Below are positions 1 to 64,000 of a DNA stretch of 64,000 nt, in pieces. This stretch comes from Trichoplax sp. H2 (Eukaryota). Position numbers and translations under genes: made by a program. The stretch spans positions 62,001 to 126,000 of the forward strand of contig NOWV01000185.1 of the NCBI GenBank assembly GCA_003344405.1, given 5' to 3'. Under the pieces are notes generated by a model, which had not been told where the DNA came from, made no database searches, and saw nothing but the letters and a program-made list of their open reading frames with translations. How positions within the stretch are numbered: the first letter of the stretch is position 1; every line of letters begins with the position of its first letter.

Positions 1-177
1 AATAGCATCTTTATTTACATCTACCTACCTGAACTATTATGAAATCATATTATCAAAGGCGTTATTATTTCAATTAATTGTATAGTTTATTAACTAATTC
101 TGTTGCTAGTTTATTCCCTAACTACCTCAAACAAGATAAAATTAGTCCGATGCCCTAATTATTTAATTAATTGTATT

Positions 178-1209
178 TTACGCTTGATTTATGCTATATG
201 CGTAAGATGTTGGATTGGCGATGTTGGCAGCAGCTGCTTTACAGCCGAGAAACAAATAGAATGCTCTCCTAATTTCAGGATTAAAATAACCGTAGATTAA
301 TGGATTAACAGCACAATAGGAGAAAGCGATACTGCGTAGAACCTGAACGTTAAACGTATTTAGCGATGCTACAAAGTTTCGCATAAAGGAATTATTCTGT
401 CCAATAGTAGAAGGAATGATAAGTACCATCGTGTTGAATATTATGGTTGGTAACCACGTTAGTAGAAAAGTACCAACCATAACAATAAAGGGCTTGGCTG
501 CACGTATATTTTTCTTACGTAAGCGAACATCATTATTAACCTCATTGGATACATAGTAGTTGCGATCAATATTTCGAATATGGCGAAAAGCAAGGATGCT
601 AATATAACCGTAGCAATACAACATGATCATTAAAGGTACAACAAAGATGATGATTTGAAAGATGATAAAATAGGCTATCTCTTTGTTAATTTGGTTATAA
701 GCGATGCGAACGCAACCATTAAAAATCTTTGGATTATAGGGGCGATAGGTGAAAATAGGTAGAAATGATATTGTAAATCCACTTATCCATATTCCGGTAA
801 CAATGATTAAGACAGTCTTCCGTGTTAATTTAACCGTTAAAGGATAGGTAATTAATAAATACTTTTCAATACCAACGAGACATAAATGAAGGTTAAGAAT
901 AACTAGGCAAAAATTTCGGAATGGACCAAATAAAGGGCAAAAAATATTGACCGATGCCTTGGAAATGATATTAAATGGATAAAGGAGACAGTAAAAGATA
1001 GCAAAGATGATGCAACCAAAGCACATGCTAGCAATGATGCTGTTATGATTAATTGCACGTAGACGTCGCCGTGATAATATAAGATAGGCTAAGACAGAAT
1101 TGGTTACTAAAGTGATGAAACCCAGTATTTCCATAAATATGATGAGACCTAGGTCATTGCTCAATAACATCTCGATCGTTGGTGTAGTTTTATTTGTTAT
1201 ATTGCTCAT
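178..1209 (-). CDS. Intronless rhodopsin-like (class A) GPCR, orphan; 343 aa
   Basis: Seven hydrophobic segments; TM1 Asn (VTNS), Cys at the top of TM3 (FCPL), E/DRY-like GIEKY, TM4 Trp, TM6 TWLP, TM7 NPLIY, helix 8 (NPEIRRAF); N-terminal N-glycosylation sequons NIT and NKT. Confidence 0.93.
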   Translation of the reverse strand: MSNITNKTTPTIEMLLSNDLGLIIFMEILGFITLVTNSVLAYLILSRRRLRAINHNSIIASMCFGCIIFAIFYCLLYPFNIISKASVNIFCPLFGPFRNFCLVILNLHLCLVGIEKYLLITYPLTVKLTRKTVLIIVTGIWISGFTISFLPIFTYRPYNPKIFNGCVRIAYNQINKEIAYFIIFQIIIFVVPLMIMLYCYGYISILAFRHIRNIDRNYYVSNEVNNDVRLRKKNIRAAKPFIVMVGTFLLTWLPTIIFNTMVLIIPSTIGQNNSFMRNFVASLNTFNVQVLRSIAFSYCAVNPLIYGYFNPEIRRAFYLFLGCKAAAANIANPTSYAYSINQA

Positions 1210-2195
1210 GTTGATTGATGATAACTATGGATAATAATGACCTAAAGGAACGATTAAATGTGACTAAGTCCTCGCTGATAATGGGAAAAATTCTAAACTT
1301 AACAGTATGGTTTTGAAGTTATTTTATGACGATTGAATAATGGCAACAATTCCAATCTTGGTCATAGAGAAAGGTATTAATGTTACACTCTTGTCTGCCA
1401 ACTAGTTTAATGAAGATGGCTTCCGCTGAATCTTGTTTTACCTCTCAACTTAATTCATACACTGTATAATAGACAAGATAGCATTTGATTTTAAAAACTA
1501 TCTCTTCTGTAACGTTAAGATGTTTCCGAAAATTCTATTTAGCTTCTAGTTTCAACCGATTGAATAATATTAAAATCGATTACACCTTTCTTCACGGAAT
1601 GAATCTTGACTATTTTCTTGACTTACTCAGTTATTTAATTTTGTCTTCAAATAAATTTAGTCTAGAAAGGGAAGAATACGGAAAGCACGATGAAGTAATT
1701 ATTATTCCTTCATTGAGTCTTTTTATACATATGGGAAGCAAGGATCTAACTTGAATCAGTTCTAGGCCAAGCACTTGACTTTGACAACTGATAGCTATAG
1801 CAAACTTGATAAAAATGGCAGGAAGATTTTCGAGCAGTGACGTAGATTCTGTCTTGATCAAGAACGATTATATTCGGTATTAGTTGTTGATATTTTACAG
1901 TCTTCTATTCTACTTCTTGAAGTTATCGCTCTTGTAAAAGGATCAATGGAATTGATCGACCTTTTATTTATTCCTTTGGAGTTGTAATTAATATGAGCAA
2001 ATGGTGTATTTTCCTTTCTCAAGTCGACGAATGTCCAATGCAATCAAAATTGAAATGATTTCGTACAGTGGATAATGGAAGTTGGTAAAGTGCCACGTTA
2101 ACCTAATTTAGTAACTATATTTGTTCAATTGTGCTATTTTAACAGGTCTAGCAAATGGTAAAATACTATCTATTAAATGAGCACATTATCGTAAA

Positions 2196-2227
2196 CCGTC
2201 AGCAAAGCGACGGGAGATTGCACTAGT
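2196..2227 (+). mobile_element. Helitron-type 3' terminus (hairpin plus CTAG|T), possibly a ~58-bp mini element from 2169
   Basis: CCGTC-agcaaagc-GACGG stem (2196-2213), then CTAG (2223-2226) and T. A possible A|TC start lies at 2168/2169 (TCTATTAAATGAGC). Confidence 0.4.
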
Positions 2228-5200
2228 GGATATTAAATTAAATAAAAAGCTGATTGGAAGGAAATGTTCAATTAACCCCACAGAGACCAAGGTTGTAAAT
2301 CTTCGACTAGAAAAGAATTCAAAACTGACAGCTTGTTATGCCTGTTTGACTTTTACGTTAGTAAAGTCCTCCAAAAATTTCCAATAAATATTGCCTACAA
2401 GAGAATAACTAATTATTTCTAAAGCAAGGGATAATTTATATCCAAGAATAGAATGTACTCTTGGTTTGATGTACACTGTCAACTGTTTTTTGTCTTTAAA
2501 TTATATATAAATAACAATTAAGGCTTAGATCATGAATAAATTAGATGATAAATGGTAAGCTAATATTTTCTTCTTGGAATAAAATATAACTTAATGGTAT
2601 CTCTGTTTTCTTCCTTGCCTAATATAGTAATTACTTTTCTGAAAAGGGGAAGTCAAACTTGATTAAACTGGGTGTTTTATTTCTTTTTTTCACAGCGATA
2701 ATGGGATCGATTTTATTTCTTTACTCTTTTTTTACGAAGACGAGATAATTGACCTTGCTTACAACAGTTATTTTGTTCGATACTATTCCAAATAGGAAGT
2801 TGATTGTGGTAGAGGAGATGAAACGATAATACCTGCCGTTAAAGATGATCAAATCATGGTTATTACTCAGCTTAAGCTCATATCCAAGTAAAAAAAACCT
2901 TAAAACTTTAACCAATTTTTCTAAAACAAATGCGTTTAATTTACAAATAAGTATTATTTGATTCAAATTTTAACTAATTTTTCTAAAAGTAATGCTTAAT
3001 CCACAAATTAATATTATTTAAGCGCTATTTCGTAAGGAGAAGAGGATGCGAATGCAAGTTGCTCAAATCGATGCGTGACTATGTTACAAATCATTCAATG
3101 ACATCTAACCATATCTTTCTTATAGCAATTTTTTAACTGATTTGCCCAATAATCATTCAATAGAATTATAACTTAAAAGACAAAGCTAGCCTACATACTA
3201 TCGAATTAGACTAACTTGCCTAATTTTACAGTTTTTCGTAATGGAATTGTAGCGTTTATCGATAGCTTTAACTGAACAGAAACTAGTATCACTGAAAAAG
3301 TAAAATTACGAGCTTTTATGCACGTACTTTGTCGATCGTTGAATCAATTTGTCAATTCTTTACTTCGTGTATTGCAATTCAGCTTTATCATTTAACATCA
3401 TTTGCAGTTAGCAATTTATCCCTACGCTAAGTCCATTTTTTCTGTACAATATAAGATGAAAATAAAATAACAAATACGTAAAAATGATGAACTACAAGGT
3501 ATAGACGTACATTGAAATGGATTTATTCATGAGTCGAAACAGTAAATATCAAAAAAATGATCTATCTAAGCAAACCTGGTATAGATGATGTATGATTAGA
3601 CTTGTATCATGAGAAGATTGTAATTAATCTTGGAAGGAGTGGAGTATAAGAAAGGAATAGTTTGAATATCAAAACGATGTCTGGGATAATGGTAGAAATA
3701 GACGATTGATTGTATTTATGTATAGAATTAGATGATAATTTCAATACATTAATATTTGAGTAAAGGAAGAAGTCATGATGTTTGTTTATAAATAGTATCA
3801 TCAATCAGTTTATTAGTTATGATCTCCAAGAAAAACTACATAATCCTTTCTATCGATGAATGATTTGATCCTTTAATACTTTAAACTCAAAAGGTAGCAT
3901 TTGCATGACTAAGAGCGAGGAAGTTGCAAAGCACTTGACAACGGTGACCCCCTACAGGTACTTGCTTTAAAATGATGACAAAAAGTAGGATTTATGATTG
4001 TAGACATAGAAAATAAAGTAATTGACAAATTCCAATAGAATTATACAATACACAACTTGATATTAACCAATAGATACTACTAACTAAAACAGATAGGGTG
4101 TTGTCAAGTTAAAATGTAACATTATACTATAATCATATTATGCAACTACAATAATATTAATAAATATCCAATGCAGCAATATCATTTTATTTGTTCTACA
4201 ATAAAAATTTTAATATCTATTACATTAAAACGTTGGATGATGATTATTGTCTTCCTAGGATGGATGCTTTTTGTTATTTTGTTATGTTTTATTCCAACTC
4301 GTTCCTATATCTACAATATCCACCCATCATCAATCATTTATCATCCTCAAATAAATAAGTTATCCTGCTTATAGCGTATTCTTTAATTTCCACCTCAATA
4401 ACAACAAAAGTATTGAAAAGAAAGCCTCTAACTATTATTCAAACAGCCAATATTATGTCTATTTTATGTCATGGAATAAAATGTTTACTTGAAATTTTCC
4501 TTATTATATAATTTATAAGGAGATTAAGTAAGCAACAAATACAAAAAATAATTCTTCCACATGTCAAATGTCTATGTGCTATAACATGAAAGCTTCAGCT
4601 GTGGATTTTATTTTTCATCAAGTGTTATTGCATAAATACTATTGATAACGAGCTAACCATAATTACTTAAAAAATAAACGACTTTTGTCCACATAATTTT
4701 TTTAAAGTCTAAACATGCATTGAACGTACCCAGTTATAATTAGCAGGTGATCATCACTATCATCATCTTACTGATCTAGTAAGATGTGAATACTTCTATA
4801 AATCTAACTTAATAATAAGTAAAAGAATGATTATACATGATTAGCCTATAAAATAAATTTATCTCTTCGAAAAAATCTCCATCTCAATAACAACCGGTCA
4901 AAGATATTATAATGATCAACAACGATAATGTAGTCACAAGTAAAATTACTGAGTGGCGAACAAAATAACACTATTATGCTGCCTTGAAATTAAATTTTAG
5001 CAATGTGTCAGAAATACCAGTGATGCCCATAGAGGTGTTATTAATACGATAAAAAGAAAAGCCATTCGAGAATATGACATTTATTGGTTAATGCTTATAG
5101 TACTTACGTGAAACCTTACTGCATATTGACTAGTTGAATCTGCAATATTATCACTTTTGTTTATTAAATAGGACAGAGGTTAGCTTAAGAGAAATTAAAA

Positions 5201-8200
5201 AGATAAAACTATTTTGAAACTCTGCTACTTATTGTTAAAATTAGAGTATTTAATATGATGCTTTAACGTATATTGCTAAATTAGATTTGTAGTATTAGCT
5301 GCAGCTTATCAATTAGGGTAAAAGTTAGCTTGAAAAGAATGAAATAAAATAGTTGGATATATTGGCGCCTATTTGTTTAGCTTTAAAGTATTTTATGTAA
5401 AATTTTACTGCACATTATATCGGTTTGTGAGGTACGTCTTTTGTATTTTAAAGACTTAGACTATTTAACTATACAGCGTAATTCTATCGTAAGTTGGTAA
5501 GTAAGATTTATAATCATATCGATACAGTTTTGTGTAGTTCAGTAAAATGACGTGGAATTAATGCTGACAATATTTTATACTAGTACGAATCATGATACTG
5601 TGATATCAGCAAAAAATAAATACATTGTCACGGAAATTTAAATATATTATCTGTCCAATTTTAAACGGTTTAATTGAATCTATCGATAGGATAGTAAGCT
5701 GAATTTATAATCATATCGGAGAAATGTTGCTTTCTAGAATAATAGTCAGCTTGAGAAATAGAGATGTAGTCCTAAAACGGCTTAGCGAGTTAGCAAATAG
5801 ATGCTACTATCATGAGTACGAGCAAGTATAACTCTATGCTGCGATAAAATAGATTTTAATTGTAACATTACTATTTCTTTTATAGAAATCGACGAATTCA
5901 CAATAATATTATCATCTACCAGAGAATGATAGTTATAATTTTTACATATATGAATTTAACCAGAGTGAACACAATTTAGATGCCAGTAATTTTTCTATAA
6001 TTAAAGGTAGTTATATGGACATTGATGTTCGTTATATAATATTAAAAATCAGTAATTATGGCTACATTCGCGAATTGATAAGATAAATAAATATTTAAAA
6101 AAACTAGTTTCAACTTTAATAGAAACATAGCGCTACGATTATTTTGTTATTGGTGGCTCTAGTAGCCATATCAAGAATATTTACTTTTTAACGCAGAAAA
6201 AACTGATAAAACCTCGCTAGCAATATCGCTTTAATCAGAAAATAAGGGGATGCCAGCATCACTCTTCGACACAAGCAAACTTAAAATATTATTCAATCTA
6301 TCTTGTATTGGAATCTTACATCCCAAACTAATCATTAATACATTATGATCCAAGGGAGAGTAAAATCGAGAATATCAAGATATTGTCTACAGAATGTCCA
6401 ATCAAGAAATTAACGATAAAGTTAATGATATGCAAGGGTTTAAAATTTCAATTACGCCTTAAAAAATAAAGCAGTTGGAGTTTGAGAATATTCAATCGTA
6501 GCTATGGCACTATTGCCTTTATTGTTAGCCTCAATTAAATTAAGTCCATTTGAAATGGTCTCCACCCAATCGACCTCAGCTGATCTTTGTCATTGCTCAT
6601 CTACTGCATGAAATCCGTAACTGGTACCAAACCTCACTGATGTAATTACTATTTTTAATCAGAAGGAAAAATTGTCTCTCAATTACTTGTTAATGAATTT
6701 GATGTAGTTGGTAAAGGTATTACAGTATAATTAGGCACTTATATGCTAGAAGGAAATCTTCTATTGTATCGCACAGAAATTCGGCCTATTACTTGCATTT
6801 CCATGTCTATAATATAGACTCCATAAAGGATGATTTTCGTCGGTCATATTACAAATGACATAACTATATTGATTTATATATTATTTTACGCGAATTATTG
6901 TATTTATACATAGTTTTAGATGGTTTTCATTAAGCCATATTTAAAAACGATCATCTATTTTGCTAGGCATTGATTAATGAAATCATGCAAAATGGATCAC
7001 CCTAAAATTTGTCTTTATATCACTAGTTTTCAAATGGAATTGATACTGATCTTATCTTAATAGAATTGTCTATTTAGGTTAAATTAATCCTTTTCTACTT
7101 GATAAATAAATATCTTATCGAATGATGTGAATAGAAACAATAGATTAAGCCAGTTTTGGGCTAAATATGGTATCCTGTAACATATAGCTTTTGTTTCAAA
7201 TAATATTATTAGGCTAGATAAGATCCAATTTATGGGTTGTCACTCTTACTAAATTATATTAATTGTATAAAAGTGATGACTTGAATGGCAGAGAATTATC
7301 AAAAATAAGATACTAATACTACCATTAAAAATGATATGGAGTAAGTTGTACGCATAAGTAAATAAATTATTTTATATCTTGCAATGAATCATGTAATAAT
7401 TATAAGACTCCAAACCTATTTCAAGAATAACTTGTCAGTTGTAAGGTTATAAATTGGCGCCATTTATCCATTTTTGATAAATAGCAGGCGATTTTAATAA
7501 GTCGTAAAACACGTCAATAATCAAGCTTGAAGGGCAAAAAAGGCAAGACTTTGGAATAGCGTTAGCTTTTAATATCGATTGTATGCAAACATACCTGACG
7601 AATGGATATTACTTTAAAGTATCCTTAGTCTACTATAAATTGAATTTGCTAAGCATTAAGCAATTGCACACCTTAAACATATCAGTTATCATCAAGGGTT
7701 TTATCTTTCAATAAGGATAACTTATTGTGCTCGATATAAAATTACTAGTTACATCCGTGTAGGATAAGGTTAGGGAATGTTACTATTTCTCAATTGCCTT
7801 TAAATTTCCGGCCTTGTTTATATGGTTCTGCTAAATGTTACTGAGATTGTAAAATATCAATTAGTTTATGTGATACCTAGGTTGAAACTATAGGTTGGAA
7901 AGTTTCCGCTTCCACTTTGATAGTAAGAGCCGAAAGATGTTAAAAAATGATAAACCCTTGCTGCAATAGAATTCAATCATTTTCTTGAAGAAGCTGCTGG
8001 AGTCTAGTCTAAGATAGTAAGGTTTACAAAATGTACTCCGGCAAGAATAAAGTTAACCTAGGAAATAATGTAAGAGGGAATGATTTGTCAGCGTAACATT
8101 TGTATTGGTGATATACGACTGTTTAGTACCACCAAAACATGTTATGGTTATTTAAAAGTTGGTATAGGACGTCATTTGAACCTTTTGATTAAAGTTTTAC

Positions 8201-10844
8201 TAACATGGGCACAAAGATTGTATGAATTACTCTATTTCAGCCAGTAACGTTGAATAAGAGGAGATTACTGTTAGTAGTTAACTAGTTACAATAATTAGTT
8301 TAACGATTATTACACAATATTATTAACTTGAAGTTTACCAAAGTATTACCAAATTTTAGAAACCGATAGCATATTTCAGGGCTAATTAGCAGTGGTCAAT
8401 CGATGTATCAGGTTAAAAGTCTTCATTTATAAATACTGTGTAAATTCAGTAGGATAACATCGGGATTATCCTTTGGTATCTGATCTACTTTAATCATGAG
8501 GATCTAATTATGATTTCTAACCTTCCTTATATATTGAGACTTTTGAGTTTATCCTAATTGTACATCAAATTTAAACATGACAAGTATGGGTAATTATTTT
8601 ATTGCTCTAGTGTTTCTGGCTGATTGAAATAAATGCAGCAATCATAGTCGATGTTACAACCCCATAAAATATCTAATTTCTAAACCTTAATTTGATGATG
8701 TTCGTTGTCACAATCAATAGCTTACCTGTCACTTAAAAATACTTATACGGTATCAGGTACGATTGAAATTGTATGTTTTGATTCCTATCTTCAAAAATTA
8801 CATCTCTACCTACAGATTATAGTGACTGATACGAAGGCAAATTATCACTATTGAAGAAAGGATTTTATTTAATTACAACTTTTATTACCATCACGTAATG
8901 GATGGTCACATCGTGGCTGTAATTTAGTGTAAACTAGATGCGGGTAAAGGATGAGTGATATTTATTTATGGTCCATAAATTTAGTCATCGTCAGAATGGA
9001 TTGAAAAAAATTGGCAACTTTTCCACCGTCCTAAATCGTGTATGTCTATCCGGTTAGTACTGTTGATAACTTACCTAGTTTAATGTCGCAGCTTTGTATG
9101 TAGTAGGACAAATAATGTAATAGAATTTAAATATTACCAAAATAGAGATCAAGTAGGGAGGCAAATTTCCAAGAATCAAAGTATAAATATTGGACATAAG
9201 GCAAATCCAGATAACTAGATTTCAGGCTTGATTATAGTTCCTTGATGCTACAATATCCAAGAATAATGACAAGAAAGGAAGGGGAATGATGAATAAAAGA
9301 TAACTAATGACTTATAACTATGCGCAATGACATAATATTAAAGACAAGTCTTCAGTGCTACCAAAAGTTTTCCACAATACTAATTTTTTACTTACATGAA
9401 GAGCAATGTCAGTTGACTTTCATCAATTTTTAAATAATTATTCTATTTATTGTTGATAGTATCTTGCATATGTTCATGTACTGATTGATTATTTGATATT
9501 CCATTATTAAGACAATATCCTAATATCATTTGAACATACTACTATTACACTCTGAAATGCAACTAAAACAAATAACGTTACCACGAGATGATCAAACGCA
9601 AGCCTCAATATGTGATAATTGTTATTATTGAATTTTTTTATTTGATTGTCCGATGGTTCTATACATTAATAGTTAATAAAAAAATCAAACTTATTAAGCA
9701 TCCATCATTGGATAACTTTGTTAAAAGATAATAATAGAACTATTCAGTGTTGGATTATTATTATATTCCAGCCGACAATTAATTTCCCTCATTACCCAAA
9801 ATGCAGAATAGTAAACAAATGAGGACATATTGATGGGTATTCTCTAGAATGAATATAGCTACAATATTCAACGGAAAGTCCTTATAGAAAATTAAATAAA
9901 AAAAATGGCATGTTGCTAACTATTTCTTTTCATAATTTCAATACGAATAATTTTTCTCTATCTTCTTGATTTGTAATCTGGTATCTGCAAACTTTAACTA
10001 TGCTACTAATAAAATTCATAATATAATTTTTTCTCACAATTTAAATTGTAATTACTATCTATGTCTTATATTGTTGATTTTTTATTTTGTTTTTCTATTA
10101 TAATGGCTAAGAGAAGTATAATTTTTATCTGATGATCTTTAAATAGCTATTCTAACTAAAATTTTATATTGATGGGAGGAGCTTAGATCAATTCGATTAG
10201 AAGTTCAGTCTAGCATAGCTTAACGGTAGTAGAAATGTTTAAAGATAACTTGATGTACATGAACCAAGCTTGTCTATCCTTAGGTCTAATTTTGGTTCTG
10301 GTAATAACTTTAAAATATCAAGCTTTGCAATTATTTCCGTTAGCATCTTTTCTCGATTGGTTAAAATTCATCGATTTAATGAATATTAAAGAAGGCATAG
10401 CTAGAATTAAAGTTTACTGTTTTCTAGTGACCATACCATGCTACTAACTAGTTTGTAAATTTACCTTTGAAAACTTCGCTTACTACGTAGAAAAATTGGA
10501 AAAAATGTTTTATTTAGATTTAAAATTAATTGAAGTATGTTCTTTATATAAATCTAATAGCAATTTTTAATCATTCAATTTGCTATTTCCTATTATGTTC
10601 AAATAACTTGATGTTAAAGTGATCTCATTATAAGATTAAAACAACTATGTTCATGGTGCACTAAGAGTCAGGTAATGCAGAGACCTTTAGTGATATTTCC
10701 TCTATTTCATGTTCAACATATTTCCAACATTTTTAGCTAGTAATTTGTTGAAAAGGTGTTAATATTCTCTACATTTTGATCTTTTTACCGTCTTCGATTC
10801 CAAGGCATCTATATTTTAAGTAAACTGAAGAAATGCTAGTAATA

Positions 10845-11240
10845 CTAAAATATTCAATACTATAAGCATTAATGGAGGAGAAAGGAATAAATTATAGGGC
10901 AGGATTATGACTCCGGTTTAATTGTTATCTAATCATACCTCTGCCATGTACTCTAATTATAACACGTAAAATTTTCTACAATAGTCTTACAGAAGTTGCT
11001 TTTAAATTATTTTTTACTCTCTTTTTCTTCTATTTAGAATTCTCTATCTATCATACTATTAGCATTAAAATTTCGATACTATAGCCATCAATGAAGGAGA
11101 AAGGAATAAATTATAAGGCAAGATTATAACTCAGGTTTAATTATTGTCTCATCGCATTTCTGCCATATAATCTAATTATAATACTTAACTTTCTCTACAT
11201 TGGTCTTATAGAAGTTGTTTTTAAATTAGATTTTGCTCTC
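10845..11240. repeat. Diverged tandem duplication, 2 copies, period ~219 bp
   Basis: The block GGAGAAAGGAATAAATTATA...CTCMGGTTTAATT...AGAAGTTG recurs; AAGGAATAA is at 10882 and 11101. Confidence 0.85.
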
Positions 11241-14200
11241 TTACTAGGTAAAATTGTCTTTCTATCGTTAGGTTGTCTACCGAAGACTATGGATACGATA
11301 AATGATATCAATACATTTGCTACATATTCATTAAATCTCTATTTAGTATAGAAGTTGTGTGATCAATATTTAAAATTCCAATATAAAAAACATGCTTACT
11401 CATTGTCTTTTTATCAATAGCCCACAATATAGAGAATCGTGGGACCAAACTAAAGTAGTGATCAATAGAAATAACTTTACGCTAGTCCATAACTTCCGCT
11501 ATGTTAAAAGACCTTTAATTTTAAGTTTATACCGGTGTTAATAAAATAGATCATAAACGAATACTTGCCTATTTCACAAGTCAAGGCGACTCTATTTCTA
11601 ATAGAATTCAATAAATCTCATTAGTGATATTGGAATAATTTCCTAACTGAGATCTCTGACGTATAAACCGTAAAAAAATGGAATACTTTTTTTGGTTCCA
11701 GTGAATACTTAATAATGAATTATTTTCGAATTATTTAAGATTGAACAGTTCTATCAACTTAATTAATTAAATGTAAGAATAAAAGTGTGAGTGCAGAAAC
11801 AAATACTTAATCTCTATCATCCGGCTTCACAAACATCTATATTTTATAAAATAGAATATGGGAAGGTTAAGATGGATATCCAATTTTACAAAGTATGCTT
11901 TTTGCTTGCTATCAAATTGTACTCGTAGTTTTGCTGTTTATACTTGTAGATGAATATTGATGGATTTAAAATTGTCCACTCACATGTACTGTAAATAATA
12001 ATATTGCTGTGGCATGTACTTCTATTTACCATTTATGCTTTTACAACTAAGGGTTGATTAATCATTCAATTGATCACTTAAATCGTCTCTCTCTTCATTT
12101 TTACTAGTACTATAGGTCAAATTATTAGTTCATCAATAGGCAGGATATTTGATGATTCTACAATATCGAGTAAAATTGCAAAAGAGGAAATCAATTTTTA
12201 ATAGCATCGAAAACAATTCCACCTGATAATAAATCGCTCAGTTTGAATTAAATATGATAATATAATTAAAAGAGTAAAATAACGCTTAGTAGGGCGAAAG
12301 CCAACAGGAGTCCTTTGTTAAATATTATCATCGTAGATTAATTAATATGTGAGGGCCTAATGGTAAAATGATCAATTTCGTAACAGATTACAGTAAAATT
12401 CATTTACTCTTTATTAACTTAACTTCGATGAATGAATGACTCAAGTTAAAAAAACAATATGATAGAATTTATTCTATTACGATTGAATCATTTTGACAAG
12501 CATCATAACGTTCGCATTTCTCAGATCAAAGTAATTATTATCAAACTATATATTTACGAATGTCAGATATATTTACTAAATAGTTCGAATATATAGGTTA
12601 ACAATACAAGTACTATGAATAAAAATTACTACTCTTTCGGTTAAAGTAAAGACTAAAAGCTTAATATATTTCAAATCGTAGAATAATAACTATCATGATT
12701 CCTAATAGCGAGCACATGCTGTATAGAAAGAGAAATATTACTCGAATCCAAACTGTTATGCTATAATAAGTACAATTTATCTCCTTGGATAAAGAAAATT
12801 TATCTTAGATGATTGTAACTGATGTTCTTGCCGTATTCTTGAACTATAAAGTTGCTTTAATTACTAATTGCTAGACAAATCTGGAAAATAATCATTACTA
12901 TAAATATACTCAAGTTGAAATTTAAGTTAAACAGTTAAAAATGGCGCCTTAGCAACAATCATTGTAATCCACATGCCTCCATAGTCAAATGAGCGGTATT
13001 ATTTTTTGCACTATATCAATTTCGACACGGCTAAAGAATAATTTAATTTTTGATTAATTGATTACGGTAGGATGTTGATATAACTACAGCTGCTTTACCT
13101 TTCATTCAACAATAATTTATTACTATGAATTTCGGTAAGTGCAATAGCCATATTATCTGAGATAGACAGCGGTATCACTTTAATGAATGAATTTGAATGG
13201 TTACAGTTCCGAATTTAAATTTTGTATTATTCAGCAATTGATCGAATGGTAGGTCAGATTAAAAATTAAAAGTCATTTCCGGCAACTTATAGACAGAGGC
13301 ATTGTGTGCATTTATAATTTTTTGGTTAATTGATCGCAATAGAACTTTGACCTAGAAGGTCTATAGCTATCTCTCGAGATATATTTCCGGAAAAATTTAG
13401 ACAGAAGTAGTACATGAGCTACTTTTGAAGTTAATTATATTGAAATAGCATCAGATACCTGCTATATGTTAGGCCTATATCTGTCAAGATGATTGCATAA
13501 CCTAATAAAAATTTGTCGTTAGTTAGAAATGAATAGTAGCTCGTATAAGATACTCATACGACAACTTGCATCTATTATTTCAGCAAAAAATCTAGCTTTA
13601 CTTCATTGTACTCTTCAAGTGTCTTCCATCAATTTGTTTAGTCTTTCATTATATCATCTGAAATAATGACATCTAGTACTAATTAATAATTTTAGCTGTT
13701 ACTTATTCTTAGATTTAGCTATTTATAACTCTATGCTATACTTTAAAATACGTTTGTGTGCGCATTTATCACGAGATCAATAATGATCAGAATACAATCT
13801 GACCTTTGAGCTGTCTTATAAAATCATAAATTAGGGTATGATTAATTCGCTTGCGTTTATCCGGAAATAAATTAGTTTTAAAATTCTAAATTTCCTAATA
13901 ATCTAACATATATTGCATTATTACCCGTCGCATTACAAGTACTATGATATCTTTTAATTGAAAAATTATTGTCTATTAAAGACTTTGCAATAAATCGATC
14001 ATCCTCAATTTACCTCTTTGCTGCAATCCTTGCAAGATAAAAAATGTCGGCCGTGAATCATATATTAATCTTGATAAGGCAGCTCCTATAGATAATTTTC
14101 TAATGAAGTCTTTTAAATTTGAAGCCTTCTATATTTATTGATGGGATTCCTGGGTCGACTAAGTTTTGGATTTGAACTCACTTCTTTCCATAACAGGACT

Positions 14201-14865
14201 TTTAATCGAATATATGATCCACCTCTGTATTTAAATACTTATATTAGGTTCGATAGATGATCACGTATGTTGAAATTTCAAGCATCTTTGCTTCTCTAAC
14301 TTATGATCGTATTACCTAGATAGAGTTCAATTTTTGTATTATATCGAAATTGGACTAAAATAGATTAGAATTAATCAAAGATAGAAACGAGAGGCTAATA
14401 TTTTTTGATAAACAATTTAATCTTGCATGTAATATTAAAATTACCATATAAATGTGCAAGCAATGTCGTAGTGATAGTCTCGATTTCATAGATCGTAGAT
14501 GATTTATAAAACTATCATTTGATGATATAATTTGCCAATGAATAGACGTTAGATTAATTTTTTTAATTTAGCTAAATCATTGAGATCGATTAAATATGTT
14601 TAGAAGATCTGTATTTTCCATACTTTTGTTTCCATTTTTTTCACAAAATGTCAATGCATTTAATTATATCACAATTAAATGGTGCAAAGAACTTAAAGTC
14701 TTTAAGATTATAAAAATAGCAAAGAGGAACCAAATTTTGAATTGTACTGTAGAGCGAAAAGAAATGCTTGATTCTGGTATACTGTAGTACTGCATATACA
14801 TCAGAGGTAAACCAGCACCACTGTGCAATATATGTTAGTCATCAAATCACAACTTGATAAATCTC

Positions 14866-15495
14866 TGTCACAAAACAGCTTTGCAACAAGATAACGTTAT
14901 GTACGATCAATAAGTCAATTCCTTGAACCACGTATCAAGGAACGATTTCTGCACTATCAGAAACACTTTTGCTCTACTAGCAGACTACACAAAGACTTAA
15001 ACGCCTCGTATTTTACGCTAAACACTAAGTTGGAGAATTCTCTTTATTGCACGATATACTGCATTTATATACTATTCCTCAATAGTTCATGAGTCATAGT
15101 TTATACAATTAACCTCAGAATCATTTACTGAATTAGATATTAAGTTTAGCTACTGCTCCCTTAATGCAGACAACAGTAATTACGAATATAGACATGTAAT
15201 GACTAATACAGAATAGTCAGATTACGATATGTCCTATCACGGAACATTTCCATGATAACTTACAATCTAGCATAAGTAAATTACAATCATAATGATTCGA
15301 ACTGTAAGTAGATGATTTGCATTCCCTATTATAACTATTAATTTCAGTATGTATATAAGTGTCACTGTCATAAAAAGTCAGTGCTATATTAAAACACAGT
15401 ATATCCAAATTAGAAGTTAACTAAATAAGGATAGTCTAACAGAATTATCCTAACATAGATATTTCTACTGTAATACAGTATTTAACACTGTAACA
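14866..15495 (-). mobile_element. Solo LTR, family A, copy 1 (630 bp)
   Basis: Termini TGTCACA...TGTAACA; flanks ATCTC/TTCTC (4 of 5 match as a target-site duplication); near-identical to 44374-45006; minus-strand TATATAAA (15071-15064) lies 15 nt before AATAAA (15048-15043). Confidence 0.85.
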
Positions 15496-18400
15496 TTCTC
15501 TTGTTTCTTTTTTGACTGGTTCTTGATCAAGATCAGGTCTTGAATATCCGGTTGCAATGACCGAGTAATAGTCTCCCGCTATTATTGTATAGTTGGCTAT
15601 TAGATACGGCATCAACTAGAGAATCTCAGTCTTATACTACAAACAGTACAAGTGTGCCGTCTCATCCTATTAGTCACCTACTGTACTACTACAACTAACT
15701 GAATTCATTACAGCGGTTTAGCCTGAAAAGCTCAGGTAAAATTTTAAGCGAACTTTTTATTACATGAGACAGATATCTTGGTGTCCAGATCGCCAAATCG
15801 CTTTTTTCTGTCTTTGTAGATGTTAAATAATTTCAATAACCTTTACACAATTTTTCACTTTTCGAATATCTCTTGCCTTTTTAGCTGAGCAGACTTGTAT
15901 CATTTTTTCGAATAATACTCCTTTCTATTTACGGAATCATTTTCTCAGCATTTTTGCAGCCTTACAAAATAAAATTTCTTATTGTTGATCTTTTAGTCTG
16001 TCATAATTACAGATACGCATGTTTGCATAAACACTAATAGCCGTCAAATACCATTGAAATTGTTATGCGGGTCTTTGATATTTAAATTAAAATTTTGGCT
16101 TTCCATTACGATATTTACCGAAGCATCGAAAGTTTTTTCTGATTGTTTTAATTTCGATATTACTGGAGCTTTCATCTGCTTTTCTTGCAGCCAATACAAA
16201 ACGATCAGAAGCTGTTAACTGCTTCGCTTTCCTGCAAATATAATAGCGCACCCAACTTCTTTACCATGTGGTGTTTTAATAGAAATAACTTCATTTTCGC
16301 AGTTGGCTAATTATTGGTAGTATTATCCTCAGGAAGATTAATCAGTGTATGTAAAACTCCCATAAGCGAACTAAAATGAGAAAATATTTGAATAACATTC
16401 CCAGTTTTGATACATACGCATTTAATAGCGTCTTAAAGTTGAACCAGTGAACGTAGGATTGCCTACATTAGCAGTGATGGATAATTTTGCTGCAAAGTAA
16501 CTTTTACGATGTTATTACTCCCTCCAAGAAGGCTATTAAAAAGTGGGGATAATGCCAACATCAAAAAGCTCGCTTAATCATTCTGAGTACTGGGGTTTTT
16601 ACAATCCCTTAGGTTCGCAATCGTTTAACTCAAAATCTGAGTTATTAAAATTGAGCAAATCTCTAATGTGACACAAGATCCGGCAAACACCATGTTTAAC
16701 TTTAAAAGTATCCGTTTATTAATAGAACGTTTGACGAGAGAAGAATTTACCTTTCTTCTCTCACAATAACAGTCGAAAAAAACCCCGGATAATCGACTTC
16801 GTCTCTACGATAACAATTCCATATTATCTAACAGTTATATTAAGACATTGCACAACAACATCACCTTATATAGGCGACTACTGCGGCCTTATACACCCAT
16901 ATCACGAATAGTACAAGTATACTGTTTCATCATCAGCAATCATGAAATTACTTTATAAAATAGTAGTATATTCTGCTTCTTAATGTTACTGTACTTCAAT
17001 TACTGCTGTAATTAGCTGAAACAACTACACGCTCTAAAATTAAAATTACTAGATATTATCTCAGCTACGATTTTGTATACACGCAATATCTGCTAATGCG
17101 CAAAATTTCCTGTATTGCTTAAATTAATTATCAGATCTATCTTTCGTGCATCACATTAATAGCACTTGACGATAAGAATCTTAAAAAACTGAAATTCCTT
17201 GAGAGAGTGGTGAATAACATTATTAAATCCACATGTAATTCACGTATACTGATTACGGTGTAACTAGCTACGACATATCTCTATTTATTGATAACTAAGA
17301 CCACCGATGTAGATTAATATGTACACGTACTTATACATAACGTATATGAAATGTATATTTAACATGCATCTATGAATTAGATAATACCTCTATATATAAC
17401 TAGATCAATCGGTATTATCCATATATAATCAAAGAATCCGATGCTACTTAGCCTATGCAACCGATTCCTATTCCTATTCTAGTAAATGTTCAAGTAATCG
17501 ATAACCTATAGTAAGTGCCTACCATACTCCGATCATAAAAGATTCGTCTGGCATAGAGTGTAGCCATTGAGCTTTTAAACGGTAATTATATCTATCTTAT
17601 GTAGCAGATATTGCACCGAGGCCAATATTTCTCTCTTTTTAATATATTTTATCACTATACAGTAATAATTTACAGATAATTAAAATCCAGACAGCACATC
17701 TTACACCAAATAAGTATATTAGCTACCTGTACTGCTGGTAGTATTGATCATTTTTGCTTATCTATCATCGATATATGTTAAAGCTATCATTATTCTATAA
17801 CTTTGGCTATCGGTTTGACTCTAATTGATATCTTTTGCCATACAATCATGCTACAACTTGAATGGGGTTTTAAAAGTACATATTATATTCATTAATTCTT
17901 TGCTTGTAATAACGAATGGAAATCTGTTAATGATATAATGTTAAACTAACGTCACTTCGGCTTACTTGTAGACTATTCAATTTATTTTTACGCTTAATTT
18001 TACTTTATTTTAATCATTTCATAAAGTATTGCTCCAAATTTTTCTAATTGTTCCAATTATTTCAAGTAAGGCATTAATAATTACTATAGATTGACTAAAA
18101 CTATTTTAACTTTCTCTAAAATGGAATGTATGCCAAAATTAATTTTTACGAATTATAATTCATGTCTAATTTTTCTAAAATGGTAAACACCGAGTGCTCT
18201 TTCTATTTATGACGGTTGTTCAAAAATTAATTTACAGTTTTATGAAATGATCCTGGTAACGGTATCAAATCAGGATATTGATGTCATTTCCGCTGGTACC
18301 ACGCTAATTTCCATGGTTGGTTTTAATATTTTATAGAATTTTTTGACGCAATCACCCTCAAATACCTCATTATTTGGTCTTACTGATATTACTAGGATAT

Positions 18401-19621
18401 CAGTTCCACAGCGATATACTTTGACTTTTAATTCAGTAGCTAGCATACCAAATCTTATCGATTTAGTAGCTAAGCGATATAAAAGCTATTCCGCTAGAAA
18501 TTGTCAAATCTAAAATTTGTCATTAGGACATTACCAGTTTGCTTTATTTCCATTAAATACAATCTATTGTCTATCCTGAAGTATCAGATATCTCTTCAGT
18601 TTTGAAGATTGCTACTGTATTCCTGTACAAACAAACTAATTAAGCCAACACATTTAATAGGAAGTAATTTCTTCTATATGAGCCTTATCGATCCATTTTC
18701 TCTCAAATTGGGTCACTGATGAGGCATTTCCTTAGTATGATTTAATTAAGTATTTGACAGAAAACAATTCTTAATGCTAAAAATAGTATCATCTATCATG
18801 GCCTTATTAACTAGTTGTTTAAGGGAGTATTTTTAATATTGATCACGGTAGTAAATTTCTATGATAAGCTATTGTATAATATTACTTTATAAATGAAGTC
18901 CTACCTATTTGGAAATACTATAGTTTCTTCAATTGGCAAGTTTATATTTGTCAATAATTTGAAGGGTGAGAAAAGATTATGTACCGCTATTTATTTCATC
19001 GATGTAAAAAGCAAGCTTCAATCAGGAATTTCAATAAATATTGTCAATTTAATCATGCTAATTCATAAGTTAAATCGTATATTTTTCTTTAATTTCATGC
19101 AGAAGTGTTATAGAGTAGCGTATTTATGGTTCCAGAAATAAAGGTTATACGATGTCTGCTATAGTTATACATTAAAGTTTTATTGAGACGAAAATTAAGC
19201 TTATGATACTGCATACACAAATTTTGTTATCTACAATATCTTTATCATTTTGGTTTATCTAAAGGTTCTCATATCATTAAATAAGGATACGATAGAAAGA
19301 ATCATGTACGTTAGCCAATAAGAAAATTGCTACTAGCTGTAGTCAGCCAAAAAGCATTACTGTATAAGTTTAAACTTGTATTATAGACCCTTTACAATCA
19401 TGAGCTAAATAATACCACACATCTACGGCTATTTCAAGATCTAAATTAAGAATCGCGTGAAATCCTGTTGTTCCTTCTTTAGGACGAACATAGAAGGATT
19501 TAGATTGTCGTCGGTGAAATTCATATATTCTAAATCAGAAGTTACTTTAAGCAATATATGGAATGTGTTCCATTACACTTTAGTATATTAAAATGAAGAA
19601 ATTCTTTTCGTGTTGATGTAT

Positions 19622-20686
19622 TTAAGCAGTCCTAAATGTTGCAGTAGTATTTGGGGTTCGTGATAGGTAAGCTAGTGGTCTACCAAATTTATTAATAATT
19701 TCATGGCGAATATCCCGGCTAAAGTAGACATATATTAACGGATTTAGCGCTGGATACGAAAAGGCTAATTCGCGTAAGCCATATCTTGATGCCTTTAAAC
19801 AATTTATTAGCAATTGAAGACTCTGTATTCTTATACTAAAAGGTAAAGATCCTAATATTAATGCTACCATAGAGCAAATAATTTGCGGCACTACTAAAGC
19901 AATGAAAGTACCGGTAATTATTATGAAAGGTACTGCCGCTTTAAATCGCCTTGCAATGAGCTGACTTTTTCGATTGTGAACTAGAAGAAATGAAGGGATT
20001 TGATGGTTATTGATCATTTTTAAATGACGTAGAGAAATGAAAAATATATAACCATAGCAAGATATCATGATCAGCAAAGGACCTAAGAAGCAAAATGAAT
20101 AAAAAGCAAGTGTATAAGTTAATTCATCGGTAATTTCGCCACTGGTAGGACACGAATTTTTGGTGCTATTCTGGCCTTGAGTACGAAAAGTAAAAAGAGG
20201 ATAAAATGATCCAACGAGTGCCGTAAGCCATATAATCGTAAGGCAAACGTAGGTATATTTGCGATTTACTACCTTACTATAACTAAATGGTAAAATAATC
20301 GTGATTGTTCTATCTACTGCTATCAGGGCTAAATGCAAGCAAATGCAAGACATTAGGAAATTGCGTAGAGGATTTTTGAGATAACATAAGAAATTGACTT
20401 GGTAAATAACTGTTATAGGATAAGGAAGGCAGAATAATAATGCAAAAAAGATGCCACTGGTTGACATACTACACAATTTTACGTTATGAATTTTCCACAG
20501 TTTTCTGTGTGTTAATATAAGATGGACCAAGGTTCCATTAGTAAGCAAGGCAGTAAAACCAACAATTTCGTAATACATAATTTGAGGCATTTCTCTTATG
20601 ATGGAAGTAGATCGCGAAGGATCGTCTGTAACGGAGTCGTTTTGAACCGATTGATAAGTTGTGCAAGTTGTAAAACTTTCCATCAT
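19622..20686 (-). CDS. Intronless class A GPCR, orphan; 354 aa
   Basis: Seven TM segments; LLTNG, LCYLKNPLRNF, AVDRT, ECL2 Cys, NPLIY, SRDIR helix 8; close paralog of 29421-30485. Confidence 0.93.
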   Translation of the reverse strand: MMESFTTCTTYQSVQNDSVTDDPSRSTSIIREMPQIMYYEIVGFTALLTNGTLVHLILTHRKLWKIHNVKLCSMSTSGIFFALLFCLPYPITVIYQVNFLCYLKNPLRNFLMSCICLHLALIAVDRTITIILPFSYSKVVNRKYTYVCLTIIWLTALVGSFYPLFTFRTQGQNSTKNSCPTSGEITDELTYTLAFYSFCFLGPLLIMISCYGYIFFISLRHLKMINNHQIPSFLLVHNRKSQLIARRFKAAVPFIIITGTFIALVVPQIICSMVALILGSLPFSIRIQSLQLLINCLKASRYGLRELAFSYPALNPLIYVYFSRDIRHEIINKFGRPLAYLSRTPNTTATFRTA

Positions 20687-23521
20687 GAAACGTAAAGAAA
20701 GCGATGATAATGTTTGAAATGCAATGTAAATTAAAAAGAAGCAGAAAGGAACTGAATTGATGCTGTTAGAGAGGTAAATATCACTAATGGATAAAAGCTG
20801 TTCGATCTATTTAAACCTAAGATTGCATTGAACTATTTTCTTCATTTAGCTATTGTGCCGTAGTTACCAATGCAATGTATGCTATCTTTGGTTTAACTAC
20901 TCATTGCTATGGATATTTATATTTTGGGTTTATTATAACTTCAACTTAATTATTTAAATTAAGATTTAATGAGGCTCATTTACATGAATAGTCCGATATT
21001 CTTAACTGCCAGGCAAGATTTTGTAGACTCGGACAATAGTTGAAATAGAAATCTTTCTTATTAAGTACCGCCGTTACCAAATTATTCTGTTATCAATTTT
21101 GGTGTTGTTTGTAATCATTACAACTAACTCTTTAATTTTGGATTATAAATATTACTAATTGCTTACTATAATAATTTTTCAATAAAAATTGGAAGTTGAT
21201 GATGGTGAATTTTTCTATTTAAATAAAAAATTGAATGCTATATTTTAATAATTGTCAAGGAGACCATTGATAGTTTACTTTACGTTGCTATAATTAATAT
21301 TAACTAATAAAGCCTTTCATAGATAATTCTTTATTAATAGAATAATCGTTCATCACTCTCACCTTTAACTGGATGTTTGGTAAGATCCATAGTTACATAT
21401 TATAGCAGAGTTTAGCGTCTCAATAATATTTATATGGCTATTTATGATAGCAGTGATTTTATACCTGACAGTTATAATAGCGAATTTCGATTTAAAGATA
21501 CAGTAGAGTGATTGATACTATTCCATTTTTAGTTCTGATTTATAAAGCGTTGTTGCCGTGATTACGTAACTATTTCAATTATAATCATTAGAACTTATTT
21601 GATTCTGCGAGGATTAGACGAAATTTATTAAATGATGATATTACATTGTCAGCTTTTTTTATGCCACGTCACATTATTCACTTAATAATTTACTTTTATA
21701 CAAAATTAAGGATTTTTAATATGGCAAAGGTGTAAAAAGATTGCATGGTATTAAATCTTTGACTTTTTCATATATGTATGCAGTGTTGTTCTTATATCAT
21801 AACACATACTGTATTGATCTTAAAATTATAATTCCATTTCTCTCCTCCGTCTCGATTTGTACGGTAACACTATACACTATAACCTAAATAACTCGCTATT
21901 GGATCGCTTAAATTTAATTTTCAAAAATTTTAATGTCCTAGAGGTCATAGTTCAATATCTTATTGCCCATGGCTAATGTTTATAAATAAGTTATGTGCTT
22001 AACATTGAGTAAAAAGATAATTATTAACAGCAAAATTGCATACTGTACGGTATTGTAAATATGGACCAATAAGATAATCTCTATCACAATTTCCACTTGC
22101 CATTCTGCAAGTACTTTGCTACATGCCGGTAAGATAGGTTGCAGTATCTTAGTGGCTTGTCGTAAAGAGTTATTAAAGTTGAGATTCCCCAAAATTAATA
22201 GCTTTATGTTTGCTGTAAAGGATTTGTAGAAACAGATTAAAGTATCAGTAATCCCTACAAGAATACTGTTGACAAAGAAAGTTACGCGCTTTATCATCTA
22301 GAGAAGTAGGCTGTAAAAAAATCACGATTCTAGTGATCATTAAGTATAAACTAACAAATATTAGAGGTTAGGCAACAGTATATAGTTCATAATGCATTGC
22401 ATTATTATATTTTTCCAATAAATGTTATTTACCACGCTAAATCAGGTCACGTATTTATTATTATTACGATGATGAAATATATTGATGGTCGCTGAACGTG
22501 AAGACATGAATTACTACAGAAGCGCCATGTAGAAAATTCAATAGGCTATAGCGGTACTGGATTCATGACGCTAACATTTGATAAATTTGTTTTATGAGCA
22601 AATCGGTAGTATCAACAAAAACTATATTTATCATACGATTGGTTTATATTAGCAGTAGTCCTTAATATTAGCGTGTTTGGCTATTTGTAGTTGCTATTCT
22701 ATTAAATAAATAAACTTTTAAAAGCGTGCTTTTTTACATATTGTTATGCTATGTAGCAAAAGAATTATAGAATATATTACAACGTGATATATTTTGAATT
22801 CAAAGTCCATCATTAGGCTACATAATTATTGGTTATTCTAATTATTATAATCCTGCTATGAAGTATAAGGCTGCATAATATAATACCTATAAGATTTGGG
22901 GGTTGATAGTTAAGGGCAATGATCTGTAAGTTAAAATGGGTAGGAATTAATTGAATCTTGCGAAATTTTGTTTCAATAATCTTGATATCCCGAAATACTA
23001 GGGTAAGACGACGTGGAGACGTAACATGGATAAGAAAAAAGGTATTATATCTATAGTTTAAAATTGATTCTTCCAATGATAGAAATTTGATCATTAACCG
23101 TATCGGTTAACATCATACCAAATATAAGTAGCATTAAGTTATTTATCGATGTGATCGGATAGGATTAAGACTATAGAATAATGAGCAGTGACGGTAGTGA
23201 TGCAATACTTACCCCCAGCAGCGTTCTAGATCGATCCCAATCTTCTCTCCATCAAAAACCTCCGACTTTTATACCTTTGGCGGCGGATTATACCGTAGAG
23301 TGTCTGTAAAATCTACAGTAATCCTTCCTAATACTTGGAAGTCCCAACCATAGAAATTCTTTCCTACGATCCTAACATAGCTATTCTGTGTCATAGGTAC
23401 TGCACTAATCTTATCACTTTCGAAATGTTATTACAAGCAGTGGTATAAGTCTGATTGTACATATTGGATATAATTGTCTATCCAAACAGTTATTATAAGT
23501 AAAGACGTTATTGCTCATGCT

Positions 23522-23553
23522 CCCTTAGTAAAGCGAAGGGTTGTATGACTAGT
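23522..23553 (+). mobile_element. Helitron-type 3' terminus
   Basis: CCCTT-agtaaagcg-AAGGG stem (23522-23540), 8-nt spacer, CTAG (23549-23552) then T; the loop resembles the one at 2196-2213. Confidence 0.4.
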
Positions 23554-24847
23554 ATAATTATAAAGTCTAATTTTCATACGAGTACGTCTACTAGAAATAT
23601 GGCTTAATTTGATACTACCATATCAGGATACCTTATCCTTATGAATTAATAACTACTCAATTACTTTTTAAAACAATTACATTTTGAAGCTATTACATAA
23701 CAGTGATATCATGCGGCGTGCAGAAGTTTAATATTAACTATAGATGGATATTTTACCCAAGTTTATGAATAGCTTAATGTATAGAAAGTGTGCTAATGTT
23801 GTCCCTCTTCTAGTTGAGCAGTTACATACTAAGGAAAGTAATAATTATAATCAATGCATCATCAAATTTAGGTTTTCAATACCTTGAAATCTATTGCACA
23901 GTATGTCATAAAATCATGACAGTATATTACTCAAAAGCTGTACTTTATACACGTATAATTTTCATCTACGGTCTTTACGTAAATAGTCCATACAGCACAA
24001 GGGCACCGTTTCATCATGCTAGCTATAATCTGTAATTATCTTAGTAAGATATTAACCGACTAATCAACGCCACCTTGTGTTTTAATTTATACATTACAAT
24101 TGAAAAGGAAATAATCTCGTGATTATACTTTCTAACTATATAACTACGGTAATTAGCTGAAGTCTATTAAAATCATACAAACTTTATTGCAGTACTTGTA
24201 TAGTCTCATATTAAAGAACCATTCATGAAAGTAAGTTTATAATGTTATCATGAGTTGTGTCTGCCCATTAATATTATGATTCTTTGTAAGTAGATACTAC
24301 TGTCATAAAACTTTTGCGGAGTTTAATAGTAACTTCTAGAGCTTAACTAAAATAGTATGGCAATTATGATGTTATATTCTGCATCCAAGTTGTTACTGTC
24401 TGCCACCATCAGATTCAATACTTTATTCTGAATCACTAGTAATTTAATTCAATTGGCCTACTCTTTATTTGCTAAAGAACAGAATGTCTAATTCCATCGC
24501 ATGGATATTTTTTTACACATGACTTAACAACTAGTACAATCTATTGAAACTCCTTTGTTAAATATTTCTATGGAACATTGTTAACTTTCAAATACTTGAC
24601 AGCAAAAAAATCTATTTAGTAGCCAGTAAAAATGTAGAGCAACGGTATTGACAGTTCGAAGTCCAGGAAGTTTTATTTTGCTATCCATATTGATTGGTTA
24701 TTGTTCTACCACAATGCTTACAACTTCACGTTGCAATGCCGCTATAAATACCTTTGGATGATTCATTACTATAATGCAGAGTTTGGTATTAGATGATCTC
24801 AATCCCTGATGACTTGTTTTTATGCAATTATACGATTTGGGCAAAAT

Positions 24848-24994
24848 ATTTTCGTCTTACTAATCGCTATTTGGACGAGCAAAGTTTATCAGGAGTCAAT
24901 TCAGTGGAGTAAAATCACAAGGCTTATTGAGTAAACATTTTCGTTTACTAATGGCCATTTTGGTGAGCAAGAACTAACAGGAATCAATTCAGTA
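24848..24994. repeat. Short diverged direct repeat, 2 copies, ~89 bp apart
   Basis: ATTTTCGT(C)TTACTAAT...GAGCAA...CAGGARTCAATTCAGT occurs at ~24848 and ~24937. Confidence 0.75.
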
Positions 24995-25229
24995 AAGAAG
25001 TTGATTTATTGAGAATTCCTAACATTAGAGAAATTTAAAAATCTGCATAATGAAAAGAAAATATTAAGATTGCCTATAGTCCTTTCATATGAATTAAATT
25101 TATAAGGTAATGGCAAGACGTGGTATTTCCTTTTAATCTTTCAATTTTTTCCACAATACCGTGAACAATATCGTCATTTATTGTCATTAAAACCTATTTG
25201 GCTTTTGAAATAACAAAACTGCTAAGGTT

Positions 25230-26461
25230 ATTCTTAAGTCTATATTCCAATTTCCATTCAAAGCATTGAAATCGTCTTTATTCTTACAACCGTTAACCAA
25301 TAAAGTAGGATATTGAAACAACGTCATCTTTAAAATAGCTATCTCAAAATAATTAAATTGGAGAATGTAATTTCCTTTTAAGTAACATATAGCTTAATTC
25401 GAGTAAATTTATAAAGACTGCTTTTACAAGTACAAATCTTGCATCATTATCACTGAGGTGTTTTTCATAGAATTGAAGTTTGATTGAATTATGTATTCAT
25501 TGAATTAGAATTGTATTGGTCCGCGACTGGTATAATTGTAAGGCATCACAAAGTAATTGCTATTTCACGATGATATATAACAAGATAGACGCTTAGATAC
25601 CAATATCCACGTGTGCTTCTATTCTAAAANNNNNNNNNNNNNNNNNNNNGTGTTAATCTCTAAAAATTGAGCTGTATATGGACGAAGGTTAAGCGTCTTA
25701 ACACCTGATAGCTTGTAGCTATCTAAGTCTGAGAATATCGACATGTATATTTAGTAATGGTATTATACTAATTAATGTAACTTGTAAAGCATGAATTCTC
25801 ACTCGTTAATATTGGAATTCACTGTAGAAACCTATTTAAGCGCGTGTGTTTGTAGAATAAAGTAAGTAATTGCTCAAGAAATGGCAAGACTCATATCGTG
25901 AAGAATAGTGTAATAATTAGTCAGTTGTCTGTGGAGATCAGCCGAGAAATCGAGTTCTCAAATACTTCTCTCATAGAAACTGAAAGTACTGGGAGAAATA
26001 GCCCAAGTTTTAAGTAACTACACTAGAGTTCTTTACTTTCCTTAGCCACAAGTGAGGGTTGTGACAATTCTTAAGTCTATATTCCAATTTCCATTCAAAG
26101 CATTGAAATCGTCTTTATTCTTACAACCGTTAACCAGTAAAGTAGGATATTGAAACAACGTCATCTTTAAAATAACTATCTCAAAATAATTGGAGAATTT
26201 AATTTCCTTTTAAGTAACGTATAGCTTAATTCGAGTAAATTTATAAAGACTGCTTTTACAAGTACAAATCTTGCATCATTATCACTGAGGTGTTTTTCAT
26301 AGAATTGAAGTTTGATTGTATTATGTATTCATTGAATTAGAATTGTATTGGTCCGCGACTGGTATAATTGTAAGGGATCACAAAGTAATTGCTATTTAAC
26401 GATGATATATAACAAGATAGACGCTTAGATACCAATATCCACGTGTGCTTCTATTCTAAAA
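25230..26461. repeat. Near-identical ~400-bp duplication around the N gap (25230-25629 vs 26067-26461); probably two alleles
   Basis: The copies differ by a few SNPs and a small indel and flank the gap at 25630-25649. Confidence 0.85.
25650..26066 (+). mobile_element. LTR-like element, family C, 5' end lost in the gap
   Basis: Ends in GTTGTGACA exactly where identity to the empty allele (ATTCTTAAG at 25230) begins; TATTTAAG (25833-25840) lies 15 nt before AATAAA (25856-25861). Confidence 0.65.
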
Positions 26462-28680
26462 ACAACTGGTCTTAAATTGACTTTGTTTAAGCAGATTTGG
26501 GATAATTTATCACAATCTATCAATTCCTTTACCATACTACGTGCTAATTATATGCCATGAAATGAATTACTACTTCCTAATTCTTAAAATCGATATGTTG
26601 TTGAGCCGAAACGAATGGATAATGTATATATATATATTGCTATAAGAGTTCTAGCTCAGGCAAGTAAACATCATCATCTGCTACGGTACTTACTCTACTA
26701 ATTGGATATAAACCTTTCATTATTAAGGCAATAGCAGCAATAAGTCAATAGTAAATGAAAATACAGGACTAATTCAGTGTAATAATTATAATTATTTATT
26801 ATATGTGTAAATGCTGGAGTTTTTGGAGGATATCACATAATCTACCGATATTACGGTTGCATGCTTTCAGCGATTCGAGTTCAACTAATCAGTAACTAAT
26901 GTCCTCTTCTTTTTAAGTTATGAAACGCAAACAATATTTATAATTTCGATTATTTGTTATCTTCAAGTATCTATCTATCTTTAATTTGCATTCAACTCGT
27001 AAACACTCGTTCCTGAACTCATGTTTTATATGAAAACTTTAAATATTAATTACCGCAATTCATCACGGAAATACTTCTTCATATAAGGACAATTTTTTGG
27101 TATGCATTCATCCTTATGTTCAAGAAGTAATGTGTATGATAATAATATAGATATTCTAGTCTAGCACATTACTTTGCTGCAAACTGTTAAAACTATAAAA
27201 TTCTAACGTCAAATTTTGATGTAACTTACCAGGTACATTGCCGCAATATTATAGTACATGTATAGAGTCAAATCGCTACATTGACCATTAATTATGATAA
27301 TTCTCCTTACACCAAGTGCCTTACTACGTCTGAAACAGCTAACATAAAAATCTTCCTTAACTTATTATTGACAAATACGTTCTAATTAAATAGACGGATG
27401 AGTCTAATATACTGTAAATGATTAGTTACGCCATGTGTATTGTTAAAGAAAATCAAAGCGAAGCAAATTTATTTCATGCTAGCTAAAGCAACAATACATA
27501 ATCAACAAGCATAGCAGTATTAATTTGCTGCAACATCTTTCATTATCAAATCTACTAAACATACATTTAAAAAGGAAAATTCGTCATAGCAAAGCAAACA
27601 AAGAGGACAAGTCAATATTGTTCTACATTACATACCGGTATATTGTTGTACTTTAAAGATTAAATAGGAAGTTCTAAGTCTAGACGGTCACGTTGCGATG
27701 ATGAACTACAGATTGCAGATTACAATTACGGGAAAACTACTATATAGAGAGGATTGAAATATTTTGTTTATGTCGTAAAAAGCTTGACAAAAATTAATTA
27801 GATGCACTGTAACTTGCAATAGGAAATTTGTAAATCTGATCATGTTGCGACAATAAACGGCGGATATATCAGAAAAAGTTCAACAGAATGCCAAAATATT
27901 TTATTTATACTAGAAAGAATTCGAGAGAGAGAAAAAATTCTTTATTGTCGATTTTTATTTAATCCAGCAAGATCTTCCTACAGTTATACTTAACAGAATT
28001 GTTACAACGGATATGCAGGCAACAACCAGCCTTTATATGATTATTGCATGAAAATGATGAAAATAATTCTTCACAGATAGGGTCTTTCTGTAACGTTGCA
28101 TTTATCTTTTGTACAATTTTTTATGAGTCAGTTATAGTATCGAGAAACTTTTAGTGTACATTCAGCTCAACAACGAATCATATATAGCAATATAGACAGT
28201 AGACAAACTCTCTATCAATTACCTTATCTTGTCATTAAAGCATACAATCCAGACACAATGTGCAAGTAGTACCTTATCCTAACAAATTTTTAATACAAAT
28301 ATCTATTATGGCATTGATTGCTAATCCTTATTCTATTTCTTAATCATTAAGAAAGATTTAAGCACGAAAGAAAGACTTTTGTGATCAAGAGCTTATGTTT
28401 GCTTAGTCTATTTTTTACATGTTTACATTTTATATCACGGATTGTGCAAGTTTTCTATCATTTGATGATGAATCTTCCATTATTATATACATGACGCTAG
28501 AACGGAAGATTTTTGGTTAGTAATACTGCCATAAGAATAATTTTGCATTTCTATTCTATTTTGAATTAGCAGATTGAAAACTCCATTTTTCACTAATAAC
28601 CGAGCGGATACAGTAAAATAGCTCGGAGTAAATTCGTATCTGTTAACGCCATGAAACCAAGTTGGTACCAGTACATAGCA

Positions 28681-28866
28681 ATAGTATGTCTCTAAAGTTA
28701 AAATTGAAACCTATATTAACTCAATGTAAGCGATAAAGAGCATAATAACTTGAAGCTCTGTTGACCCATTTGCCGACATAGTATGTCTCTAAAGTTAAAA
28801 TTGAAAACCTTACTAACTCAATATAAGCGATAAAGTACAGAATAACCTGAAGATATGCTGATCCAT
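28681..28866. repeat. Tandem duplication, 2 copies, period 97 bp
   Basis: ATAGTATGTCTCTAAAGTTAAAATTGAAA occurs at 28681 and 28778. Confidence 0.9.
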
Positions 28867-29178
28867 ATTACATATGTTGATTGACTTCTACAGATACATG
28901 ATCAGCGCGCTGTTCATTTAATCAAAACAAGGTGTTAATAATTTTATCATTTTTTTATCATAGTAATGTCATTCTCCTTGAACTCACTATGGTACTTTAA
29001 GGAAAAATACTGATTTGAGTTAAATTTGAAATGTTTATTCGTTTTCATAACCGAATGCTTTCGATCATGTTCATGGTTACTAGAGGATTGTGCATTAGTA
29101 AGTTTAATATCGAATTGTACCAGTACTGAAATGATCATGTTCATATTATGGATCCATGACGAAATGCTTTCGCTTTCG

Positions 29179-29474
29179 GATATCTTGTAAAATTTATTAG
29201 TTGATTTTTTAACCGTGTAGTAGGATTTATTCATGAGCATTTTTAGAGTTGTTGAGTTTAATCGATAGCTAGGCGTAAGGGCGATATTTCTTTTCCTGAA
29301 TAAGATATTCGAAATAATAGAGGTTTGCATTTAGTTTTCAGATATCTTGTAGGATTTATTGGTTGATTTTTCGAGCATGTGGCAGGATTTGTTCATAAAT
29401 ATTATTTAGTGTTGTTGAGTTTAACAGATAGCTAGTCGTAAGGCCGATGTTTTCGTTCCTGAAATAGGTATTCG
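29179..29474. repeat. Tandem duplication (~162-bp period) of the GPCR C-terminal codons and proximal 3' UTR
   Basis: GATATCTTGTA...GTTGTTGAGTTTAA...GATAGCTAG.CGTAAGG...TATTCG at 29179-29311 and 29341-29474; the second copy overlaps the stop codon of the GPCR at 29421. Confidence 0.85.
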
Positions 29475-30485
29475 CACTAATGGGCGTTTGCACATTTCAA
29501 TAATTTCACTACGGATATCACGGCTAAGCCAGATATATAATAGAGGATTTAAAGCAGGATACGCAAAAGCTAATTCTCGTAGGCCATACTCGGATGCTCT
29601 TAAACAATTTACAATTAATCTGATGAACCGTAGTCTTAGCTTTAGTGGTGATGATCCCAAAATGAGGGCTATCATGGAGCAAATGATGTACGGCAAAGTC
29701 AATAATATAAAAGTACCGGTGATAATAATTAATGGTACAGCGGCTTTAAATTGCTTGGTTATAAGTTGACTTTTTCTTCGTTGAACAGGATCAAATGAAG
29801 GATACTGTTCGTTATTCATCTGTTTTAAATGGCGTAGAGCAATAATAAAGATATAACCATGACAAATGAGCATGATCTTCAACGGACATAAATAGCAAAA
29901 CGAATAAAAGAAAATGTTGTAAATTAATTCGTCGCCAGCGTCGCCACTGGTAGTGCAAGGATTTTTATCATCTCTTTTAACAGTGCGAAATGTTAAAACA
30001 GGATAAAATGATCCAATCAGGGCCATCACCCACACTAGCGTTAGATAAATCCAAGTAGTCCGACGATTAACGAAGTTACTAAAATGAAAGGGCATGCCTA
30101 CTGTGATTGCCCTATCGATCGCGATTAAAGCTAAATGCAAGCACATACACGACATTAGAAAATTACGTAAAGAAGTCTTGAGATAGCATAAAATATTTGT
30201 TGGATCCATTACGACAAGCGGATAAGGAAGGCAAAAGAGTATTGCAAATAAAATGCCACTCATTGACATACTGCATAATTTAACGTTTTGAATTTTCCAT
30301 AACCTTTTCCGTGTTAATATTAGATAAACTAGGAAACCATTAGTTAATAGGGCTGTAAAACCAATTATTTCATAGTAGATAATTTGAGGTAATTCTCTCA
30401 TCACATTATCGCTGTTGGTCGTATTGCTAAGGCTAAGCAACGATCCAGTCGAACGATTGTCCACTTCAGAGTGATTCTCCATCAT
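29421..30485 (-). CDS. Intronless class A GPCR, orphan; 354 aa
   Basis: Seven TM segments; LLTNG, LCYLKTSLRNF, AIDRA, ECL2 Cys, NPLLY; shares RE(L/M)PQIxYYEI and YGLRELAF with 19622-20686. Confidence 0.93.
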   Translation of the reverse strand: MMENHSEVDNRSTGSLLSLSNTTNSDNVMRELPQIIYYEIIGFTALLTNGFLVYLILTRKRLWKIQNVKLCSMSMSGILFAILFCLPYPLVVMDPTNILCYLKTSLRNFLMSCMCLHLALIAIDRAITVGMPFHFSNFVNRRTTWIYLTLVWVMALIGSFYPVLTFRTVKRDDKNPCTTSGDAGDELIYNIFFYSFCYLCPLKIMLICHGYIFIIALRHLKQMNNEQYPSFDPVQRRKSQLITKQFKAAVPLIIITGTFILLTLPYIICSMIALILGSSPLKLRLRFIRLIVNCLRASEYGLRELAFAYPALNPLLYIWLSRDIRSEIIEMCKRPLVRIPISGTKTSALRLAIC

Positions 30486-31644
30486 CTTGGGCCAGTTTCA
30501 ACCCGAGAAATTGCAATAGTCGGTGAAGCTGATATTGATAAGATATAAATAAGGATAATTGTACAGAAAATATCCACCACTACCTATTCTACAGTATCTA
30601 CTACTAAATATAGATTGATGGAATGGAGATCAAGAAGACAATAGCAAGTACGTTGGAGATAAATAAATTAATTGTAATTATTGAACATTCAATTAATATT
30701 TGTCAAAACACGTTCACGTTAATTTCTCTTTCCTCGTTGAAATAATGAATATAGTAAGATTATTCATGATTTACTATTTCTAACGTCTACTTGAACAATA
30801 CACGGTGATGCTTTTAATGGTGATGAGCATTAATTTATTCAAGATTAGAAAATTGATAAAATACTGCTTTGATTCTATCTCCTAAGGTACGCAATAGGTT
30901 GAAAATGACGAAGTCTCTACACATGAAAATGCTGTCATTAATTAATTTTGAAAATTGATTTTTATTGACTAGACTATTGTCTTTGCTTACTTAAAGTTTT
31001 CAATCTTAAATTAGAATTAGAAATGGCGGTAATGGAAGTAGTTTAGATATTATGGTGAGAAAGTCTTTTTCAAGTCAACACAGTAACGTAGCAGTAGTCC
31101 TTGACCATACGGTATTATTTTTAATCAATAATTGAATTAAATCAAAATGCGTTTGTAAAATTAATGGATTCAATTTTTTTCGTTTATGAATCCTGTTCTA
31201 TAGGATATGCAAAGTTATTACAACACTCGTATACACTATACATAGAAAGGAAAAATAGAAATCTCTGATTTTGTTGATGTCTGAAATCGCAACATTGCCA
31301 ATTTATCATGCTTTTATCGTTCAATGGCCAGTTAGTAACGGAACATTTTCATAATTCTATGAATAGGATTAAGTTATTTCCTGTTTACTCTTTCGAAATA
31401 GTGTTCTACCATTGGTTGAAAAATGTACGGACATTTCAATATCCTGTTATTTTAACATGGGCTCAAAATTAATTCCGATGGCTTTCAAATTTCTATCGTA
31501 CATTCTAAGTACTAGCGACGACGCCTTAAAATACAATCATTTATACTTTCATCCTGTCGGTTGTGATATACAATAGAGATCATTTCTAAGCGCTGATCTA
31601 ATTGCTTTGGCAACATTATGCTACCAAACAGAAAGTATCCGTTA

Positions 31645-33330
31645 TCTTGACGAATATCATCGTTAATGAGATTTATTGCTGTATGATTTCTACTTCTTGA
31701 GCTATACATTTTTTTAAAATAAATATAGCTCTGTCACAAACCAACTTCGTGACAAGTATAACGTAAAACAAATCTCTAAATTACTATAGTCTCCGGGATT
31801 CAGTATCCCTACTTACAAGAATTTAGACGCCTTTGATTCTACGTTAAAACAACTATACAATTGAGAACTGCTTTATTCAACTATCTGACGGGTTTATATA
31901 CCCTTCTACAGCAGCTAACATTCACAAGTCATCTTATAATAACACTTGGGTGAGAACATCTACTAACTAGTTTTTCACAGTCGGACTACAATATGTCCAT
32001 TCACAGAATCATTTCAGCACATATTACAGCACAGCAATAAATTTACTGTAACACATTTATAATTAGAGTAATTCCTATTGTAAGTAACTAGTTGTAATAT
32101 AATATCACTATACTATATTAACCAAATTTAGATAGCTATTTCTTCACGGTAGTTCGTACCGTGACAAGCTCATGGCTTATAAATCCATATCCTCGATCTA
32201 TTAAAATAAAGTACTCCAGTGCCACTTTTCCCTTTAATATTGATCATTTAATGTGTTGTCATTAATCCAAGTGCTTTCATTCCATAATGATAGCCAACGT
32301 AATGTATCCGTTGACTTAGCTATTATCATCGCTAATACCATTTATTACTGCACGATTCTACATCTTGAGCTATAATCTTTATTTCAAAACAGATATAGTT
32401 TATGGCTCTCAGTTGATTATTATACTAATCCAATCCATGTCGTCCATATACATAAATACAATTCACTGCTCATCTTCGCTTATTAATTATTGACTGCGGT
32501 ATTAACTTGACTAATATCATCGTTAATAAGATTTATTACTTTACGATTCTACTTCTCGAGCTATATAATCTTTATTTTAAAATCAAATATAGTTTATGGC
32601 TTTTTATACTAATCAAATCTATACGCCAAAAAATATAGTACTGTTTCACTATTCCCTTTAATAAATATTGATTTCGGTATTAACTCGACTAATATCATTG
32701 TTAATAAGATTTATTCCTGTATGATTCTACTTCTTGAGCTATAAATTTTATTTCAAAAGCCTAACAGAGTTTATGGCTTTTTATACTAATCAAATCCATA
32801 CACCTAAAAATACAGTACAGTTTAACTTTTCCCTTTACTAAACATCGACTACGGTATTAGCTTGACCAATATCATCGTTAGTATGATTCTGCTTCTTGAA
32901 CTATAATCTTTATTTATAGTTAAAGAGTCAATATAGTTTATGGCTTTTAGCTGCTTTCTATACTATTCAAATTTATATCATCTATGGGCAAAAAAATATC
33001 GTGCAGTACAAACTTTTTCCCTTATAAACTATTAGTAGACCCTTCGCTCGTTACACTGCGCGTAGTGTATTAACTTGACTACTATCATCATGAATAAGAT
33101 TTATTTCTGTATTATTCTACTTTTTGAGCTATAATCTTTATTTTAAACAAATATAGTTTCTGGCTTTTTATACTATTTAAATTCATATCGTCCATCGATA
33201 AAAGCAGTAAGTGCTTTCGCTCCATGATGCTACTAAACGGAATGCATGCGTTTTTAAGTTGAATATCATTGTTAATAAGATTTATTACTGTACTGTATAA
33301 TTCTAGTTGTTGCGCCACTAGCCTTATTTA
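31645..33330. repeat. Degenerate tandem array, ~160-230-bp units, ~6-7 copies
   Basis: Recurring TTGACTAATATCATCGTTAATAAGATTTATT...GATTCTACTTCTTGAGCTATAATCTTTATTT...ATAGTTTATGGCTT; GA(G/A)CTA anchors at ~31699, 32367, 32559, 32736, 32898 and 33126. Confidence 0.9.
31732..32166 (-). mobile_element. Solo LTR, family B (435 bp), inserted into the tandem array
   Basis: Termini TGTCAC...GTGACA; perfect 5-bp target-site duplication AGCTC (31727-31731 and 32167-32171); removing it restores the array motif ATATAG..ATGGCTT; minus-strand TATATAAA (31900-31893) lies 15 nt before AATAAA (31877-31872). Confidence 0.85.
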
Positions 33331-34382
33331 AAAGAAATCGAGAATATTATTGCATTTCGCTGCTTTTTATGCTATTGAAGTCTATTTTCGAGCATAGGTA
33401 AAATGTACGACTCCTATAGTAGAGTGCAACGTTTTTCTTTATTATAATTATTGGTTATTTAATACGTTGTGAACTTTATTTTAGCATACTGTAAGTCAGA
33501 ATATATGAGATACCGACTTCATTTACAAGAGTTTATGGCTTTTATAGTAATTGCTTATCATGCAGTTCAAGTTCATATCATCCATCTACAAAATCTAGTA
33601 AAGTGCAACATTATCCTTAAACGGAATGGGATGCATCCGTTTTTAACTTGAACAATATCATCGTTAACAAGATTTATGAGTGTACTGTATGATTCTAGTT
33701 GTTGCGCCATTAACCTTATTTTTAGAAGAAATAAGAGTATATTATAGCATTTCGCTGCTTTTTATGCTGTTGAAGTCTATTTTCGTGCTTAGGCAAAATG
33801 TCTAGAATAGCGCAATGTTTTTCTTCATTACATCTATTGATCATTTAATTCGTTGTGAACTTCATTTTAGAATACCGTAAGTCAGGATACACAAGATATC
33901 GACTTCACTTACAAGAGTTTATGGCTTGTACAGTAGTTGTTTCATCATGCTGTTCAAGTTGATATCATCCATCTACAAAATCCAGTAAGGTGCAATTTTA
34001 TCCTACGGAATGCATCCGTTTTTAACTTGAACAATATCATCGTTAACAAGATTTATGACTGTACTGTCTGATTCTAGTTGTTGCACCATTAACCTTATTT
34101 TTAGAAGAAATAAGAGTATATTATAGCATTTCGCAGCTTTTTTATGCTGTTGAAGTCTATTTTCGTACTTAGGCAAAATGTATAGTGTAACGTTTTTCTT
34201 TATTACAACTATTGATCATTTAATGCGTTGTGAACTTCATTTTAGAATACCGTAAGTCAGGATACACGAGATATCGACTCCATTTACAAAAATTGATGGC
34301 TTTTACAGTAGTTGCTTTATCATGTTGTTTACGTTGATATCATCTATCTACAAAATTGAGTAAAAGTGCAATTTTATCCTTA
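33235..34382. repeat. Tandem array, 3 copies of a ~375-395-bp unit
   Basis: GCATTTCGC at ~33352, 33747 and 34126; GTAAGTCAG at ~33491, 33877 and 34252. Confidence 0.92.
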
Positions 34383-35254
34383 TTATTATCGATCGTTCAA
34401 TCTGTGGGAAATCTTACCTGTTTCATAGGAAGTCAAGATATCCTAACTTGCTGAGCGCTAACTGGCAGTAACTTATTCTCTCTATATGGCAGATGTCTAA
34501 TCCAGGTATCTACTAAACTGCGGTGTGTAAATGTCTACTATTAACTACGAATGCATTTGCATTTTCTTGATGGTGTCTTGCGCACTTTCCTTCTTACAGT
34601 GAATCATCTAGACGTCCAATAAGGAAGGTACTATTAGCCTATTGAACGCCCGTATGTTATGTTATCATCAACACAGCAGCAATCCTCCCAGCAAGGGGAA
34701 TCTGGGAAATTAAAGTTGATTTTATTTCCTTACTGATTGAAAGAATTGGATGAAACAAAATTAAACAGGAAAATGTCGACGTACATTGAATGGTATAGGT
34801 ACGATTGCTATCAACAGAATAGCGTTTGCGGTTATTAAAATTGACAGTAATTGGATTGTACATGGGTTGGATGAATAACAATAAGATTGCAAACTTTGAA
34901 TCATTTGCTCAACACATGCGATCTAAATCGTCCTTTAATGTGAGCAATTGATTTCCATCTAACCCAAGTCATACTGTATTACGAAGAATAAGTGGAAGCC
35001 AATATCCGCCATTGACAGTGACGATAACTGGCATTTTTGCTACTTTTGCTACATTAATAATAAAAGTTTCAATTGGCTAGCGCTAGATTGCTTACTATAG
35101 GGTATTGTTATATAAATTACTATGTTCCTTAATTGATTCTTTTGGATTTTCTATTAATTCGGTAATGGATTGCCTTACGAAATAGATACCATTTACAATA
35201 CCATCAGACTAGCAAGAATTATATACCATATGATTGTAGCTGTATAATAAGCGT

Positions 35255-37232
35255 TTAGGACATTGGAAATTGGTAAAGAGCTGCATACCTTCCAGTTTGG
35301 AAATGATACAACTGTCTCTCAATATCACCTAACAAAGAACTTGCTCCAATACGGAATAGATTGGGTTGTGTCCATTCGTCTCCTAGCTCTTCCTTCATCA
35401 GAGCAAGCCAACTTAAGCAATCTTTAGCGCTTCTAATCCCTCCGGCTGGCTTAAATCCGACCTTGTATCCAGTACGTTGGTAAAAATCACGTATTGCCCT
35501 GATCATGACAAGAGCAACTGGGAATGTGGCATTCACTGCTTCTTTGCCTGTCGATGTTTTAATAAAAGTTGAGCCAGCCATCATACTGACAAGGCTTGCT
35601 TTATACACATTGGTCAACGTTCCTAAGTGTCCCGTAGCAATAATCGTTTTTAACAGGGCATTACCACACGCTTTTTTGCAGGCAGCTACTTCATCATATA
35701 AAGCTTGCCAATTGCCTGATAATACATAGGATCGAGTGATGACAATATCGATTTCACTTGCACCAGCTTCGACTGCGTATTTGATTTCATCTAGGCGTTG
35801 AGGAAGAGGTGTTTGACCATCAGGAAATCCAGCTGCTACAGAAGCAATGGGCACTTGTGAGTGATTATTCTTATTAGCGGTAACAGCATCCTTGACTCGA
35901 GACGAGTAGACACATACCGCTCCGGTAGTAATTTCTGAAAAGTAGAACATAGTTTTGAGTTTCATTGATTCATTTTGATCAACACAAGTTATATGCTAAT
36001 GATCAAATATGCATGATAAACATTCATGATGAAATTGGCAGCATGTTGATGTAAAAAATGCAATTCTTCAAGTCGCTATGATAGCAAAATTTCTTAGTTA
36101 CAACACAATTCGTCAAATGATAGCCAGCATTAACAAACAACCAATTACAGTGCCGAAGGGAATGAGTAGAAAGAGTCTAAAAATGCAAATCTTGAAATAA
36201 TAAGAGTTAAGGCAAGCATTACCAAGTTGATTGAACCGAGTGGCACTTTTCAAATGATTGTAAAACAATAAAACTACTGAAGGAGATGCTGTAAGTAGAA
36301 TGAGTCTAAAAAAGTAATTGATGAAATGATGATAGTTCAGGCAAGGATTGCAAAGTTGAATCGATCGCCACTCTTCAATCATTTAACAGCAAAACAAACG
36401 AAGAAAATGAGTCGAGTGAGTTTCAAAATGCAATTCTTGAAACGATGCGAGTAAAGTAAAGAATGGCAAAGTTGAACCGATCGCTACTCTTCTTTCAACT
36501 ACGCCATAATAAGCTAGCGAAGAAAATGAGCGATTTTCAAAATTCACTGGTTGAAATGATGAGAGCAAGGCAAGCATTGCAAAGTTGGCAAGCTACCGAA
36601 GAAAACGAGCGATTTTCAAAATGCAATAGCTAAAATGATGAGAGCAAGGCAAGCATTGCAAAGTGGGCAAACTACCGAAGAAAACGAGTGATTTTCAAAA
36701 TGCAATGGTTGAAATGATGAGAGCAAGGCTTGCATTGCAAAGTTGGCAAACTACCGAAGAAAATGAGCGATTTTCAAAATGCAATAGCTAAAATGATGAG
36801 AGCAAGGCAAAGTTCACTGGCATCCTATCAAGGACTGCAATGTTGAACCCATCGCCACTCTTCAACTACGCGATGTTTGAAATGATGAAAATAAGGGAAG
36901 AATCACAGAGATTTCGAATCTATTTATCCGATGGAAACGACAATCTTACTCAAGTCTTTTAATTGGAGGCTTTCAAGAACGTCTTGACGGATAGGATTAT
37001 TGGCCTTGAAACAGAGACGTGATACATTCGTTTCCGTATCATCACCAGACAAGGTGGTTAAATCTAAGCAAGTAACAGCTCTTAAAAACCAAGCTGCTTG
37101 CCAATCTTTCTTGACAGATCGTCGCTTGAGATGGGTTGCTGCTCTCCTCTGCACTGCTGGTAAGTTAACACGCGACGATTCAACCCATGCCAGATCCAGA
37201 GGTTGGATTACATTCCGTTGGCTGTCTACCAT
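35255..37232 (-). CDS. DERA: Deoxyribose-phosphate aldolase (DERA/DeoC, long animal-type form); 2 coding exons, 320 aa
   Basis: Exons 37232-36950 and 35934-35255, joined by a phase-1 GTAAG...TTTCAG intron (963 nt, open frame). Motifs: DLTTLSGDDT, GAVCVY, VAAGFPDGQ, EIDIVI, Schiff-base FIKTSTGK, GFKPAGGIR, FRIGASSLL. Confidence 0.97.
36519..36811. repeat. 79-bp minisatellite (~3.7 copies) in the DERA intron, with older degenerate copies back to ~36160
   Basis: TGAGAGCAAGG occurs at 36560, 36639, 36718 and 36797. Confidence 0.92.
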
Positions 37233-38941
37233 CGTTCAATTTGGTTATTGTAGCTAGAAATTCATTCAAATCCAATCGATCAAGATTGCCTAAAGCAAGG
37301 AATAGCAGCAATGGCGGACAGCAAATGGGCTCCAACGGGTTCCAGTACGGTACCAGTTGGGACTGAAGAGTGACAAATGATGCAAAAGTGACGCAAATCC
37401 GACACTCGTGGCTATACACGCTTCATACGCCTACTGTGTCACTGTCGCTTTAGGCTTGACGTGGTGCAATGGTGGGTAGGTCAGTGAAAGGAGAGCGTAC
37501 CGCGCCGGCGCAGTATCGATGGCATGACGGCCAATGGGTCACGACGATCCTCGCGTGTTGCTTCTTTTACTGCGACATCAATTTTGCTCGGTGTAGAACT
37601 TCATGGCTCGCATTCACCGTATCGTGTTCTTTACTGTACTGTAGAAGGAAATACAACATGGCGATTGAAGTATCGATGGATAGATGACATGATGGTCAAT
37701 GGACAACGACGATCATCGCGTCTTGCTTCCTTTATTGCGACATCGATTTTGCTCGTATCGCTTGCAGTCACCGTATCGTGTTCTTGCTGTACTGTAGAAG
37801 GGAATACAACATGGCGATTTAAGCGTGATATTGGACGTACACTACATCAGTTCAATTTTGCACTTCTGCAGGTGTCTCCCATTTCTTACTGAATTCAACA
37901 ACAAAATGGCAGACATCGAGTACAAGACTGAACTGATTGAGTAGTCCAGTTTCGTGTACAGTGTAGACTGTACATGATGATATCGTTGTCCCTTGACTCA
38001 AAAGCACTTTCCATCCACCAGCATGTTGCAACAAGGGCGTCGGAGCCATGCAAAATTCATGTCACCAGCGCATCTGCCAACACCACCAACACGCCCACGT
38101 GTCGTACCGTATCGAATACGGTACGACTGATAGGCAGATTGCACATACAGTACTGCACGCACGGTACTGTACACGGAGTACAGAGATCAACTACACGCAC
38201 ACTACGTACGAAATCATGTGTTCACCGATAAACAGCATGCAAGCCAATAGAAACAGGCGGACGACTGAAGCGTGCGTCCACGTGGAAAAATACAAATAAT
38301 AACCAGGTGGTCAAGATGGTCAGCGATAACCGACACCTTGTTGTGCTTAGTAATAAATAATAATAAAACAGTTTATTTCCCATCAATTTTCCATCGGCAA
38401 GGCGAATACGCAATGCAATAGTGACCACTATGATTGATTAAGTGGACAGTTGATGAGAAAATAGGAAGCAAGAATCAATCGTCTGCTAGTCATCACGTAC
38501 AGACACAGACTTGTGGTGTTTCCTCCGTCACGTCAACATGACAATAGAGGATATTATAGGCCACGGGCGATGCTTTCCGTATCATTACAACACTCATGCT
38601 GAGTTGGGGTAATCACCCGACATAAACCAACAGTCTACAGTATAGAAAATACTTTGCCCATGGGCTGTAGCCATGGCCCACCAGTCAAGGTCACGGCGGG
38701 ACGTAGTAGGGCTCTACCACTGCGCATGCCTAGTGGTGTGGCCACCACAGTTCTTATTGTGTACATAGGCTCGACTCCGTCAGCAGCTTGATGCGGATCC
38801 TTCAGACGTACAGACGTCGGACTTCCAGCCTGCAACGTTGGAGGTAGAATCGCTTTGGCAAGCTTGCCATACTTCCATCGAAGTCTCCAGGTTGCAACTG
38901 GATCATCGCTCTATTTCTCTTTAATTCATTATCATTGCAGT
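37233..38941. promoter_or_regulatory. Putative shared (bidirectional) promoter region and 5' UTRs of DERA and ALDH16
   Basis: 1709 bp between divergent ATGs; visibly richer in GC and CpG than the rest of the window; YY1-like AACATGGCG at 37655 and 37808. Confidence 0.6.
37512..37823. repeat. Direct tandem duplication (~155 bp x2) in the divergent spacer
   Basis: AGTATCGATGG...ACGACGATC...CACCGTATCGTGTTCTT...TGTACTGTAGAAGG.AATACAACATGGCGATT starts at 37512 and again at 37669. Confidence 0.9.
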
Positions 38942-41900
38942 ATGGCTTCTACGGCAGCTTCCGTTGTTCAAACGGTAACTTCTAAAACCGAGGAGAATAA
39001 TACAACCAAAGAATCACTCAAGCCAAGTAAACCGACTGTTAGTCAAATCTTCAAGACGTTAGAGTATGGCCCTGCTCCAGAATCGCCCGATGTAGCCTAC
39101 GCTTGGTTAGATGATCATCATAGATCTTTTGGTCATTTTATTGATGGAAAATGGCTTAATCCCGAAGATCGGAAACGTTACGATTCACGATGCCCTGCTA
39201 CAGGTGATATTATCCAGCTTAATACTAACCATCAAACGATGACATTTTCAACTGGATACCCCATTATTAGTTGGAGTCTATCATAACATGTACTGCTGTA
39301 GGAATGGCACACAAGGGTACAGCTTGCCAAGGGATTTAGTCCATGGCGATATGCAGATATCCTGATGCTATCTTGACATGACACTGTACCTAAATATCCA
39401 AACATGACATCGCCACAGTGATATACAAACACCATGAGGTAAATCATGCATGATACAGTTATGAATCACAACGGTAAGAGAGATTCTTATAGCTACTTGA
39501 GGCAATAATTTGCTACGAGCAAGCCGTGATCAAATTTCATCCAGGAAGCTCCAGTAGACGCAAGCAATCCATCATACAGTGGCAACCGATGACTCGACTG
39601 ATTTCTCTCTAAACTAAAACGTACAGTGTACATTGAACCAAATTGCGAAATAGACGTTTCTACTGCATAGATAATTCAAGATGCCTACATTGTCCTACAC
39701 TATCGTCACTATACGAATAGACATTGTGTCTCATAATTATACTAATCGTGCCGTAGTAGACACTCTACTACAGGACGAAAAAGAAATAGTTGGCAACAAT
39801 CTCTTGACTAGATTCAGGTCTTTCATCAAAGAAAGGAAAGGAAAAGTTACTTTGCACGCACAATCCATCGCATAGGATAGACTGCATACATACACTCTTA
39901 TAGAAGAAATGTATCAAACTGTAGAAAGCGATTAAATTTATAAAGGCCGTCAAATCAATCGACTGCTTTGCTTGAATTTAATTTTATTCAGTAGTCCCTG
40001 GCTATACTAGTCGATGAGTAGAGCTACCCATAGAGTTAAGTAAGTTTCTTAACTCTATGGATTAACCCTATGAATGCAGCATTTACACATCGATAGTACA
40101 GTACTGTTGCATCAATGGATGTCTACTTGAGAGACAAGCCTCGGGTGTACAGTATATGTACAGTAAACTACAGATCAATCTGTAGTTTAGTATCCAGACA
40201 ACTCAGCTATTAGCAAACTTTCAATAAGTATATGTGGTCCTAGATCAATTTTTTTTTTTCGGCAATTTCCATTAATTGATACCAATAGAACTATGTGACC
40301 TTAGAGGAAGCTATTATAATGAGTAAAAGTTGAAAAAGTACTACAAATACGATGCAATCTTGGTTGATCATTTCTAGATCTGTCAATGTACAAATAATAT
40401 TCACTCGACGTTACTAATTCATGGTCAACTTACCATAATAGTTGTCATTCCATTCATTATTATCCACACTATCTTCGTTTTAATGACTGTATTCAACGAG
40501 CGCTAAATTGATTGTATTTTAGAATTAATATAATTATGTATGTTAACTTGAAATAGGAGAAAAGTTGGCATCAACTGTGCAAGGTAACCAAGAAGATGTT
40601 GAAGTAGCTGTTTCTGCTGCTCGAAAAGCGTTCGTGAAATGGAGTGCTTTACCTGCACACGTCCGGGCGCGCCATTTATACTCGGTTGCAAGACATGTTC
40701 AAAAGCATATGAGATTGTTCGCCGTTATTGAGAGTCTCGATAACGGTAAACCGATCAGAGAGACTCGCGATTGCGATATACCAATCGTAATTCGCCATAT
40801 TTACCATCATGCTGGTTGGGCACAATTAGCAGATACCGAAATGAGAGGATGGAAACCTGTCGGCGTTGTTGGAGCTATCACGCCATGGAATTTTCCTTTA
40901 ATGTTGTTGATCTGGAAGGTATGCAATAGTGGATTGGACCAATATACTTTCAAGTCAATGTCAACATATTTAAATTGAAGATTTGCTTTAATCTACAATT
41001 CTTCACGTATCCATAGGTTTGTCCGGCGCTAGCTATGGGAAATACTGTGGTTTTAAAACCTGCTACCTATACTCGATTATCTGCCCTTTTATTAGCTGAA
41101 GTATGTGCTGAAGCCGGGCTACCACCAGGGGTATTTAACGTAGTAACTGGTAATGGTGCATTTGGCCACAATCTTGCAACCCATCCAGATGTAGATAAAG
41201 TTGGCTTTACTGGTTCTACAGAAGTTAGTAGATATCTTCTCGTCACAATTATCGATGAAATGATTCTCTATAAAATGAATTTTTACTTTCCACATGATCA
41301 CCCATTCTATTAGCAAGAGATACTTGAAAGTGATTGCTTACTAATTGGATTAGGTAGGGAGAATTTTACGTCAAGCAACTGCTGGAAGTGGCAAGAAGAT
41401 ATCGTTAGAATTAGGAGGAAAATCCCCATTCGTTGTTTTCGATTCGGCAGACCTTGATAGCGCTGTAGAAGGCGTTGTAGATGCGATATACTTTAATCAA
41501 GGCCAAGTTAGTTCTATAAATGTCCAGAAATGATAGGCATTATCCATTGTGCAATATATTAAGCTAGAACGGTTGCTGTTATTGGTAGCTCTTGTTGTAT
41601 TAAACGAAATTTCGAAATGAGTACTGATTAATTATTTTTGGTAGGTTTGTAGTGCAGGATCCAGATTAATTGTACAAGAGTCTTGTGCCGAACTTCTGAT
41701 AAAGAAGATCAAGGAAAGAATGACCCACTTACGTCTGGGTGATTCATTAGACAAGGCTATCGATATGGGGGCCATTGTGGATCCATCGCAGAGAAAAAGT
41801 GTTGACATGATGGTGCAAGAAGCCAAGGCGGATGGAGCTCATGTAAACTAGTGCATGTATTTTGATATAGTATTATACATTAGAGTACTATACTTTCGCA

Positions 41901-44195
41901 CACCTAGTCTTAGAAAGTGTTTTAACTGAATAGGTTTATCAAGCCTGTGCATGTATGCCTTCAACCGGGTGCTATTATCCTCCTACTCTTATAACCAATG
42001 TACAAACAGTTTCAAAAATTGTCCAAGAAGAAGTAAGCATTGAATTTTTTACCAAATATGATCCTTTGTCAGTGGAAGCACTTACGCTATTCATAATGAA
42101 TCCTCTGTTATAGGTTTTTGGCCCTGTACTTGTTGTCCTTACCTTTAGAACTCCAAAGGAGGCTATCGCATTATCAAACAATACTGTATTCGGCTTAGGC
42201 GCAAGTGTTTGGACGGAAAACTTGTCTTTAGCTTTAGAAGTAGCATTAAGTATCCGAGCTGGAAGCGTGTGGGTCAATGGTCACAATTTATTTGATGCCG
42301 CGGCTGGATTTGGTGGTATGCGTGAAAGTGGTTTTGGTAGAGATGGAGGCAAAGAGGTTATTGCTAACTTTCATTATTCAATTTAGCATATTTCGTACCC
42401 TCGTTATTACTTCACCTCTACTGTACTCGCACTTTATTCAATGTCATTTTCAGTGCAATAGAAAGTAGGCCAATATGCATGATGTGGTATTTAGTAGAAT
42501 TTTGATCGATTAGCATGTTTCCAGATCAATTGGATCACCATTTCTGAGGAACAATATCCTTCAACCAAACAAACTGAATTCATTTTCGCTTTTAAATTAA
42601 TTAAGCATTGTCCACTTGTATCTTGCTAGGGTCTTTACGAATATTCCGTGCCAGCATGGCTGACAAGGCCTCGTCCTGTGGCATTAAAAGATTTCGATGC
42701 AAAAGCTTTTGGTAAAAATGTTGCTCCAAGACCTCTAAATCCTAGCAATAGCGAAAGCCATGTTTACAATAACACAACCAAATTGAATGGGCAGGATGTA
42801 CCCAGGTTATTTATCGCGGTGTTCTCTTTGTCAACTAGTGTTGCAATAGCCTCTTATTTATGTTATGGCAAACAGAAACTGTACGCAGAATTTATTTCAT
42901 ATTACTTCCATCTTTCTCAAAAATATTTAGCATTGACCGAACTTGCAAAATGTACATCGGAGGTGCTCAAAAGCGACCTGATGCTCCATACGCTCGAGCA
43001 GTGGTAAACCCTGATAACAAAACAATTGGTCAAGTTGGCGAAGGAAGTCGTAAAGATATCCGTGATGCTGTTGAAGCGGCTCATAAGGCTTTCCCTGGGT
43101 ATAAACTATTTTACTACTAATAAACAATTGTAATATTAGATTACAATAATTGCAATACTTAAGTAAATAGCTTTCCAAGTTTCAATTTCTCTCTCAATTA
43201 ATACACCGCTGTATCTATTTCAGATGGGGAAAACGAGCTGCTCATAATCGTGCCCAAATTGTATACTTTGTTGCTGAAAATCTGGAATTGCGACGTGAAG
43301 AAGTTGCTTCACGCATGTCAGAAATGACGGGAAAGAGTTTAGAAGATTCAAAGTTAGAAGTGGATTTGTCCATTCAACGATTATTCTACTGGGGAGCATA
43401 TGCTGATAAATATGGTGGAACTGTGCAGGTCAAAATTTTAGATATTATTTTTACTTTATCTTTCTGCTAGGTTGTCAATTTATTTCTTGATTTTGTTTCC
43501 TGAAATATATTTTCATTAAATGCAATTTGATAATCATAACTATTAGGAAACCAATCTCTATGGAGCAACTGTTAAGGTACATGAACCCGTTGGTGTTATT
43601 GGTATTGCTTGTCCCGATAATTGGCCTCTTCTTGGATTTGTATCATTATTTGCACCGGCAGTTATTCGCGGTAACACTATAGTCATAGTTCCAAGTGAAA
43701 AATATCCATTGAGTGCAGTAGATTTGTATCAGGTAAAGAAAAGATTTGCTCAATTCTTCTGATCTGTAATTAAATTCGTGCAATGTAAAAGTACGTATGT
43801 GCTTCATTTTTGGTACAATTCACCTGTCATTGAATGTATGATATAATTTTATACGTTGTAAAGTCTTATTTCATTCCTGATCTGGGTCATACTAGGTTTT
43901 TGATACATCTGACTTGCCTGGTGGCGTTGTTAACATTGTCACTGGCAGCCGAGATCATTTAACCAAGTACTTGGTAGATCATCAAGATGTAGAAGCATTT
44001 TGGTATTTTGGATCAAATGAAGGAAGCAGATATGTCGAGCACGCTTCTGCTGTGAATATTAAACGTACTTGGGTAAATTACGGCTTTGAGCGGGATTGGG
44101 CAGACCCAGCACAAGGACAAGGAGAAGAATTTTTATATCACGCTGTTGAATGTAAAAATATTTGGATGCCCATGGGCGAAATTTTTGCTAACTAG
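38942..44195 (+). CDS. ALDH16A1: Aldehyde dehydrogenase family 16 (ALDH16A1-like, with an extra C-terminal ALDH-derived region), catalytic residues intact; 12 coding exons, 852 aa
   Basis: Manually spliced GT-AG exons: 38942-39203, 40557-40918, 41017-41223, 41354-41506, 41645-41842, 41934-42032, 42114-42356, 42630-42805, 42931-43098, 43224-43428, 43547-43732, 43896-44195. Total 2559 nt with consistent phases. Motifs: [65 protein letters not shown]; then a second, partial ALDH-like region ([17 protein letters not shown]...KNIWMPMGE) typical of ALDH16. Confidence 0.93.
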
Positions 44196-44322
44196 ATTTG
44201 GATATTAGTAAATTCAGTTGTTAAAACTGTTCGTTTCAATGGACTGCATCTTCGAACATTTACATCGGTTGACATAGAAGCACTCTAGGTCTTGTTCGTC
44301 AAATTTCTGTCTGCAATTGATT

Positions 44323-44328
44323 AATAAA
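44323..44328 (+). promoter_or_regulatory. Candidate polyadenylation signal of ALDH16
   Basis: AATAAA ~130 nt after the stop codon; also present in the alternate copy near 45178. Confidence 0.45.
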
Positions 44329-44373
44329 TTAAGAAAGTAGTAATCATAAAATTATTAATTGTTATTGGGTCAG

Positions 44374-45006
44374 TGTCACAAAACAGCTTTGCAACAAGAT
44401 AACGCAATATACGATCAATAAGTCAATTCCTTGAACCACGTATCAAGGAACGATATCTGCACTATCACAAACACTTTTGCTCTACTAGCAGAGTACACAA
44501 AGACTTAAACGCCTCGTATTTTACGTTAAACACTAAGTTGGACAATTCTTCTTTATTTCACGATATACTGCATTTATATACTATTCCTCAATAGTTCATG
44601 AGTCATAGTTAATACAATTAACATTAGAATCATTTACTGAATTAGATATTAATTTTAGCTACTGCTCCCTTAATGCAGACAACAGTATTTACGAACATAG
44701 ACATGTAATGACTAATACAGAATAGTCAGATTACGATATGTCCTATCACGGAACATTTCCATGATAATTTACAGTCTACCATAAGTAAATTACAATCACA
44801 ATGATTCGAACTGTAAGCAGATGATTTGCATTCCCTATTATAACTATTATAATTTCAGTATGTGTATAAGTGTCACTGTCATAAAAAGTCAGTGCTATAT
44901 TAAAATACAGTATATCCAAATTAGAAGTTAACTAAATAAGGATAGTCTAACAGAATTATCCTAACATAGTTATTTCTACTGTAATACAGTATTTAACACT
45001 GTAACA
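44374..45006 (-). mobile_element. Solo LTR, family A, copy 2 (633 bp), just downstream of ALDH16
   Basis: TGTCACA...TGTAACA with perfect target-site duplication GTCAG (44369-44373 and 45007-45011); an empty site with a single GTCAG is at 45224-45228. Confidence 0.92.
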
Positions 45007-45047
45007 GTCAGCTTATACCGCATTAAANNNNNNNNNNNNNNNNNNNN

Positions 45048-45244
45048 TAGATTTGGATATTAGTAAATTCAGTTGTTAAAACTGTTCGTTTCAATGGACT
45101 GCATCTTCGAACATTTACATCGGTTGAAATAGAAGCACTCTAGGTCTTGTTCGTCAAATTTCTGTCTGCAATTGATTAATAAATTAAGAAAGTAGTAATC
45201 TTAAAATTATTAATTGTTATTGGGTCAGCTTATACCGCATTAAA
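45048..45244. repeat. Second, LTR-free copy of the ALDH16 3' flank after the N gap; probably the alternate allele
   Basis: Matches 44193-44373 plus 45012-45027 with few SNPs; the gap is at 45028-45047. Confidence 0.88.
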
Positions 45245-48200
45245 GATGCTGCTGGGGCATTTTCAGAGCTACCCTTCGGATACATTTTGATTCGATAAAG
45301 CTATACACTGAGATAGTTTACAATGCGGTCACAAAAGTTAATATTTCTATGGTGAAATCGTATCAATATCCGTAATCCTATGCAAAACAGGCTATGTTAT
45401 CACAGTTTTAGTTACGATTACAATAAAAAATTCAATTTTGAAATCAGCTGACTTTACTATTATTTACATTGTTAGACGAAATTGTTATGCCATTCGCATA
45501 GTCAACGAAATTTTTAGCAATATATACTTGCCATTGCCCAAGTATCGATTTGGTTATTAATGGAATGAATCGATTAGCATACCAGATTAAATTTGGAAAT
45601 AGGATAAATTTTATCATATACGTGGTATGTAATAAATAGTGTTATTTAAATCAGATATAGACTACGATCATGAAATTAGCCATCCAATGATTCCCAATGT
45701 TCAGCTATGATAAAGAGAAATTTTAAGTTTATTGTAGTTCTCAGATACTTAGCTCGATATTATTCTCCACAATCAGCAAAACTAGACAGAATTAATCTAG
45801 TGGCACTACCTACTGAGCTCATTTGGTAGGAGTAACAAATCACCCCGACTCAGAAGCTTTCACAGAAATTTTAACGATAAATTTACACTTCAGCTCCTAT
45901 CTAATATAGCACTATTTACTGACATACGTATCTGATAGCTAATTCTAGATAGTCAATTTATAACATAATATTCACGGAATCATTTATAGCGTAAGGCAAA
46001 AGCTACTAGCAGTTAAAATTACAATCACTACTGCAATCAATTCATCTTAATCATATAGCGTATTTGAATTGAAGCAAACTTTAAACTCATCAAATTTAGT
46101 AATCTACTATTCTTGGTATTTTGTGCAGTAGTAATGCGAAAATAGGATTACTCTTGTTAAGATCGCTAGCCCTAAAGAGAATCATAAAAAAATGCCATTC
46201 GTCATCGACAATTAGCTTTTCTTATTTATATCCTTGTTATATGGAAATATATTATCTACTATACTACGGTAAGAAAATTCATTTCTTTTTAAAAGTATCT
46301 ACGTCTTTAGAACGATTATGAATAGGAAAATAATAAAAGAAAAATGACTGGAAGTGCCCGTTTGTTAAAGGGAGTTTTACAGGAAAATAATTTAATTTAA
46401 CGCATCACAAAAATTATTAAACTAGATTCTGCTAATGTCCACTCTTAGAACGAAGTTTAATGCCAGTAAAAATATATTTTTAAAGCCAGTTAGAATACTG
46501 ACAACAATAGCATGTATAAAACGTAGGCTATCAAGAAAGAAGGGATTGATTTGGAGGCAGTAAGGCTATCTCCAGATAACCCGCTGTAATCGGATAAAAA
46601 CTAGATGTTATTCTTTATTGTGGCATGCAAGCATCGACAATTATAAAGGACAGGAAAAGAATATCAGAAGTGTAAAAATACAGCGCATAAATAAATTAAT
46701 CACAATTAATTGAGATTTAAATAGTAGAGTATATCTGTCTACACACGCTATGCTATACTAAAGATAGAAATCTTGCTCCTAAAATTTTAGGCTCAACACT
46801 TGGTTATAATTGAAAGTCCGACAAGAAAGATCTATTTCACAATCTACTCAATCACGCAATTTATTTATTTGGATATTTTCTCACGTTGGTATTTAAAGAA
46901 TCACAGCAATAACGTGTATGTAGAATAACTTAATGGATAAATTATATAGTATATAGTTAATTTAAATTTGATCCTGCAATTGAAAAAGATTACGTTCCAA
47001 GAATAACAGCAGTAAAATAATAAAGCGTATGACAATTCGTACGGAAATTTTCCATTCCTAGCTGTAGGAAATATTGATAAATAGCTTTCTTTACGATAAA
47101 GATATGTATGTAGATAGTAACTTTTTGTACTAGTCTACATTGTAGATATTATCGAATGAAGGACTGTATTCAGTAAAAGCATCCAATGATTAGTTTACAC
47201 AGATGATTTTAGCTGCTAAACTAATTAATTGATAAATATGAATATTAATTGTATAAAAACTTCTAACCTTAGGTCTTGTCTATGATATAACAATCAGCCT
47301 TTCTAGCAATGATAATAATATTAACTAACTCAATTGCTTCTTACCATTGTTAAATATTTCCTAGAAATCCAAAGTTTCATGCAACCTAAGGAAGTGGATA
47401 CAAAATTAATCCATTATGTTAACTATATTACCTATTTATCTGCAATTAAAATGATACAAAGGCTTAGAAGAAGGACATTAATCAATATCTAAATCTCTTA
47501 CGAAAAGCTTTAAATTGCTGAAACTTAATCTTTTGATTGGATGTAATCATCTTACATTAACAGATTATGGCTATCAATATCTAGGTTTCATTCATTACAG
47601 TTAATGAACTTTTAAAAATATCTTAATGGTCTTCTTTAACAATTTATTCATGAATTATGCTAAGCCATTCCCAAAATGTCAAACTTTTATAACACCTAAG
47701 TATCTCTATTTAGCTTTGATATGAAAATATCAATTTCAATAGTCGTACACTGAAGTAATGATGTTAGTGTAATACTACACAGTGTACCATTGATAAATTA
47801 CTATTGCCCTTACGTTTTTATCTCGGGAGAGCCAAATATAGCCATTCCAAAGTATAGTATCTATATACATGATATGAAGTAAATAATACCTAATATTAAA
47901 TGATTTTATAGTAAAGTAATTATTTTGTCGGGTAGACTATCCTATAGATGTATACTTCCTGACGGTAATTACGCGGAAAAAAGTGCTATTTTGCTAAGAT
48001 CAACATCAAACATGACATGACCTAATTCAGTTATTGCCTCTTAGAATGCAGTATACATCAATTAGAGGCGTTAAAAATAATAATTATAGAACTATGAAGA
48101 TTAAATTTAACTTAGAAACGAAATTGTTTCCGAGTTAAGACAGCTTAGAGTCAACTAATTTTAATTATTAATTACCTAACCCTTTTTCTCTTTTGTATTT

Positions 48201-48384
48201 TATTATCGTTAGACCAAACTAGTGCAATAAATTTTTTAGTACAAAGGTCACATACGTAATTACATACTATGAATTAGCGATCATAAGAGTAATGGGAAAA
48301 ACCCTTAATCATTGGTTTTGTAAATTAAACCACTGAAATCTTAAAAAAGGTAAAGAAATTTTTTCCAATAAATTAAAGAATGGA

Positions 48385-49763
48385 ATTTTATTACTATTAT
48401 CCGCAAACTCAGATAATTAATAAACAACTTTGTGATTGTTAGTATACGATATGAATTGATTTATTAACAGCTTGCAGTGGATTCTATTCACAATATCATA
48501 ATAGTAATTAAACGAAAATCAATTGTAAAAATTACAGATTTTCTTACTGACTATTAACAATGAGCAATTTATAAGATTACTCGAAATAGGCATACGTATA
48601 GAGCATCTCGAGAGATTTTATATTGTAGCTTCAACTTATATGGTACTTCATTCTTTAGCTTAGGACAGAATTAGTATTACTCTAAACTGCCAGATTATTA
48701 AATTTAATAAGAGTAGTCTTGTGCATTATCACCTTGATAAGGTTGTGATAATGAAAAGAATATCCTTAAAGTAATAATATTTTATTGATTTAGAATTCAG
48801 GTTACTTTATTATTATAGATTGCCATAGCACCAAATGTAATCATTAAGAAAGTAAAATATTTAGAAAGTAAGTGAAAGCTTTTAAGTATTCTACTATATT
48901 ATAGATAATGGATTACTATAACGGAAAATATAAAAATGAAAGCATATTCTTATAATCTATTATATAATAATAAAGAATTAGATTTTATTTATTTATACTA
49001 TGCAGCCGGTTGTANNNNNNNNNNNNNNNNNNNNATTTTATTACTATTATCCGCAAACTCAGATAATTAATAAACAACTTTGTGATTGTTAGTATACGAT
49101 ATGAATTGATTTATTAACAGCTTGCAGTGGATTCTATTCACAATATCATAATAGTAATTAAACGAAAATCAATTGTAAGTGCCCAGACAATAATTATGAT
49201 TAACTGATCTTACAGCTTTATTATTAAATGTATATATATTATGCGTAATTCTACATATTACTGGCTCTTATGAACTAAAAATTACAGATTTTCTTACTGA
49301 CTATTAACAATGAGTAATTTATAGATTACTCGAAATAGGCATACGTATAGAGCATCTCGAGAGATTTTATATTGTAGCTTCAACTTATATGGTACTTCAT
49401 TCTTTAGCTTAGGACAGAATTAGTATTACTCTAAACTGCCAGATTATTAAATTTAATAAGAGTAGTCTTGTGCATTATCACCTTGATAAGGTTGTGATAA
49501 TGAAAAGAATATCCTTAAAGTAATAATATTTTATTGATTTAGAATTCAGGTTACTTTATTATTATAGATTGCCATAGCACTAAATGTAATCATTAAGAAA
49601 GTAAAATATTTAAAAAGTTAGTGAAAGCTTTTAAGTATTCTACTATATTATAGATAATGGATTACTATAACGGAAAATATAAAAATGAAAGCATATTCTT
49701 ATAATCTATTATATAATAATAAAGAAGTCGATTTTATTTATTTATACTATGCAGCCGGTTGTA
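48385..49763. repeat. Near-identical duplication around the N gap (48385-49014 vs 49035-49763); probably alleles differing by a 100-bp indel
   Basis: Extra sequence 49179-49278 is present only in the second copy and is bounded by TAA microhomology. Confidence 0.88.
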
Positions 49764-52700
49764 ATATGAACTTATTAACGGAAAAGACAATTATAAGCTA
49801 TAAAACTAATTCATTATACTTTTAATCAGAAACGTCATAAAAATATTGATATTGTGAGCTTTGATTTCAGCAAGTATTATTATTATATAGGAATTAAAGA
49901 AGTTACATATATAATACACCAAAATACTACTCTAATATGCGATAATTTTAGTTATGGTGGGTCATAGTAACGGAAATTGTAAGAAATTGTCTTACTATAG
50001 TAAAAATAGTTAGCGTAGAAATATATTCTCATATATGCGGCGATAATTTTTCGGGTTTATTAAATAGTACGAGTTTAATACATGCATATATAATAAAATT
50101 TGTTCAGAAACCACGGACTTTACATCTGTATCCAGAATTTCGATTTATGATTCCATAAAGTATGATTTTCTTGCGTTTACTCATTACAAGATCAATGCTC
50201 GATACTTACAAGAGCAAATATGATACTCAATAATTGAGGAATAGTGCCTGTAATAGAAATAGTCCATGAGCATATTACTTTCACAAAAAAAGAAAAACAA
50301 ACAAGAACCAAGGGCAAATTATCTATCTTGTATGTATATTATAAGTCAATGGACAAATTAAATAAAATTGAAAGAAAACCTATCTCCGGATCGAATTAAA
50401 AACGCGAATGTGTTATTTTCTATAGGTTTAGTATTTAGAAGAAACAATATTGATAATCAATTGCTATAATAGTGCATAGAAAATTAGACGTCACGCAACG
50501 ATCATGATTTACTAATGTTAGTAACTATATCAAGTATAGTTTTAAAGGCAAATGATAGTAGCCTTAACATTATAAAGGTGTAACATCATATGTAATTCAC
50601 TTTTATTACATACTTAAGCATCATTTAATTAATCGTTGTAAAGCTAAGAAGTAAAGAAAATATTTACGGATATAATTCATAGTCATTTCAGAATATGATA
50701 TTGGATCATCACGATGTGCCTTAATAAACCTAAAATATCACAAATAACAATTTGTCATCTACAAGAATTTAAAGTTTAATTTCTATTATAAAAATAGTAG
50801 ATTATAAATTTGAGGTGTGGTAAAATGGTTTCCTGATTACTTTTAACTATGTTACCAATAAACATTTCATAACAAATCATCGAGCATAACATCTTGCTTC
50901 GGAATCGTCAGCTTATGAAGAATTATCCAATTTAGACATAGTATTTCGATATGACAGTCATTTATATATTATCTTCAGTCCATGTTTAAATAACTTTAAC
51001 TGACTGATATTCTTTATATTAACAGTTTATCAGTCATAATGTCTCAATTAAGAGGCTAAATTAGCGGTAGTTTTAGAAATGATAATTATCTATCTTGAAT
51101 TATTGAACAATTAATAAGCGTACACAAACAAAGATAGCTGGATCGGCCGATAATGGCTTCGGTGAAAGAATATCAATAAAGAAACCGGAAGATAGTATTT
51201 TTTGGAACTGGTAGTCTATGAATCAGTTCTATCTGAACATACATTTATCACAATTTGATAAAGACAAAGTAATTAGATGATTGTATTTTACTCTAGTTTT
51301 TCTGAGGAGTTATATTTATACCCTCTTAGCGTTGTTGGATTGAGTCGTTTAATCTTAAATGTAGTTGATAATTTTAATTGAAGAATATTACCGAATCATA
51401 TTTCAATTAATTTGATGATAGAAATAGTGCTAGAGATCATATTCAAGAGCTTGGCAATTCAAATCGTTTATTTCCGTAAAAGTAATCAGCTCTACCATTT
51501 GATAAAATGTTAATGAGTTGTAGTACCTTTGTGCTTCGTGATTTAGTTCCAGCTTTTTATTATTTCCTTTAAGGTATCTAGAGCATCCGATCATGCCAGC
51601 TGATAAAATTGATAATTGAGTATAATATCATAAGATTCGGATTGCATACTGATCTGTTTCAAAATTATGCTACCATATCTAGCAAAAGTAAACTATCCCG
51701 TCATACGGTCACTAATGCAAAATAAATAGAAGAAAATTACAACTAGAGACTCCTTAACATCGTAAATTGTTTAATTCCCTCGATCCTAGTTATGGCAATG
51801 TATAATCTTTTAGGTTATACAATAAAGATTTACATAATGTTTTGATGGAAGTTAAAAAAGCCACAGTTGATAGATAATAGTGAAGGGCGATTGAAATTTT
51901 TTGTAATTAAGTTACTTGAGTAAAATAAAGTATCAAGGCTTAAGAACAGTAAAGAAGATGAATACACATATAAGTTAACTTTAAATTAAGTTGACTATTT
52001 TAATATATCCACATAAATCAACTGCAATCTACGTATTGCAAGAGTAGCCGCTATACCCGTAAAATGCATCAAATCAATATCAAAGATTTATTTTCCAGAC
52101 GGGCATATTACAAGCATTAATCAGCCATTTATGAATTAATAATAACGTCATCTTACCCATAATTAATCATTGACAGCTGTAATTTACATTTGAGTTGGCC
52201 AATGAAATAAAGAGTGTAATTCGTTGTTAATACGGTAATTAAACCTATTTGCTAGGTAATTTTCATGCTTTAAAACTATGTGATGTAGCAATTATACTTA
52301 GTAAGATTCTATGCAACAGAAGCTCTAACTTTGGAATCTGAAAAATCTATAGTACCCTGTACCGCTTCCGATATTAAAGCCTAGCGGTAATAAGAGGACT
52401 TAGTAGAAGATCACAAGAGTCTTCTATCGTATAATTCTGCAGTGCTTGCAGCCCGAGTGTAATTTCAGTTATAATTTAAAATTTTTCACGAACGACCTGC
52501 ATGTTATGACCTAGTAAACCATACACTATAGTAAGTATAATTTAGTCAAGGTAATAGTTATTAACTCTTATATTTGTGTCCTTACTGACGAGTTAATTAA
52601 TAATTATTTAATTAAAATTTTCGCGTAACTACGTTGACACAGTAACCAATGTAATTGAAAAAAATATAAAATATATAATTTATATATATGTAAATTTGGC

Positions 52701-54822
52701 ATAATTTAAACGACTTAATACTAGATCGATATAGATAAAAATTTTTGCTTGATTACGTCGATATGGTAGCCAACGTAATTAAGAAAACGCGAAATTTATA
52801 ATTAATGCAGACGGAAATTTTGCATGATTTAAACAACTTGATGTTAGACCGATATAGATGTAAAGAATTTCACAACGTCTAAATCATTTTGTTGTTTTGA
52901 TATAATAAAAGTTATCACGTAATATGTTTTAATTAATTTATATATTAGATAAGGAATGAGATTCGATATTAATTGATTTCAACCCGTTTAAATTAAGGTA
53001 ACCATCTATTTTTCCTTTCTGATCTTTAAATATTTTAAAGTAGACAATATGATCATTTCCTAGTCTCTTCGGAAGGCGATCAATATTTTGATTGGGTAAT
53101 AATCATGGTAAATAATGGATAAGAAATCATTATTAGAAATGCCTGCTAATAGAGACAAGCTCAAATTCTTTCCGAGATGTGTTTCGGCACATAAGGCTAT
53201 CAACTTATTAGATATAGCGAAATTTGCTACTGTTTCACTTTTAAAATCTTTGCGTAAATTTTTTACAAATAGATTGTATTACCAGAAGCAATTGATGTAT
53301 CTAATCACAACCTGAAGGAAGGCATGTTATTTCTTAGGAAGCACGTTTTATATTTTATTGTATTATTAATGAGATTGAAAATGATAGAATTGTACGATAA
53401 GATATAAATGCTAAATGAAGTATAACAGAAATTTTTTTAATAAAGACATATTTAATAATTAGAGAATAGATAAATATACTTACATGGATGACGATTGAAC
53501 GCTTACGGGCTGAAATAAATTAATTTCGATTTTTAAAATATCATCTTGCTATTGCAATTGTCTAATATTCTTCGCTCTAATGGCCGATTCTATACACATA
53601 TTAGACATAGTAATTACACATTATATGTATAGCTAACACCAAAGATTTGATAATACTGAAGTAATAGCAAATGGAGTCTATGAAGCGGATAATGTAGCAG
53701 ATATTATTTCAAAGCTATAATCTTACGATACTATTTGCAGAAAAAATTAAGATAAACAATAGCAGTTCAGTATTTTAATAGAATCATTTAGAAGAAAAAA
53801 GAGAAATTTATCTATGGTAATATTTTACGTTGATTTAACCAGGCAACGATAAGTATCTTGGATATCGTTTCAAAGCTATAAATTAATATATTTAATTAAA
53901 CACATGTCATGGATACCTTATTATAAGATAATTATATTTCTGTTGGACTAATAATGATTTAAGCTATTTATTAGTCTCTCTCAAGTATAACAATTCGAGT
54001 ATATACATATAAAAAATCTTAAAACGTGGGAATATAAGACGTTGAAATTTATGCAAGTATTGAGAAAAAGTTGAAAGATGAAATTAAAACGCAGATTCAA
54101 GATAACTAGCCTAGCTTACGCCATTGTTATGATTAACTGTAGCGAATTATAAGCGAGGATAAAAATGATATTAACATTCCATTAATTTAAGTCTTGAAAG
54201 GTTATATCTAGTCTACGCCTATCTTTGCGCTAAGCATTTGTAGATAGTCGATAAATTACAGTAGTTATTGTCGCGTTTAAAAATGATGCCATCAAGAAGA
54301 TTGATTCTTAAAATTGGCATTTATTCCATTTGTATTTTATAGAGGGAAATAGACGTTGCATAGCTGTCGAAAGAAGATGATAGCACCTTACGTTATAGGT
54401 AGTTTCAAAGCTATCGAGGTATCTTCTATTCACTGATTTAAGAATAGTGGATTGAAATATGACATTTCGGCTGCGTTATTGAATGAATCTCTATAAAAAG
54501 TAGACAAAAACCCTGCAAACTATTCATAGCCATTGCTTAATAATGAAACAGATTATAGCATTAAAAAAAGTAGCTGTTGAAATCTACTGTAACCAAAATT
54601 GGCCGTTAAATATGCAATCAACAAGCTGCGATTTGAAGTGCATGATTCGGCGATAGTGTTAATTGTGTCAGCCAGCTCTAGCTTAAATCTGTTGCCCAAA
54701 TTTCAGCAGAGCCAGGAGATTGCATATATTGCTATATTGACGAACATAAAATGGCTATCTTTTATTGCGGGTGCATTCAGATATATTGACGTAATAGAAC
54801 TAGCCATAACCATTTTCAACTA

Positions 54823-55869
54823 CTATATTAAATGAGTACTTGTCATTCTAGTTGTACTTGCTGATTGTAATAAAGGTTTCTTTCGTGAAATTCGTAAAAA
54901 CTCTGCTATTTCTTTTCGTAGATCTTGACTAAAAAGGATAAATATAAATGGATTATAGGCGGGATAGGAGAAAGCAAGTTCACGCAAACCATACGATGAA
55001 GCTTTTAAAGCATTCATTAAAACTCCTAAATGTTTCTTCCGTATCTCCCATGGCAAGTCGCCTAATGAAAACGCAATGAATAAGCAGACGAAGTATGGTA
55101 CAGTAAATATCAGAAATACCACAGAGGTAACAATTAAAGGTCGTGCCGCCCTAAATTTTTTAATAATTCGTTGTCTTCCCCTTTTTAGTTCTTCCATGGA
55201 TTTACTTTGCTGATAATCAATATTTCTAACATGTCGCAATGCAACTACAAAAAGATAACCATGACATAGAATTATGACTGAATAGGGCAGAATAATGCAT
55301 AAGCTATAAAATACGTAATGATAGTTAGCTTCTTCTGATATTGATCCCGTTAAATATGTAACATTGCTCTTTCGTCGTAAAGGACTGATGATTGGATAAA
55401 ATGACACAAATAAGGAAATTAGCCAGACCAAGGTTAAATTAAGGCCTACAATACTTGGTCTAACGAAACTCTTGTACTGGAATGGAAAAGCGATAATAAC
55501 CACTTTATCCACTGCATCGGATGCTAAATGGAAACAGAATGAAGCCAGTAAGAAATTGCGCAATGGCTTTTGAATTATTTTTAGGACAGAGGTTGCTGGA
55601 GATGAAGAAATCCAAGGATAAGGTAGGCAGTAAAGCAATGCTAAAATGATGGAAGTAAAACACATACTACATAATCGGATGTGAGGAATTTTCCATAATG
55701 TCCTTCGTGTTATAATAATGTAAGCTAGTGGAGCATTGATAGTTAATGCGATGATGCCAGTGATTCCATTATAAATGGCCGTAATAGTTATACTTAGCAT
55801 CACGCCATTGCCATTAGCATTTCTTGTTGTATTGATTGGCAATGAAGACAAAGTTGTGTTGATACTCAT
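54823..55869 (-). CDS. Intronless class A GPCR, orphan, divergent; 348 aa from the first ATG
   Basis: The ORF track starts at TTG 55893; the first ATG is at 55869 (MSINTT). Seven TM segments; LYCLPYP, KPLRNF, AVDKV, YGLRELAFSYPAYNPFIF; paralog of the other three. Confidence 0.9.
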   Translation of the reverse strand: MSINTTLSSLPINTTRNANGNGVMLSITITAIYNGITGIIALTINAPLAYIIITRRTLWKIPHIRLCSMCFTSIILALLYCLPYPWISSSPATSVLKIIQKPLRNFLLASFCFHLASDAVDKVVIIAFPFQYKSFVRPSIVGLNLTLVWLISLFVSFYPIISPLRRKSNVTYLTGSISEEANYHYVFYSLCIILPYSVIILCHGYLFVVALRHVRNIDYQQSKSMEELKRGRQRIIKKFRAARPLIVTSVVFLIFTVPYFVCLFIAFSLGDLPWEIRKKHLGVLMNALKASSYGLRELAFSYPAYNPFIFILFSQDLRKEIAEFLRISRKKPLLQSASTTRMTSTHLI

Positions 55870-58800
55870 GCTGATTTGTTGTTGGATATTCAATTGTATT
55901 GAATATTAGAAAATGAATCGATTCAGCTAGCCAGTAATACCAGTCGATGCAATACTAATTTATTAACCAGACACTCAGGTCGATTGCTGGAGTATTTTAT
56001 CGATTTAGAATAAACCTCAACATAAATATTGATGTAGAATTCTAATAGAATTTCTTCCTCCACCATGCGCTATTTTGCTGTTGAAGATCAATTTTTAGAC
56101 CTACTATCTAGATTGATTTCGACTTGGACTTTTGTGATCTCCAATTTTTTTTCTACAACTTGAATGGCTAGTATAAGCAAGCGAAGAGCAAATAAATGAT
56201 TGATCACAAACTTATTATCTATAGCTGAAAAAGATGCAAGACAAGCTGACTGCTAGACGTTGCTTTGAGGAATGATTTATTCAACAACTCGTGGGATATA
56301 TATATATAGCTACTCAAAATGAGATGGATCACAAGTTTTACTTTATAGAAATAGACAAGCATACAAATGCATTGAATGGATAAAACGATAATAAATTCAT
56401 GCTTTCAAGAGATAATTTCAATTTATATTATTGATGATATTTTCTTGATTTTGTTTTGTAAGCGTCTTATATCAACAAAGGTAATATTGTTTCCAATTTC
56501 TCAAAATCCTTAACGTCGATAAAATAACAACTATCAAAAGAAAAAATACAAGCTGGCTGTATACCGTAATTTGTTTTTAGTTACTGTAATACCACAATTC
56601 TATTTGTTTTATTACATATGCAATTTTCCTTGGCTGTAACACCCCCACATTGTGAAAATCAGCGTACTTCTTTTCACCCCGTCAATATTATTCTTCTATC
56701 GTTTCAAATCATCCATCACCTTAATTAATCTATTCTATAACGTCCTACGTTGACACTATTATAATATACAGAAAGAAACGATCAAGAAAACGCAACTCCT
56801 ATTGAGTGATGGCAAACAAAAAGAATAAGAAATGGAATAATAAATGGATGGCACAATATCCATCTAGAAGAATGGATTGGATATTTCCATACACCGATAG
56901 CCGCTGACGGGGGGAAAATAGCGGCCATAAATAATTGAATCAAGAACAACTAATCGGTTTGTCTCATAAATTATCAATCGTTTTGAGTGAGGTTCCTAGT
57001 GATGTTGATATCTATCGGTATAGAAAGTAGGATAGCTCTAATGCATTAATACAGAGAAACATCATAAAACATCTAGACTTATTTAAACATCGCACCTGTA
57101 CTTTAAATTAACAATTTAACTGTCGTAAGAGGAAATGCCTACTTTTGCAAGGGAAAGAAGACTTGTAATAGTCACGAATAATATCCATCGTCAAGGCTGA
57201 TACCGATATCAACAGAGAATGAAAGAAAATAGTGAAAGAAAATAGAAAAGCTGAGATACTACTAAAATGATCTCTAGCTATAGCCATGTTGATTATAGTC
57301 TGGATAGTTACATTTTGCTTCCATTAAAATTGTATTTTCTCTAGCGTACATTAATTCAACAGAATAGAAGCCTTATCCAGATAGGATAACAAATTATCCA
57401 GAGCCAATCTTATTCAATAGGCTCTATTAAATTATTGTATCAAATCCAATAGCTTCCAATTGTGACTCCATATTCTTTAAATGGGATCAAATAGATCAAA
57501 GGCAATAATAGAGAATGTCGATGTGATAATTAATAAATCAAATGGTCTATTTCACGCATAGATTGGCCTTAAGAATTTGTGTACTCAGTTCATTTGTGAT
57601 TAGGCCGTAAAATTGACTTTGTTGATTATTATTGTTGCCGGTTGCTACTTAAAGTTCGCTTGTGTTTATTCATGTTACTTGGTTGCTTTGAGTTATATGT
57701 TATTCAGTTGATAATTGCAAGTCGGAAGTTTTACAATTCCTTTTGCTTTCTACTTTAATTTTGGTTAGTACAGCATATCTTTTCAATAAACTAAGCCTAT
57801 TAAGTTACCCTAAATTCAACCATTGCGATACAGTATAGCATAAGTTTTTAGTTATAAATTTACTTTATTATTTTTTGTCTTTCTAACATCAATACAACTC
57901 CGCTATGATATACAATAAATAGAAAGACCAAGGCTTTCGCTCATATGTTCGCACAAGTATATATCAATAAATAGATTATTAACAACCGATATTGGAAAAC
58001 ATTGATTCGTTGATATGATTTTATAAAATCAATTATGTTACGCTTTATTTTACTTGCTCTATTTTTAATTAAAACCGCACGAATAGTTATTGATATTAAT
58101 TCCTGATAAACTTATTGATGAAGTTATTGCTGATTACTTTTCTTATTTTTATATTCTACAAACTCAGATACAGAATAGGTTTCATGGGTTTTTAATGACC
58201 TATAGTTTATTTACACTTTACTAGCTTAACGTTCAAGATAAATCGGATTATATCCTTGATACTATATTTTCCACGTATTAGTAATATCACATTTAGAATC
58301 TTCTGCCTTATTCTACATTAAAATTAAGCGTATCAATAATCACTAAAATTTCAAAAGTGATAAAAGCCTCTAATCAAATAGATGGCTAAAAAATAGAACT
58401 ATCAAAGCAAGCAGAGTGGAATTATAAGCTTAATTATTTCACACCATGGATATTTTATTATTTCTGGCCTTAAAAATGCATAAAATGGGGGTTAATTTAC
58501 CATGAAATAGATTACAAATTCAAATAGTCTAAGCAGCATATTTTAATTTATTCCATTCTAGTGGTTATCAAGTCAAACTGTAAAGCAATACGTTCTCATT
58601 TAGTCTATTCAGATTGATATATGAAATAGTCATCGATTTTAGCCGACAGTTTATTTTAACTGTTTTTCTACATTTCTTCCTCGAAAAATAACTACTAAAC
58701 TAACTGCTGTTTAATCAATTTCAGAAGATTGATATTTCTATCTCAAATCGTTTAAGCTGTTTAAGCTGTTTATTGCAATCTATCCCATTTTAGCTGCTAT

Positions 58801-61800
58801 TAAGTCATGCTGTAAATCAATATTTCTCTTTAAGTCTAATTTAATTAATATATGAACCAGCTTTCAATTTCACGCCGAAAGTTTATTTCAAGCATTATTT
58901 CTGCTTTCCTTTTATGAAAATGACCACTCAACTAACTGAAGATCAATCAATTTCTATAAAAATTATTCAATCTGTTCCGATATCAGTATAAGAATTTCAA
59001 CTTTATTTATTGTTTCCGTTAATTACTGCCGTAGTTGTTATCAAATTAATCAATAAATTAAATCCTGTTTAGGTATGTAGCAATCATTTATCAGTATAAA
59101 GTAAACTAAATATCGATGCTAAACAAATCGATGTCAATATATATTCAGCTTGCTGATCATTTTGATTCAATGTCATTAATAATTTAGCATCTGCTGATTC
59201 TAAAGCCTGATACTCCATCATTTTAGCCTTCCATTATTGTAATAACTCTACTTGTAAAGTATTGTCAACCCTATTCAATTATCCATTCGTTTATATTTAT
59301 TTTAATCTAAATTCGGTAAATATGCAACTATCCTGTAGCGATCTTAGTATTTGTTGTTAAAATTTTTTTACTCTTCCGGTGTTAGTTAAAGGTACTGTAG
59401 CTTACACTTATCGCAAATCCATCCATCATAGCAAGATCTTGTTCTGTAGAGGAAGAATATAGATCAACTTTGTATTTTTGAACTCGTATTCAAGAGTAAA
59501 AGCCCCCTGTTCAATTTATTTCTGATAAAATAGATGGAAAAACCGGATTGATCATTCGAAGATGTAATTCCAATCTTTTAAAATAGGGCTTTCCTTTTAA
59601 CTTAAAGATATAATTCAAAATTAGCTGGAATAAAAGATAATCTATCATTGCTACCGGTATTGTAAGATATCGATTTTTCTTTTTGATGGTAATTGCGATC
59701 CAGTATTATGGTCAGATAATACGTCAACGTCCAGTGTAAATTCAATCTATTAGTATCTGGCCATTAAAAATTGAGATATAATAGTCAATGTGTTGAATCT
59801 GCGTCAAATTGTTATTATAATTAGCTATTGATATTCATGATAGAACAATATTGATGTAAGAATGCCCTGCCTTTCTCCTATATAATCGTACTAGCTACGA
59901 AAACAGATAATAGTCTATTCAAATAATATCCAGGAAGCATGGAGAAGATTGAAAGTTATTAAGACCTGTATTAACTCTCAAGATAGTCTAGGATGGCTTT
60001 GTGACTTTAGGTCAACTTGATAACGAGAAAGGTGGGAAAAATAAGTCCATGAGGATAGCCACTAGCCACTGTTATCATCACTTTCCAATTATTATATATA
60101 TATATTCCGACATTGGCCGTAATATATATATATATAACAAATTAATAAACAACGTCGATATCACCATGACAATAACTGGCTAAGTATGCAAAATTCAAGA
60201 AATGATCTTTGCATTTCTTTTGGCTACGAACAGCTTGTAACAATCTTGGCATGAAGTAGCTCTATTGAGAATTGAAATTTCTATTCCTACACTATAGAAA
60301 TCGTAATTAGATATTGAAAAGCCAACCAATTTATGCCCCCCAAATAATGCAAAATATTGCCTAATATCATTGTCAATGAGTAAAATTTAACCCTTGGATG
60401 ACAGCTGAAAGGATCAATAACTCACGTTACTAGGGCCATAGAAATCAATCTATGCAAAAAATTATTCAACACTTCTGATCTGTTCCATAATCATCTCTGA
60501 CATCTTGTCAATAGATGCAAAATATCGTATAGTGTGCATAAGTAAAAAGTGCTACGGAATAAATAACTTATTCTCAGAGTTGTAGACAATCTAATTTTTC
60601 AATAGATAAAAAGCGATTCAACATATAGAATCGAGTAGAAAATGACTTCTGAAATCCTTTACTATATTATCATCTGCTTGGACTTCCAGGTAGACAAGAA
60701 TAGATTGATTCGTGAGTCATATTCTTAATTTTAAAAAATGGATTCAGTATTAAAATAATTGACTTACGAGCGCTGTTTGGGTGTCCAAATTGACCTTGAT
60801 ATCATTTATAAGGGTTTTAAAATACCGAAAGTCTTAGTACAGAATAATTAATTAAGCAATTTATTATCAAGGCTAAAGGATAAAAGAAGTAACAAAATAG
60901 GAATGTACTATATTGATTATTCAATGGACTAAATATACTAAATAGGATAAATAGCAAACATTCGTTTCCTTGTAGATGAGTAATCATTTTTCTCTCCAAT
61001 ATCTTACTGTTTATCATCTAAATCAATAGCTTAAATTTTTAAACCATTAATGAATTATTTAACTTCAAGAATTCGCACGATGCAACGAACAGATCGATTT
61101 CTCAATTAATTTTAAATTGGAAATTGATGATAGCGTGAATCATTAGCCAAGTTATCGTGACCATCTTGGGTATTGGTCTGGAATAATCATAAGTATATAT
61201 GGCCTTGTAAATGCAGAGGATTATTCTTTACATTAATTATTTTCAATGGGAAAGTCAATGAATGATCTATTAATTCAAAGTATAGTGGATGATGATTATA
61301 ACTAAAAATAAATCAAATTACTAGTAGAATACAATAAGGCAAGCTAGAAAATTTATAGTAATCATATTTTAATTTTAAAAACAGCTCACTATTACAAATT
61401 ATTTAATCAACTGTAACTATCGCTCTCATCATTTTTATTTTCTTAAGGGGAATTGATTATCTTTTCCTTTTTTCTTTTTCTATTGGCTTTGGCTTTATTC
61501 TTGAAAAGTAAGACAGTCATAATTATGAGAAAAAATTTTTTAATTCCCTCTATCCAATTTCTGAAATAAACCTGCAAAAAAAGTATTTATAAATTTCATA
61601 GCATTGTCCAAACAGGTTAAAATGGCTTTCATAATTGGTAAGAATAGTAATTTTAAATTTTTTCTTGGCTATGGTGGGCAACCCTATTCACTATTACAAT
61701 CCCATTATAAAAAATATGCCGGTACCTGTATAGTGAATAGTTAAGATATTCTTGACTCGCTGAATTGGTTTTCTATAGAAAAAAGATACCGGTAATAACT

Positions 61801-64000
61801 ATGCTGAATTTGAATGTTCTGAATGAATAACTTTCATATTAATAAAATGACTAATTAGAATTTCTGCTGATCATTTTGCATTTCAGATATATTGCCAAGG
61901 AAAAAACAATTAGTATTTTTCTAAAAATAGCGATTCTGCACAGAATTAGCATGTATAAACTATTGCCTATTCTACAGTCATTAAGATCATTTTTCTATTT
62001 TAATTCTAAAATTCCAAGAGTTAAATTCGAGTGAATCAATCAACATTAAAATTTCCGAAACGATTGAGGAGTTTATATTTTCAAGATAAACTGACTGAAA
62101 TGATAGTTTTAATAAATGAAGGTAAAGAAAATTTAACTTTTCAACTCTGCTAGTAAACTAAAAATGCCCAATATTTTTAGACTTAGGTTGCTATTGATCT
62201 TTAATCTTCATCTTTCCAATTTCTCTATGCCGGTTTAACAGTATCAAAAGAATTTTACTGGTTTGTCTTAATATCATCTACAATATGAAATAATACTCCC
62301 AAGGCGAATCCATGCACTCAAAGTGCATGGATTGTTAATAAGTGACCTCAATGAAGGTATTAAAATTGTATATTTGGACTCACCTCCAGGTAGAAGCGAT
62401 TATCTAATACACTATTTTCATGCCGAAGGAAGACTAAACAGCTCAAGCTTATTTATAAAGAAAAAAGATTGAATACCGATTGATTTAATATATATATATG
62501 TACATCAGTAATGTGAAAATAGCAGGTGCATCTTTAGAAAATAAGGCTTATTCTTAAAGATGTGCAATTTAATTCAAGCAGAATAGTCAATTTCGTTATA
62601 ATGCTGCACTGTTTTCCTTCACGCCCAACCAAGGTGTTATGCAAATAGATAAGTCCAGCTTAATATTGATTTGAATTTTAAAAGTTAATATTATCTAAGT
62701 ATAAAATAATCCTGATAAATATCAAACTATAATATGTAACCTTTCATTCTATAGAAAATATTTCAAATTATAATAAATAAAAGAGTTGAAAAGGCAAACG
62801 TAATTACCGTCAAAGATCGAAGAATTGCTGCTACCTATTCTATTATTTTAGTTTTTATTTATAAATATCTATTTTTAGCTTATTATAGTTATGAAAAATT
62901 TACTATATAGATCTATTTATCATTAGTTATATAAATCAATTGAAATCTTACGATAAAAGTATTTCATTTCTTTCAATTAAGACAGCAAATCAGTTTATGC
63001 TTTATTTCTCGCATCTCATTTAGTATATTACCATTTTCTGTTTCAATAATTTCTAGAAGATGACAGCCAAATAAGATAGGATACCTCATAGGACTATTAA
63101 TCATCAATATTACTGTTATAGCAATTTCAGAAAGACTGCACTAAAACTCAATCACATGATACAATTAATGTGTGTGAGAATCGATTCAATTTTTGATAAG
63201 CTTTTTGCAATTTTATGTATTATCCCCATTTTGCTCTTAAATAGAACAATAGACGAATTTTTACCTCAAGCTTGTAAACAAAAACAACGTTAACCTAAGT
63301 TTGAGAAGAAGTGAAACATAGGCGTAAATATTTGTGATCTATATTCTTTTGTGATATCAATTTCAAGTTATCTATTACTTTGAATAAATGTAACTATTAT
63401 ATTGCGTCTCTTGGTAACTATGTTGCTGTAATTTTCAAATTTCTCATATTCTTATTCTACCTCTGGGAGGATATATTAAAATTACATATTCAAAATGTAC
63501 ATTTAATCTAAAACTATATAAGCAATTTTCCAATACTAAGTTGGCCAATTTTTACATGCGTCTTTTACGCTAATGATAACCATTAGGCTTAACTGCTAAG
63601 TTAGTGATGTAAATAATTATATATATACAATATTAAATACATCGAATAGAATTGCCCTCCAATCAGAGTAAGTGTTACTAAACTCATACTTTAAGCTATT
63701 ATGATGAGTATACCAGATCGAAATTTAAATTAACATGAAAAAAATAATAGATAAGAGTGGTTCTTCAAAATGAATTTAATCCTAATTTGTAGCATAAATA
63801 AACAATCTCAATTCCCAAGGTCCATACGAGTAAAATTGAAAGTAAACGTTTTAGTCAATGCTAAGGTGATGGAAAATTGATTGTCACTTGTTATCTGTTA
63901 TTTATTGCTATACTAACAAAAGATAAAATAGAAATCTGAAGGTTATAGTTAAAATTTTATCGTTTTACAAACTAAATAGCCTGAAAAGGATTAACTGTAA

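Follow-up and report, generated by a model that had tools for sequence, protein, structure and literature searches.

The divergent DERA–ALDH16 gene pair of Trichoplax sp. H2 as a candidate deoxynucleoside-breakdown module related to bacterial operons

The genes for a long-form deoxyribose-phosphate aldolase (DERA) and for an aldehyde dehydrogenase of the ALDH16 family are neighbors in Trichoplax sp. H2 and recur together in bacterial operons. The interpretation that we favor, with moderate confidence, is that the pair is an old, co-inherited and operon-derived module of deoxynucleoside breakdown, in which DERA would cleave 2-deoxyribose-5-phosphate and ALDH16, bound to it, would oxidize the acetaldehyde. 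That ALDH16 is the partner of DERA was the original prediction for this DNA, and it is supported by bacterial adjacency, congruent gene trees and a model of the complex; the oxidation of acetaldehyde is a step that we infer.

The gene pair and its transcripts

The window, that is, the whole stretch of DNA analyzed, comprises 64,000 nt of the forward strand of Trichoplax sp. H2 (assembly GCA_003344405.1, contig NOWV01000185.1, positions 62,001-126,000), and all coordinates are relative to it. DERA (minus strand, 2 exons) and ALDH16 (plus strand, 12 exons) are divergent, immediate neighbors, with the ATG codons at 37232 and 38942, respectively, and 1709 bp in between; the coordinates, the gene models and the spliced RNA joints all agree with the head-to-head arrangement originally claimed. 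The description of the surrounding genes as unrelated GPCRs holds as well, in that the only other long ORFs of the window are 4 intronless rhodopsin-type GPCR genes, and 9 bacterial deo-context proteins matched no further deo-type genes in these 64 kb.

The DERA gene encodes a stop-free product of 320 amino acids. Coding exon 1 (36950..37232, minus strand), which is supported by RNA contigs and the translation, specifies the N-terminal extension that is specific to the long form, and coding exon 2 with the stop codon (35255..35934, minus strand) contains the FIKTSTGK motif with the Schiff-base Lys and the GFKPAGG motif. The sole intron (35935..36949, minus strand, GT..AG) is seen in 3/3 RNA runs as a joint 35934/36950 that skips 1015 nt with CT..AC, and includes a 79-bp tandem repeat (TRF, 36514-36810); RNA contigs extend the 5'UTR to 37322-37328 and the 3'UTR down to about 34960. 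In a profile search, the large exon matches PF01791 (DeoC) with an E-value of 7.6e-20, and the best of its solved relatives are deoxyribose-phosphate aldolases (5eky, E-value 8.5e-41), with which the FIKTSTGK, GFKPAGG and E-I-D-I-V motifs align. Residues K221, K257 and D158 are invariant across 90 aligned sequences and correspond to what we take to be Lys167 (Schiff base), Lys201 and Asp102 (proton relay) of Escherichia coli DERA. By family match and catalytic residues, the predicted protein belongs to the DeoC class I aldolases (PF01791, EC 4.1.2.4). The N-terminal extension comprises about 46 residues before the barrel, the alignment with solved DERAs beginning no earlier than residue 47-48 of exon 1; it is conserved in the 90 sequences and present in 73 bacterial loci.

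The ALDH16 gene (38942-44195, plus strand throughout) encodes 852 amino acids. Exon 1 (38942..39203, ATG at 38942) carries a family-specific N-terminal motif of 11 residues, whose conservation across 90 sequences is 93% or higher, and is supported by RNA contigs, by the translation and by alignment with sponge ALDH16 (P0004), of which residues 13-837 align with the window protein. The putative catalytic residues are encoded in exon 2 (40557..40918; Asn in PWNFP, codon 40889-40891), exon 4 (41354..41506; general-base Glu in LELGGK, codon 41408-41410) and exon 5 (41645..41842; Cys in VCSAGSR, codon 41648-41650), all three placed by RNA joints and by alignment with the solved ALDH16 6mvr, the top PDB hit of the ALDH16 exons tested. 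The NAD-binding domain is encoded in exon 3 (41017..41223; family match, RNA joints and translation). Exon 6 (41934..42032) is followed by exon 7 (42114..42356), a family match in which the catalytic ALDH module ends (FGG ... GFGRDGG), and by exon 8 (42630..42805), which encodes a poorly conserved interdomain linker. The C-terminal ALDH-like domain starts in exon 9 (42931..43098) and continues through exon 10 (43224..43428) and exon 11 (43547..43732), where the PF00171 match covers part of the NAD domain only, to exon 12 with the stop codon (43896..44195), which aligns with the C-terminus of 6mvr (residues 681-766). Exons 6 to 12 are all supported by RNA joints and translation, and exons 6, 8, 9 and 10 also by the P0004 alignment.

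All 8 ALDH16 exons with any family match hit PF00171, the N-terminal ones spanning profile positions 17-455 and the C-terminal ones matching only 121-237; the protein has the ALDH16 (cd07111) architecture, in which a complete ALDH module precedes a C-terminal ALDH-like domain that lacks the catalytic subdomain. In the gene tree, the window protein falls inside the eukaryotic ALDH16 clade (SH-aLRT 100), with an ordinary ALDH as the outgroup on a branch of 1.29. The claim that this ALDH16 is catalytically intact is borne out by its Asn, Glu and Cys, all of which align with the catalytic triad of 6mvr, given as Asn165, Glu261 and Cys295 (PMC12041015, here and below in excerpt).

Spliced mRNAs of both genes are present in 3/3 RNA runs (one study), whose contigs show GT..AG joints for the single DERA intron and for each of the 11 ALDH16 introns; contig depth is unable to rank the expression of the two genes, and contigs cannot show co-regulation. 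The description of the animal pair as operon-like fails: an operon implies one strand and one transcript, as with the same-strand, closely spaced genes of the bacterial loci, whereas the window genes are divergent, their RNA contigs are separate and no contig covers 37329-38936, a lack of cover that is no evidence of a silent promoter region. By its composition, repeats and RNA contig ends, this region between the two transcripts (37329..38936, unstranded) is a candidate bidirectional promoter, with a GC content of 41-43% compared to about 30% in the surroundings and a duplication of ~155-165 bp at 37515-37825. The 1.6-kb GC-richer segment may be a shared promoter.

Bacterial operons, gene trees and linkage in animals

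Long-form deoC is located directly upstream of ALDH16, on the same strand, at 73 of 80 bacterial ALDH16 loci, and the pair is spread over 8 named bacterial phyla. The neighboring bacterial DERAs are 57-67% identical to window exon 2 and include the part encoded by exon 1, and the intergenic gap is between -14 and +147 bp in 47 of the 69 pairs measured. Where the genes are not adjacent, a long-form DERA is encoded elsewhere in 6 of 7 genomes; in the genome of locus L020, an incomplete MAG with ALDH16 at a contig edge, no DERA was detected by the query used. Conversely, of the 68 DERA-anchored metagenome loci whose downstream sequence reaches 400 bp or more, 60 have ALDH16 directly downstream, at most 1.3 kb away, and 2 more have it at 2.6-3.7 kb. 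The bacterial adjacency invoked in the original prediction is accordingly real, stronger than stated there and close to a rule, except that Actinobacteria, one of the groups named there, are absent among the 80 loci.

The recurrent neighbors at the 80 ALDH16 loci include pyrimidine-nucleoside phosphorylase (16), cytidine deaminase (13), PfkB kinase (8), two sets of purine-nucleoside phosphorylase type (6 and 5), phosphopentomutase type (6), NupC transporter (6) and nucleoside hydrolase (6), so the genomic setting of the bacterial pair is deo-type nucleoside catabolism. No bacterial microcompartment shell genes occur among the recurrent neighbor families annotated at these loci. At 6 loci without an adjacent DERA, no other partner emerged and the neighbors are unrelated; a SurE nucleotidase, a GFO-type oxidoreductase and a cytochrome oxidase subunit are found among the neighbors at such loci. 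Matches of 3.3 kb to ALDH16 in Acidobacteriota were considered as possible insertions and rejected, being due to a second, ordinary ALDH gene downstream, which follows ALDH16 in 7 Acidobacteriota loci.

Eukaryotic DERAs form one clade (20 rows, SH-aLRT 99), as do eukaryotic ALDH16 proteins (29 rows, SH-aLRT 100), and the sister group of both consists of the Anaerolineae-type operons L057, L085, L093 and L097 (support 97 in the DERA tree and 100 in the ALDH16 tree), which is the congruence between trees that had been proposed as a check. Given that the same operons are sister in both trees, DERA and ALDH16 were probably inherited together by eukaryotes. The scenario suggested by the trees would have the bacterial deoC-ALDH16 operon as the starting form, received as a unit by an early eukaryote from a Chloroflexota-like source, and its genes would remain neighbors in Trichoplax sp. 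H2, now divergent around the GC-richer region. Beyond the sister group in the DERA tree, however, Alphaproteobacteria are nearest rather than other Chloroflexota, which counts against a Chloroflexota-like source. Furthermore, given that the animal pair is divergent whereas the bacterial genes are co-directional, an operon relic would require an inversion.

Among 29 animal species, the two genes are on one record in 7 and on different records in 22; none of the 11 vertebrates has them on one record. Among the 11 non-vertebrates with records longer than 10 Mb, 7 species keep both genes on one record, which suggests an old linkage. In Lottia, Capitella and Nematostella, the genes are on different scaffolds, and in Solemya about 750 locus tags separate them. 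Close neighborhood of the two genes is not the rule in animals; a survey across taxa, as originally proposed, finds adjacency in bacteria and, in other animals, same-record linkage only. It is possible, albeit doubtful, that the head-to-head order in Trichoplax is a by-product of rearrangement without regulatory meaning, the functional link being historical and each gene having its own promoter. The orientation, unlike that of the bacterial operon, and the lack of adjacency in the four other animals named above favor such an origin. The chance of adjacency for two genes named in advance, which we estimate at about 2/gene number or roughly 1e-4, argues against it, as do the one-record linkage in the long-record non-vertebrates and the GC-richer intergenic region.

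The predicted complex and the function of ALDH16

The model of the DERA-ALDH16 complex received an ipSAE confidence score of 0.86 in 3/3 runs versus 0.00 for the best of 3 controls, and so the model passed its controls; contacts are shared between runs to 97% or more, and the partner pLDDT is at least 92. Of 78 solved complexes, 51 attain this mark in a benchmark of the score, as do 2 of 108 mismatched pairs; for eukaryotes, the corresponding numbers are 39 of 65 for solved pairs and 2 of 126 for unrelated pairs. The modeled ALDH16 was limited to residues 1-520, and a clash of the pose with the C-terminal domain is conceivable. In the predicted interface, the N-terminal peptide EYGPAPE, unique to ALDH16, lies against the basic N-terminal extension unique to long-form DERA, with invariant Arg/Lys of DERA opposite invariant Asp/Glu of ALDH16. 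The main predicted contact surface of DERA, as mapped from the interface list, is residues 21-51 (codons 37080..37172, minus strand; residues 22-52 in Nematostella), conserved from sponge to mammals; on the ALDH16 side, the codons of residues 30-47 (39029..39082, plus strand) include the predicted DERA-binding peptide of the interface list (residues 30-45, equivalent to Nematostella 28-43). The interface residues show no significant excess of conservation over the other positions (Fisher p 0.26 and 0.71). The model indicates that DERA and ALDH16 probably bind each other, and such binding would stop toxic, volatile acetaldehyde from escaping.

As to the reported co-purification of human DERA and ALDH16A1, put forward in the original prediction, papers that name both proteins appear from their titles and abstract openings to be protein inventories or unrelated work rather than studies of the two together, and in the main text of one of them ALDH16A1 occurs only in a protein table. 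Similarly, DERA is unnamed in the main text of an ALDH16A1 immunoprecipitation study (PMC12405490), and no title or abstract opening in the literature on deoxyribose-phosphate aldolase, acetaldehyde dehydrogenase or the deo operon concerns ALDH16.

The two proteins would be the halves of a module for the last step of deoxynucleoside breakdown. DERA, whose catalytic residues are present in the window protein, converts 2-deoxyribose-5-phosphate to glyceraldehyde-3-phosphate and acetaldehyde, and ALDH16, with its triad intact, would oxidize the DERA-made acetaldehyde to acetate with NAD+. It is unlikely, in our estimation, that ALDH16 is coupled to DERA but uses another aldehyde, namely glyceraldehyde-3-phosphate (in the manner of non-phosphorylating GAPN), open-chain deoxyribose-5-phosphate or a DERA side product. 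The comparative data (73/80 and 60/68 loci) speak to coupling and not to the substrate, the second, ordinary ALDH of the Acidobacteriota loci could serve acetaldehyde there, and hexanal, the only substrate with reported ALDH16 activity in the literature cited here, implies a broad pocket (PMC12041015). Nevertheless, all of 90 ALDH16 sequences share the pocket residues W-N-F, W-K and F-G-G, and the aromatic box of the Loktanella enzyme is described as suited to hydrophobic aldehydes such as hexanal (PMC12041015); moreover, no phosphate-binding residues are apparent, and glyceraldehyde-3-phosphate has a glycolytic route whereas acetaldehyde needs disposal.

Less likely still is that ALDH16 acts mainly as a non-catalytic stabilizer or regulator of DERA, a role of the kind proposed for the mammalian pseudoenzyme, with dehydrogenase activity being secondary. 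Mammalian ALDH16A1 is retained despite the loss of its catalytic residues (PMC12405490 and PMC10650815, in excerpt), DERA interface residues are retained in cat and marsupials, and the modeled interface involves N-terminal peptides, away from the triad. This proposal is opposed by the invariance of the triad Cys, Glu and Asn in 90/90 aligned ALDH16 sequences, including 9 non-mammalian vertebrates and 65 bacteria, which points to catalysis being under selection outside mammals.

Relation to known systems

The bacterial operon pairing points to a role of ALDH16: near-obligate pairing with DERA puts the family in nucleoside catabolism, which also yields purine bases that become urate. Human ALDH16A1 has been linked to gout and serum urate, the proposed mechanisms being tentative (PMC10650815, in excerpt); if ALDH16A1 is a DERA-binding subunit, this association could run through deoxynucleoside catabolism and not (only) HPRT1. 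A more far-reaching proposal, which we put forward tentatively, is that ALDH16 is the obligate physical partner of long-form DERA across bacteria and animals, forming an acetaldehyde-channeling machine like PutA and DmpFG that eukaryotes received from Chloroflexota-like bacteria as a single operon, with mammalian ALDH16A1 surviving as a DERA-binding subunit. If true, this would provide a clear example of two genes of a bacterial operon that passed into eukaryotes together and are still linked in some animals, and would explain the N-terminal extension of animal DERA, which is missing from the well-studied bacterial enzymes.

The window protein shares the two-part architecture of the ALDH16 family (Loktanella PDB 6MVR/6MVS/6MVT/6MVU; human ALDH16A1) and, like the Loktanella enzyme, has an intact triad, unlike the mammalian pseudoenzyme ALDH16A1. 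The family reviews cited here give no physiological substrate or pathway (PMC12041015, PMC10650815), and the window ALDH16 differs from the family as described in having a pathway context and a predicted partner.

With the classical deo operon (deoCABD) and short-form E. coli DeoC (1JCL, 5EKY), the pair has in common the aldolase chemistry and motifs of DERA and, at the bacterial loci, the deo-type neighbors (nucleoside phosphorylases, phosphopentomutase type, cytidine deaminase and nucleoside transporter). The short form, however, lacks the ~46 N-terminal residues, and the E. coli deo operon is not known to contain an ALDH16 gene.

DmpFG and BphI-BphJ are similar in outline, in that the acetaldehyde released by a barrel aldolase goes to a bound dehydrogenase whose gene lies next to that of the aldolase. 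They combine a metal-dependent pyruvate aldolase with a CoA-acylating dehydrogenase of another fold, whereas DERA-ALDH16, which is not a member of this group, would combine a class I Schiff-base aldolase with a non-acylating enzyme of the ALDH superfamily. The C-terminal domains of ALDH16 and PutA are similar, the one of PutA being tied to the dimer form and to channeling of the intermediate (PMC12041015). In both PutA and DERA-ALDH16, a barrel enzyme makes (in the latter, putatively) the aldehyde substrate of an ALDH; PutA, which acts on proline, is a single polypeptide, whereas DERA-ALDH16 would be two proteins acting on a deoxysugar phosphate, with a hypothesized channel.

The DERA and ALDH16 genes and their surroundings

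The GC content of the window is ~30% and climbs to 41-43% between 36 and 40 kb. An open frame of 246 codons on the minus strand (35255-35995) is matched by PF01791, the DeoC family (E 7.6e-20), and by solved deoxyribose-phosphate aldolases (best match 5eky, E 8.5e-41); its FIKTSTGK, GFKPAGG and E-I-D-I-V motifs align with the E. coli enzyme at its catalytic residues Lys167, Lys201 and Asp102. PF00171 matches eight short frames of the plus strand, a sponge ALDH16 (P0004, residues 13-837) aligns to the window in twelve pieces, and the last ALDH16 exon has its counterpart in the extreme C-terminus (681-766) of the solved bacterial ALDH16, 6mvr. Residues within the motifs PWNFP, LELGGK and VCSAGSR align with the catalytic triad of 6mvr, given as Asn165, Glu261 and Cys295 in a review (PMC12041015).

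Four of the 21 sequencing runs found were compared with positions 34000-45500, namely three metatranscriptome RNA runs from one study (X7, X14 and X15) and one DNA-like run (X1). The DERA intron (35935-36949, GT..AG, minus strand) and all eleven ALDH16 introns, each GT..AG, are skipped by contigs in all three RNA runs, and X1 spans the introns and the intergenic DNA without these splice joints. Joining the exons at the RNA junctions yields models free of internal stops for a DERA of 320 aa (36950-37232 and 35255-35934, minus strand) and an ALDH16 of 852 aa in 12 exons (38942-44195, plus strand). These models and the triad alignment confirm the original prediction of a spliced DERA and a catalytically intact ALDH16, and the 1709 bases between the ATGs at 37232 and 38942 reproduce its figure for the divergent pair. 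Both genes are thus intact, spliced and present as RNA, and in the membership features tested they are ordinary DERA and ALDH16 family members. Roughly half of the RNA contigs match the window at 95-99% identity, rather than at least 99%, and so may originate in a related strain; the contigs are uninformative on expression level or co-regulation of the two genes.

Apart from the pair, the 64 kb contain no long frames other than those of four receptor genes of the rhodopsin family (7tm_1), which lack introns, lie on the minus strand (178-1224, 19622-20806, 29421-30497 and 54823-55905) and flank the pair. Tandem repeats lie downstream of DERA (375 bp x3, 33236-34380) and within its intron (79 bp x3.8, 36514-36810), and a duplication of ~155-165 bp (37515-37825) lies between the two genes. 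No further deo genes were found in the window with nine bacterial deo-context proteins as queries.

Two details of the ALDH16 transcript can be added. In all three RNA runs, the ALDH16 contigs start at 38937-38939, with no RNA matched upstream; these starts coincide with a pyrimidine-rich, acceptor-like TTGCAG site within the stretch 38935-38941, 2 nt upstream of the start codon, which weakly hints at spliced-leader trans-splicing or at an unassembled 5' exon. Just past the stop codon, 855 bp (44274-45128) contain a run of N and a repeat at a read depth of ~3.7e5, compared with ~112 around it; the flanks of this stretch are duplicated, and both X1 and the RNA run X7 join across it. Either an assembly insertion or a polymorphic element of high copy number probably accounts for this part of the ALDH16 3'UTR.

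The bacterial deoC-ALDH16 unit and its context

With a profile of nine bacterial ALDH16 proteins, 588 relatives were identified among contigs of one genome per species, and the best 80 were examined together with up to 10 kb of flanking sequence. In 73 of these 80 loci, tblastn with both window DERA exons detected DERA directly upstream on the same strand, 57-67% identical to the window over exon 2 and 48-66% over exon 1, which encodes the long-form extension. The linked loci belong to eight named phyla (Pseudomonadota 30, Gemmatimonadota 13, Acidobacteriota 12, Bacteroidota 7, Chloroflexota 5, Myxococcota 3, Bacillota 1 and Verrucomicrobiota 1; one locus has no phylum name). Among the 69 loci with both ORFs clustered, the gap between the two genes is -14 to +147 bp in 47 and 244 to 728 bp in 6; the remaining 16 are nominal overlaps, an artefact of choosing the first possible start codon. 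The pairing of long-form deoC with ALDH16-type genes, which the original prediction had noted for some bacteria, is therefore real. Among the seven exceptions, one has merely 68 bp upstream; six of the seven genomes carry a long-form DERA elsewhere, full-length, with the extension covered and with 65-69% identity to the DERA of the Anaerolineae MAG operon L057, and a search with the L057 DERA found none in the seventh, an incomplete MAG. At one Anaerolinea locus without adjacent DERA, a SurE-type nucleotidase, another nucleotide-breakdown enzyme, is encoded two genes upstream of ALDH16 (L017:37-729).

The reciprocal search, with the window DERA exon as the query, yielded 566 relatives in metagenome contigs, of which the best 80 were fetched and 12 with less than 400 bp downstream were excluded. 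In 60 of the remaining 68 loci, an ALDH16-type frame (at least 50% identical to the protein P0095) begins within 1.3 kb downstream of DERA on the same strand; it lies further downstream in two more (2.6 kb in L135 and 3.7 kb in L151), and L139 has only a 41% match. Downstream ALDH16 is absent in 5 of the 68 (L081, L082, L084, L120 and L159). Among the best 80 matches, the two DERAs most similar to the animal protein (72-73%) are those of L081 and L082, and L082 has no match to DERA exon 1; both loci may be of eukaryotic origin, L082 as an intron-bearing contig.

All ORFs of the 80 ALDH16 loci were clustered and representatives of 17 recurrent non-pair clusters were annotated. The context is nucleoside catabolism: pyrimidine-nucleoside phosphorylase is encoded in 16 of the 80 loci, cytidine deaminase in 13, a permease of the ureide/sugar type in 9, PfkB sugar kinase in 8, PNP_UDP_1 phosphorylases in 6 and 5, phosphopentomutase-type metalloenzyme, NupC nucleoside transporter and inosine-uridine nucleoside hydrolase in 6 each, and RbsD and phosphoribosyltransferase in 5 each. 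ABC-transporter ATPases are recurrent as well (13 and 6 loci). Two of the 17 representatives, an rRNA methyltransferase and a kynureninase type found in 5 loci each, have no connection with nucleosides, and two others have no family match. No other neighbour family comes near DERA in frequency, which leaves a two-gene unit as the conserved core within variable deo-type surroundings. In seven of the 80 loci, all from Acidobacteriota (L037, L043, L054, L055, L063, L065 and L067), a second ALDH follows ALDH16 in a three-gene unit, deoC-ALDH16-ALDH; this trailing ALDH is ordinary, of ~500 aa, and ~45% identical to the ALDH16 catalytic module.

Origin and linkage of the eukaryotic pair

Trees were built by IQ-TREE quick search (LG+G4, SH-aLRT support only), with 11 of the 80 loci, in which one ORF fell outside the clusters, left out. 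The DERA tree has 90 rows, of which 69 are bacterial loci, 20 are eukaryotic (the window and 19 named eukaryotes) and one is a short-form outgroup whose branch is very long; all eukaryotic rows group in a single clade (SH-aLRT 99) with L057 as its sister (98). The ALDH16 tree, of 100 rows, combines the same 69 loci with 29 eukaryotic rows (the window and 28 others) and two ordinary ALDH outgroups; here too the eukaryotes group in a single clade (100), L057 is again the sister (100), and the remaining Chloroflexota branch next (95). When 39 metagenome pairs were added, the sister group of eukaryotes became L057, L085, L093 and L097 for DERA (97) and the same four loci plus L116 and L099 for ALDH16 (100). 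Because both trees point to the same sister operons, eukaryotes probably acquired the two genes as a pair; the position of the eukaryotic clades within bacterial diversity speaks for a bacterial source. The donor call is weakened by the DERA tree, where Alphaproteobacteria and a Verrucomicrobium, rather than the remaining Chloroflexota, branch next and where the root rests on the long outgroup branch. Given that EukProt/MMETSP rows are at the base of the eukaryotic ALDH16 clade, the gain probably predates animals. For ALDH16, the window sequence diverges later than sponges but earlier than cnidarians and bilaterians, and the window DERA clusters with sponges (85).

Linkage in animals was surveyed in 29 species with both proteins listed, record lengths equal to the base in protein searches being taken as the same record. 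The genes share a record in seven species: the hemichordates Glandiceps and Ptychodera, the crinoid Antedon, the gastropod Gigantopelta, the bivalve Solemya and the nemerteans Tubulanus and Lineus. They are on different records in all 11 vertebrates, on different chromosome-scale records in four non-vertebrates (Amphiura, Styela, Octopus vulgaris and Sycon), and on different small scaffolds in seven species including Lottia, Capitella and Nematostella, which rules out close adjacency but is uninformative on chromosomes. Bilaterian chromosomes are conserved as linkage groups, and the seven same-record cases therefore amount to about one ancestral event rather than seven. These data suggest an old linkage on one chromosome, without implying head-to-head ancestry; the locus tags in Solemya are ~750 apart. 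The Solemya velum DERA (P0278) has 546 aa, ~230 aa beyond other DERAs, with PF01791 as its sole family match, and is possibly a merged gene model.

A predicted complex and the proposed function

The catalytic module of Nematostella ALDH16 (residues 1-520) was modelled with full-length Nematostella DERA, without use of our own alignments. The ipSAE was 0.86 in three runs, compared with 0.00 for the best of three controls; the runs share at least 97% of contacts and the partner pLDDT is at least 92. In benchmarks, 51 of 78 solved complexes but only 2 of 108 mismatched pairs attained this mark; for eukaryotes, it was attained by 39 of 65 solved pairs and by 2 of 126 that are unrelated. Recall of a solved complex seems unlikely, because the PDB entries matched for either protein are named as single enzymes. 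The physical partnership raised in the original prediction is thus supported at the level of a model.

The predicted ALDH16 interface comprises residues 28-43, an N-terminal peptide with EYGPA at its end and a conservation of 93-99% in 90 sequences, and residues around 153-157, 306-315, 363-366, 459 and 479-480. On the DERA side, it comprises residues 22-52, an extension without counterpart in any solved DERA, and residues 90-96, 241, 244 and 272-284. Accordingly, the features that set both subfamilies apart from their relatives are those predicted to meet. In the model, the invariant basic DERA residues R31, R39, K42, R241, R244 and K276 are opposite the invariant acidic ALDH16 residues D157, D308, D310, E314 and D366. 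Two points weigh against the model: conservation at the interface does not significantly exceed that of the remaining residues (Fisher p 0.26 and 0.71), and the C-terminal domain of ALDH16, outside the modelled 1-520, might occupy part of this surface. DERA retains its interface residues from sponge to cat and marsupials, which would fit continued binding in mammals and, equally well, a structural role within DERA.

In the proposed function, DERA would make acetaldehyde, ALDH16 would remove it as acetate with NAD+, the two enzymes would form a complex, and the GC-richer 1.6 kb between the transcripts would serve both genes. Acetaldehyde would be the parsimonious ALDH16 substrate because it is the product of DERA without other dedicated route. 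The ALDH16 pocket, its residues invariant across the 90 aligned sequences, is described in a review as aromatic and hydrophobic, with activity on hexanal (PMC12041015). Reviews of 2021, 2023 and 2025 and a research paper of 2025 name no physiological substrate for ALDH16 and discuss maspardin, HPRT1 and thioredoxin as partners (PMC12041015, PMC12405490, PMC10650815). No study of the DERA-ALDH16 pair was found in the literature searched by both names, judged mainly by titles and the beginnings of abstracts; the components themselves are known, and their link is the part absent from that literature. Through this link, the role of the orphan, disease-linked ALDH16 family becomes directly testable.

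The original interpretation is supported in its core, and the system is of the kind in which an aldolase is coupled to a dedicated aldehyde dehydrogenase. By analogy, the pair would be functionally similar to acetaldehyde-channelling aldolase-dehydrogenases, to PutA and to DERA microcompartments with their own aldehyde dehydrogenase, but is not a member of any of these systems.
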